A stretch of DNA of 63,764 nucleotides, counting the filler, from Folioceros fuciformis (lineage: Eukaryota): assembly GCA_049999805.1 (NCBI GenBank). It is 4 parts of 3 records of this genome, joined end to end, with 100 filler letters (N's around TTAATTAATTAA, not from the genome) between each part and the next. Parts side by side here need not be neighbours in the genome. Positions count along the whole stretch, not along the records: positions 42,963 to 62,626 come from JBNGIO010006178.1; 3 more parts are not named here. The stretch is one strand, 5' to 3'. Position numbers and translations under genes: made by a program. Numbering within the stretch: the first letter of the stretch is position 1; each line of letters opens with the position of its first letter. Positions 1-63,764 of this stretch are shown one piece after another. Below the pieces are notes generated by a model. That model saw nothing but the letters and a program-made list of their open reading frames with translations. It was not told the origin of the DNA and searched no databases.

Positions 1-3000
1 GCCACGGTTCAAAGAGGAAGGAGCCCAGTGTCCTCCACCCGCCATGCCCGGAGCGGAAACAATTTCCTCCCTTCCAACAGGGAAGCGACAAATTAAGCAC
101 GGTTGCACTGGCAGACGCCGGGATATGTCTGGCCTCCGCGGGCGATGGCGGAGCGAGGAGGAAGCGTGACGGAGAGAGTGTAGAGAGAGGATGCTAGAGG
201 CATCTAGAGGCCCCTGGCGTTGCCTACGGTCGGCCAAGAAACGACCGGTCGCCCGGCCCACTGCTCGATGGCGACTCCGGGCCTCCGGTTCGTGGTACTA
301 TACACACCGGGGTGGTAAGAAGCGCGAGCGGGCGCCGCTTCTTACCGCGTTGGAAGTTAGTGTGTCCAGCAGTGGCGTTCCGGCGTTGACCACTGTTTCC
401 GGCCCCGGTGTCCGGTTTCCAGTTCCCGGTTCCCCGTTCACGGTTTCCGGTCACCGGCTCGCGTGTCGGGGCTAGGGTTAGGGCAAGTTGCGTGCAGGCG
501 ACGTCGAGGCTGTGGAGAGAAGCTGTCCGCACGCCCCACGGGGCTCGAGACACGCACACATGTACACACGTCCAACACATCCAAGCCAGGCGACAGAAGT
601 CGGAAAGAGACGTGATTATCAAGAGATTAGGATATTTGTGCAGTTTGGTACGTGCGAAGGCACAAAGCTGTTGCTGCCAGCGGGGTGCTCCAGCCAGGTG
701 TCGGATGGCGATTCGGTGGGAGTCTGGAAAACGCTGGTGGGGCGAGATGCTTGTGTTCCGTTCCGTTTCGTGACACGGGGGTCTGAGGTGGCTGGCCTGG
801 CTGAATGCTTGTTTAACTGCCCTAATAAAATCGATTATAAATCCGGAGCTAATGGGCTGGCCACTGCCACTCACGGCCTGGCTCTCATCCTCACAAGTTG
901 CACCAGGCCGGCTTGCCTTGGCTGGGCTCGCCGCCTCGCGAGATGTTGGAGCCAGGGCCAAGATGTGAGGCTGGGCCGTTGGCACTCATGGTGTGACAAC
1001 GGCTCTCACCGCTGGTCGGGTGTGCATAATGCTGCCAAGCTACATGAGTGTTGTGATAGAGAAACAAAGCATGGGCATACTGCTCCGCCGCCCCGCCCGT
1101 ATGGCTGATTAGACCAGGCCAGAGCAAACAAAAAGAAGGGCACAGTAATGGCCGGTCGAGTCCCCACCTACTGTACTGGCTCAACGTCGATGTATGCGCG
1201 TGGTGGCCCAGGCCCCAGGCCCCCGGCCCAGGCCCAGGCCGGCCTGATATGTGGGCGGATTTGCGGTAAGGGAGTATTTATGAATGGGCTGCGGGCGTTG
1301 ACGTCATGGATTCCAAGCAACTCACTCAGAGAGCCTCACTCGCAGCCTCCACTCCAGAGGCAGATGATTCGAGAGCGCTTATATTAGGTTATCTAGCTCG
1401 CTTGGTACACGCTGGGTCTGGGTGCTGTTGGAGACGTGGCTGGAAAGGCGGTGCTGGAATGGACTGCAAGGCGATGGCTTGCGCAGTGGCAGATGCAGGC
1501 CACAGGTTCCATGGAGCTCCAGGCACCTCCTGCGGCAGCTGGATGCACAGGAGTGTGTCCGCTGGTTCAACTGGGCGCTGCATCCAGGAAGCCCAATGGC
1601 CAAGCTCGGAGGGCATTCCTGTTCACTGCAGGAATAAAGACGTCGGACTTTTTCCTGACACACCGATGCTGGTGGCTGATAGAGGAGGACCCGGGAAGGG
1701 AACCACGACATGGGTGGCATGAGTGACACACGCTATCCTACAGACCGAGGGGCCTGCCTTAGGCTTGGCGTCCATTTCCGAAAGCAGATGGACAACGCCT
1801 GGAGGCTTGGGGCCCTGCCACACTCGTGCATTGGCTGTAGCAGGACCAAGTGTGCTGGGCACAAGGCTAGCCTAGTGCTCCAGCTCCAGCAACAAGGTAC
1901 ACACCGTACGTCCATATGTACATGGAGCGCTACAGCCTGCTCCCAATCCGTTCGTCACACGCCACAATTGACTGGCCTGTCCGCCTGCCCAACGGAGACA
2001 AGTACAGTACATGTGACATCAGCCATCTGTCTCCTGCCCTTTCCCTACCTTTCCTTTCCTGCTAAGTAAGTATGTATGAACCATGTAAGCTGGCTGGGCT
2101 GGGTTAGGCAATGTCCATCAATATGGATCGGGTATTATGAAGCGCTGTGTTTGAAACAAAGAGTGTGACGCCACCGTATGCCTGTATGCACGCGTGTTTC
2201 AGCTTCCTTTCCAACCACTCCGACCGACTGATGAGAGACTGTCATCCCACTCAATTCCAGTCCAGTGGATGAGCGAGGTGTCCTGTACCGCGCAACAAGG
2301 ACATGACATCTTCATGAGCCTTTGTCCCTTCTCCGTATTCGGTCCACGTAGTAACACTTGTGCACTTTCTACATCTTTAATTAAATAAAGTATAAACTGA
2401 CTTAAATTATTTTTTATATTTATTTTATTATGATATTATATATTAATTTTATGCACTAGCTAAGCTCGAAGCCTAATCCATACTTTCTTTCTAGTCCAGC
2501 TATAAGAATGGAGACTCCATCAATAAAATAAGACTTGAAGGGCAGCCTATTTGACTATATACCAGTGAATTGAGGGCAAAGAATTCGTTAAATGGCAAAG
2601 AACCCACTAAATGTTACTCGCCATGGATGTGGCAAAGAANNNNNNNNNNGCCATGGATGTGGCAAAGAACCCACTAAATGTTACTCGCCATGGATGCCAA
2701 GCCAAGAATTGGTCTACTAGCCTCCATCAACATCACCTATATGATGAAAAAGGACTTATGTAGCTACAACTACTGTAAATGATGCCTTATGGCTTGCACT
2801 AGCTATCATCTAGTAAAGAACTGGCCTACTAGCCTCCATGAACATCACTTATGTGATGAAAAAGGACCTATCTACAACTTTAACTATTAAAATAAATTAA
2901 TATATTTATTTAGAATATTTTAACATATCAAACTAACTCTTGAATTTAAAATAAGATTAAATTTTACTATAAATATTTTATAATAATAATTGAATATAAT

Positions 3001-5197
3001 AAATGAGATGTGGTAGCATTATTAAAGAAACTTATGACTATTTTAATAATAGAGTAATAGTTTATGAAGTATATTAAATTATTTTTAACGTTTACTAAAA
3101 TTGGCTATATTCTACTTGCTAATTGGAAAAAGAAAATGCTCGTAAGAGTTTATAAAAGTAATGTGAAGTAAGGATATTTGTTTGAATATGAATAATTTGA
3201 ATCCAATATAGATCCAATGATGAAAATATTATGAAAGGAGCTTAGGTTAGTGGTTTGGACTTGGGAGCTTTCTAAAGAGTTTAACCATTAATTCATAAAT
3301 ATGATTTAGAAATATTATAATTATATATATTAAAAATAAATTATTTTGAGAAAATTAAGTGCTTTTTCTTAAGAAAGACAAAAGGGATGTCTTGCTTACT
3401 ACTACCACCAAGAGAAACAAGTACAATAACTTGCATGAATGATGAAATAATTGTACTCCTTTAGGGGCAAGTAATCTCTAAGATGGTTGCAGACCATCCC
3501 TAATGGATCCCCTGGTGGAAATTCATGGAGTGAAGGTACGGGCTTAACCAAAGATGATTTTGTAGGCTTAAAAGGCTTCTCAACAGAGAAGTTCAGTTCC
3601 TATTGTTTGGCTAAATAGAGTTGCTAGGCACAAGATGAAGGGCCTGAAGGATGTTAACAGTCTCCTCAAAGCAAGTTGGTGCAATTAGGGATGAAGAGCA
3701 CAACTATCCTATGTCTTCTTCACGTGAATAATCAAAAGACATAGTTTAATATACACCCTCTTAAAAGACTCCTCAATCCCAACATGGGAGTATTAAAGAT
3801 GGCTGATAATCTTCCCACAATAATACTAAGGACACCACCTGGGAAGAAAAGGAACACTGCCCATGCATCATGAAGTGCCTTGAGAGGCACCAAAGATAAG
3901 GCAAATGTAGAAAACCAAGATTTGTAGAGAGGCAACAGATGGTCCACGTTGTCAATGAATCTAATGCTAAGATGCCACAGGAAGTCCAAATTTTGGGTCT
4001 GGACTTAGGAAAATAGCTATAAAATATGGTAGCTATTGTTGACCATCCCACATTGTTTGATCAAAGTCCTTGTAAACTAAGCCAATATGGTTCTTAACCT
4101 TGATCTATAAGAGTGTTTTTTTAGGTAGAGAATGAGGTATTCTATCTCAAAGGTACCCATGAAAAACACCTTAAGATGTGGTCACCAAAACTTGCTCACA
4201 CCATAAGGACATTGTTGTTTAGAATAATATGAAAGCCTCTTCGACTTTAGGGTTGTGTCTATCTTCCTGCTTAGATTATCACTACTGACTATAAAGATTC
4301 CATTAGTGAACATATCATCCTCAATCCTTTTAGGACAATGAAGGGATGTACTACAGCAACGTTCCCACTTGTAGGAAGGAAGAAATAGAACCTTAAAGAG
4401 ACTATCAAGGCATTTTCACACCATAAGCAAAATGTCCCCTATAGGACTTGATGTTCGATCAAATTTCTCATCTTTGTGTCAAGAAATTACATACCTTTTT
4501 CAAAAGACCATCTACCTGAACCCAGGGAAACAACTCTTCGATATACAAGCCTAGTATATCTCTTTGGGCTGCTTGAGGTCATATCGGAATTCAAGATGCG
4601 AAATGAAGTGTCACAAGTAATACTACGTACAACCCGTAAGAGTTACATCCTCTAACGAATCCGTTTGCTCACGTAAGTGTCTGTACTTGGTCCAAAAGGG
4701 TCTCAGGCAAGGATGCGTCCTCCACGCACCACGTTAGTGGCGGAACAGAGTAAGACACTGCCACTGGACGGCACTCTGCATCGTAGGCTGGGAGTAATGT
4801 GAACGATAACACCCCATTCAATAAATCAGCCGAATTTACTTTGCAATGTGTGCTTTGTACATTCTACTCGCGCTTATCACCCATTCTGCGTATGTCCGCA
4901 AGCACTCACGGACATCCCGGACTGCCCTTCAGCCCACCCCTTTCTGCATTTGCAGATAGTAATACCCTGCCCTGTTGCACACCTCCGACGTTTGTGAATC
5001 TGCCTTCAGCAGAAAGGCAAATGAATGTGGTAAACGTGCGTGCAGCGATGTCCTCCTGCTCATTTTCTGCATTGAAGGGATATGGAAATTCCTGACTTGA
5101 CCCGGGCTGGGCGTATCCTTCCATGTTAGGTGCTATTTATTAGGTGCAAATACTTGCAGGTATTTGCAGCTGGCTAGTAGTAGGGAATGACGGCTAC

Positions 5198-5767
5198 TTG
5201 TCGATAAACCGCTCCAGAATTTAAGAAATCCGGAGGGGATCCTTCTACAAAGAACGGTCTGTACTTATGGCCCATGCATTGATAAAGACAACTCTTTGGG
5301 CAGGAATGTTCTAGCCTGCTACCTTGGTGGCTTCCACAGAAGAGTGAGGAACCAACAGAGGTACACCTGGATGTCACCGGATCGTCTCCTTGACTCTAGA
5401 TGCGTCAGTTTTGGAAGATCCACGCCAGTAACCTGTCGGTAGCTGCGCACCACGTAATTCACCTCCTACCGTCATCTCTCCGAAGTTGCAGGATGTCGCA
5501 ATAACTCAGTCATCGCCCATTCCGTAGTTACAATGATTGTTGTGACGACTCCAGCCACGATCATTGACAAGTCCTTCAAAGGGAAAATGTGGTTATTGCT
5601 GCCCTGGCTCACATGGGAGTTTCCCATATTCGACCATTCAGGTTTGTAGCTCTGGATGATGGTAGCTTTGAGGGATTAGCCTGTCTCTCTACAGAGTCGC
5701 TCGATAGCTGGTCTTCTTCATTCAACTGCAACCAGATGTCAAGATAGCTAGTGTTTTGCACTTGGGC
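5198..5767 (-). pseudogene. Inverted, truncated CYP71-clan P450 fragment (end of exon 3, intron 3, exon 4)
   Basis: The reverse strand reads gcccaagtgcaaaa...gttgcagttgaatgaagaagaccagct, then ttgaaggac...acggaatgggcgatgactgagttattgcgacatcctgca...gagcggtttatcgac. This is colinear with 41481-42042 and 29350-29900 but carries stops and frameshifts. Confidence 0.9.
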
Positions 5768-7349
5768 CCACGTTTTTCATTCACAAGAAGATGCTCGTTA
5801 GACCACATTGCACGCAGGACTCAGGAGCTGGTGACTCGCACTGGTTTTTCTGCTGCTGTACTGGAATTGGTAAAGTTTTCAGGTACCTCAGTTCTGATCA
5901 AAAGCACCCAGATCTTTCCTTCCCCGAGGACATCGTTAGGGAAGGGGTTAGGAAGTCTTCCATGTGGACGTCCAGTCCTCATAATTTTCAAGAAAGTAGC
6001 ATAAAATCCCCTCTTGATGTTTATTAGGCCACACCTTGGGCGAGAAAGGGCTTGCCGCCAGGCGATCGGATCACATCAGGTCTCCAGATGTCACACACAC
6101 AACTTATGCTTCATTTCATCTGGACGACATGTTCCTTTCAGCACATTGAGAAGCCTTATGCAAATTTGCACCTGCACAGCACCAGGTCTTTCCTGGACTT
6201 CGCTTGGCCGGTCGTTACCAACTCCGGTGACGCTCAGCCATTTGAATTGTTGCGAATCGCCCGGGAAATAAGGGCTCATGTCCGCAGCTGCTGGAATCGG
6301 GAATCATTTAGGCATCGACCCTGGGCCTGCAGACTTGCAATCCATTCCATTCCCCATGGCTAATTCGTGACCACCCAACATCAATACCTTCGTCGAGTTC
6401 GTCTTTTGGCGTCATGGTGACTACTGGCTGGCTCCTGATTTTGAGAGCCCAGTATAATCTCGACCTTCCAGTTTGATGCGTCTGGTGAAATGCAAGTGTG
6501 CAGGCTAGTGCTGGTGCCAGGATGTGCTCCTGGACCAATTCCAGCAGCTGTGAGCATGAGGCGTTATTGCCGGTGGAATTTTGAACGGTTCAACTGGCTG
6601 CGCTTTGACCACAGTTTGAAAGACGCTGGCCAGGTGGTGTGCCAAATATGTTTTGTACTAACGCGGTCTTGCAAAGTACCGTTGCTTTGGCATGAGCAAG
6701 TGTAAACTTGCAGTCATTTGGCCCCACTGGTCATGGACTGTACAGCAACACACTAAGTAGACACAGAACGCACCCTGTCGAGTTGGTCAGGCAGGCAGGT
6801 AATGTTTCCCTGATGCTGCAATGATGGTGATATGCAAGGTTCGATCCGTGCCAAGTTGTGGCGGAGTTGCTAGCTCCGAATTTGCACGCAGGATGGGAGG
6901 AGGTGATATGCGAATCATGTGCAAAAACTCCGGACACGAATTTCCATGCTCCTTCCATCTTTTGCTTCATTGTGGCTTCCAACAGCAGTTTTGCCAAAGC
7001 ATCTCCCGAATGCCAGATCGATCACCAACCAACTCATATAAGCATGGGATACCTACTGTCGAGATCATGTTGCAGTGGGTTCATGAAAGAGTACCGAGAA
7101 TTCAGCTTGATCTAGAATCGGCTTTAAGTATCAATGTTACAACGCTCTACAGCTGTATTCGATAAGTACATCGCGTCAGCGCGCTGCCTACAAATAGGAT
7201 GCGACTGCCTTGTGTTGTGTTGTGTGAATCAATCAGGTTGATAGGAGGTGGGGTTGGCCGTGTTAATCAAGTGGTGTTCTTGCAGGTAATCTTTGTTCGG
7301 CGCAACTGAGCAATACATAAGGACGTCGACCATCCTCAGTCGACCACGA

Positions 7350-7980
7350 CGCAGGCCAGTGGAGGAATTCAGACCGATCACACTCTCGTGGTCCTTGAAT
7401 CTGAATTTGCTAGGGATTGTCACAGCAAGGGAGGTTCATAAGCTGACCGAACGTGAATCCGGTGCGATGGTGGAAGGCGCAAAGGATGTGGCAACAGCTT
7501 TCCACTTCTTGGCTGGCGATTTCTTGGAGACGCTCCAGGAGATCATCCCGGAGGAGGAGCTTTACGTCGACAGCCGAAAACCTGAGCAGGAAGGTGTCTA
7601 CCCCTGTGTCTTCCAGACTTTCGGTGATCAATGTGGTGCCAAGCTAGAGGCCGTAGTAGCGGAATCGACGGACCTGCAGTTCTTAGCTGATTAGAATCAA
7701 CGCCATGATGATGACTTTGGAAGCGAAGGACAATGGAGACGCTAGGGCTACTAAAACAGCTATGATTTTGGTCGAGTGGCCAACATCACTGGGGACGATC
7801 AGAGACGTCTAAGCGTAAGGTCAAGTAAGGTGGATCCAAGGTCTTGGCCGTGGTAGTGGAAGGCAATGGACAGGTAGCGGGTGGATCAACGTACGATCTC
7901 GTCATACTACTCTCGCTGATGCACAGGTCGCCCGAAATCCAGTTTAGGGGAGCTGGCGTCACGATGAAGCTCGTTGATGC
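7350..7980 (-). pseudogene. Possible degenerate LEA_2/NHL-like gene relic
   Basis: Reverse translation gives SIAFHYHGQDLGSTL and QVRRFRYYGL*LGTTLI...LQEIASQEVE...CCDNP*QIQIQGPREC. These loosely resemble the LEA_2 YxGxxLG motif and terminal Cys pair. Multiple stops; pattern recognition only. Confidence 0.3.
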
Positions 7981-8771
7981 GTGAGATTCAGCATCTCATG
8001 AAAAATAAATTGTTGTATCCTCTGAACCCTGGTATTGGTATGTACACCGTAGAAGTTTTTCTTTTCGTTTCACAGTAGTTCGACGACGAAGCGTGAGAAC
8101 TCGCTCCCTTCACTTTTCCTTTCGATGCGGACTTGGTTTTGTTCTTCACTCCTCGCTCTGATCGCTCCAGCGTTGTTATCGCTTCAGTTCAGTTTAGGTT
8201 TACCGGTTGCGCGCATCCAAGGAAAGGAAAAATTTTGGTTGTCTCTTTCTGCGGTTTTGGATGTATTCTTGGCATTCGTCTTTTGCAATGATTTTATTAG
8301 GGGTCGCCCTAGGAAGGGTCTTTAGATGTTGGTCCTACTCACTCTTTAGGATAAGAGCAACTTCATGTAGGTAGGACTAAAAAGCGCATACTTTTAAGAC
8401 GAGCCAAGTATCGGGATGCATGAAGACTCCAAGCATTTAATGATAGAATGGGAAAATGTTAGGGGTTAGGGTCTAGCTTCTTGGTCTCATTCCTGAATAT
8501 TCTTATACCTTGTCTTTGGTACCTAAGTTGTTCATGTTTTTTTTATCCATAATTGAAGACCTAAGTCACTCCTTTGATGACCATGTTGTAGAGGGGCTAC
8601 GAGTGCAAGATTGTTGAGCTAGGTTGGGAATGTCACAGCCTTGTGGCCATGGCTCAAGATTCCATTCTAGGAGCCAGCTTCTATTCAAACTTCCACCCAC
8701 ACCTAGTCTTCTTCTACCTCAATGAGGCAGTTTGAAACAATTATAGAGCTTACACAGTTTTAGAAGGACGG

Positions 8772-9480
8772 TTGTTTAGGATTGGAGGAAATAGAGTGCT
8801 TAGGTTGTATACATGGGGAGACCAAATCCCAAGAATTCTACTCAAAGTACATGATTCAGTTCATGGTGGCTACTTTGACTTAGCTACAACAACGAAAAAG
8901 GTCTTTTGTGATGGATATTTCTACCCTACCATGTTTTGGGATGTGCACGAATGCTGCAAACAATGCCCAAGGTGCCAAAAATATGCACCAATTAGTTTAA
9001 GGAATGGCGTGCTTTGCCCAATGTTTCACCTATTACATTGCAAGGAATGCTTACTTGGTGGTTGCAACATACTGCACAACCAAGTGAGTGGAGGCCTATC
9101 TTGTTCCAGCAATTTCCAGTGATGTTGTTACTCAATTTTTACATCACCAAGTGATAACTAGGTTTGGGTATTCTCATGAGTTAATCTTTAACCAAGGAAA
9201 GCAATTTTTGAACATTGTTGTAGCTAGGATGACTCACATGTATACAATCAAGCACAAGTTCACAATCCAATATCATTTTGTGACTATTAGAGAAGTAGAG
9301 AGTTTTAACAAGCTTAAGGCTTTGACCAAAGTGTTGACCAACACTATTACTGAGGCACTTAAGTGGGACCAACACTTTAATGAAATGCTTTGGGCCATAC
9401 ACACAAGGACAAAGGCTTATCTTAACTTGTTACCCTTTAATATAGTCTGTGGAGTAGAAGCAAGAATACCAAGTATTCTT
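8772..9480 (+). mobile_element. Ty3/gypsy integrase relic
   Basis: Zinc-binding region HDSVHGGY...YPTMFWDVHECCKQCPRCQ, then a frameshifted core FLHHQVITRFGYSHELIFNQGKQF...EVESFNK...PFNIVCGVEA. No LTRs seen. Confidence 0.85.
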
Positions 9481-9949
9481 GCTTGTCTTATAGAACATTA
9501 CTTTGCATTTTTGCTCATCTTGTACGTATTTGCACGTAGCAATTGGGCATATTAGTTTTCAGCTAGGGTAGGTTGACAGTGTTCGGACATATCGTTTCCA
9601 CCATTCCTGAATGCATGACATCCATTGGCCAGCGCACTGTACCGCAAACTCCTTACGTGATTTGCTAAGCAGGTTTAGATTGTTTGGATAACTGTTACAC
9701 CCTCAATTGTTATTCAATGAATTGTTCTGCATTTGTCCACAACATATGTGGTATCATGGTTGTGTGTATGTAACCTCTACACTACCAATGTTGTCCGCTA
9801 GATACCTTCCCCAAACTTCTTAGGGTACTAGCTCGATATGCCATCATGCATTGTCAATGACCTCCTTGCCTTTTATGGAGTGAAGGTGGATTAGGATGAA
9901 GGGTGATGTGTTTGGAAGTGACCTTTGTCAATACGTATCTAGCAATCCT

Positions 9950-10520
9950 AGGTAGTAGTAGCTCACTGCATGCAATACTGGCTGCCTGAGGAGAAGTATC
10001 AAGCAGCATTGAATGTGCACAAGGAGCGCTTGAGTATAAAGAGGAAAAAGATGAAAAAAATTGGAGTAAAAGCTATGTCTACCCACAAAAGTATATGATG
10101 CTAGCAATCGATGGCATGGATCAAAAGAAGGCCGAGTTGCCACACTTCCTATGATGGCCCAAGAACTTAAGCAAAGATGTTCATATATCAATTAACATCG
10201 TGGGTTGCATGATCCACAACTATGTGTTTAAGACCAAGGCATTTTTACATTTTTTCAATTTAAGAAATGATGCAAATCTGACCATATGTGTGATTCTCAA
10301 CATGATACACAATTATGAGGGCGTCTTGTTAAAGATGTTCTACTTGCAATTAGACAACACATGCAAGAAGAATTAGCTTCTATTTACTTACTTGAATATG
10401 TTAGTAGATATAGGGACATGATCGAATTAAGATAGGGTTTCTTCTAGTAGGCCATAAACATGACCAAATAAATTACATGTTTTCTTGCTTCTCTATAAAC
10501 TTGAGACACAAGGAGGCTCA
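9950..10520 (+). mobile_element. Degenerate DNA-transposon transposase relic (DUF7869/Sola-like)
   Basis: Manual translation across stops: PQKYMMLAIDGMDQKKAELPHF...FYLQLDNTCKKN...GFLLVGHKHDQINYMFS. These match the DGMDQ, LQLDN and FLxVGHxHxxID motifs of this family. Confidence 0.7.
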
Positions 10521-11928
10521 TATGTCCTAGCACTTGCATCCATTATAGCCGATGCATACACATTGATTCTGGAGGTGAAAGAAATGATAAAGGTTCCACA
10601 CTTTCCGCCCGTACGTGTAGTCCCTTTAGATAGGCGAACAGAGACACCTTATAGTGTGGTAATCAAAGGGTTGAACAACCTCTCTTTCCATCACTAATTT
10701 AAGATCATGATAGAAAACAGAGACGACCGTGGCAACATTATATTCATCCAAAGCAAGCAGAATTCTACATCTATAATGTGGGAGATAAAGGGGGATTGGA
10801 ATCTCCAAGATTCGTCCTAACTAAGGACGTAATAGTAGCTCCTCTCCAAGCTTTGCGGGCCCAAGACAAAAAGGGCATAGAGGTGGGCTTGAAGCCTCTT
10901 GACGGTCTAGACCATCTAAAAGAAGGACTAGCATGTCTTCATCCATATGTGAACATTGAAGTGAGCGACTAGTGGGGGACATTCTAGTACAACCAAGAAG
11001 AGATTGCATGTAATGTGGAGAACAATATTATCAAACCTTTGCATTGTCCATGGAAATGGTTCTCTCGGAAGAAAGTTGGGGAGACAACGTTGCCCCTACT
11101 AGTTTTGGACTGGAGTATTCTCAACTTGTCACTACTAAGGGATCTTCCTCAATGTGACATGTATCTTGGAGGTTATAGACGGGTAAGTAGGAATTGGGAA
11201 GAGATGAACCATGTGAATGGCAATGAAAGCAAACTGCATGATGGAAGTGAGCTAGAGAGTGCAATTGAGAGCCGGGAGTCAATGGCTTTGTATCGAGTCC
11301 CAACTTAAGTGCACTTGCGCGTGAGCCTCAAACGCCAATTGGTACGCATTTGGAAATACCAATTGGCTTCCAAAGCATACGTGGGCATTGCACCCAACTC
11401 GGTAGACTAGCTCCTAGTTTGCATTGCATGTGCTAATAAGCTCCCATGCATATTAGACGGCTTATGTATGAACTCCCAAATGCTAGTTGGTTCCTATTAC
11501 ACACTCACTGCCAGTAGGCTCCAACTTTTGTTTGTGAATGCTAGTGAGATTGTAGTTTACTACCTTTTAAGTTTGGTTTAGGATGAGAAAATTGTCTTCG
11601 TAGCTTTCGAAAAGTATGCTTCTTTTTATATATAGCAAGCTCCCCTAAATAAGTAGCAACACTAAGAGCAATGTCAAGATTAAATTTCAAAGTGACAAAA
11701 TGAGCTATATGTCTATATATTTGGAAAGTTTTCTAATTCTACTAGAACAATGAAAAACAAGTTCTTCTTATTTTACAAGATCATTAATAACTTTGATCTC
11801 ATGGAGTTGAGCTGTAGGTTGAGGTACATGATTTGCACAACTCAAGCGGAGCAAGAGGGTCAAAGAGGATCATCATGCTACACGGATGGTGCACCTAGTT
11901 CACCTTGATGTATGTATTCATCATTCTT

Positions 11929-11976
11929 TTAACGCAAGTCGACTATTAACGCAAATCGACTATTAACGCAAGTCGA
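11929..11976. repeat. 17-bp tandem repeat x3 (TTAACGCAAGTCGACTA)
   Basis: Read directly. Confidence 0.9.
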
Positions 11977-12376
11977 TGTAACATTAGTCCCCACTTGATA
12001 TAAATGAAAAGCTATTTCATGATCAAAGAGAGTGACACTTTACTATTATGAGGAAGAGAATGGTTGATAACATATATGAGAGTGGCCTCCACTTGAGATG
12101 AATGAGAATCTATTTCACCATCAAAGAGAGTGACACCTTCACTATTATGAGGAAGAGAATAGTTTATAGCATACATGGAAGGTGCAAAAGGCTGAGTGTT
12201 CAGTAATAAAGAAGAAGCATTGCAGCAAAGAAGAGCTACTTCATTAAAAATCACTCCAGGGATTCTTTGGCCTTCAATGCATGAAAGGAGAGACAAAGGT
12301 GAGGCACGATAGCTGTGAAATATAATGGTGAAGCTTAACTAAATCCTAAAACAGAGAGATAGAGCTAAACTCAATG

Positions 12377-12433
12377 TGAGTAGGCCGTTGGTCAATGAGT
12401 AGGCCGTTGGTCAATGAGTAGGCCGTTGGTCAA
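12377..12433. repeat. 19-bp tandem repeat x3 (TGAGTAGGCCGTTGGTCAA)
   Basis: Read directly. Confidence 0.9.
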
Positions 12434-12925
12434 TAGAGCGAAGGACTATAATTTTTTGTGGCCTTATGAATAATCTAATTTTTTGTGGCCTTATGAATAG
12501 TCTAATCGGACTACAAAAAAGGTTGAGGAACAATGTCTTTAAGTTTTATCTTACATCTTCCTCTCTGCTTCTTCTTGCCTCATAAGCTCTCTCGCGCCTT
12601 TCCTTTTCAATAATTTTGTTTCCATAGAAGGTGGTGTGAGAAATGGCTGATTACACCTAACAGCTGGTCTCCATGCGCAGTCCGTTTCACACACTGACGG
12701 GATCTCCGTAGGTAGCGCACTATGTAACTCAAAATGGTACCGGACATGCGATCACCATTGTCCCCACTCCAGTGTGAAGTCTTATTCGCTCCATTTTCTT
12801 GAAATGCGGATGGGTGGAATGCTTGTGTGTATGTATGTACATCAAATTTCAAATCCATACACTTGGACTTGCTTCGACTCCCCCGATCATTTAGGGGTTG
12901 CGGGGCTCGAAGGGTAGGGGAAGTC

Positions 12926-14863
12926 TCAACGCGGTTCGACATCCGTGTACCGTCCAGTGACCCTATCGTATACGAGGTTGGCCTGGCCAATGGTGCCGGC
13001 AGCTTTGTTGCGGACCTTCTTCACCAGGACTTGGACCCCGTCGACAGGGCCACTCTCCGGGTCACGGTTACGGTGGATCACCAGGCCGTTATCGCACTTG
13101 TTGATGAAATTCGCGCTCCCGGCGATGTCATAGAGATTAGGCGCATTCCCCTTCCACGCAGCCAGCTGCTTCGGGTGAGCCACAAACCACACATGACAGT
13201 CATGGTGCTGCGCAAACCGCTTCACCTTAGTCAGCATCTGGCTCACGTACTCGGTCTCCGTCTGCCCCCCTTTCCGCTGGTGGTCCAGCTCGTTGTAGGG
13301 GTCGATCACCAGGCCCCGGATCCCGTGCCTCAGAACCGCGGCCTTGGCCAGCCTCAGCACCCAGTCCACGGACGGCAGCTGGTCGTCCTCGCACCGGATT
13401 AGTACAAACGTCTCGTCCAGCCACGCCATCCCCGCGGCCAGCTCCTGCGGACTCATCCTGGGTATCGACTTGGAGTAGGGCGCGTCGAAGAAGGGCTTCC
13501 CAATCCGCTTCTCCAGCAGCTTCCTGGAGTGCTCCCGGACCTTGTTCTCCATCGAGCACAGTGCGAACGTCCAGCTCCTCTCCTTGTTCAGGTTGCAGAG
13601 CAGCGCATCAATCCACTCACTCTTCCCGGAATTCGGCACCCCGGTTACCACCGTGAGCTCCCCCGGCACCACCCGGTAGTAGTCGTCCAATGCCTGCCAG
13701 CCGGTGGTCACTCCCCGTTCATCCCCTAGCCGAAGGTAGTAGTAATCATCAATCTCCTTGGAGAACTGCGAGTAGTGAAACAGTCCCCGGATCGGCATCA
13801 ACTCCGCCTTCCTCACCGCCTCCCGCAGCGCATCCTTCCCCAGCAGCCGCAGCATGTCGTTGGCATCCTTCACCTTCACCCCACCCGCCACCGCCGCCGC
13901 CGGCCACCTCACCCGCCAGCACCGCTCCCGCCCTAGCCGCCTTGCCAGTTCCTCCGCAAGAGCCTGCCCCGGCTCGTCATCATCGGTCGCAAGCACGATC
14001 TTGGTCGCCTTCTCCAAACACTCTCTGGAGTCCCAAAGGTACCCGAACTCCCTGTCCATTTCCGGGCTCGGATCGTTCACCCCCGCCTCCACAGCCACAG
14101 CCACGGCCGGGGCTCCATCCGGCACACTCAAACAATTACGGATCCCAGCCTCGTCCATGGACAACTTGTCCATCTCCCCCTCCACGATCACCACCTCCTT
14201 GGCATCCTTCTCCAGCCCCTCCAACCCGTACAGAATCCTTTTCCCGCCCTTGGCCTGCCAATACCTCTTTCTCGAGTCCCGAAACTTGCAGTTCGCGATC
14301 CTCCCATCCCTCTGCTTATACAAAAACGCAATCGCACCGCCATATCTCATCACCCCGCTCGCTTCCAGCGTCTTACTGGAGATCCTCCGCCGAACAAAAT
14401 ACTGCACCAGCTCCTCCAGCTCCTCCACCTTCCCCAGCCTCCCCGCCACAGCAGAGAGCTCTACGTCCTCCCTGTCCTCCGCCGCCGCCTCCGCCAGGCA
14501 CTCCACTGCTGGAACCCTACCCCATCCTCGCCCCGCGTGCATTCCCCGTCTCCAGTCATTCCACACCGCCGCCAACCGCTCTCTACCGCTGCCGCCACAC
14601 TCCAGCAAGCCGCCCCGGATCCCCCGACTTCGCGAGCAGCATTGGGCGCCTTGCCACGACCCGGGCAGCGCCCGCTGCGTGCGCGGGATGGGGATCCACA
14701 CCGCGCCTAGGCAGCCCCGCTTCAGAATTCCGCGCAACGCACGAAATGACAGGAGCTTTCCGGACAGCAGAGCAGCGCATTCCCTGGCCTTCACCTTCCA
14801 GATCCAGCAGCAGCAGCGAGAGTTGCACGCGCGCCCTGCCGCTACCTGCCCGGCCAGCACCAT
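12926..14863 (-). CDS. TWINKLE: Twinkle-like organellar DNA primase-helicase (TOPRIM + SF4 helicase), single exon
   Basis: 645-aa ORF. TOPRIM motifs IVEGEMDKLS, LATDDDEPG, KDAND. Helicase Walker A GVPNSGKS, Walker B LVIDPYNEL, HVWFVAHP, YDIAGSANF, KVRNK. The Arg/Gly-rich N-terminus is consistent with a targeting peptide. Confidence 0.93.
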   Translation of the reverse strand: MVLAGQVAAGRACNSRCCCWIWKVKARECAALLSGKLLSFRALRGILKRGCLGAVWIPIPRTQRALPGSWQGAQCCSRSRGIRGGLLECGGSGRERLAAVWNDWRRGMHAGRGWGRVPAVECLAEAAAEDREDVELSAVAGRLGKVEELEELVQYFVRRRISSKTLEASGVMRYGGAIAFLYKQRDGRIANCKFRDSRKRYWQAKGGKRILYGLEGLEKDAKEVVIVEGEMDKLSMDEAGIRNCLSVPDGAPAVAVAVEAGVNDPSPEMDREFGYLWDSRECLEKATKIVLATDDDEPGQALAEELARRLGRERCWRVRWPAAAVAGGVKVKDANDMLRLLGKDALREAVRKAELMPIRGLFHYSQFSKEIDDYYYLRLGDERGVTTGWQALDDYYRVVPGELTVVTGVPNSGKSEWIDALLCNLNKERSWTFALCSMENKVREHSRKLLEKRIGKPFFDAPYSKSIPRMSPQELAAGMAWLDETFVLIRCEDDQLPSVDWVLRLAKAAVLRHGIRGLVIDPYNELDHQRKGGQTETEYVSQMLTKVKRFAQHHDCHVWFVAHPKQLAAWKGNAPNLYDIAGSANFINKCDNGLVIHRNRDPESGPVDGVQVLVKKVRNKAAGTIGQANLVYDRVTGRYTDVEPR

Positions 14864-15381
14864 GCCCCAAACAGGCTTCAGGACAAGCGCGAAGCGTTAC
14901 CGGAACATTAGGGCTAAGTGTCCCTTTGACTCCGCCCACGATATAACGACCAGCGTTTTCCGCTTTTCATTTTCCATTTTGTGTGAACCATTTAACTAAT
15001 TTGCTTGACGGTAGCCTTTCAGGGTGGTTCGACGCTTAAAACGAGGAAACAGTCGCACCCTTTGCTGTCTCTCTGGAATGCACCGGCCTCACTCTCACCT
15101 TGCTACTTAATTTGTGTCTCTCGGTGCGTTCGATGGAAAAGCCACGGCTCGTGGGGGCTTTCACTGCTTTGCATTCACAGCCATCACACACCGCATTCTA
15201 GGCAGGCAAGAAGGATCCTCATCCATCTTACTTGCCAAACCAATTTGTGCACAGGTTTGAGGTCTTTTCATGAACATTACAGTGTGGTGATCCGCTTTGT
15301 TACTTACTGCATAAGCTGCTCCTCTCTCGACTACTTGTTGCAGGAATTGTTTGGTTTAATTGAAACCATAAATTTGGCACC

Positions 15382-16901
15382 ATGACGATCGTCATCCCTC
15401 CTAAAGATCCCAAAGTGTGGAAAGGATGTGGTCGGAGATTTGTGCCACCACCTTCTCAACATGAAAACCCACCACCTCCTCTAGGTGCCCGTGCAAACTT
15501 CAGATTGACTCACAGGCCTGATGGGTGTATGTCCGGATACACTGGATACAAACCATCCCAGAAAAACCATGTGTTTTCTCACACCAATGTGGAGAATACT
15601 CATCGGGCAGCTGTTGTCCACGATGCTATTCGACATGGGCAATACAAAAAAGCTCTACCTCTTGTTGGTGACATTCTTTTCTTAAGAATTTGTTCTAAGA
15701 TTTGTGAACTACTGGTTTAGAAAATTATAATCTAAATGCTAGCTGAAAGTATCAGCAACTCAAGTAACATAAGCATAGAAAGAATTTACCTCTAGGGACT
15801 GCTAGTTTGCTCAACACTACTAAGCATTTGTTTACTTCTGTCTACATAGAGCGTTGATCATCGTCCACAAGGAAGGCAATTCTTGTATGCCCAAGGATGT
15901 CGACGGGAAGGAATGGGACCCAATGAAGATCCTCGAGCAGTAAAATATATCTGTAGCAAAAGAGAAGCACCCCCAGAAACAAGACATGCTTCTGGAAATC
16001 TCATCATTGATGAGATGGAGTATTAAACTCCACCTTTCTTTGCAAATGCTGTTTTTTATGGCAATGTGTGTGAACACAAAAGTGCTGAATTCTTCTAGTC
16101 ATGTCTTCACAAACACATTTTGCTTTACCAATCAGGTTCTTATTTTGTTGTTCTCAAATGTTTGCAGGACTTGCATTGGAACAACAGACAAAGGGGTGAC
16201 CAAAACGTATCATTCAACATCCTACCCAGAAAATAATTGTCCTTACAAAGATAGGACTCTATGCTTGCAAAGGCAACTTGAACCTATACAGAATGATGGA
16301 TTTGAGGTTCTGGAAGGAAGACATCACATTAATGGTTACACGGGCCATATTCACGCTATTCAGGTGAACTAAACTAAACATCTTTTTGCTCATTAGAACT
16401 TCATGTACTCACATGTTGTGGAATTGAACAAACTTCTAACACAAACATGTATTCTTGCCATCAGCATATTTATGCACGCTCTTATGGCAAGATGACAAGA
16501 GCGCTCCATAACAAGCCGGCTCTCCCAAAAACATCAGCAGAATTTGTGTATTTTGCTGATAACAGACCATTGATAAGCAATCCATTTGAGGAGAATATTT
16601 TTGTGTGAACATTCCTTTAACACATGTATTGAATGTTAGTGGTAAGTACTTACTTATATACATTTAGTCACATATCTCTACAAAAAGGAGTTATATAACA
16701 TGAATTTCTTTTTAAAGATTGATTTCATCAATTCTTATTTTGTATAATAATAATAATAAAATTCTAAAATGAATTCTTGATATGTTTCAGAATAAGTGCT
16801 CATATTGTTGCGAGGCTTGTTCTATGCGTATGGAACTGGGTCTGGGAATGCTGGACTCTTATCGTTGTGATAATTGTAAAATGAAATTTAGTTCTAATTA
16901 A
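15382..16901 (+). CDS. 5-exon gene (~298 aa) with FAM166/CIMIP2-like GYTG motifs; putative ciliary microtubule inner protein
   Basis: Phase-consistent GT-AG exons 15382-15663, 15850-16019, 16168-16363, 16465-16602, 16791-16901. The product contains SGYTGYKP and, across the exon 3/4 junction, HINGYTGHIHAIQHIYARSYGKMT. Cys-rich tail NKCSYCCEAC...CDNCK. Confidence 0.6.
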
Positions 16902-17595
16902 AAGCTTCTTTTTCAATCCATTTATTTTTAATTAAATATTTAAATATACTTCTTATCTATCTATCTATCTATCTAACTATCTAGCTAAATAAATTTATGC
17001 TGCAGCCAAAATTTATTCTAAAAATTCTTTTTTAAATGGTTATGAAAACATCATCTTTATTCTGTGTGCATATTCTTTTTATATGTTAAAGTATGTTCTA
17101 TTTTTTAATAATAATTCTTAAGATTCTTTTTATCTTGTAAAAGATGCATATGCTTCACTCAAGGTGTTGCACAAAAGATTGTTGATATCTATCATCAGCT
17201 GTCTAATATATGAAGATTGTATTTTTCTTCATAAGATTATAAAATATGAGTAATTAATTATATAGTATGTGAGGAATATTACATAATAGATAATAATGAT
17301 GGATATTAAAATAGAATTTAATTTGAGAACACTTCCTTGAGAAGCCCTTATTATGCTTTTTCCTCATCCTAGCCTAAACTTATATTTTTCAGACCGACTC
17401 AATATAATAAGCTTGATGGTACTTTGTAGTAATAAACGTGGTGTACTAAGGGAAAGTTTGTGAATAGCACTGAACGGTAGAGTCGGACGTGAAAGCGTAT
17501 CTCTAGTACAGAAGGCTTTGGAACTACTGTATGTAGACGCGAGGGAACAACACTAAGTGTCACCTCAAATCGGGCAAAGGAAAACGAGATTCGTC

Positions 17596-17604
17596 AAACC
17601 CTAA
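17596..17604 (+). promoter_or_regulatory. Telo-box (AAACCCTAA) upstream of the KH gene
   Basis: Exact motif at the AT-rich to GC-richer transition before the KH gene leader. Function is inferred. Confidence 0.4.
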
Positions 17605-18355
17605 TTGAGGATGGGATGATGCTAGCTATTAATAGAATCATGCAAACTGCATAGGGCGATGTATTCAACACGATCGGCCTGCCTCCCACGAGGCTCTAAG
17701 GATTGCGGTCGCCCTTGGCCAGATTGGCCGGCATTGTGTGAAAAGGAGGGTAGTCCGATCTTGTGTTTGCCGCAACTGTATCCTCCGCAACTGGGTATGA
17801 ACTTGAGCGCACTTCCGAAGCATTTGGCACTCCACTGTAGAGCCCAAACAACATGTGCTGGCATCTAGATCGAGGCACAGTTTTTTGATTCACTCTCATG
17901 CGCTGAATTGGACGGTTGTTGTGGGCGTTGCCCTATCTGAGGTTGTGTGTCTCCGATCTCTAAGGTCCTGGAGGCCCTGAATTTGAGTCGCTGGAGGATT
18001 CCGATCTCCTGGTACCAGCTGAGAGGGCTTTGCTTGGCAAGGGGCTGGGCTGTGATTTTGTGTGTCGGAAGGAAAGGTTATTGGTTGGCGGGCCCAAATT
18101 GTGACGGAAAGCTACTTGGGGTAGTTGCTAATTTTGATCCAATTCGTGAACGAAGGAGGGCGCTTCGAGCCGAGTGAGCTGAGAACAAATTCTGAGGATA
18201 TCTGGGAGTGAGTGAAACACCTTGCGGGTGTCATATACAGAAGGCTGCTACTCCGCCAAGCACGACAGATGTGCTCAAATGTGAGCAGTTATGATCATAG
18301 CCGTTTGGCAGCTCATGTGCTCCCCAACGTTTCCTCTGTTTCGTCAGCGGATGGG

Positions 18356-20137
18356 ATGTCTAGGAAAAGGGCTCACGACAGCAGCGAGCAAGGACCTGGC
18401 TCAGCAAAACGGGTTGCCAGGACTACCGTTGAGACCGTGTTCCGCCTCCTGATACCGTCAACCAGGATTGGCAGATTGATAGGGAAGCAGGGTGCTCAGA
18501 TCAAGCAACTGAGAGAAGAAACTGCTGCACGGATAAAGATCACAGACCCAATCTCGGTGCGTTTGCCTGGTCCCTGTGTGTGTCCTCGTTCCCTGCTGTA
18601 ACCTATTTGTGGGCTTGTGTGATTGAGGGAAGGCATGTTTGCAGAGTGTGGAGGAACGTGTGGTGGTTATAACCTCCAAAGAGGAGTCTACCAATTCTCG
18701 AACTGCTGCTGAAGATGCCCTGCTGCGGCTGGCCACGGTTGTTTTGGAGGTGCGTGCGTCCAGCTTGGTTCCCAGGGTTATGATAACCCTTTGGCTGTCG
18801 TCGCAATTACTGATTGTTTGCAGGGAGGATTGTAAGCATGGTGCGTGGAATTAGGGTAGCTATCATACCTGCTTTTGTTTGGACGTAAGGTGGTAACGTT
18901 GGGCTGGGTTGGGTCGGGTTGGGTTTATTTGGTGTGGTTGGCAGGAACAAGCTGAGGGTCCTGCGACTGCATCTATTGGGCCCCAACATCATGTTGCAGC
19001 AAATCTAACTCGTCTTCTGATCGCTGGGTCCCAAGCTGGCTGCTTGATCGGCAAGGCAGGGGCTACCATCAAGGAAATCAGGGACACGTCTGGAGCCAGT
19101 GTGCGAGTAATGCCGCCAGAACAGCTGCCTGTATGCTCAGGAGTAGTAGAGGGTGACCGGCTTGTGCAGGTGTGACCGGGTACCCTGACATGCAGGGCCT
19201 TGATTTCAAAAGTTTAGGTGTGTGTGTGCAAGCAAAGTGGCATGTGGTGATGTGTGTGGTGCAGTTGTCAGGTGAGGTGCCGCAAGTTCAACACGCTTTG
19301 GAGATCATAGCTGCCAAACTCAGGTACCTGAGTAAGGCGTGGTGGGTTTAGAAGAGTGGCAGAGCTTGTGTTGTGTGGTGCAGATTAGATGGTTGGACCT
19401 TTGAAAGGGTCAGGTAGTGTCACTACTCTTGTGTGTGTGTGTGTTTGAAGTAAAACAAGTGGGGTGGATGCAGAGTAAACCCTCCCAGGGATTCCACGGT
19501 GGCAAGGCCTGCCTACTACTTCGGCGTTGGGCCCCAACAGCAGCAGTTGCTGATACCCATCTACACTGTGCAAAGCTCTCAACCTTCAGTTCAAAGCCCA
19601 GCAGCCAGCGTAACGTATGGCATGATGCGCCCTCCTACTGCCCCGACCAAAGGCAACCTGAAGATCACTACCGAGATGACAGTTCCCAGCACACAGATAG
19701 GAGGCGTCATCGGGCGAGGGGGCTCCAACATCAACCAGATCAGAGCACTGTCTGGGGCATGTATCAAGGTGTGTAACTCTTTGTTCAGGTTGTAGGCATA
19801 GCACGAAGAGGTGTCCAAACTAAAACTCCACCAAAAGGGGGTGGGGGGGGGGGAGGGAAGGAAAGGACAGGACAGGAAGTAAACTGACTTTGTACGTTCA
19901 TGTATCCATCCACAGGTAAGCAGCCAGAAAGACGGCAACCTGGGCAGAAGCATCACGATCGAAGGCAGTCCGGAGCAGGTAACGTGGCCGCTCCGTGGGT
20001 TATTGACTTGTGCACTGCGTTTGGGGCTCCTCATGTACAAACAAGGTAAGCAGAGAAGAAGAGTGATGAAAGGGTTGGGTGTGGAACAGGTACACGCTGC
20101 CAAGTCCTTGGTCCAGGCCTACATGCATGCTCCATAA
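18356..20137 (+). CDS. Three-KH-domain RNA-binding protein (PCBP-type, FLK/PEPPER-like)
   Basis: Exons 18356-18556, 18645-18749, 18945-19169, 19265-19323, 19474-19768, 19916-19978, 20090-20137, all GT-AG and in frame. GxxG loops IGKQG, IGKAG, IGRGG. Ends VQAYMHAP*. Confidence 0.9.
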
Positions 20138-21026
20138 AAGAGCGTTCTGGGAGCGGGACATACATGGCCACTCTCCGACCAGAGGTGCTCGGCGACAAGA
20201 CTCGGTTGGGTCAGATATACCGTTTTTACTGCCTTGTTATGGTGTAATTTATGAATTGAAGGAGTGCAATCCTCGGGGCCGGGCTGGGCTGGGCCAGGCG
20301 ACGTTGGGTGTGCAAAAGCGGTGCCAGTTGCACATTGATGTAGGGAAGGTGTTGCCGTAACGCGTCCCGGTCCGTGGCGATGCGATGCGATGCGTCCGGG
20401 TCGTGGTCGTGGGCCGGGTCTGGCGGCAGGCGGCCGTGCGTTGGAAACGCGGNNNNNNNNNNNNNNNNNNNNNNNNNNNNNNNNNNNNNNNNNNNNNNNN
20501 NNNNNNNNNNNNNNNNNNNNNNNNNNNNNNNNNNNNNNNNNNNNNNNNNNNNGGTCCGGGTGTGTGCACACCAGGAGCACGTGGTGGAAGGAAGATTCCG
20601 AGCAGGAGGAGCACGGGGAGGACGTGCTGCAGCGCGTGATAAGCCGCTTTCACACTGCGGCTGGTGCATGACTGTGGGTGGTGGGCCCCGCTGCAGGCTG
20701 GCCGTACCGGCGGTGCAGGTTCAGGTTCCGGGCCCGGGCCCTGAGCCTGGGCCCAGCCGCCCGACTGTTCTGGACTCGGTTTGCTGGCGGGCTCCAAAGC
20801 TGTGTGAGCTGGTGTCGGCACACTCTTGGCTTGTGGTCCATGGGAATTGGATAGAATAATCAACTGGGCCCCGACGTCGGGAAGCAAATCGAAGCCAAGC
20901 AAATCGAAGCAGAGCGGAATAGGAATATTTGTAAGTACAGTACATATGTATGTACATCCGCCTGGGCTGCCTGCTTTGCGTATAAATAAATATAAAAAGG
21001 AGCATATTCCCCAGTTCGGAAGCATA

Positions 21027-21092
21027 CATGTATGTATGTATGTATGTATGTATGTATGGGATGTAGGTAGGTAGGTATGTAGGTAGGTAGGG
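21027..21092. repeat. Compound (TATG)n/(TAGG)n microsatellite
   Basis: Read directly. Confidence 0.9.
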
Positions 21093-22124
21093 TGTGTGCG
21101 ATCCCCGTTGGGCCCATGGCAGGCTCATCAGGCAGGCTGCTAGGGCAGACTCGGAGGTGCGGGAGGCACGTGGCCAGCTACTTACCCGTTTCCGACATGG
21201 CGCGGTTACAAAGTTAGGTCCGTGCCACCTGTCGCGCGCTCATCTACGACGTCGTGACGTGGAGCCTACGAACACCGCTCTTTATCGTCCCGGGGCGGCA
21301 ACACTGGATAAAAGTGCGCACCGCAACACAAGGAAAGTTCCTAGCTTTGCTCCCCCACCTGACGGCCGGGCCGGTTCAGTTCGGTTCGGTGCGTCTTTCT
21401 CTGCACATACGTATGAATGTGTGTGTTTATGTATGTAGGTACCTGGCGAGACTGGCCTAGTAGGGTGGCCAGCCACCTCACGCTGTGAGACGTGACGTGT
21501 GCGGTCTGCGAAGCCCTAGACTAGGCTAGGCTAGTGCGTACCGCCCACCGGACGCGTCTTTAAGAACACTGCGACTTGGGGACCCACCCTTCAACGTACA
21601 GTACAGCATGTACTGTCCTGTATGAATTCACGCTTTTGTTTTGTTACGCGGACCCAACGCGGGTTACCGCTGTTGCAGTAACACAAGTCCTGCTCCTTCA
21701 AACTTGCTTCCGTACCATATCCAATACCTTCTGTACCTTCCCTGCTTCCTCTGTCGGCATGCATTACCCTGCCAAGGCCTTGTCTATCACGAACTTCCAA
21801 ACCGAAGCAAAGCAATTCAAATGCAGACTTCATGGTAGCTTTCTCTCGCCCCTTGTACAAGTGTAAGGTGAAGATTTTATGAAAAGAAAGAGAAGGTGAT
21901 TGCTTGTTGGCATGGGCAGGCGATTCAATGCTTTATTGGAAACCCCTGTGCCACTAGAAGTATGCAAGGTAGATTTTGTGGAGGTATTCCTAGTCTGCCT
22001 CATGGGTGTGCAAGCCCCTTGGGCAACGAAGGAGATTATTTCATTCCAATCCTTCTACCACGCATATGGTAACAAGAAGCTACTTGAACATCCACCTCCG
22101 CTAGGGCAGGGCAGGGCTCCTACC

Positions 22125-23220
22125 TAAGCACTTCCAAACGTATTGTTCTACATTGCCTATGGTTCTCAACAATCATATTGCTCTCGTGCAATCAGTCATG
22201 CAGGCTTCAAGGCAATCTCCTTGCTAGCAAAGGCAACAACACCAACAATGCTCTTGCCTAAGCTCCTACCTAAGCACCTCCACACATATTGTTCTACATT
22301 GCCTATGGTTCTCAACAATCATATTGCTCTTGTGCAATCTGTCATGCAGGCTCCAAGGCAATCTCCTTGCTAGCAAAGGCAACAACACCAACAATTCTCC
22401 TGCCTAAGCACATGCTCTTGTGCAGTCAATCATGTAGGCTNNNNNNNNNNNNNNNNNNNNNNNNNNNNNNNNNNNNNNNNNNNNNNNNNNNNNNNNNNNN
22501 NNNNNNNNNNNNNNNNNNNNNNNNNNNNNNNNNNNNNNNNTCATGTAGGCTCCAAGGCAATCTCCTTGCTAGCTAGAGGCAACAACACCAACAATGCTCC
22601 TACCTAAGCACTTGCCCTTGCGTAGTCAGTCGTGCAGTCAGTCATGTAGGCTCCAAGGCAATCTCCTTGCTAGCTAGAGGCAACAACACCAACAATGCTC
22701 CTACCTAAGCACTTGCCCTTGCGTAGTCAGTCGTGCAGTCAGTCATGTAGGCTCCAAGGCAATCTCCTTGCTAGCTAGAGGCAACAACACCAACAATGCT
22801 CCTACCTGAGCACTTGCCCTTGTGTAGTCAGTCGTGCAGGTTCCAAGGCAATCTCCTTGCTAGCTAGAGGTAACAACACCAACAATACTCCTACCTAAGC
22901 ACTTGCCCTTGTGTAGTCAGTCGTGCAGGCTCCAAGGCAATCTCCTTGCTAGCCATAGGCAACAACACCAACAATGCTCCAGCCTAAGCACCTCCAAACA
23001 TATTGTTCTACATTGCCTATGGTTCTCAACAGTTATATTGCTCTTTGTGCAGTCAGTCATGGAGGCTCCAAGATAATCTCCCTGTTAGCCGTAGGCAACA
23101 ATACCAACAATGCTCCTGCCTAAGCACCTCCAAACATATTGGTTCTCAACAACCATATTGCTCTTGTGCAGTCAGTTATGCTCCAAGGCAATCTCCTTGC
23201 TAGCCAAAGGCAACAACATT
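22125..23220. repeat. Tandem array of ~90-145 bp units with core CTCCAAGGCAATCTCCTTGCTAGC...GGCAACAACACCAACAATGCTCC
   Basis: About 9 copies, with near-identical 101-bp units at 22541-22840. Contains an N gap. Confidence 0.9.
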
Positions 23221-23338
23221 GCCCATATTTTAAGAGTGGTACTATTCTACTAGGGTTGGGCTTCCCTGATTATAGATTTTTACAACATAGCTTTGTGACG
23301 GCTACACTAAGATGCTCCTATTGGGATGTTGAGCCCAT

Positions 23339-23490
23339 ATGGTCTAGTTTTGTTCTTTGTTTTATGATGGGTGAAATGTAAAATGAGATGGTCTAGTTTT
23401 GTTCTTTATTTTGTGATGGGTGAAATGTAAAATGAGATGGTCTAGTTTTATTCTTTGTTTTGTGATGGGTGAAATGTAAAATGAGATGGT
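23339..23490. repeat. ~49-bp tandem repeat x3
   Basis: ATGGTCTAGTTTTGTTCTTT...GGGTGAAATGTAAAATGAG is repeated. Confidence 0.85.
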
Positions 23491-24252
23491 TGCAACTTTA
23501 TTCCTCACACTGAGAGGAAATATAGGGTCACTACAAGGGAGTCCCTATGGATATGCCATATAAGTCTTAATCTAAATCTAAAAGAAAATATTCTTCAACA
23601 TTTTTGAAGTTCTTACCTCTTTCTTTTTTTTACCATTAAGTGGAATAAGAATTACTCCTACCTTCTTCACTGATATATTTACATAGAATGATTCGTTTCT
23701 TTATCAAAAAATTATTAAAAATCATAAAATAATAATGAATATATAAAATAAATTTAAATAATGGAAAGTTTTTAGCTCCATCTTAGTAACAACGTTGGTT
23801 TGAGTGCCAAGCAAGTAAGCTCCATGCAAAGGCATGTTTAGCAGAGCAGGTTACTAAGAGAGCATGAGAAGCATGCAGCCCTAGGAAAAAGTGTGTGGTA
23901 GTGAATAATAGCTTAAGGCTTAAGTAAGTGCTTAAGTAAGTAGTTGCTAAGTTAGTGACTTGAGCTTGTGTATAAAAGGGGACCTACCTAAGGGCTAAGG
24001 AAAGTTCAGTACAGTGGAGTTGAGATGAGTATCTCCTCAAAGCCTTGAGAGCACTGGGTGCTTGGGCTATGCCTTGAGAGCATGTGTTGCTTGGGCTGTG
24101 AGGGCACATGAAAGGTGCTGTGAAGGAGCTGTGGGAGGAGGCCAAGAGAAGGGAGAGCTAAAAGAGAAGGGAGAGCTAAACTCCTAGCTTAGGCAAAGAT
24201 GGAGAGTTNNNNNNNNNNNNNNNNNNNNNNNNNNNNNNNNNNNNNNNNNNNN

Positions 24253-24264
24253 TTAATTAATTAA
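24253..24264. other. Artificial scaffold linker TTAATTAATTAA within N runs (also 42907-42918 and 62671-62682)
   Basis: The same six-frame-stop 12-mer flanked by Ns occurs three times. This is an assembly artefact. Confidence 0.95.
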
Positions 24265-24358
24265 NNNNNNNNNNNNNNNNNNNNNNNNNNNNNNNNNNNN
24301 NNNNNNNNACTTAGTTCTTCTTGCGAGGCGGGTTGGAGGTGTTGCGGAGGTCGTTGGC

Positions 24359-26372
24359 ATGGCAGAATCTTCTGTGTGCAGCGCTCTTGGCGAACTGGGC
24401 TTCTCATGTGGACCATTATCCTGGTTGTGGGAGTAGTTGCGCTTTTGGCTGTGAGGCGGAATGGCGGAAAGAATTGCAGTCTCCCGCCTGGTCCACCTCC
24501 GCTTCCAGTTCTGGGAAATCTGCTCATTTTTTCGACTTCCAGATCCTTGCACAGGGATCTTGCCACGCTGGCCACCAAGTATGGCGGAATAATGTGGATA
24601 TGGTTGGGCTCGAAGGGAGCGATGGCGGTGTCCTCTCCAGCCATGGCTCGTGAGGTTCTCAGAAACCAGGATGCGGTGTTTGCTTCTCGCTCCCCAACCT
24701 ATGTCTTAAGCCAGCTATCTTTCAACGACGTAGGCTTTGCACCGTACGGCCCAGCCATGCGCCATTCGAAGTAAGCGGAAGCGCGTTTCAAAAACGAAGC
24801 TTTCCTCCGGAAAGCTCTAGCGTGTTATCATGTTGTTTGGCGGACTGTTGCTGACGGAAGAATCGAATCGGATTTTTCTACTGACCAAATCCATTTCTTT
24901 CGACTTGACAGGAGGGTGATGGCTACGTAGCTGATGTCGGCCAAGAGGCTGAAACAGTCCGAGGGAGTTAGACTCGAGGAAGTTACTGCCATGGTTGCAG
25001 CAATCCGAAGTCACGTAACCAAGTCCGGGGCGGGCAGGTCATCACCTGTGAACGTTACTCTCCTGCTCAACCTTCTAAATTTTAACTCCATAACTCGTAT
25101 GGGCATGAGCGAGAGATTCTTCGACTACCGTATCCAGGGAGAAGATTCTGGAAAGCAAAGCACCCCAGTTGCTAACCAGGTAGTCTCATTTGCCTTGATT
25201 GGCAGACCTGTCCGCGCGGATCACTACCGGGGTCTCCCTTTTTTCCATGTCTTTTATCGTTTGTTGGGACTTTGTAGGAACAGGTGGTTGAGGATGCAGA
25301 GGATTTCATCAATCTCATGAAGGATCACATTGCTCTCGTCACAACCCAGCTGCTCAGGGATTGCATCCCCTTTCTGTCAATTTTCGATAACTTGAACCCT
25401 GTCAAGCACAAAATTCCCAGGCTTCGTAAGCGGATGAACCAATTCTTGACATCTGTGATTGAGGAGCGCCACAACGAGTTCCGAAGAGACTCAGGCCATC
25501 GTGTTGCAGTTGAATGAAGAAGACCAGCTATCCAACGATTCTGTGAAGGGGCATCTCATTGTAAGCCCCGAACCGGAAGCTTAGCCTAGTACCTGCTGCG
25601 GTGTAATTTAGGAAACTTTCATGTTAGCTGGCACAGCACTGACGCCATTCCTTCATTTGATGTGAAGGACATGATTCTCGCAGGAACCGATACATCAGCT
25701 GTGACCACGGAATGGGCGATGGCCGAGTTACTCCGTCATCCTGCAATCCTAGAGAGAGTACAAGAGGAGGTGAACTCTGTGGTGGGCAGTGATCGCCTGG
25801 TTGTTGAAGCAGATCTTCTAAAACTGCCATATCTTGAAGCCGCGGTGAAAGAAACGCTCCGGTTACACCCACCTTTGCCTTTACTGGTTCCCCACTTTTC
25901 TATGGAGGCCAAGGTAGCAGGCTATGACGTTCCTGCTCAAACAGCAGTATTGGTGAATGCATGGGCTATAAGTACAGACCCTGCGATGTGGAAGGATCCC
26001 CTGCATTTTATTCCGGAGAGGTTTATAGACAGGTATCCGTCATGCCCTCGGATTCAAGTCCCAGTCTTGCCATGCTCTATAGCTCACCTTAATAATACAC
26101 GAATTGTTGTGCCATTGTGCAGGCCGGATGTGGATATCCGGGGCCAGAACTTAGAGGTCCAACCTTTTGGTTCTGGAAGGAGGGGCTGCGTTGGAACAGA
26201 CTTAGGGCTACTAATGGTGCGGCTCACGTTTGCTACTCTGCTGCACAACTTTCGCTGGTCTCTTCCTGACGACGTGAAGATACCTCAAGACCTGGACATG
26301 AGTGAGAAAAATGGACTCACCGTAGGCAGAGCTAAACCCTTGCAAGTTGTGTTCTCCCTTCGACATGCCTGA
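24359..26372 (+). pseudogene. CYP71-clan cytochrome P450 pseudogene (copy 1)
   Basis: Same 5-exon layout as copies 2 and 3, with AGTDTS, ETLR, PERF and FGSGRRGCVG. It has a frameshift near the ATG (~24400), an in-frame TAG at 24928-24930 and a frameshifting deletion at ~25500. Confidence 0.88.
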
Positions 26373-28237
26373 GCGGAACCAGGTAACTACGGAGCCCATG
26401 CAGCCTTGGGACAAATTCCATTCCGATCTTATGAAATTAATGGAATCTTGGCGCGTAAGCAAGCACAGGTTTGGAGCGGAGGCAATCACGCACGTCGACG
26501 GTTCCTGCCGTTTGCAGTTGAGGGGCTAGAAAAAAGGGGTCGGTGCTGGCGATAAAATGCCTATGGATGTCTGCACGACATCCACGCAAAACGCACAACA
26601 ATCGAAACCTTTCCTTTCCGTGCGCGAATTCCGGATGGCCAGCTGGCGCAGCTTTTTCGGTGACGGCGTGTACTCCTAAAAGGAAAATTTCCAAAGAAAC
26701 CATATGGAATAACAATCCCCACTAGAACCGGCCGTTTTTTGTTACGTGTGTGTTGCGGCAAGGCATCCACATTGGCATCAGAGGACGGATAGGATCGTCT
26801 TGGGGTCAGCCCGTCCTCGTCCGCAGAGCTTGTAGCATTGAATGCGTCACGGACTTTGCTGCCACTTCCTACCTCTATTTGGTCTGGAGACATGGTGGGA
26901 TTCTTGCTCCTCATCTACTGATTAAGAGCCTTGCTAACCGAAAATCTAACCTTTCAGTTTTGCATCAGAAAACTTCGTGTCAGTCACCTGCTCCCGAGTC
27001 CTGCAATGTGGTCTAACAAGCATCGTCTGGTGCTGAATCAGACGCTATTCTTGCAATGCACCAGCTCCGGTTGAGCTCCTCAAGGACTTCAACCAGAAGT
27101 CCGAGACGCTTGCAGTTTGCAGATGCTGATCCAGCAACACCAACGGTAGAATCCAAAGAATCCGAAGTATCTTGCTTTGATATCAACTAACAAGGTCCTC
27201 CGTGGCTAGCTAATTCACAACTTCAGATGTTCTTTCTGTTGTGCTATGATGCCTTCCACCGTCTTCTTCGATCTAGTTAGCTGACAGGGGCTCCACAAGG
27301 TAGCTTCTATGTCGTCTGCTAGGGTGACGACATTTCTGCAAGGCTTCGAACGTGCTAGGGCCCTGGAGACGAAGAGCAGATTTAAAGCCACGTGTATCGC
27401 TCTTAAAGAAAACGCTCTCTCGGGGTTGCTCCTGGATCTAGGGTTTTACAAATCGTCCATCCAACGATTTGTAAAACTGTAAGCAAACATCTGGTCGACA
27501 AGGTCAAATAAACTCAAGCCAGGTGTCTCTTAAACTTTGAAAAGGATTTCGTGGCCAGGGAACAAAGTGTCCTCGCTACACTGATAAATGGAGGATAATA
27601 AATCCCTTTACCAGACGGGAATGTGCAACAAACAGGACGTTGGCCATCATGAAGACTGTGCTGAACGGATAACAATCGGTCGATCAGATGAGAAAGAAAC
27701 GACCATGGAAGCAGCAAGGGCGGGAACAATGAACGCAACAGAAGTTACTGGCTATCACGTTACCTGAGGAAGAGGCCCAACACACTTCCTGAGGCCGTCT
27801 TGGGCCGGGCAAAGGCTGGGTACCCGTGAGGTTCCCAAAAAGCCAGGATACTCAGGAACAGAAAGGGATCTACAGTTCCAATTGATAAGGATATTCTACT
27901 GTTCGTAATTGTCTTGCTTCCTGTACTGCGCTTTTTGAGCCAGAGATCTCATGACATGGTCTTTTTAACCTGTACTACCTGGTATCGTCTCCAGGGAATC
28001 CGGAATCGGCGGAGACTTGTCTTTAGCGAGTGCGAGCTGTCACCTCGTTCAGTTCTCCATCCTCCACTGACCTCCATATACGCCGAATTTGTTCATTGAT
28101 TTGAGGGCTGGACAATCGGTGTGCTTCGGAGTGGCGGGATCCATCCGATTCGACCCTACCGAGGGCGAAGTGAGTTCTACATTCAAGGCACCTACCTTTC
28201 GTGAAGCGGGTGGGAGGGTGCCGCGGAGGCAGCTGGT

Positions 28238-30252
28238 ATGGCAGCAATATCTGAATGGACCCTTCGTGTCTTGGGTCTCCCTTTGTGGAGCATCGTCCTG
28301 GCTGTAGGAGTGTTTGCACTTTTAGCTGCAAAACGGAATGGCGGAAGGAGCCGCAATCTCCCTCCTGGTCCACTTCCGCTTCCTGTTTTGGGCAATCTGC
28401 ACATATTTGCGACCTCCAAATCCTTGCACAGGGATCTTGCTAAACTGGCTAGCAAGTATGGGGATATAATGTGGATATGGTTGGGCTCTAAAGGAGCGAT
28501 GGTGGTGTCCTCTCCGGCCATGGCTCGTGAGGTTCTCAAGACCCAGGATGCAGTGTTTGCTTCCCGCTCCCCGACCCATGCTATCACCAACCTAACGTTT
28601 AACGACATAGGCTTTTCTCCGTACGGTCCAGCCCTGCGCCATTCCAAGTAAGCTTTGTCTATGAATATGCTAGGGCTTCAATACTGCATTCGCGAACGTT
28701 TCTGGCCCGACACTGAGTGCTGTTGTGTGTTTCTTACATTTGCACTTCTTTTCAGAAAGGTGATGGCCACAGAGCTGATGTCGGCAAAAAGGCTTAAACA
28801 ATTTGAGGAAGTTAGGTCGCAGGAAGTTGCTGCCGTAGTTGCAACAATACGAAATCACGTTGTGACGTCAGGGGGGTCCCGCAGGTCGTCGCCTGTGAAC
28901 ATGACTCTCCTGCTCACGCTTCTGAATTTCAACAACATAACAAGAATGGGCATAAGCAAGAAATTCTTTGAATACCACATCCAAGACGATGCTGGTCCAG
29001 GAAAACAAAGCAGCACCTCAGTTCCACACAAGGTAATCGGGTTCCCCTTGCTTTCAATATCTATCCATCTCGTTCAGTGCACTCACAAGGTCCCTTTTTT
29101 TCTTCCTAACTTGCAGTTGTTGGGACTTTGATTGAGCAGGTGGTTGAAGATAGCGAGTCTTTCATCAAACTTATGAAAGAGCAAATAGCTGTAGTCACAA
29201 CCCAGCTGCTCCGGGATTGTATCCCCTATCTGTCCATTTTCGACAACTTGAATCCTGTCAAGCACAGAATTCCCAAGATCCACAAGCGCATGGACCGATT
29301 TCTCACAGCTGTAATTGAGGAACACCGCGAGGAGTTGAAAAATGACTCAGGCCGAAGTGCGAAAGACTATGTCGACGTCTTGCTGCAATTGAATGAGGAA
29401 GACCAGCTGTCGAACGACGCTGTCAAGGGACAGGTCATTGTAAGCCCCCAACTGAGATCTATCTGTGTGGTCCAACGTAGGAAAATTGCATGTTAGCTGC
29501 TAGGAAGGCACTGAGCCGTTTTCTATTTGAAGGACTTGTTTTTGGGAGGAAGCGACACGTCAGCCACTTCCACGGAATGGGCGATGGCTGAGTTATTGCG
29601 CCATCCTGAAATCCTGGAGAGACTAGAGGAAGAGGTGAATTCTGTGGTGAGTAGTGATCGGCAGGTTACTGAAGCAGATCTTCCAAAACTGCCGTATCTC
29701 GAGGCTGTAGTGAAAGAGACGCTCCGGCTGCACCCAGTTTTGCCTTTAATGGTTCCTCACTGTTCTCTGGAGGCCACTAAGGTAGCAGGATACGACATTC
29801 CTGCCCAAACAGTGGTGTTTGTCAATACGTGGGCCATAGCCACAGACCCTGCCGTGTGGAAGGATTCCCTCCAATTCATTCCGGAAAGGTTTATCGACAG
29901 GTAAACATCATTCCCAGCCTGATTTCAAGCACTGGTTGCATTCTCGCAATTGCCCTGCCGCAACCTTTATCACTTACAGGATATTACTCTGCCAATGTGC
30001 AGGCCTGATCTGGACATTCGGGGACAGAACTTTGAGGTTCTACCTTTCGGCTCTGGAAGGAGAGGCTGCTCCGGGACGAACTTAGGTTTACTGATGGTGC
30101 ATCTCACTCTTGCTACTCTGTTGCACAACTTCCGCTGGTCTCTTTCTGATGACGTGAAGAAACCTGAAGACCTGGACATGAGCGAAAAAGAGGGACTCAC
30201 CATGGGCAGAGTGGAACCCTTACAAGTTGTGTTCTCCCTTCGACATGCTTGA
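28238..30252 (+). CDS. CYP71-clan cytochrome P450 (copy 2, intact)
   Basis: Exons 28238-28647, 28756-29032, 29140-29439, 29533-29900, 30003-30252. Membrane anchor, PPGP, GGSDTS, ETLR, PERF, haem motif FGSGRRGCSG. Confidence 0.92.
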
Positions 30253-31399
30253 CCGGACCTCGCCTTCCTGCAAATGCGCTCTCGTTAAGAGGCTTTCGCA
30301 TGATTACCCTATCAGCTGACAGGCTACGTTGGGTTGGAAATTGGATAACCTGGAAACCTCTTTCTTCTTTACAAAGAGCTTGGACGAGACCTTGGCTGTC
30401 GTTTGTACTTGAGGCAAGGAGCAAGGAGAGGTCGTTTGCCCTCGGTAGGGCATCTCGCTCTGCAGCAACTTGCTTCACACCTTCACGCGAGGCGCCACGA
30501 TCGTCACCTTTCTGCAGGGACAGCTGGCGAAGCTTGCTTTGTCATTGACGATGGTGTTGCTTAAGGACGAAAGTCCACATGGAGGAGAAAGGAATAACGA
30601 GGCCCTTAGTTGTCCGTGTGTAGGGAACCACAGACGTAGCGCTTCTTTTTGGGACCGTTGGATCAAATTGGAGGGGAAAACTTGTGTGGATGAGTTCGTG
30701 AATTAGCTCTGAAAGATTCTTTCTTTATAATTTTACAAACGCTTGTAATCCATACGCCCTATCCTGATTCTGCATAGGACAGCTTCCACTGTTGTTGATC
30801 ACGGATGGTGTGTAAAGGGCNNNNNNNNNNNNNNNNNNNNNNNNNNNNNNNNNNNNNNNNNNNNNNNNNNNNNNNNNNNNNNNNNNNNNNNNNNNNNNNN
30901 NNNNNNNNNNNNNNNNNNNNCGACGCATGAAACGGGCCGGGTCCAAGTTGGTAATCTTCATTCATCAATTAATTATTAAATTTATAAACCATATAGTTCC
31001 GTTGTGCACTGGCCGGGCACTCATTTGATGTTTGGCTTTCGGCTTGGTGTGATGTGTCTCTCATTTTATGTTTCGCTTTCAGCTTGGTGTGATGTGTGTC
31101 TCTGTATTTGTGATAGGATTTTTAGAGATTTTGTATATTTTTATATATTGATAGATTGATAATTATATGTTGTTTTAATCATGTTGTTATGGTATTCAAA
31201 TCATCGGACATCTCTTGCATTTTATAATGACTTGTTGTCAACTTCTATTTTCATTGTAGTTTTCTTATTTGCTATGAGTGGAGTTTTGGAGGAGTTATCA
31301 TCTAGGAAGCAGAAGAGAGAATGGTGGAAGTTTCCTTGACAAATCACGCTATGGAGAGATATTCACATGCGAGCATGACATAGTAATGGAGTTAAGGTG

Positions 31400-31990
31400 C
31401 AGGATGCTCAAGGGCAATTTGCTTATAGAATGTCATATCCTTTTTGGTCTTAGTTGATACGCTACAACCCTACATTCCTCGCACATAGTTTATATGCTAC
31501 AACCCTANNNNNNNNNNCTACATTCCTCGCACATAGTTTATATGCTACAACCCTACATTCCTCGTACATCGATTAGGGCGCCTCTTCAACTCCACCACGT
31601 AGTTGCTATGGTTCTCCCTCAACTTGCTAGGGGTTACCACCTCATATTGTTGCATATATGTATGGCGTAGGAGCTTCGACTCTAGCTTGGTACACCATTA
31701 TGATTTCAAAGATATTGAGCAATGAGGAAAATTAATTTTCCACATTAGTTAGTGACATATAGGGATGGAACTAAAGCCAACAATCTAAAAGTTCAAGTAA
31801 CTCACAGGTCTACCCAATATGGTTGGAGCTATAGATGGCTCTCATACCAAGGTGGCTACATAGGATAATAGGATTAATAACCCAATTGCATATTGGTGTC
31901 ATCATGATATTCACCCTATTGTATTACAAGGTGTATGTGATGCTGACAAAACATTCATCGATGTATATTGCACTCATCCTAGTATATGCA
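31400..31990 (+). mobile_element. PIF/Harbinger transposase relic
   Basis: GLPNMVGAIDGSH at ~31806-31845, followed by IVLQGVCDADKTFIDVY (DDE_Tnp_4 motifs). Many stops. Confidence 0.8.
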
Positions 31991-32008
31991 GGACTAACAT
32001 AGGAGGAA

Positions 32009-32464
32009 ATGAGAGTGCTCGTAGTTGATCATTATGTATATTCAAATAAGAGAAAGAGAATAGGCTTCATTGAGCAAGTTCGGTATATCCACGACAAGCT
32101 TGATATCTTTTATAGAAAACACGGCCTGGATGAGAAGGCCCCTGTGAAGTGGAAGTTCAACCTATATAGGTTGCTTGGAATGACGGATCAAGGAGAAGAC
32201 CCTCGAGACACTGATTGGGTGCAAAAAATGGTAGATAGGCAGACATTATCATATCAGGTGGCCAAGTGTAGTGGGATCTTGTGGGAAAACGTAGATAGGA
32301 TATTCCGAATGTGGGAGAGAAGTGAGCTCCCTGAACAGATAGTAGGAGAAAGCTCTGGGACAAAGAAACGTGCAAAAGCCAAGAGGAAACCTAGGGAAGC
32401 TGGACTCGCTTCCAGTAGTACGCAAATGTCAGATGAGTCATCGAAAAAGGTTGCAGCAATGTAG
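32009..32464 (+). other. Unassigned 151-aa ORF, probably transposon-associated
   Basis: ATG-started ORF with protein-like composition and a basic C-terminal patch (KKRAKAKRK). It lies between TE relics; no family recognised. Confidence 0.35.
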
Positions 32465-32784
32465 GGAAGGCCTTGGAGGGCTTTTCAAGGAGTCTCATCA
32501 GGGGTTAAAGGTGAGGAAATGCTAATAGTTGTGACGCAAAAGATCATCCAAGGCAAGCTACACTTGAAAAACATCGACACAGAGATAGGGAAGAAGAAAA
32601 AGATACATTTTATACAACATGCTTTCAAGATGGCTTTGAAGTGCGCAACATTTGAGGAAGCAGGAGTCTTACATTCCAAGCACACGGAAAACTCACATCT
32701 GCTTAAGTTCTAAACTGCCTTCATAAAAGTGGTACGCTTGCTTTTTTAGAGCCTTTAGATGTTTTTGAGCATGCTGGTTGGGGT

Positions 32785-33112
32785 ACGCCGGTCTACTGGC
32801 GCACTTCTCCTAGTTTTGTGGAGTGCGCCGGAAGACCCTAAATCTGGAAGACCAGCGCACTCCATCTGATTTCTTTGGAATGCGCTGTCTTCCGGCACAT
32901 TCCGGAAAAATGGCCGGAGTGCACCAGTAGACCGACGCACTCTGGTCATATCTTCGGAATGCGCTGTTAAATAACGCATTGCGGATAAATGGCCAGAGTG
33001 CACCGGTAGACCAATGCAGCCTAGCTACTGTGTCCGGAATGGGCAGTTTTTTGGCGATTTTCCTTGAAAATGACCAGAGTGCGCTGGTCTACCTGCGCAC
33101 TCTGGGTCATTT
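32785..33112. repeat. Cluster of quasi-palindromic ~30-bp repeats
   Basis: About 7 variants of GAGTGCRCYGGTAGACCRGCGCACTC in both orientations. Confidence 0.7.
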
Positions 33113-33689
33113 CTACAATCTGCGATTCAAAGAGGAAGGCATGTTGTCGAAGTGGATTTCGATATAAGATGTACCACTTACATCATGCAACGGGTGAATG
33201 GCATAGCTCTTTGCCAGACTCTGATGAGGAGATCAGCATAGAGCATTTCTCGCACTGGCCCACGAAGTTTTGGGCCAAAGAAGTGTGCGCGGATGGTAGC
33301 GTGGATCGTCGGATGTAGGTATTCAGTTTGTTGGAAAAAAAGGAGAGAGTTTTTCACAATCGGATGACAGACCAGCGGAAGACCTTTATGCTATGACTAT
33401 ATGGGATGAGGATGGAACAATTCCGCCTCAGGCTGTAGACAACCCACATTTCTCTGTTCTACATGTCGAGGGGGACAACTTCGGAGACATAGACGGCCAG
33501 CGACTTAAAGACGTAGATGTTGTTGTCGATTCCGAGGCCAATCAAGAGATTCATGTTTTTGTTTAAAGGTGATGTTGAGAGTAGTGGAAGTGGATAGTAT
33601 ATTATAATTATGAACATATTTGACTATGTCGTTTTTCAATCCATGGGATGTAGATAGATAGTTTCCTGTTCTTTAAACATAGACCCATA

Positions 33690-36600
33690 GCAGAGCTTTT
33701 CTAGATACCAGATCGCTCCCGCCATGGACCATTGCTATCTAGTTTTGCCACAAAGAGAAATGGGACAAGGACCATACCACTCCCCACCATTGGTACTAAA
33801 GTAGTGGCCCTCCCGACTGCCCATCAAGCCCGAATAAGGCAGTTTGCTTGGTAACCAAGATGGTTCTCTCAGGAAGAAGTCTCTATAACTACCAGCCAAC
33901 TTTGTTCCGGATACCTTGCGCATAGTCGCACTGAAAGAAAATATGTTGGCTTTTTTAAGGGGCACCAACACTGCATAACCTGCAACATTCCTCCCCCGTG
34001 GCCATTAACAACCCGTCCCAACGGTCTGCATTAGGCAAGCAAGCTTAAAAGAAACGCCATATGGTAACCCTCACCTTGCGGGGGATCCCTAAGGTCGACC
34101 ACAAGAGTTTGATCGTTACCCTTTGCCGACGCTGGGAAAGCCTCAACCTAGGAGCCAATCAACTTCGTCGAGGAGATTTTTGTGCGCACACCAGTCGGAG
34201 GTAAATGACTGCCGACGGAAAGTTGAAGAGTGATTTTGCGGTTGCCTGCTTACTTCCTCAGCTCCCTAGCCACATATAGAGGTCGAGACGCATCACTAAC
34301 TCCCAATCCTCCTTCAAGCGAAACCAACATCTTACTGGATTTTGTCGCACTGTTGCAGTGCCCATCGTAACTATATATTCTTCGATCAGGATTTTGTTGC
34401 AGGTCCTGTTGCCTTGTTCTTCCTGGGTAAGCCAATGACCCGCCTGCCTAGCCTTGTAGAGCATAGTAATCCCTCTCAGGGCCACTCCACCGATCGCACC
34501 TTCCTCTCTACCTCTCTCCTCCAGAAGCCCCTCTGTGTTCAGCGTCCTATAAGAGAGATTCCCCTTATCATTTGTTAGTGATGACACGAGCACTGCTCTG
34601 TTAAAGTCTGGGAGGGGCACATCCACGTCTTGGTCGGAGTCACATGACCTATCTTCCATGCGGTAAGCTCCCTACATATTGATGCCCACCTGGGCCTGCT
34701 GTAGTAGCGCTTGCTTTCCCCTCCTCTGCCATCCCTTCCAGTAGCCAAGAAAGCATTAGTCTCACATGTCGGATAGGAACCCCAAACTCTTCTCGCGCCT
34801 CCTCCATTGTTTTCCAACCATCCTCTATTCGGTTCCATAAGTGTCCGAGTTGCATAATGCCTCTTCTACTAGCGGAACCAAAGATTTGGGATTGGTACAC
34901 CCGAGAAAGGAAGTCCTGTGACCATAGCCCCTTAAAGCCTTGGAGAGGAAGGCCTAGCACATCATCCCTATTCCTAGGCTTGGCAAGGAGAAGGAAGGCT
35001 TTAACCTTCAAGAAGCTGTGCTAGATTGAGGCAAAGAGAGGAGAACAGTCCTTGGTGTCCAACAGGGGTCTATCTGCCAGTAGGTTGTCCATAGACCTCC
35101 ACCCTCAGGCAACCGCTTGAGTTTGCTGTAAGTGTTGGGTTAACCAACTTTTCCAAGGGTATCCCATTGGGCCAGTTGCCTTCAAAACCCATTGCACATG
35201 TAGGACCTTCATTTTGCTCGTGGGGTCCACCAACTCCAGCCCACCCAAGCGCTTGCTTTGAATAATATGTTGCCACGCCACCTTATGGAAAGAAGAGGGC
35301 AACTCCTTAGACTTGCTCCATAAGAAGTTGGAAATAATCTGTTGCAATCTCCTCAGGTCCACCTTGCTAGGAGCCCACAAGAGCAGATAGTACCATAGGG
35401 AAGCGGACAAAATATGCTTTATGACCACAATTCTGCCTACCAGACTAAGATCCAAAAGACGTAAGCTGGTTGCCTTCCAGATGAACCGGAGGCAAACATA
35501 TTTACCAATCTCCGCATTCTCATCCTCTTCTTGGAATGGCAGGCCCAAGTACTTGTGTGACGAGCCGGGATGGACCCGCACTATGTGCCTAATGTATGCG
35601 GGAGGCTCCCCCTGCGCGTTAATGCACATCATCCTAGTCTTACTCCAATTCACATTGCATCCTAGTAGCTGCCCAAAAATCTGTACCTGAGAGAGTAGGG
35701 CTGTTAATGAAGTTGTATCTGCCGATGAGAATAGCAAGGTGTCATCAGCAAATGCTAAGATACGCAGCTGCGAGCCATCGGGATTCTGAATGCCTTCTAT
35801 CCTTGAGTCTTGCTTGACAGCTCACAAGAGAAAGTCAGTGACAATGATGAACAAGAATGGGGCTAGTGGGCATGCTTGCCGTACCGAATGCGTAATGTCA
35901 AACTTGTTGGTAAAGGAGCCGTTGATAGAGACCATTGCATCTGCATCCTCACAAAGAATTGCAATCCACTTGCAAAAGTTGTTACCAAGCCCCAAAGCTT
36001 CGTAGACATCTCTAAAGGAAGTGCCATTCAACAGAGTCATAAGCCTTGTAGAAATCTAAGGAAATGAACACTGTCGGTTTGTGATGAGACAAAGCGTTAT
36101 ACTTAGCCGCATGCAAAGGCAGCCGGTTGTCTAGAATACACTTGTTCTGGATGAAACCCCGTTGCTCCACTTCCAACCACTCGTCCAGAAAGGGCTTGAG
36201 CCTGTTTGTTAAGACTTTAGCAATCACTTTGTAAGTTGTTGTTAGTAGGGTGATGGTACGCCAATTAGCAATGGAGAGACTAGCATCCTGTTTAGGTAAA
36301 AGGGAGATGAGGCCTAGGTTAAACCATGGGCCCATACTACCTTCTTCCCATATCGCGTTGACTGCCTCCATGAAGAGCGGACTCATAAATTCCCAACCCT
36401 AAGCCAAAATTCGGGGGGGATTCCGTCATGCCCTAGAGATTTGTTCCTCAGCATCTCCTTCAGCGCTTGAGCCACCTCAACAGCTGTGATAGGCTTGTCA
36501 AGAATACTGCATTGCTCTTCTATCACGTTAGCAGGAAACTGCCCATAGGATGAGCTCCAAAGATCCTCCCAACCTGTCAGCTTTTTGAGACTTGCAAAAA

Positions 36601-37960
36601 TCCCTACATAAAAGCAGGTGATCAATTTTTTTAAGCAACTAAGGGAGTCTTGCATGATGCCCTGCGCATCGGGGAGAGTGGGAATTCTTGACTTATGTCG
36701 ATTTGCTGCCACCTTGTTGAAGAAGAACTCAGAGGGGCAGTCTCCTTCTTGCACCCATTTCACTTTAGCCCGTTTATACCATCCCCTGTCTCTATCCTCT
36801 TCAAGCTTTGCAAGGTCACATTGAATTTCCCGGAGCCGACTTTCCTCCTCTCTAGTTAACGCTCGCACTTCTCCTACTCTTCGGATGTATCCCAATTCAT
36901 CCCGAAGAAAGTCCTGTGTCCGAGCCTTGTCTTTTTTGCGCTTTGCGCCTAGCCCCTTCAGAAAGGTGGTGGCTTTACTGTTCGCACTTATAAGCCTTTG
37001 CACAGCCGACTTCTCTCCATGCTCTATTCCTTGCCATAGCTCCTTAATGTGCTCATACACCTCTTCTTCCACTAGAAGGGACGTATTCATCCAAAACCCT
37101 CTCTTATCCCTTTTGTGCCGGAGCTCTCCGGGGGATAGCTGCAAAGTCAAGCTGATCGGGTGGTGGTCTGATAGCACTATACCAGCCAAAATACTATACT
37201 CCTGCACAAGTGGCACCCACGCAGTGAGGACATAGAATCTATCCAGTCTTCGAGCCCCATAAGACGTTGGCTGCTAATTGGACCAGTTGAACCTAAGAGA
37301 GTCTTGCCGACGGTGCGCCAGAATCGCCAGCCAAGGATCTTGCACATTCAGACTAGTGTCCCTTAGTTCTTGCCATGATAAGGGCACCCTCCGGATGTCC
37401 ACCTTGCTGTTCGCTTGGATGTCCTCACGCCTTTCAACAAAATTGAAGTCTCCCGCCAACATCCATGGTATATGATCATTCAGATGTTCACCCAATTGTC
37501 CCCATAAGAAACTCCTCTCCGAACCCTCGTTAGGAGCATAAACGTTGCAGATGCCCAAGGGGCCTTGAGTAGTCTACAACACCACCCAAAAAAATCTCCC
37601 CAATTCGTCTTGCCCTATCTCCATGACGTTTTTTGCTTGTTCTGGATGCATTGTAATAGAGACACCTCCTTTCGTGGCCGAATCATACTCACCGGGGTTA
37701 GAACTAGCTCCTTCTTCTGCAGATCTTGCCCGGACCCACACTATTCGTCCTAATAGGAAGATTTTCTTGACTCGCTGTATGAGATGGGCCGATAGTTTGT
37801 GTTCCTGAATACACACCGCATCCCAAGTGATATCTTCTTGTAGGAGATGCTGCAGCCTATGACACTTAGATGCCGATTTCGACCAACCTTCCAAACCTCG
37901 CACATTCCAGGATAGAACCCGTAAATGAGTCCCCCACTCGTACTTCCCCTAGTGGTCAAT
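33690..37960 (-). mobile_element. Decayed L1/Tx1-type LINE ORF2 (endonuclease, RT, zf-RVT)
   Basis: Endonuclease motifs WNVRGL, CIQEHK, NVYAP, AGDFN, SDHHPI. RT motifs DGIPPEFW, LDFYKAYDSVEW, RQACPLAPFLF, FADD. C-terminal CRLC...HIFFQC. Multiple frameshifts; ORF1 not seen. Confidence 0.92.
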
Positions 37961-39798
37961 TCCCATCCACGCTATCTTGCTTACTTAAGAGTTTTCGAAG
38001 GTGCAAGCCAAAGCAACATGGTAAGCCATAAGTACATTTGCATCTATATCTACACCCAAGGGCCTGCTACTATACCACTTACCATTGCAAAAGATCCATG
38101 TTATTGTAAGACTAGAAGGCAAAATAACTTAGTTTTTTATTCTCTCGTGTCCATAGACCATTCTATTCCTGCTGAAACTTAGACCATGCTAAAACTTTGC
38201 ATAGCTAAAAGGGATAGGGTTGTGGAGGAATGTGTTCATAATCTCATTGTCTAACTTGGATATGAACCATAGCTGTTGGATTTATGCATTAAAAGGTAGG
38301 TTATAGAAAGCCTTGCATGTATCCAAAAAGGTGGGCTAGTTGAATTGCTTCACATGGTTGTGAATAATCTTCGCACATGCTAATAAAGCCATACAACCTT
38401 AGTACAACATATGTCTAACTATTGAAGCCATACAACCTTACTACAACATATGTCCGTCTATTGTCAAGTCAAATGCCCACATCTTTGTAGTAGCTCTTCA
38501 AGGTCCTATGTGCATTGTGGACTTGAAATCAGCCAAAAAGGTAAAGCATGATATGTTGCATAGTGACATTTCACCGAACTTATCCATAGCCAAATGTTTG
38601 GTGGATGTCTCTACAAACTGTGGTTAACAAGATGAGTTGCACATTGTTTCCGACGTATTAGGTAGAAAGGACATCATGAGATAGATAGCTCTGATAGCTA
38701 AGTATGCAAAGCATGGGCCTAGCTAAAAAGTCTTGTTATGGATGCGAAATTAGAGAAGGAGAGCCCGATTGTTAAATGTCATTTGCAATAAATATGCCAC
38801 ATGAGCAATATTATCAATACTTAACTTCAGAAATGTCATAAATGGGAAAAAGGTCTTTCACAAGTTTACTACAACATTGCAAAGAATATGCCACATGAAC
38901 AAATTTACTAATATATAACCTCCTAAATAACATGACAAAGGTCCTCCGCAATTGGACAGTAGCCGTTTACAACAAACAAGCTAAATTAGCAATTTTATCA
39001 ATATGAAACATCATAAATGACATAAATGGGAAAGGGTTTCTTTCACACTTTGACTAATATATAATCTCATAAATGATATGAATTGAAAATATAATCTCTT
39101 TCACAAATTTCATAATTTGATACCAATAAATAATTTAAAAAATAATAAATCAATCAATAAATAATTTATGTGTTCATGGACATTGGTAGATTATGATCTA
39201 TCTGATTGATGACCTATCTGATAAGAAAATCCAGCTTCTGCATCTTACAACCAAGTTACAACATAAATCCAAATAAACATGGATTAGAAAATATTATTCA
39301 TGAACAAGTATTATTCCAAAAAATCGAGTCTTACAAAATTCACGACATCTACATGGATAACCCATCTAATTTAGATCATTTACAAGTATTGTGTACAATG
39401 TCCTTCATGCCACATCATTATATATTCAACATAATATAATTTAATAAAAAATAACCGCCCCAGTTTCCTACATTAAAATAACAAATAGTTCATGCAGAAT
39501 TAACTCCATCATTTACAACAAGCATGCCATGCCATGTCATCCAACCCTATTGTAAAGTCTATGCTAACTTGCACATCAACAAGCCTTTGATGTAAAATCG
39601 ATGCTACATCACATCAATTAGCAACCTTTGTTGTATATGTTCAAAAATAGTACATTTGGGGATAATCATAGTAACAGTAATGTAGTTTTCTCTAACTAAA
39701 CTTAAAAACAATTGTGAAAGGTAGGTCCCCCATGTAGTGCCACCTAGAGCCACAATTCAAGTTTTGGATGAAGGCATTTTCTTCATAGAGAATACCTC

Positions 39799-39970
39799 TA
39801 GCCCTTATTATCTCCAAGAGTTTCACATCCTAGCTAAGAATAGATTGGCCAACTTTGTGCCAGCCCTTATCTTCTCCTAAAGTTCCGCATCCTTTCTAAG
39901 AATAGATTTGCCAACTCTTCACTAACCCTTATATCTCCTAGAGTTTAGAATCTACCTAGGAATAGATTGG
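39799..39970. repeat. Degenerate ~62-bp tandem repeat x3
   Basis: CCCTTAT...TCTCC...AGTT...AGAATAGATT recurs three times. Confidence 0.65.
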
Positions 39971-40360
39971 AGGACGCTTCTAGGCAAGTTTCCAAGGGCC
40001 TGCTACAGGTATATTTTAACACTTTCTGCATACTGATTCAACGCAGTACGAACGTCAACAGTTATATGTAAATATAATATAATGAAAATACTGTACGTGA
40101 AACATCAACTTGAGCAAAGAAATAGGGCGCACGTGCAACGGTACAAGGAGTGATGAGTACGCTGGCGCACACTCACATCGCGTCTTTCACGTTCTCGCGA
40201 GATGCATGGTTTCGAAGAATATATAGTTACGATGGTAACCATAACGTTGGGATTGCGCTGGCCTACGGCACCCGCCTTGAGATCGTTCCTGGGGCAGTCT
40301 GGACACTTGTATCCTCCTCTCGTAGAGGGTGTTCGGGAGGGAGCCGCCGACGCAGCTGGC

Positions 40361-42379
40361 ATGGCAGGATCAGGTGAATGGAGCCTTGGCGTCGTGGATC
40401 TCCCTTTGTGGAGCATCGTCCTGGCCTTAGGAGTGTTTGCGCTTTTTGCTGTAAGCAGAAAGAGCCGCAATCTCCCACCTGGGCCACCTCCGCTTCCTGT
40501 TGTGGGCAATCTGAACATATTTGCAAACTCCAAATGCCTGCACAGGGATCTTGCCAAGCTGGCTGGCAAGTACGGCGAAATAATGTGGTTATGGTTGGGC
40601 TCTAAGGGAGCGATGGTGGTGTCCTCTCCAGCCCTGGCTCGTGAGGTTCTCAAGAACCAGGATGCCGTGTTTGCCTCTCGCTCCCCGACCCATGCCGCCA
40701 CCAAGTTAACTTTCACGAACATAGCCTTTGCACCGTATGGGCCAGCCCTGCGCCATTCCAAGTAAGGTTGTATAATTGTGCATGTGGATTCAGCCGGAGT
40801 TGGGTGCTGCCGTAATGATCTTTTTGGGCGGGGCTGTTTGCCCACACCTGCAGCTTATGCTTGCAATGCCTTTCAGGAAGGTGATGATCGCAGAGCTCGT
40901 GTCGCCGAAGATGCTTAAGCAATTCGAGGACATAAGATCGCAGGAAATTGCTGCCATGGTTGCAACAATCCGGAGTCACATTACCACGTCCGGGGCGGAG
41001 AGGTCATCCCCTGTCAACATTGCTTTCCTGCTCAACCTTCTGACTCTGAACAACATAACACGTATGGGCATAAGCAAGAAATTCTTTGACTACCAAATCC
41101 AAGACCATACTGGTCCGCAAACGCAAAGCACCTCACTTCCACACCAGGTACACCGCATTTTTTTTCCCCTTCTTTTCAACACGTGTCGGTCTGCTACAGT
41201 GCACTAACGGGCTAGGGTCTCTCCTTTTTCGTAGCTAAGTCTTGCGGTTGTTGGGACTTCAAATGAACAGGGTAATGAGGATAGCGAGTCTTTCGTCAGC
41301 CTCGTGAATGAGGTTTTTACGGTGCTCCCAATCCAGCTGCTCCGGGATTGTATCCCCTACCTGTCCATTTTCGACAACTTGAATCCTGTCAAACACAGGA
41401 TTAGCACGATCAGCAAGCGCCTGGACCGATTCTTGACAGCTTTAATCCAGGAACACCGCGAGGAGTTAAGACAAGACTCACGCCCAAGTGCAAAAGACTA
41501 TGTTGACGTCTTGTTGCAGTTGAATGACGAAGACAAGCTCTCGGACGACGCTGTCAAGGGACAGGTCTTGGTAATAACCCTCAACTGAGAGATACCAGCT
41601 GTGTGGTCCAGTGTAGCAAAATTTCATGCCAGCCGGGTCGCCACCACTAGTCTGACCCCATCTTCGATTTGAAGGACCTAATTCTGGGAGGAAGCCACAC
41701 GACAGCGAGTACCACGCAGTGGGCGATGGTCGAGTTATTGCGGCATCCTGATTACCTGGAGAGAGTAGAGAAGGAGGTGAACTCTGCGGTGAGCAGCGAC
41801 CGGCAGGTTACTGACGCAGATCTTCCAAAACTGCCATATCTCGAAGCCGTGGTGAAAGAAACGCTCCGGTTACATCCAGTTGTGCCTTTACTGATTCCTC
41901 ACTGTTCTCTGGAGGCCACCAAGGTAGCAGGATACGACATTCCTGCCCAAACAGCGGTGTTTGTCAATGTATGGGCCATAACCACAGACCCTGCAGTGTG
42001 GAAGGATTCCCTCCAATTCATTCCGGAAAGGTTTATCGACAGGTACACATCATTCCCAGCTCGATTTCAAGCAGTTGGATTCTTGCAATTGGCCTGTCAT
42101 AACCCAATCACTAACGAAGTTTTGTGCAGGCCTGATCTGGATGTTCGGGGCCAGACCTTTGAGGTTCTACCTTTTGGTTCTGGAAGGAGAATCTGCCCAG
42201 GGACGAATTTAGGTTTACTGATGGTGCAGCTCATTCTTGCTACTCTGCTGCACGAATTTCGCTGGTCTCTGCCTGATGACGTAAAGAAACCTGACGACCT
42301 GGATATGACCGAGAAAGAGGGACTCGCTGTGACCAGAGTTGAACCGTTACATGTTGTGTTCGACATTCGACATGCTTGA
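40361..42379 (+). CDS. CYP71-clan cytochrome P450 (copy 3, intact, atypical I-helix GGSHTT)
   Basis: Exons 40361-40761, 40877-41147, 41271-41570, 41675-42042, 42130-42379. PPGPPP, ETLR, PERF, FGSGRRICPG. Confidence 0.92.
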
Positions 42380-43729
42380 GTTTTGCTGCAAACGTACGGC
42401 CCGTTTCTAAGAGGTTTTCAAATTCTCCATCGATTGGCACATTATGGTACACTTCTCAGGTGGAAACTGTAAAAAGATTTTCTACAGAAGGGATGGATTC
42501 GATACACAAACCTTGCCATGTAAGGGAAAAATTCCGTCCAAGAAGTGGAGAAGTCTCCGCTTCATAGAGAGGTACAAGTAAAAATAAGGTCTAAGAACTG
42601 GAGAAAAATGTGAACATATAATAAAATAATAAAATATTTTCCATTATTTTTAATTATTAACTATGAAATATTACTCTACTTATTAACTTTATAGAATTTT
42701 CTAAAATTTAAAATCAACTCATTGCAACATGTTTGAAAGCAACATTTTGGGTCCCTATGTGAAGATCATTGTGCTAAATAACATTAAAATGGGTTTATTT
42801 TTTATTACTGAAAAAAAAAGATGGAAAATCTATTCCAAAGGTAGAGGAGGAACAACCTAAGCNNNNNNNNNNNNNNNNNNNNNNNNNNNNNNNNNNNNNN
42901 NNNNNNTTAATTAATTAANNNNNNNNNNNNNNNNNNNNNNNNNNNNNNNNNNNNNNNNNNNNAATTGCACATCCAAGAAAGTCCTTCATGATAGTACACA
43001 ATATTGAGGATAGCTAGGCTCCTTTCTAAGAGAACATGGGTTCGATGAAGTGCAAACAAAAGCAACCAAGTTAGCTCTTATTGAATCATATTACTCTTAC
43101 GTAAGGCTTTTATAAAATTAAACGTTACTCTTGCAAAGGATGGTGGGAGTCTCGTGGACATTTAACCAAAGATAGCATCTAGCGAACCAATCGTAAGTGT
43201 TTGGTCAAGCCTTGTGCAGTAGTTTGGGTCATTTGGATCTTGGTTCTTTTTAACTAGCGAAGTGCCTCTTTATGTAGTGAATACATCATTGGACCTCACA
43301 ACAAAAGCACTTCTCTTAACAAATGACGTATGAAATAAAAGGGGTTCCTCTAATCAAAAGAGGGGTTTAATGAAAATCCCATCATCTTTTTTGTTGTTTT
43401 TAACATCTTCTAATTATTTTGTGCCTCTTTGTAAGATCTCAACAATGTTTTTATCGAGTCTCGAGAGAGAAATTCTACTCTAATGTGAATGTCACTAATT
43501 GAACTCACTCTATATGAACACTAAGGATCAGCAAGGATGAATATATTTGGAGCTTCCATGTGGAACGGAAAAGTTTGGTAATCAATCTAGGAAAGTCTAA
43601 CTTGGTTTGTTTTTGTTCAGAACAGTTCGAAGGGAGGCATGTGGAAGGTAGATTTCGCCTTAAGGGTGACAAGGTCCTTTTTGCTGCAAGAGGGAAAGAC
43701 CCTTGGAGGGGGAAAGATAATAAGAAGAA

Positions 43730-43892
43730 ATCTAGAATTGGAGCCAGTCTTACGACTCTGCTCCTCTTGGAGAAGGGCTCTGACTACTTCATTGAGGTTG
43801 ATGGTCGCACATCACCCAGCAGCTACAGCAGCATATGAGTTCCTAAGAGATGCATTCTGATTGGACACAAATGTTTGATAGGAGACAGGGAG
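43730..43892 (-). mobile_element. Old copia element: gag continuation left of the solo-LTR insertion
   Basis: Reads LPVSYQTFVSNQNASLR...INLNEVVRALLQEEQSR, homologous to LPPSYRTFVSNQSSALR...ITLADIIGALLEEESTR in the young copia gag. Confidence 0.85.
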
Positions 43893-44699
43893 TGTGGAGT
43901 GGTTTCTTGCACCAAGAACCACCAAAGGGCCACACTTTCCCTTATTGTCGTTACAGCTTTATGATTCGCTCCCAAGGGAGTGAACTAGCGCCAAGGAACA
44001 CCTACGACTGTCTACTCACACTTCTACCTACCCGCCGGCCTCTAGGCCCGACCACACATACCAACAAAAAGGCCAAAACCCTAGCCTATCTTCAAATCAG
44101 CCCCCAAAACTCACACTCTAGCTCTTCAGTCTTTCAGCTCTTCATGATTCCCACTTTAGTCCTCCCTTCTCCACTTCAATCTTTCACCCTTCACTCCAGC
44201 ACCCACTCCTGCACCTCAGCAACACACTCTTCACTTCACTGCACTTCACTCCAGCTCTCCTTCTCTTTGCTTCAGCTATCCCCCAGAAATTGGGACACAA
44301 CGGCCTCACCCCTTGCAGTCTTCAAGCCTTGTGTGGATACTAGGACTAGATAGCCCTCCTGGCTCACGGTCCCGGCACTTCACTTCAGCTAACCTGCAAA
44401 ACATTCAGCCCTTGCGGATCCGGCCACACGGATCTTGGCAGTCTTGGGATCCTCCACGTTCCCCTAGTGGCAAGGGGAATCAGAACCTTGGTTGAGTCTC
44501 AAATCGGCTTAGCACCCTAGGCCGGGAGTTCTACACACAAGGTCAAGGGAAATCGCACCATAGACCCCCCTCTCAATGGCAGGTCTCCCCCCTCTTATAC
44601 TGCCTAGCCCTCCACCTCTGTCTACTAGGGTTCACCTGAGTCAACTACCTAACCATCTCTCTCTCTGACCTAAACCATCCTACACCCAGTTCTGACCTA

Positions 44700-44895
44700 A
44701 ACCTGACCTAGGTCTAACCTAGACCTAACCTGACCTAAGTCTAACCTAGACCTAACCCGACCTAGGTCTGACCTAGACCTAACCCAACCTAGGTCTGACC
44801 TAGACCTAACCCGACCTAGGTCTGGCCTAGACCTAACCTGACCTAAGTTTGGCCTAGACCTAACCTGACCTAGGTCTAACCTAGATCTAACCTAG
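44700..44895. repeat. 27-bp tandem array (CTAGACCTAACCTGACCTAGGTCTAAC) inside the solo LTR
   Basis: About 7 copies read directly. Confidence 0.9.
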
Positions 44896-46259
44896 GACCC
44901 TAACTCTAGCCTACCCTTGCTTCTAATTGCCCGTTATCCCTTGGCACCATTAGCTGCCCTCTACCCAAAATTATCAGCCCCTCACATCTAGCCAAAATCA
45001 AGGGTGCTTCTCAACACCCCTCACCCCTCTCCCGGATCAGCTCATCCTGCATTCTTCGGAGTCTTCGCCTTCAGGACCCTTCCCTCCATCCTGCCAGTCA
45101 AAATTCATGCCCCGGCAAATCACCATCTAGCACCCTGGAGGAGCACCTTGCAAGGTGGAAATGACATTCCACTATTCCTGTCAACATAACCATCACTAGG
45201 CTTCCCACCACTAGTAGCACCCCTATGCTACAACCTTCGGCCTACAAGCAACTAGGGTTGCTACTAATAGATGGAACACCATGTGCCACTTATGTCCTTG
45301 GTTGGCCACCTTCCAAGCTGTTGGACTGGTCTGTTGGACCGATGCCCTTGAGCGGATGCCCCATGGCGTTGCGTCCTGGAATGGCAAACATCACCCATCA
45401 TCTCGGTAATTAGCATCAGGCTCTCCGCCTGCGGTAGAGAGTCGGTTCCCACCCACAGATGGCAAGCCGTATGCTAATTACGGCCACTGGCTGGCCATGG
45501 TACAGGAAATGCATCACCCCAGTCTGATCCCCAGCAGCCCTTGCTCGTCTCTCCACTAGACTACCTTCGGCGTCTCCATCCATGACCCTAGACGACAGGG
45601 TATCAACTTCTTGAGGCTTCCCGGATCTCTCCTCCTATTCCTCATCTGATTCCAGTCAGGTGCCCCAGCACGCCCTCGGTGCCCGAGACGAGCAACCCTT
45701 TCTCCACCAGCCTCCCTTGATTCGCCTGCCAGCCCAACTGCTTCAGCCAAGTTCCAACCAGCCCGCCACTAGCCTGTTTGGCTTGCTAGATCCGGCCATC
45801 ATGCACCCTGTTAGCCGTCGGCTGACCTGGATGCCACCTGGGCACAACGCCACCCACCTTGCCCATCTGACCTCACCAAGACGAGACCTTCACCAGGCTT
45901 GTCTGTTGTTGTTGCAGATGCTACTAGAGGCCGGCCTGAGCGTGCTTCCCAGCCACAGGGTCCCCGAGTTGAGCAAGGCTGAGGATAATTCAGAGGCAGC
46001 AGCCAGTGGTTTTGCGACTCTGCTTTTTGCCTTCCGTCCAGCCACCAAGAGATCTCCAAAAACGGCCGCGACCCCTCCAGCTCAACCAGCCCCTTTGATC
46101 CAATACTGGCCGCCTGCCAGCCCGCTGCCCCAGCGTCCTACCATCCCTCCTCCGGCCAGGTCCCCTCCGGCTTATCAGGATTTGGCCTCGGCCTGCCTCG
46201 TCTCACCTGCTCGTGCCTGCTCCACCCCCATTTGCGGCCGTCCCGGTGCAGCGCCTACC

Positions 46260-46492
46260 TATAAATTAGGATCGAGGTGGAAGCGAGAGCAAGCAAGAAG
46301 ATGTAGAATGATAATCTTTACTTTGGGCCGTGTGGCCTTAAAAAAGACTAAACGGTTGTGTCCTGTGAGTGTGAAGGTACGGCGATTAGTTTTAGGTCGC
46401 CGACCCTTGTGTATGTCGCTAGGAATCTACTGGTTCCCATCTAAATATGATTTACTATTTATTAATGCTCGATATATATAATTCTACCAATA
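46260..46492 (-). repeat. 3' LTR of the young copia
   Basis: Direct repeat of 52494-52725; adjacent to the PPT (GGCTAAGTGGGAG on the minus strand). Confidence 0.95.
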
Positions 46493-47046
46493 CTCCCACT
46501 TAGCCAGCATTACCCTAGTTAGGACTGCGAAACCACGGGTTAAGAAACCTCGCCGAAGTTAGGTCTCCAGTTCTCTTCATGCCCGCCGCCGCTGTTCACA
46601 GTCCATGGATGAGCTTACAGCTGTGATTCTGGTGCTGGCGCTGTTGCTGTGTGCTTGGATTCTTCGATGTCGCCGGCCTTGCGCAGACTGCAGCAATCTG
46701 GAGAAGGCACACTCAAGATGGCGGCTGGCGCATGGTTTTTTACTACTTGCGCCCAATGCTCCATTCCGATGCCTTACAAACTGCTTCGACAGATTTCATG
46801 TATGCTGGCTGTGACATCACAGATGATGGTCGGCAAATTCTCCGCTATGGTTCGCTTCTTCAGTCTTGCTCTGTAAGTGACTCCTCCTACTACAGCTTGT
46901 GTAGGATGCTTTCTGACCTCATACCTTTGTGTTACGCAGAGCCTTGGTGGCGCTGCACCACATAGATGCCATCCAGAAGGTTTCATCCTTCGTGAAGTGC
47001 CACAGGGTTAGAGTCGAGATGCTAGCTAGGTGGAAGGTTCTGGTAA

Positions 47047-50000
47047 CTAGGACTCTAGGTCCTCAGCTAAGCCCATTGCAGCTGCAAATTTTTCGTGTTT
47101 TTCTCTGGTAAGTGCCTTGGTGAGCAGGTCTGCAATGTTGCTATGAGTGGACACGAACTGTAAGTTTGCACGTCCCTCACTGACCACTTGCCTTATAAAG
47201 TGGTGCTTGATTTCTATGTGTTTTGTTCTGGCGTGCACGACAGGGTTCTGGGCCAAAGCTATGGCTGACTGGTTATCGCTCAGAAGGAGTGTTGGGTCAG
47301 TTTGCTCTTCCCCAAGAGAGGCCAGCAGTTCCCTGCCATGGATAATGTCTTGTGCGGTTGTGGTGGCAGATATGTACTCTGCTTCAGTGGAGGACAGAGC
47401 CACCATAGGTTGCTTCTTACTATGCCATGATATTATTGTTGCCTGTGTCTCATCTTCTCCTAGCATGAGGCAATGGGCAGATATTGACCGGCGGCTGTCT
47501 GAATCAGCCGCCCAGTCGGCATCGCAATAACAGGTTAGTTGCAGCTTGCTTGGTCTTTGCTTATAGAGTAACCCCATCTTTGGTGTACCACCAAGATAGC
47601 GGATACATCTCTGAACTGCTTGCCAGTGTGCTGGTCCATAGTTGGAAAGGAACTGAGAGGTCACACCCACAGCGTGTGAGAGCTCAGGGCGTGTCCAGTT
47701 GCGGAAGTAGATGAGTACTCCCACTGCAGGCCGATATGGTGTCTTTTCCATCTGAATGCGTTCTGATTCATTCTTTGGACATTGCTCTAATGTGAGCTTC
47801 TCACCCACTGCCATTGGTGTTGCAGCAGGTGTAGCATTCTGCATTCTGAATCGTGCAAGGGTCTGGACAACGAACTGTGCCTGATGAATAAATATTGTAT
47901 GCCTTCCCAGGTTTTGACGTATTTGAATACCTAGGAACCAAGTCAGTTGACCTAAATCTGTCATAGAAAACTCTGAGGTGAGAATGCTCTTGACTTTGTT
48001 CATCTGCACTGGGTTGCTGGATATGATGACAGCATCATCGACATACAGTGCTAGGTAAGCTACTCCATTTTTATCATGCAACTTATAGACATTTGAATCA
48101 GCTGTGCTTTGGACGAAACCACACTTCTTTAAGTAGGTATCTATTCTTTTGTACCACTCACGTGGTGATTGCTTTAACCCATACACTGTTTTGATAAGAC
48201 GACATACCTTATTTGGATGCTTTGGGTCAACGTACCCTTCAGGTTGACGCATGTATATTGTTTCCTCCAGGTCGCCATTCAAGAAGGCGGTTTTGACGTC
48301 CATGTGTTGAAGAAGGTAGTCATGCTGGGCTGCTATCGCCAGCAAGGTACGGATGGATGTAGCTCTGACTACTGGAGAGAATGTCTCCGAGTAGTCTAGT
48401 CCTTCAACTTGGCTGTAACCTCGAGCTACCAGCCGAGCTTTGTATCTTGCTATAGATCCATCAGCCGCTTTCTTCAACTTGAATACCCATTTGCATGTTA
48501 CAGCTTTTCGTCCAGGTGGTAAGTCTTCAAGTATCCATGTTTTGTTATCCATTATAGACTTGTATTCTGATTCGATTGCTTCATGCCACTTAGCTTTCTC
48601 AGGTGAGTTCATTGCCTCCTGGTAGGACTGTGGCTCACCCATGTCGATTGGCATGTCTTCATGCACTAGAAAGCTTTGGTATGAAAGTGGAGGAGTGGTC
48701 CATTCATATGGGGACGCAGTGTGATGTCTGGAACTACGGCGAGGAGCTTCCTCTGATGCTGGTTCAGGTTCAGATTCAGGTTCTGAGTCTTCCTCTTGTA
48801 TTGTGGCTTCCGAAGGTGATACACTATTTGTCTCTTCATTTGGACTTTCAGTCTCCTCTTCGACTTCATCTTCTGGGAAGTCAGAGGGTTCTGCATCACT
48901 CTCACTGTCTGTCTGGGAATCTATAGGAGCCACAGGGTGTACAGCCTGTGAGGGAGTGGTACTATGCGATGTGGTTGTGAACTCTCCATCTTCACTTGTA
49001 TCCTCAGGTTCGTTAGGCTGGACATCTAACTTGGGCTGGTTTACTGAAGGAGTAAGTAGCATTTTTTCATTAAATACTACACTTCGGGCATGGATAGTTG
49101 TTCTAGTTTGTGGATCTAGCAGCTTATAGCCTTTTATTCCTTCAGTATACCCCACAAAGACGTACTTTCTTGCTTTATAATCTAACTTCACTCTTTGTTT
49201 CTCTGCAAGGTGAGCATATGCTGGGGAACCGAAGATTCGCAGGTGATTAATTCGCGGCTTGTGAGTAGTCCATCTCTCAAATGGTGTAGCTCCAGTAAAA
49301 GCTTTGGTAGGCAGTCGATTTCTGATATACGCTGCTGTTGCTACAGCCTCACCCCAATAACCCCGTGTGAGGCCCGACACTTTAAGCATAGCCTTGGCTG
49401 CTGACTGAAGGTGTTTGTTGTTCAGCTTGGCCAAGGGATTCTGAGAAGAAGTATACGGTACAGTGAGCTGCCTATGTATTCCAAGTTCTTTGCAGTAATC
49501 CTGGAATGCGCCTGAAATAAATTCTCCACCATTGTCACTGCGCAGGGTCTTCAGCTGCTCTCCAGTTTGCCTCTGGGCAAAAGACACATACTCCTTGAAG
49601 CAGCTAAGTGTTTGGCTCTTATGCCTGAGAAGGTACACTACTACATACCTACTCCAATCGTCAATGAAGGAAAGAATGTATAGTGCACCTCCCAAGGTTG
49701 CAGTTGACATGGGACCACATAGGTCAGTATGAACAACTTCAAGTAGCTTCGTAGCTCTTGTTGGGTTGTCATCTGTGTATGGACTGCGTTGGTGCTTCCC
49801 AAACACGCATGCTTCACAGAACTGCTTCTCTGCAAACTGGAGCATGATCTTCTCTCGGTAAAGTGTATTGCTGGCTATCATTGTCTTCATTTTGTCGAAG
49901 TTGGCATGGCCCAGCCGACAGTGCCATAGCATAGTTGCATCATTGTTCTTGGTCTCTTGACTGACGTGGACTTGTGCACGTGTAAGTGGGAGACCATGCT

Positions 50001-50217
50001 CAGAGTTAATGTTGAGTTGATATAAATCATGGAAAGGTTCTCCTATAGCTAACACCTTGTTCTTGTTTGTAGGGTCAATGACTTGACACTTGAGACCCGT
50101 GAAGGAGACATTCAGAGTGTGCTGTGTGGTCAGCTTACGAACTGACACAAGATTCTTGACCATAGAAGGTACGTGCAACACATCTTCCAACACCAAGGTG
50201 GTGTTGTTACTCAACAT
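47047..50217 (-). CDS. pol: Copia pol (GAG-pre-integrase, integrase, RT, RNase H)
   Basis: 1056-aa ORF with LWHCRLGH, CEACVFGK, HTDLCGP, SDNGGEF, MDVKTAFLNG, LYVDD, CDADWA, TEAEY, ADLLTK. Confidence 0.95.
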   Translation of the reverse strand: MLSNNTTLVLEDVLHVPSMVKNLVSVRKLTTQHTLNVSFTGLKCQVIDPTNKNKVLAIGEPFHDLYQLNINSEHGLPLTRAQVHVSQETKNNDATMLWHCRLGHANFDKMKTMIASNTLYREKIMLQFAEKQFCEACVFGKHQRSPYTDDNPTRATKLLEVVHTDLCGPMSTATLGGALYILSFIDDWSRYVVVYLLRHKSQTLSCFKEYVSFAQRQTGEQLKTLRSDNGGEFISGAFQDYCKELGIHRQLTVPYTSSQNPLAKLNNKHLQSAAKAMLKVSGLTRGYWGEAVATAAYIRNRLPTKAFTGATPFERWTTHKPRINHLRIFGSPAYAHLAEKQRVKLDYKARKYVFVGYTEGIKGYKLLDPQTRTTIHARSVVFNEKMLLTPSVNQPKLDVQPNEPEDTSEDGEFTTTSHSTTPSQAVHPVAPIDSQTDSESDAEPSDFPEDEVEEETESPNEETNSVSPSEATIQEEDSEPESEPEPASEEAPRRSSRHHTASPYEWTTPPLSYQSFLVHEDMPIDMGEPQSYQEAMNSPEKAKWHEAIESEYKSIMDNKTWILEDLPPGRKAVTCKWVFKLKKAADGSIARYKARLVARGYSQVEGLDYSETFSPVVRATSIRTLLAIAAQHDYLLQHMDVKTAFLNGDLEETIYMRQPEGYVDPKHPNKVCRLIKTVYGLKQSPREWYKRIDTYLKKCGFVQSTADSNVYKLHDKNGVAYLALYVDDAVIISSNPVQMNKVKSILTSEFSMTDLGQLTWFLGIQIRQNLGRHTIFIHQAQFVVQTLARFRMQNATPAATPMAVGEKLTLEQCPKNESERIQMEKTPYRPAVGVLIYFRNWTRPELSHAVGVTSQFLSNYGPAHWQAVQRCIRYLGGTPKMGLLYKQRPSKLQLTCYCDADWAADSDSRRSISAHCLMLGEDETQATIISWHSKKQPMVALSSTEAEYISATTTAQDIIHGRELLASLGEEQTDPTLLLSDNQSAIALAQNPVVHARTKHIEIKHHFIRQVVSEGRANLQFVSTHSNIADLLTKALTREKHEKFAAAMGLAEDLES

Positions 50218-50358
50218 AACTGGTACTGACCCGGTGCCCTCTATGTGCAGGCCACTGTCATCTCCAAGAAGAACAAATTAACCGGGTGGAATAGCCCTAT
50301 ACTCAGTAAAGGACTGCTTGCAATGACAGATGTGAGCAGACACACCTGAGTCTATAAA

Positions 50359-51551
50359 CTAGACGTGTTTATTTGACGCATTTGAGACCATGCATACGGC
50401 TAAAATGGTGTTTCCCTTACGCTGTACGACATTTGATGCTGGTGATGGTGCAGTTCGTCTTGGCTTGCCTGCCTTCTTTTTACGACAATCAGCTTCCCAA
50501 TGGCCAGGTATGAGACACCAATTGCAGGGTCCCTTCTTTTTGGCTGATTGTGCTTGTGGTGGATGCTTTTTATAACCAGTGTTAAGATTTGGAGTCCAGG
50601 ACTGCCTTGGTGGAAATCTTTTAGGACCCCTGTTCGCATACAGTGCCCTGGTTGAAGATTCTCCTCGGGAGGTGCCACCTTGGTTCACAGTTCGGGTTGA
50701 CTCTTCCTCGAGAAGAGCTCCAATTATATCCGCCAATGTAATATCAGGTTGTTGGCCTGGCTGAGCATTCTGGGCTACATGGCGCAAAGCAGAACTCTGG
50801 TTGCTTACAAACGTGCGGTAGCTGGGAGGAAGAGAGAGAAGGAGGGCAACTGCTGCCTGCATCTCCGTGGTCCTCGTCCCACTTGAGGTAAGCTTCGATC
50901 GTAACTGTCGAAACTTCACCACATGTTGATCCACTGGTTCATTCTCACGCATTTTACAAGTATAGAACGCTCTTGTAGCTCCAACCAGCGATGAGCCGTT
51001 GCAACTTGATATGTATGTGTGAGTGAGTCCCAAGCTTCTTTTGTATTCTCCACATCTTGTGTATGAGACATCATTGATCCATCCAATGCGGACTGGATCA
51101 CTCCAAGTGCTCTCAGGTCCAGTTTCTCCCAAGCTTCTACTTGTGCAGCGGTCATAGTGGGTCCAGTTGGTTTAGGTACGGTTCCCGGGACAACTCCCCA
51201 CAGGCCATTCTCTTTTAGAATTGTCTGGACTCTAAGTGACCAAATATCAAACTGGGACCCTGAGAAGCGGTCCTTTTCCTTGAAATCTATCTTCAGGTTG
51301 GTAATAACTGGAGTGACCATGTTTACTATGATCTGATTTGCAAGGGTAGCTGCTACTAACTCAGCTTGCTTCTTACGTGCATCTGCTAGTGCCTTCCTGT
51401 GACGTGCTCGCTGAATGCGATCAAGGGCTGGATCTACTCTAGAAGTGCTACTACCTTGTGAAGATGAAGTAGCAAAGAGAGAGAGTGGATATGAGAAATC
51501 AAGTGAAGGTGAGTTGCCTCTTCTTCTACCGCGACTTTTGCCCCTTGGCAT
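50359..51551 (-). pseudogene. gag: Copia gag, frameshifted
   Basis: FSGSQFDIWSLRVQTIL...W, a frameshift near 50980, and zinc knuckle CNWCLIPGHWEADC. A stop at 50359 precedes the protease motif FIDSG. Confidence 0.9.
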
Positions 51552-51559
51552 GTACAGTC

Positions 51560-52477
51560 TTACAAGGCTCTAGCTGGTTCAGGCTCAAGTGATCTTGGTT
51601 GCCTGGTACTGCACAGAAGCATGGCCTGAATCATCTTCATAAGCTGTGTGTCTTGCTCTTGTTCTTGCTGCGAGGTCTGAACAGGTGCGACTGGAATTTG
51701 AATCAGTGCGTCCGAGATATGAACCGGCGTGGGCGTTGCGCCTTCTGAGGTGAAATCCAGACTAGAATTCTTCAAGGAAATCTGCAGCAAATTCTTGACG
51801 TGCCCAGAAAGGGTCCTAATGTGTGTACTAAGACGTGTGATTTCACTGGACAGGTGCACAGAGCGCTGGCGAACTTGTTCTGAGTGATTTCGCAACAGTG
51901 CATCCACTCTGGCTGTGTGTGCCTCAATCAAACCCGACAATCCTGCCACGGAGTCATAACCTGGTGCGGTAAATGCTGTGAAATCATAAGACTTAGAACG
52001 TGCAAGCTCGCGTGCTCTCTGTTCAGAAATTATGCGTGCGTTCTGGATATTTTGTCGACCTTGGCATCTAAGGACAGCAAGAGGATCTGGTTTCAGGTGT
52101 TGCTGACGGAATTGAGTTGTGCGACGCCTATGCTGACGCCTGTGATCTATGTGCGTGTGCAGGGGGTTGAAATTGCAATGTGTTGCAAAGAACCGGTGAA
52201 GATTCTGGTCGTGCACGTCCTCTGGCACACTGCGACAGCCAAGAAAGGGGTCTGCAGGCAAATGCATGGCTCTACCTCGCGCTCTCGGCATCGCGCGCAG
52301 TCAGTCGTAGTAGTGACTGACGGCGCTTGCAAGAAAGGCGTCGGCCATTGCGCCAAATCGGGTAAGAGATACTCGGAGTGCAGAGATTGCTGCATAAAAT
52401 TCTTCGAGGCTCAAATTTCTAATGCAATTCAAACTCTTGCAGATGTTGCTCTCGCGCGGTGGCGACGCATCCTCCAT
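51560..52477 (-). pseudogene. Extra ORF0 between PBS and gag (~305 codons, one internal TGA)
   Basis: ATG at 52477, 4 nt after the PBS, is in frame with the 243-aa ORF through a single TGA at 52301-52303. The stop lies 8 nt before the gag ATG. Heptad segment VHLSSEITRLSTHIRTLSGHVKNL. Confidence 0.7.
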
Positions 52478-52481
52478 TACC

Positions 52482-52493
52482 GCTCTGATACCA
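52482..52493 (-). other. Primer-binding site (initiator tRNA-Met, TGGTATCAGAGC)
   Basis: Exact motif abutting the 5' LTR. Confidence 0.95.
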
Positions 52494-52725
52494 TATAAAT
52501 TAGGATCGAGGTGGAAGCGAGAGCAAGCAAGAAGATGTAGAATGATAATCTTTACTTTGGCCGTGTGGCCTTAAAAAAGACTGAACGGTTGTGTCCTGTG
52601 AGTGTGAAATTACGGCGATGAGTTTTAGGTCGCCGACCCTTGTGTATGTCGCTAGGAATCTACCGGTTCCCATCTAAATATGATTTACTATTTATTAATG
52701 CTCGATATATATAATTCTACCAATA
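52494..52725 (-). repeat. 5' LTR of the young copia
   Basis: Direct repeat of 46260-46492. Confidence 0.95.
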
Positions 52726-54644
52726 CTACCAGCAACCCCGCCACTTCAATTTGATCTGCCATGCATCCTGCTGCCTCCAGACCTAGTTGTCGCCACTCAC
52801 CTAGCTGGAATTCGGCTGCTAGTGTCGGGCTGGTTGGCTATCTGGCAATTCGACCAGACCTGCCGGGATCCGCCAGCAAGTTCGCCTGCTCGTCAGCCAG
52901 ATCCAGTCACCTACAGCCCCCCCTAGATCCTTCCGGGCGGTCAGCTTGCTGGCCCGCCTACTGCTTGCATGCAGCCACCCCCGTCACCTGCTACTAGCCA
53001 GTACGCCAGCTACCGATGCCTACCTGCAGCCGGGCCAGGTTGGCTGCTAGCTGGGCGCTTCAGTCACCGTCGTCCACCAGCCGATCTTCCCCAGCCTGGA
53101 TTCTCCTCGGCCAGCCGGCTTGCTCCTACTAGCAGCCCACTTGGTGCAGCGCCTCCCGCAGATCATTTCTCATCCAACCTGCTGCCTCTGGCCTCTAGAG
53201 CTAGCCAGGCAGGTTTGCCTGCCAGCCGTTGCAAGCCGGCCCCCGTCACCTGACTCGCCCAACTGCTGCCTTGCTTGCTTGCCTGCAGCCGGCCTATGAG
53301 TCCGCCTAGATGCCAAATCGCCACCCCTGGGTGTCTGGCTCCAAAAATCAACAAGCCAGGCCACCTCTCGCTTGCAGCAGGCCTGGCTTGCTTCAGATCA
53401 GTTAGCCAGGCCAGGCGGATCCAGCGCCGCCTCTGCTTGGCGGATCCTCGCCATGGCCCAGCCAGCCCCCTGGCCAGCTAGACCCCACTTGCCGAGGCCC
53501 AACTGCCTTTGGATCTGCCAGCCCCTCCTTCCGCTCAGCTAGAGCCCGGGCTACCCGACACTCAAAGCTTGACTGTTTGGATCCAGCCCACCTGGTCGTC
53601 TGGTTCGGATCCCACGTGCCTGTGCTGCTGTTAGGCCTGGATCCTAACGGCACCGGCCACAGCCTGCCTGGCAATCTGGCAGGCAGCCACCCCACCTAGC
53701 CTGGGCCCGGCTGCTGCTGAGCGGCCGGCCTTTGCTGAGCTAGCCCGACCAAGTCCACCCCTGACAGCCGCCATGCGCTCCACCAGTCTTCCCAGCCCGG
53801 ATCCCCTCCTGGCCTAGGTTCGGGCCTGATTTGCTCCCACCGGCCCAGGTAGCCGATTAGCCCTCCTACCCGCTGAACCCAGCTAGGACCCCGGCTCGGA
53901 TCTGGCCCTAGACCTCCTGCTTGCCACCAGCCCAGGCTGGACTACTGGCTGGGTGGACTAGCCAAGCAGTCAAGTCAATCCTCCTCAGCCACCGCCTGAC
54001 TGCCCTTTTTGCCCCTGGCTCCGGCTACCTCCTACTACTTAGCCCACCTGGATCCCGCCAGCAGCCCCCCCCGGCTGGGCTGCCTGCGACTAAGACGTGT
54101 TGCCCATCAGAAGCCTCTTGACGTTCCAACCTCTAGCAGGCACGCCCTGCTGCTGCTTAGCCGTGACCCCAACCATCTTATCCCCGGCCTACTACACAGC
54201 CCGGCCGGTCCCCTCGTTGAGCTTGGCAGCTAGTCTCATGGCCTGCCGGCCAAGCGCCCTTCGGCCTTGACTAGCGTCTGCCAGCCGGAGCCTATCACCG
54301 ACCCGCCTGGCTGCTAACCCAGCCACCTTTGCTCTCGTGATCCTTGCCTAGCCGGTGCACCAGGAGCAAGGGCCCGTCATCCCCGTCTTTTCCCCCAGGA
54401 ACCCCGACTCGCCCTTCCCACGCACAGTCCTAGGCTTCCACACACATCTAGGCACCCTAGCCAAGAGACCTAGACCCGTGGCCTACCTACCACACATCCC
54501 ACCAAGCCCCTATCGATTCACCGTTAATCTAACCTCTAATCTAACCTAATCTCCTAACCACTCCTCTACGAATTTCAATCAGAAAACCAAAAAAAACAAA
54601 ACTCTACCATTTCCCAGGGATCTACTCGTCATGTGGACTCCACA

Positions 54645-56280
54645 GGGAGGCTGGCTATGAGCTGTGTTGTCATGTCCACCTTCGAGATTCTGCTGTTAAG
54701 AGTAGCAAGCTAAGCCCTGAGGTAGCGCAGCTTCGATACATGTGCCCCAACCGATTCTCCATCCTTCAAACGTAGAGCATGGAAAGCATTACGGGCAGCA
54801 ACCAAGGTAAGAATGTTCTGTACTTGATATGTGTCCGTCAACTGTTTCCGCACTGTTGCTGCTGTATCATGAAACTCCACCTCTGTAACGGTGGATTCAT
54901 CAAGTCCTGACAACAAAATTGCATAAGCTATCTTGTTGCCTTTCTTCCACTTATCAATTTCAGCTTGTGTGGGGGCTGTTCCTCTTGGTGGAACAGGAAC
55001 TGTGGAAGGATCAGGAGTAGACTCGTCGGCATACTCCCACACGTCGCGAGCGTTGAGATTAGCCTTCATACGAGCTCTCCAGCTTTCAAATCTAGAGTGA
55101 GTACCATCAAACCTATCCTTTTCCTTAAATTCTCCAAAATAAACAAAAGTATTGAATGGTACTGGGTTTGATGAACTCGTTGTGACAGGTGGAATAACCG
55201 GAAGTGGTGGACAGGAGTAAAGCCAAGCAAAAGGCTCTGAATCCGACTCACTATCAGAACTATCGCACAAAGACATACACTAGGATAAGTCTTTCCTAGA
55301 CTATATCCTGGCTTTAGCATGCCATTGTTTTGGATTTTATAGCTACTTCTGCCTAGCAGGCCCTCTAAAGGATTTCATAAATAGGTGAACTTAAATTGCT
55401 GGTGAAGCGGTAAGGTATATCTGAAAGGGTATGCCAAACCCTAAAAAACAGAAAAGTCACATGATAACTAACTAACTCGTGCTTTAAACCTAATGTGCAG
55501 GTGCACAAGAGCTAAAGAGGTGCAGATTAGCAACCATTCACAAAACCAAGGCTAGAGATTGCACAGCTAGAAGCCTATCCCAACAAACACCTTGATCAGG
55601 GGCGCCGATTGAGAGTAGAAGACCAAACTTGCACAGCTCCTGACTATGGCAAAATGCCACTTCAAATCTCACCTTGCGCGTCACTGAGATCCAGCGCTGA
55701 ACTAAGAACTAGCACCAGAATTTTGTGGGAACATGAGATTCCAAAAACAGCGCAACTGCAGGTTGCACTTCTGAAATTGGTGCAAGTCTGAAGTGAATTG
55801 TTAAATTGGACAGGTCATTCGTCATTGTGAGCACCTCATGGCGAACTATATCAATGTTTGAAGAAATTCCCACAAAAAACGGAGATGTTGCTGTGATGAA
55901 CCGAGCGAGCATGGACTCAACAACCTCTAGACGAAGCAGAATTCTTTCAATCGCCAGCGGATCAAACAAGAGGTAAGGCTTTTCCTCAGCAATTTTCTGT
56001 CCTCCTCTTAATGGTACAGGCAACATCTCGTCTTCACCGCTTCGCTGCTCAAAACGATTTAGCAAGGGCTAGCGGTGTGCTGCCACCCTGCCTTTGTAGC
56101 TTTTGGGGAGACTGAAACTGCTGCTGTACGGATGCTATGATTTCTCCCGGCACACATCCAATCTCTATTAGCAATCCAGCCACCTGAAAATAGTTCATCA
56201 TGATGCCTTTGAATGTATTCCTCCCTAACAAGAATCCCAGAAGAATTATTCATGAGTGGACGTCCTCAATGGCACCTATA
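54645..56280 (-). mobile_element. Old copia element: gag N-terminal half plus upstream ORF0 relic
   Basis: FKEKDRFDGTHSRFESWRARMKANL...LTDTYQV is homologous to the young gag. Upstream ORFs 55709-56231 resemble ORF0. Confidence 0.8.
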
Positions 56281-56772
56281 CCTCCTGGGCATTTTTCCAG
56301 GGTAGGATGCTAGAACTCAGCTAGCAATTTTTTATTACTACACATGTGTGCAGGTAGGCGAGACTCTGCTATCATTCGAACATCATTCTCAAAAGCTACC
56401 TATTGCTCCTAAAATGTCATGTTGTGGATTAACAAAAGCCTACCTACTATCAGTGCTGAAGAAGCCGCTTGACCTACGCTTGTTGTTGTTCTAAACATCG
56501 TGTTGCTCAATGCTCTTTGCAAAGCAATGGATACACGATGTCGAAAGAAGTATACCATAGAGGAAAGAGGAAGAACAACATTCCTATTACTTTGATAACC
56601 TTTGCATAGTCCTTGATGAACCTTGAAAAGTCTTTGCCCATGGCCCCATGAGTCTTGTTGCTCTAGAGTCTTAAGAGCAAGGGATGAAAATATGCGGTCT
56701 TATAGGGGAGAATACTTAAGGACTTTGGTGGTTGATTGCTAAGTTAGCCTATGGAAAATGATATTTTTGCAC

Positions 56773-56869
56773 TATTGTAATTAATGCTAGCGTGTAAAGA
56801 TGGTATGCCAAAACCAAGTTTATTGTAATTAATGCTAACGTGTAAAGATGGTATGCCAAAACCAAGTTT
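56773..56869. repeat. ~49-bp direct duplication
   Basis: TATTGTAATTAATGCTARCGTGTAAAGATGGTATGCCAAAACCAAGTTT occurs twice. Confidence 0.85.
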
Positions 56870-59800
56870 AGGGTTCATGTCTATTTAGCAAGACATCATA
56901 TCTACAAGGATTGCCACTTAAGCAAAAAGCTAAGGTATAACAAGGTATCTCCATCATAATTAAAACTAACGCATATATGGACAACCTTCACTACATAACA
57001 TGAGTAATCATATAATATAGAAGAATAGATATAAGATATGATTTTTTAACAAAAACGTGAGTTATGGTTGATAGTCATTCCCCGGTCAATGACAATGTAA
57101 GCACACCAATAGTTTTTCTTGTTGAAAGGAACAAAATATCAAGGGAAAAAGAAAAACTTAGAAACCAGTAAGACAAGCTTCTTCAAGGCAAGGCCACATT
57201 GTGTTTATATGAGTATGCCAACACGAAGTAGAGGAGAAAATACCGTAGAAATATGTACTCATCAAGTGGTATGGAGACATAGACCTGTAGAAACAATAAA
57301 GTGGATAACGCTAATTTTAAAATATTGTGTGGGTCGTGAATGAGGAGGTTTGCGAGGAGGGCTTGCACTTGCACGATTGCGATGGAAGCAGATAAGTGTG
57401 GGTGTAAAGCGGTGGAAAGGCGGCATTTCTATTGGATAGTTTCCGTGCGCGGTGCAGGGAAAGGTAGTATATTAAAATAGGCGGCACGCTTCATGAGTGC
57501 AATGAAATAAGAAAATTTATAGGCGCGACTTAGTTGACAACAGCTATTTCGAAAAGCGGCGTGAGCAGAAGGGGTTTTGAACGATTTTGTGAGGCGAGAG
57601 AGCCGTACGTGTCCAACGAGGAGAGGTAGAACTGGAGCAGATAGGCGCGCCCGAGGTGAAGCGATGGTAGCTGCAGCTTTTACACCGTGTACACAAGCAT
57701 CTCTTCCTTTTCCTGTCCATGGATCTGGACCGAGCGAGATTCGCATTCGAAAACGGATTTTCTTAGAGAAGAAAGAAAGTCTGAGAGTACAGGCAAGCAG
57801 CGGTAGTATAACAAATGCATAACAGAGGTGCAAGGTGGGATCCCTCCACTCCACAGCAGGCCGTCTCCTTGGGTGATGATCACCTTACCATGGTAACACT
57901 GGTGAAGTGTGTACACGCATGTCTCGAGTGTACGTGCCTTCCCTGTGCAGTGTGCCGGAATGTCAGCACTAGGCAGCGCTTGCAGGCAGGCCAGGCGGCC
58001 AGCCAGCCAGCCCATCAGTGATGAGTGAAGGATACGGTCGGAGGGTCCAGCCAGGCTGTGTGATCTCGCCTTCTCCATTCCCATGAGCTGCAGGCAAACT
58101 TGAGAGAGGGATTCCTCAGATTCGTTGGTTCGGCAATGAATGAGTCGGACGCGCAACAAGGTAGCTAGCTAGATAATGCGGGGCGCGGGTATACATGCTT
58201 GCACCCATCATGGGTTTCAAGCTGGCCCCGCAACCACGAGCTGATGCTGCTGCGTTGATGAGACGTCGAGCCTGCACGTCCAGCACAGATCGACGGAAGG
58301 GATCAACAAGAGCAGGAGGTGTGATGACAGGAGAAGCAGAGGAAGAGGCACACACCGAGGATCTCCCTCCTGGGTCACGGAGGTAGAGTCCGTGGAGACA
58401 CAGACAGAAAGGCATTCAAGCGAAGCGGCACCGCACTCAACAGTGCATTGCACTGCACCGGCTATGATTGCACGCAAAACACACCAACTGTTGAAGCAAA
58501 AGCTGCTGTACATTCGGCACGCAGGCAAATGAGCTGTGAAGCGGCATACACAGCATGAGGGAGACGCGGGTCCTTGCGCCTCACCTCCACACCTAAGCAA
58601 TGCCCCCTCTCATGGCAGACAGGCAGGAGCCAGCCAGCCAGGTCCGGATCAAGACTGCATACACAAACTACAGTACACAAGGAAGACTCACACAAGAGGC
58701 CAGGCAGGCTCGAAAGCGGGTGAAAGAAGTGCAGGCAACGAAGGATAGGCAAGGCAAAGCAGGAAGGAAGTGAAAGCGGGTGGGGTAGTAGCGGAAGAGT
58801 AGTAGTAATGTCACCTCACTATCAGCCATGAAATTGGGAGCTGCATCAGATGCAGCAAAAAAAAATTTACTACCACAAATGAATGAATGGATGCCTTGCC
58901 TACCTTCAGAGTCGCATATAAAAAGTTCCTCAATCAGCAGCCAGAGCAAGGAAAAGTTATAAGGCCTGCCACACTTTGTAAGAGGCACAACAAACAGGAG
59001 AAACTCACGTGTGGTTGCACACACTGTCTGTCTGACTACATACATCAAAGATCTGCCTTGCCTTGCCTTGCCTTAGCCTTGCTCTTGCCCCTGCCCCTGA
59101 TCCTGTGTTTCAGGGCAGGGCGCCTACGCACCGGGTTCTAACACAAGCCTCAAGTTGAGCTGCCATGCCACCAGCTCTGGCTCCAACAGTTGCGATTTGA
59201 GCGACCGACTGTAACTGTGACTGAGGCTGAGACTGGTGAGAGGTTAAATCAACATCCATCGGTTGCGTGCACCAGCTTGGCTCGGATGGCATCCATTGGC
59301 GCACCTTGAGAAGAGTAAATCCCAGATGCGCTCACAGAGAGCGTGATAAGGGAGAGCCACACTAATCATCTCTAACTCAATATTCCATGGTGCGTAAGCG
59401 CCCTTAGCAGCACTGGAACTGAAACTGCAAATCACGAGAGAAGAAGGAAAAAAATGGAAAAGACTAGAACTACACTACGCTAACAGGTCTACCTTGGCTG
59501 GCTGGTTGGCTGGCTGGTTGGCTGGCTACTCACAATCAGTCAGAGAAGGAGGCACTCATCCTCTCTCTGTGCTCGTTAAAGAATGCCGAGCGACATGGGC
59601 AACATCATACTTTACACACAGAGTGATCATCTCGACTCATCTACCTGCCTGCAGGTGTCCAATTTTGCAACTGCAGGAGGTGCAGGCTTAATGGTGGAGT
59701 TCGTTCTACATAGCTATCTACTGACTACTGCACTAGACTAGAGACCTCTGCGTCTACCCTGGCAAAGGGAGGGAGAGAAGGAAGGGAGGATAGGGATAGC

Positions 59801-60113
59801 AAGATACATAGAAAAGGCGGGGCGGGGGGGCGAGGCGAGGCAAGGTAGGTGGGAAGAAATACGACGGGAAAGGGCTGAAGCAAAGGCGGAAAAAGGGAAG
59901 AGAAAGGGAAAAAAGGAGGAACGACAGGAAAGGGAAACAGGAAGCAGCAGCTGGTGATCTATACTCTTCTCCAGCGGCAGAAGCAGCAGCCGCAGGAAGT
60001 GCAGAGCGGCTGCCACTGCAACGGAAGATACTCGGGTGGAATGCTGGGTACTGGTGGGAGGGAAGGTGGGGAGGACGAGGTAGAGGGAGGGGAAGGAGAA
60101 GGAGGAGGGAATC

Positions 60114-61274
60114 TTACAGCTTCTTGCCCAGTGTGTGCTTGTTGTTGTGCATCCAGACCTTGAGTACATGGCGCTTGACGCCGACATCGGCACAGAATTG
60201 CTGCACTGCCGCCTCGTCGTGCTTCTGGATCTTCCAGCCCAGCTTGTCAGCGAAGGTGCACATCTTCTCCTTTTGCTCGGTGGAAAACTTCGTACGGAAG
60301 CGCTTCTTCATGGCGGCAGGGGAGGCGGAGCCGAGGCCGCCCTCCTGGTCATCGGAGTCGGCAGGCCCGGTGTTGAGAGCCATGAGGATGGGCGCCGGTG
60401 TGCGGGACGGCATCATGCCCAGGGTGTTTGGCAGCGGGAGCGGGGAGGGCGTGCTGAGGCCGCCCACGCCTCCTCCTACTGGAACCCCGCCTCCACCTCC
60501 TGCTCCTCCTGCTCCGCCACCCACGCCCACAGGCCCCACGCTACTGCTCCGCTTGCGATCCTTGGCCCGTAGCCCGGGCGGCAGGTGGCAGTCGCAGGCC
60601 GGCTGCTCCCCCTCCACCTCCCGCCTGTGGAAGTTGCGGTGGCAATCGCAAGCAGCACACTTGAGAGACTCCAACGTGCCCTCTTCTCCGCTGGGCATGA
60701 ATTCGCCACAGCCGTCGATGGCGTGCCCGCCCATGCTAGCTGCGTGGTTCTTGTGGCATTCCCGGTACCGCACAGCCTTCTTCTGTCCCCCACCTACTGC
60801 TGCTGCTGCTGCTCCTCCAGCCCCACCTCCTGCTGCAACAGCAGGAGCAGCAGCGACGACCACTGCGCTTCCTCCTCCAGCCACCACAGGAGGAGGCGGC
60901 GCAGGAGATACACCAACGACTTGCACTCCTCCAACTCCGACTCCCCCCCCCACACCCCCCCAGCCCACAGGCCGGCCCCCCACCACCCCGAGCCCGGGGC
61001 TGGGAACCAGCGCCTTGCTGGGCGTATTGCTGCTACTGTTGTCCAAGCTAGCCAGCGGGCGCAGCAGCTGCTGCTGCTGCTGCTGCTGTACTCCCACTCC
61101 GACGCCGACGCCCGCTCCTACCCCAGCGGTGCTGGCATTCATGTCGTCGGCGCCTGCGGTGCCCGTGCCGTTGCCGCTGGTGAGCATCTTGAGCTTGGCG
61201 CTCTCGTGCAGGCTGGCGTAAGAGGAGCTGATGGGCATTGGCATCTCTCCGCCTCCGTCGTGTCCCAAATCCAT
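60114..61274 (-). CDS. ZHD: ZF-HD (zinc finger-homeodomain) transcription factor
   Basis: Zinc finger [23 protein letters not shown]...[16 protein letters not shown] and homeodomain [16 protein letters not shown]...[10 protein letters not shown]. The likely ATG is at 61274, downstream of a predicted 5'UTR intron (61317-61503). Confidence 0.95.
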
Positions 61275-62726
61275 AGTCGTGGATGTCCCCGTGGTGCCTC
61301 TGTCGGACACTCCTCCCTGAAAAACAAAAGCGAGCAAGCCGGGCAGGCAGGCGAGCACAGCACGGCACGGCACGGCACGACCCCCTCTCTACCAGTGCGA
61401 GAAGCAGCAGCAGCCTGTCCTACTCCGTCGCCTCCCCTGCTCCCACCACATATCTCCACTTCACTCCTCCCCTTTGCTCTCCGCTGCACTCCAGCCCACT
61501 CACCCTTCCCTCCCACGGGGTCCTTCACTGGCTGTCCCTCGCAGTTGCAGTGTCAAACGGTGAGATGGAGCCCCCGGATCCTGAGAGCTTTGCCACCAAG
61601 CAGGAGGCGGCCAAGCGCCCACGACGCCGTCATGGCTCCAATGCAGGAAGGGTCGGGCAGCCACCAAAAATTCCCCGCCTTCTTCCCGCACCAACCGCCT
61701 GCCAAGGAATACCAAAAATGGCGCAGAAGCAGCATGAGAGCGACGCTGAAATTGAAATCGCAGTCCCCGGTCCCTATCCGGATTTTTGAATCACGTTGCC
61801 TAGCAGTCACACGCACCCACGCATACAGACAGCGAGCAAGCCAAGCAGCAAAAGACAAACAAGGAGCGCAAACAGGGACACAAAAATGCGAAATGCAAAG
61901 TGCGAGGCAAGGCAGGCAATGCGGCGAAGGGGCAGGCAGGCAGCAGGAAGGAAAGCAGGCAGGCAGGAGGGCAAGGCGGATTTGAAGCACGAAAGCGAGC
62001 AAGGTGTAACGAGGAGGAGGAGGAGGAGCAGCACAAAGCGAGTAGGAAATCCAGAGAAGAGCCAAGGCAAGGCAGAGCAGGGCGCGCGGGGTTTACTTAG
62101 AAGAAGAGAGTCGAGACGGATGACACCCAACGGAGAGCCTGGAGGAGTAGAGGGTATTAGCGGCGGGCGGCGGGGCGGGGGTAAGCGTAAGCAAAGCAGA
62201 CGGCTGAGTGGAAGGCAAACAGAGGATGAGGCAAAGAAAGGTGGAGGGCATAGACAAAGCCAAACCCGCGTCGGGAGCTAAGCTGGGCCCAAAGCCCGGC
62301 GCTGAAGGCGAGAGTCAAGGCAAGGGGAGGGGCAGGGGGGGCTGGGGCAGAGGCAGAGGCAGGTGCAGAGCGGGCGCGGGGCGTGGGGTGGAATGGGAGT
62401 GGGCGCTACGGGACAGCAGACAGAGAGTTGATGAGAGCAGCGGCCAGCAGCAGGCCGCAGCGCAGCAGGAGGTCCGAGGAACAGGAGGTGTAGGGGCAGG
62501 AGCTGGGCACTGGGCACTGGGCACTGGGCACTGGACTGGGCAGCAGAGCGGCTGGAGCAGAGCGGGGAGCAGCAGGAGCGAGGAAAGGAGCGAAAGGTGA
62601 GCGGGGCGGGAGAAAGAGATGAGATGNNNNNNNNNNNNNNNNNNNNNNNNNNNNNNNNNNNNNNNNNNNNTTAATTAATTAANNNNNNNNNNNNNNNNNN
62701 NNNNNNNNNNNNNNNNNNNNNNNNNN

Positions 62727-63764
62727 GTAAGGATCTGCGAACTCCCTTCCGATGTGTGGATGCCTTGTAGAAGTCGTGATTTACAGCAGGCTCGAAATCA
62801 GCTACTGATTGTGCATCCTTTAAATTGCTTCCAAGTAGAAACCCATCCAGAAGAGACTTCAGAATTACGCATCTGTTGATCAAATTGCGCACTTGAAACT
62901 GCAGGTTGCTGAAGTCATGGAGCCGCAGTTTGATCCCTGGACAGAATGCTGGCTTGCAATTGTTGAAGCAGGGCTGCACAGTGTGACGAATTCCACAAGG
63001 ACGTCTCCCTGTCTGTACAGGTCTGTGACGAGCAGATCGCTGATCAAAACGAGTCACTTGTCGAACATTTTGAGAATTTTGTTTCCAAGAAACATTCGAA
63101 TCGAATCCAGGAAACAAGATTTTGTTCTCAAAATTACGACGACGCATTTTTGCCTGATTTTTCCACTCTGCTCATCGCGGGATTCTAGCAGATGTATTCA
63201 CTGTAAGATATAGGTAGCATTATCTAGGAGGAAAAGTGCTGACACATGATCCAGAGACCATAAAATTATGATCTGTGGATTATCTGTTCTCATCTTTTCT
63301 TCCTAAATACATATGGCTAGACCTATATAAGCTCCGCTTTAATCAGATAATTGCAGCGGAAAAATGTAATCAGGTCTAGACATTTGAATATGTGTGTGGA
63401 AGNNNNNNNNNNGGAAGAGAAATTTGGTGACTGCAGAATCCAAAAATCACATAATTGTGATTAATGGATATTGTAGTCCTCATTTTTCCTTCGACATATA
63501 TACATTTTTATGTGTAGACAAAACTTTCTACAAATATATATATCAAATCAAATATCTAGAAACATGAGCTCTGATACCATGTTAGGATTTTGGTAAAGCG
63601 GAGCTTAGAAAATCACATGATTAGCAAAAGGAATAATTGGTAATTAAATGAACACACAACAATAAGGGTTTAAATACTAAAAACTAAACTACGTGACTGC
63701 TCACTTATGTCTGTTCATATCTAGGGTTAATTATATTTAATATATATAATAAACTAACCCTAAT
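62727..63764 (-). mobile_element. 5' end of another LTR retrotransposon (partial LTR, PBS, ORF running into the gap)
   Basis: iMet PBS at 63568-63579 abuts the LTR end (TG at 63580 on +, CA on minus). An ATG ORF at 63147 is open to the N gap. Confidence 0.7.

Follow-up and report, generated by a model that had tools for sequence, protein, structure and literature searches.

The window analyzed here, a 63,764-nucleotide stretch of DNA (filler included) from the land plant Folioceros fuciformis, contains a Ty1/copia retrotransposon of approximately 6.5 kb on the minus strand that frames an additional open reading frame, ORF0, between its primer-binding site (PBS) and gag. All coordinates below count along the window, and all features of this element and of an older copia neighbor are on the minus strand. 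The same window also contains cytochrome P450 genes and a gene for a ZF-HD homeobox protein. The younger element is bounded by two long terminal repeats (LTRs) in direct orientation, the 5′ LTR at 52494..52731 (238 nt) and the 3′ LTR at 46260..46498, which differ by 6 mismatches and 1 gap column over the 239 columns of their global alignment. Abutting the 5′ LTR is the PBS (52482..52493), an exact 12-nt match to TGGTATCAGAGC, which we take to be complementary to the initiator tRNA-Met at its 3′ end. This agrees with a survey of plant LTR retrotransposons in which the complete tRNA-Met is given as the primer of most copia groups (PMC6317226).

The polyprotein region of the element is distributed over three frames. 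The first gag frame encodes 211 aa (50916..51551; Pfam Retrotran_gag_2, profile positions 2–92, and DUF4219), and the second, 257 aa in length (50359..51132), carries the gag domain past a frameshift (Retrotran_gag_2, profile positions 84–169). Pol occupies the third frame, with 1,056 aa (47047..50217) that match Pol_BBD (partial), gag_pre-integrs, rve, SH3_retrovirus, and RVT_2, its content being a protease remnant, integrase, and reverse transcriptase. The placement of the integrase ahead of the reverse transcriptase in the Pfam order, the copia-type gag, the LTR pair, and the PBS beside the 5′ LTR are all those of a Ty1/copia element. A target-site duplication of ~5 bp was not found, the 5 nt flanking the two LTRs being different by direct reading; this may reflect decay or recombination and leaves the class of the element unchanged. 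Because gag-pol has suffered at least two frameshifts and ORF0 contains a stop, this copy is defective and must be regarded as dead.

ORF0 (52477..51560) consists of 305 codons and a terminal TAA, and is interrupted once, by a TGA at codon 59 (52301..52303). Its ATG at 52477 is located 4 nt past the PBS, and its TAA (51560–51562) is separated by 8 nt from the gag ATG at 51551, which is in another frame. The first-pass annotation had described a frame of ~305 codons in precisely this position, and direct reading bears the description out: a long sense ORF with coding-like statistics spans the entire leader between the PBS and gag of a copia element. Counted from the ATG that next follows the TGA, ORF0 remains unbroken for 243 codons (51560..52291).

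The principal question is whether this frame encodes, or encoded, a protein. It might instead have opened by chance in a long (930-nt) untranslated leader that has RNA roles, such as packaging, dimerization, or translation control, and yields no protein, an explanation that we doubt but take seriously. Long untranslated leaders are reportedly present in some plant copia families (BARE, grapevine), which we count in its favor. The openness of ORF0 speaks against it. The ORF0 frame of the leader contains two stops, namely the TGA and the terminal TAA, compared with 16 and 11 in the other two sense frames, and the longest open run, 246 codons, was matched in 3 of 5,000 dinucleotide-preserving shuffles. 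Furthermore, ORF0 fits the leader nearly exactly at both ends, and no tandem repeats that would explain its openness were found, the sole repeat being 19 nt long with a period of 6 (51651–51669). The shuffle result must nevertheless be read against the fact that ORF0 was picked from a very large scan, in which a 1-in-1,700 chance frame is expected sometimes, a further point for the chance explanation.

Both codon usage and base periodicity of ORF0 are gag-like, which also argues against a chance frame. Using log-odds trained on pol, the ORF0 frame scored +0.04 per codon versus −0.11 to −0.35 for the five other frames, with the two gag frames scoring +0.19 and +0.06. The codon-position periodicity of ORF0 (chi-square 16.45) is close to the 16.8 per 305 codons obtained for the second gag frame and lies above all 13 nearby noncoding control windows (4.3–9.8). 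Against a stop-free null, however, it is borderline and not significant at the 5% level, with 5.6% of random sequences matching it (P = 0.056). As for RNA roles of the leader, no Rfam family was identified across 46000–57500, and the RNA fold at the ORF0-gag junction is not unusual (z = −0.38), neither of which helps the chance explanation, and the ordinary fold of the junction also counts against the coding reading.

The predicted product points in the same direction as the coding statistics. An AlphaFold2 single-sequence model of the 243-residue unbroken part of ORF0 reached a mean pLDDT of 58.9, with 82 of the 243 residues at or above 70, compared with a mean of 35.0 and a single residue at or above 70 for an antisense 204-aa ORF taken as a control. 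Helices were predicted at residues 70–99, 115–175, and 208–229 of the folded part, the longest being a 61-residue helix (ORF0 residues 177–237; 51767..51949) with a core pLDDT of 79–89 in 10-residue block means. Within this helix, a six-frame scan located an amphipathic heptad run of the coiled-coil type (51788..51853), consisting of seven successive a/d hydrophobic positions with four leucines spaced 7 residues apart; the run is short, ~3.5 heptads, and was matched by 508 of 20,000 composition-preserving shuffles (2.5%). Closer to the N terminus is the basic stretch HRRQHRRR (residues 112–119; 52121..52144), and the whole protein is basic (pI 9.5). The product is thus predicted to be largely helical or disordered, with an arginine-rich stretch and a leucine-heptad segment, and would suit self-association or nucleic-acid (RNA) binding. 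Of the conserved coiled-coil protein that had initially been proposed for this locus, the coiled coil is in keeping with the predicted long helix and its leucine heptads, whereas the conservation did not hold, as detailed below. Two other candidates were rejected. ORF0 does not belong to the bZIP proteins, given that it matches no Pfam family at E ≤ 1 and that the arginine-rich stretch precedes the heptad run by ~90 residues. Nor does the antisense ORF (51884–52498) appear to be a real gene, since it has no Pfam family and a mean pLDDT of 35.0, and crosses the PBS into the LTR.

No relatives of ORF0 were detected in any of the libraries searched. Three forms of ORF0, of 305, 243, and 57 residues, were compared with Pfam and none matched a family at E ≤ 1; this includes the plant mobile domain (PF10536), Athila ORF-1 (PF03078), and Transposase_28 (PF04195), the domains reported from the extra ORFs of Ogre, Athila, and Retand (PMC6317226). 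In a word-index search of 5.8 billion proteins, none of 2,888 candidates scored, and phmmer found no relative at E ≤ 0.001 among 1.84 billion representatives. Pattern matches to ORF0 in metagenome contigs (380) and viral contigs (10) yielded no confirmed relative; the gag of the element fared no better in the same collections, with 328 and 37 pattern matches, respectively, and none confirmed. The ESM Atlas contained no usable match, and the recognition value of ORF0 in it, 1774, is low, being under the 2300 reached by 91 of 100 known-family proteins. The possibility that ORF0 is a duplicate of gag or pol was rejected as well, the best match to 120 copia polyproteins, the two gag frames of the element itself, and the old copia gag having E = 6.8. 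These blanks and the low recognition value count in favor of a chance frame. The force of the blanks is weakened by the poor coverage of the lineage, with the nearest pol relatives in the searched library being 66% and then 42% identical. None of the six longer pol relatives (P0002, P0004, P0022, P0056, P0052, and P0104) has an ORF0-like N terminus: in five of the six, those with gag, gag begins within ~100 residues, and the surplus length is internal or C-terminal.

To this picture, sequencing contigs add information on copy number and on a sister family. Three DNA runs of one sample, one of which looks bisulfite-converted, cover the stretch. The summed contig depth in X1 is 27–60 over ORF0 versus roughly 50–335 over most of gag-pol, that is, several-fold lower, so copies of the ORF0 region that are at least 80% alike are few. 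A near-identical contig of 1,001 nt spans 51523–52511 with 8 differences and 12 gap letters; among the four of these eight differences that are listed, three are synonymous in ORF0 and one is not, too few to weigh, and none of those listed falls at codon 59, the TGA. Another contig, from a sister family, is ~86% alike over the gag N terminus, but its alignment ends at 51530, ~20 nt inside gag, and the contig extends ~620 letters beyond. Because this contig runs on unaligned, relatives of the element also have a long leader, one that diverges faster than gag, an observation that again sits well with a leader that encodes no protein. Run X4, RNA by guess, contributed seven short pieces, of which six are less than 90% alike and none falls within ORF0.

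Overall, the combination of openness, codon usage, periodicity, and predicted structure favors the coding reading, and although each of these tests is moderate by itself, ORF0 is more likely to be a real or recently real coding sequence. As a rough estimate, a single stop gained in 915 nt, next to 6 mismatches in the 239 columns of the LTR alignment, fits a frame that was open at the time of insertion. ORF0 most likely was intact, and would have encoded a protein, when the element inserted.

A more far-reaching proposal, made in the first-pass annotation, is that a copia lineage has conserved ORF0 as a gene for an accessory coiled-coil protein, with frames in the older copia element representing its diverged homolog. 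The gag genes of the two elements are related: the old gag fragment (54710..55279; Pfam Retrotran_gag_2, E = 1e-15) shares 33.7% identity with the younger gag across 104 aa, and P0004 is the best outside match to each of the two. The old gag is preceded by two overlapping frames without a Pfam family (55709..56249), of 119 aa (55709–56068) and 66 aa (56049–56249), the former of which contains a heptad run of nine a/d positions (55790–55876) in a six-frame scan, matched by 289 of 20,000 composition-preserving shuffles. There are 23 such runs in the 127,524 six-frame residues of the window. The runs of the two elements can be set in register with 9 of 40 residues identical, and both elements display the LxxQG and EQRxxE motifs, with a spacing of 33 and 34 nt by direct reading. 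Thus, the frames upstream of the old gag exist, and so do the identities and motifs of the gap-free alignment that had been drawn by eye. By contrast, the claim that the old frames occupy the same position as ORF0 lacks support, since they stop ~430 nt ahead of the old gag ATG and no PBS was found in the old element within 2 mismatches, and the alignment does not rise above chance.

The latter conclusion follows from several comparisons. Searching the old copia leader with ORF0 by tblastn returned nothing at E ≤ 10, and the best per-frame local score, 37, equals the shuffle mean (37.0 ± 4.6; 47% of shuffles scored at least as high). When the old frames were read through with an X at the break, one of five scoring schemes gave P = 0.038, in support of a conserved gene, but the other four gave P = 0.32, 0.18, 0.11, and 0.094. 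A protein-to-DNA alignment that tolerates frameshifts and requires no chosen break point was equaled or exceeded in score by 31–83% of shuffles; of its three schemes, two put the score no higher than the shuffle mean and the third put it less than half an SD away. The shuffles included those that keep the hydrophobic pattern, the control against shuffled coiled coils on which the first-pass annotation had itself staked the idea. Moreover, the old leader lacks codon periodicity (chi-square 5.1–8.7), the search for protein relatives of the old 119-aa frame gave four candidates and no match, and the motifs had been chosen after looking. The heptad runs in both leaders are a weak hint, obtained after the fact. 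With no relative in any search, no excess over shuffled controls, and a sister contig that diverges at the start of gag, the claim of conservation in a copia lineage is not supported, and we consider a lineage-wide accessory gene improbable. Shared ancestry of ORF0 and the old leader frames is improbable as well. Equally hard to credit is the fullest version of the proposal, namely, a deep-branching clade of plant copia elements in which a coiled-coil gene inserted between the PBS and gag evolves fast yet keeps its function, the old neighbor having a decayed homolog betrayed only by its heptad run in register and the two short motifs in matching order, and gag being translated by reinitiation. 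If true, the clade would offer a copia equivalent of Ogre ORF1 as well as an instance of coupled translation in plant retrotransposons.

The arrangement of ORF0 and gag bears on how gag would be translated. No other ATG intervenes between the PBS and the start codon of ORF0, which has G at both −3 and +4. At the gag ATG these positions are T and C, respectively, and 13 ATGs precede it, 7 of which share the frame of ORF0. Given that the leader shows no shortage of upstream ATGs (13 versus ~14 expected, as estimated from length), there is no sign of a leaky-scanning design. On the full-length RNA, ORF0 would be the first long cistron and would be read first by scanning ribosomes, whereas gag might then be translated by reinitiation 8 nt past the ORF0 stop, by internal entry, or from a separate RNA; we infer that expression of ORF0 and gag may be bicistronic. 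With 4 nt on one side and 8 nt on the other, ORF0 is a compact case for gag translation behind a long upstream cistron. That ORF0 extends Gag at the N terminus, being linked to it through programmed frameshifting or split from it by mutation in this copy, is very improbable, for despite the short distance between the ORF0 stop and the gag ATG and the other frameshifts in gag-pol of this copy, the gag frame, which differs from that of ORF0, is closed just upstream by three stops (leader codons 298, 300, and 303 of 310) that leave ~7 nt for a join, in which direct reading finds no slippery heptamer, the junction has no unusual structure, none of the six long relatives possesses a comparable N terminus, and ORF0 matches none of the 120 polyproteins.

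The interpretation that we prefer, with roughly even confidence, is that ORF0 is a family-specific, forward-oriented 5′ extra ORF of a low-copy plant Ty1/copia family that has no detectable relatives and was likely once protein-coding. Should ORF0 be a real gene, it would be a further family, unrelated to the others, among the dozens of extra ORFs that plant LTR retrotransposons have acquired or invented, nearly all of which lack an assigned function. As a single decayed copy without relatives, and with the conservation seen by eye failing the shuffle test, it leaves the current picture unchanged; wider significance would arise only if a genome-wide survey found a whole copia clade keeping such a gene.

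Extra ORFs are well represented among plant LTR retrotransposons. Neumann et al. (2019; PMC6317226) surveyed these elements for extra ORFs (eORFs) of at least 250 codons and classed them by position and orientation, with forward-oriented 5′ ORFs constituting the class eORF-5′F. As reported in that survey, eORFs are found in 582 Ty1/copia elements and fall into 45 mutually dissimilar groups, a count given in its main text without a split by position, and 19 of the 45 groups are the 3′ ORFs of SIRE elements; the eORFs are described as sharing no domains and as perhaps acquired many times or very fast-evolving (PMC6317226). A second account places extra ORFs up- or downstream and in either sense, with the location between pol and the 3′ LTR being most frequent (PMC7264820). 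The initial statement that 5′ extra ORFs are known mainly from gypsy elements therefore needs softening, considering that copia eORFs and an eORF-5′F class are on record (PMC6317226).

The eORF-5′F class is where ORF0 finds its likeness. It has the forward orientation and precedes the polyprotein region, lies outside tandem repeats (three or more monomers, >150 bp), and, in common with the eORF-5′F ORFs as characterized in the survey, is a sense ORF without a conserved domain or cross-group similarity, with function not known (PMC6317226). The difference is one of length: in this decayed copy, ORF0 stays just below the cutoff of 250 uninterrupted codons, with 246 open codons (243 from the ATG), and attains 305 only through the TGA. 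Within Ty1/copia, the best-known extra ORFs are the “env-like” eORF-3′F of SIRE, which are heterogeneous (19 groups) and, as described in the survey, likewise of function not known (PMC6317226). These are situated downstream of pol, unlike ORF0, which in turn resembles none of the 120 copia polyproteins and their extensions.

Further parallels come from the gypsy side, where the extra ORF of Ogre sits upstream of gag and where Retrosat2, a Ty3/gypsy element, belongs. Ogre ORF1, Athila ORF-1, and the Retand extra ORFs share with ORF0 a coding capacity beyond gag-pol (PMC6317226), but they are carried by Ty3/gypsy non-chromovirus elements, and part of them have Pfam domains, whereas ORF0 has none at E ≤ 1. 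The ORF0 of rice Retrosat2 precedes the ORF for the retrotransposition enzymes, is described as having no sequence match in other organisms, and among homologous elements diverges far faster than the polyprotein (PMC3485330). Retrosat2 itself has LTRs of more than 3.2 kb, is abundant across its genus, and has homologous elements in several genomes (PMC3485330), whereas the copia element studied here is small, has 238-nt LTRs and few copies, and its ORF0 has no known homolog. Features of this kind are already known, and ORF0 is an ordinary example of a retrotransposon extra ORF.

The sequencing run X3 differed from the window mainly in two kinds of substitution across the younger copia, the minus-strand Ty1/copia LTR retrotransposon that carries ORF0 between its primer-binding site (PBS) and gag: over positions 46500-52740, C>T was recorded at 500 places and G>A at 546, with every other kind of substitution at 4-40. 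X3 looks like a bisulfite library made from the same sample as the other DNA runs, and could report the methylation state of this element. The sequence on either side of the element is GC-rich. To the left, the GC-rich stretch includes a 27-nt tandem repeat array on the plus strand (44673-44919), comprising eight overlapping 85-nt copies spaced at 27 nt, and the right flank (52732-54700) is, in addition, of low complexity. The two flanks may once have formed a single older sequence that was split by the copia insertion.

A short gag-like fragment on the minus strand (43692-43895) aligns with the second gag frame of the younger copia at 36% identity over 75 residues (E = 6e-7), with no pol in its vicinity. 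Upstream of the two overlapping frames of the old copia, an AT-rich stretch contains a direct duplication of ~45 nt (56780-56880, minus strand), and a short motif resembling it recurs near 55440; these may represent repeats from the LTR or the leader of the old copia. Near the window end lies a second exact initiator-tRNA-Met PBS (63568-63579, minus strand), beyond which come AT-rich sequence and a 166-residue frame (62671-63171) with no family in Pfam. Together, these three features may mark the start of a further LTR element broken by runs of N, which occur at 62630-62740 and 63405-63414, render features spanning them unreadable, and belong to a total of 594 N in the window.

The window also contains several tandem copies of a cytochrome P450 gene on the plus strand (25371-25457, 29236-29313 and 40157-42379), within which the intervals 40157-40765 and 41651-42379 match the p450 family of Pfam. 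One and the same IFDNLNPVKH-type helix was found three times in the six-frame scan for hydrophobic heptads. On the minus strand, an apparently intronless frame of 424 residues (60114-61388) identifies the host as a land plant; rich in Gly, Ala and Pro runs, it matches the ZF-HD dimerisation domain of Pfam with E = 9e-31, and its C-terminus, judged by eye, is homeodomain-like.
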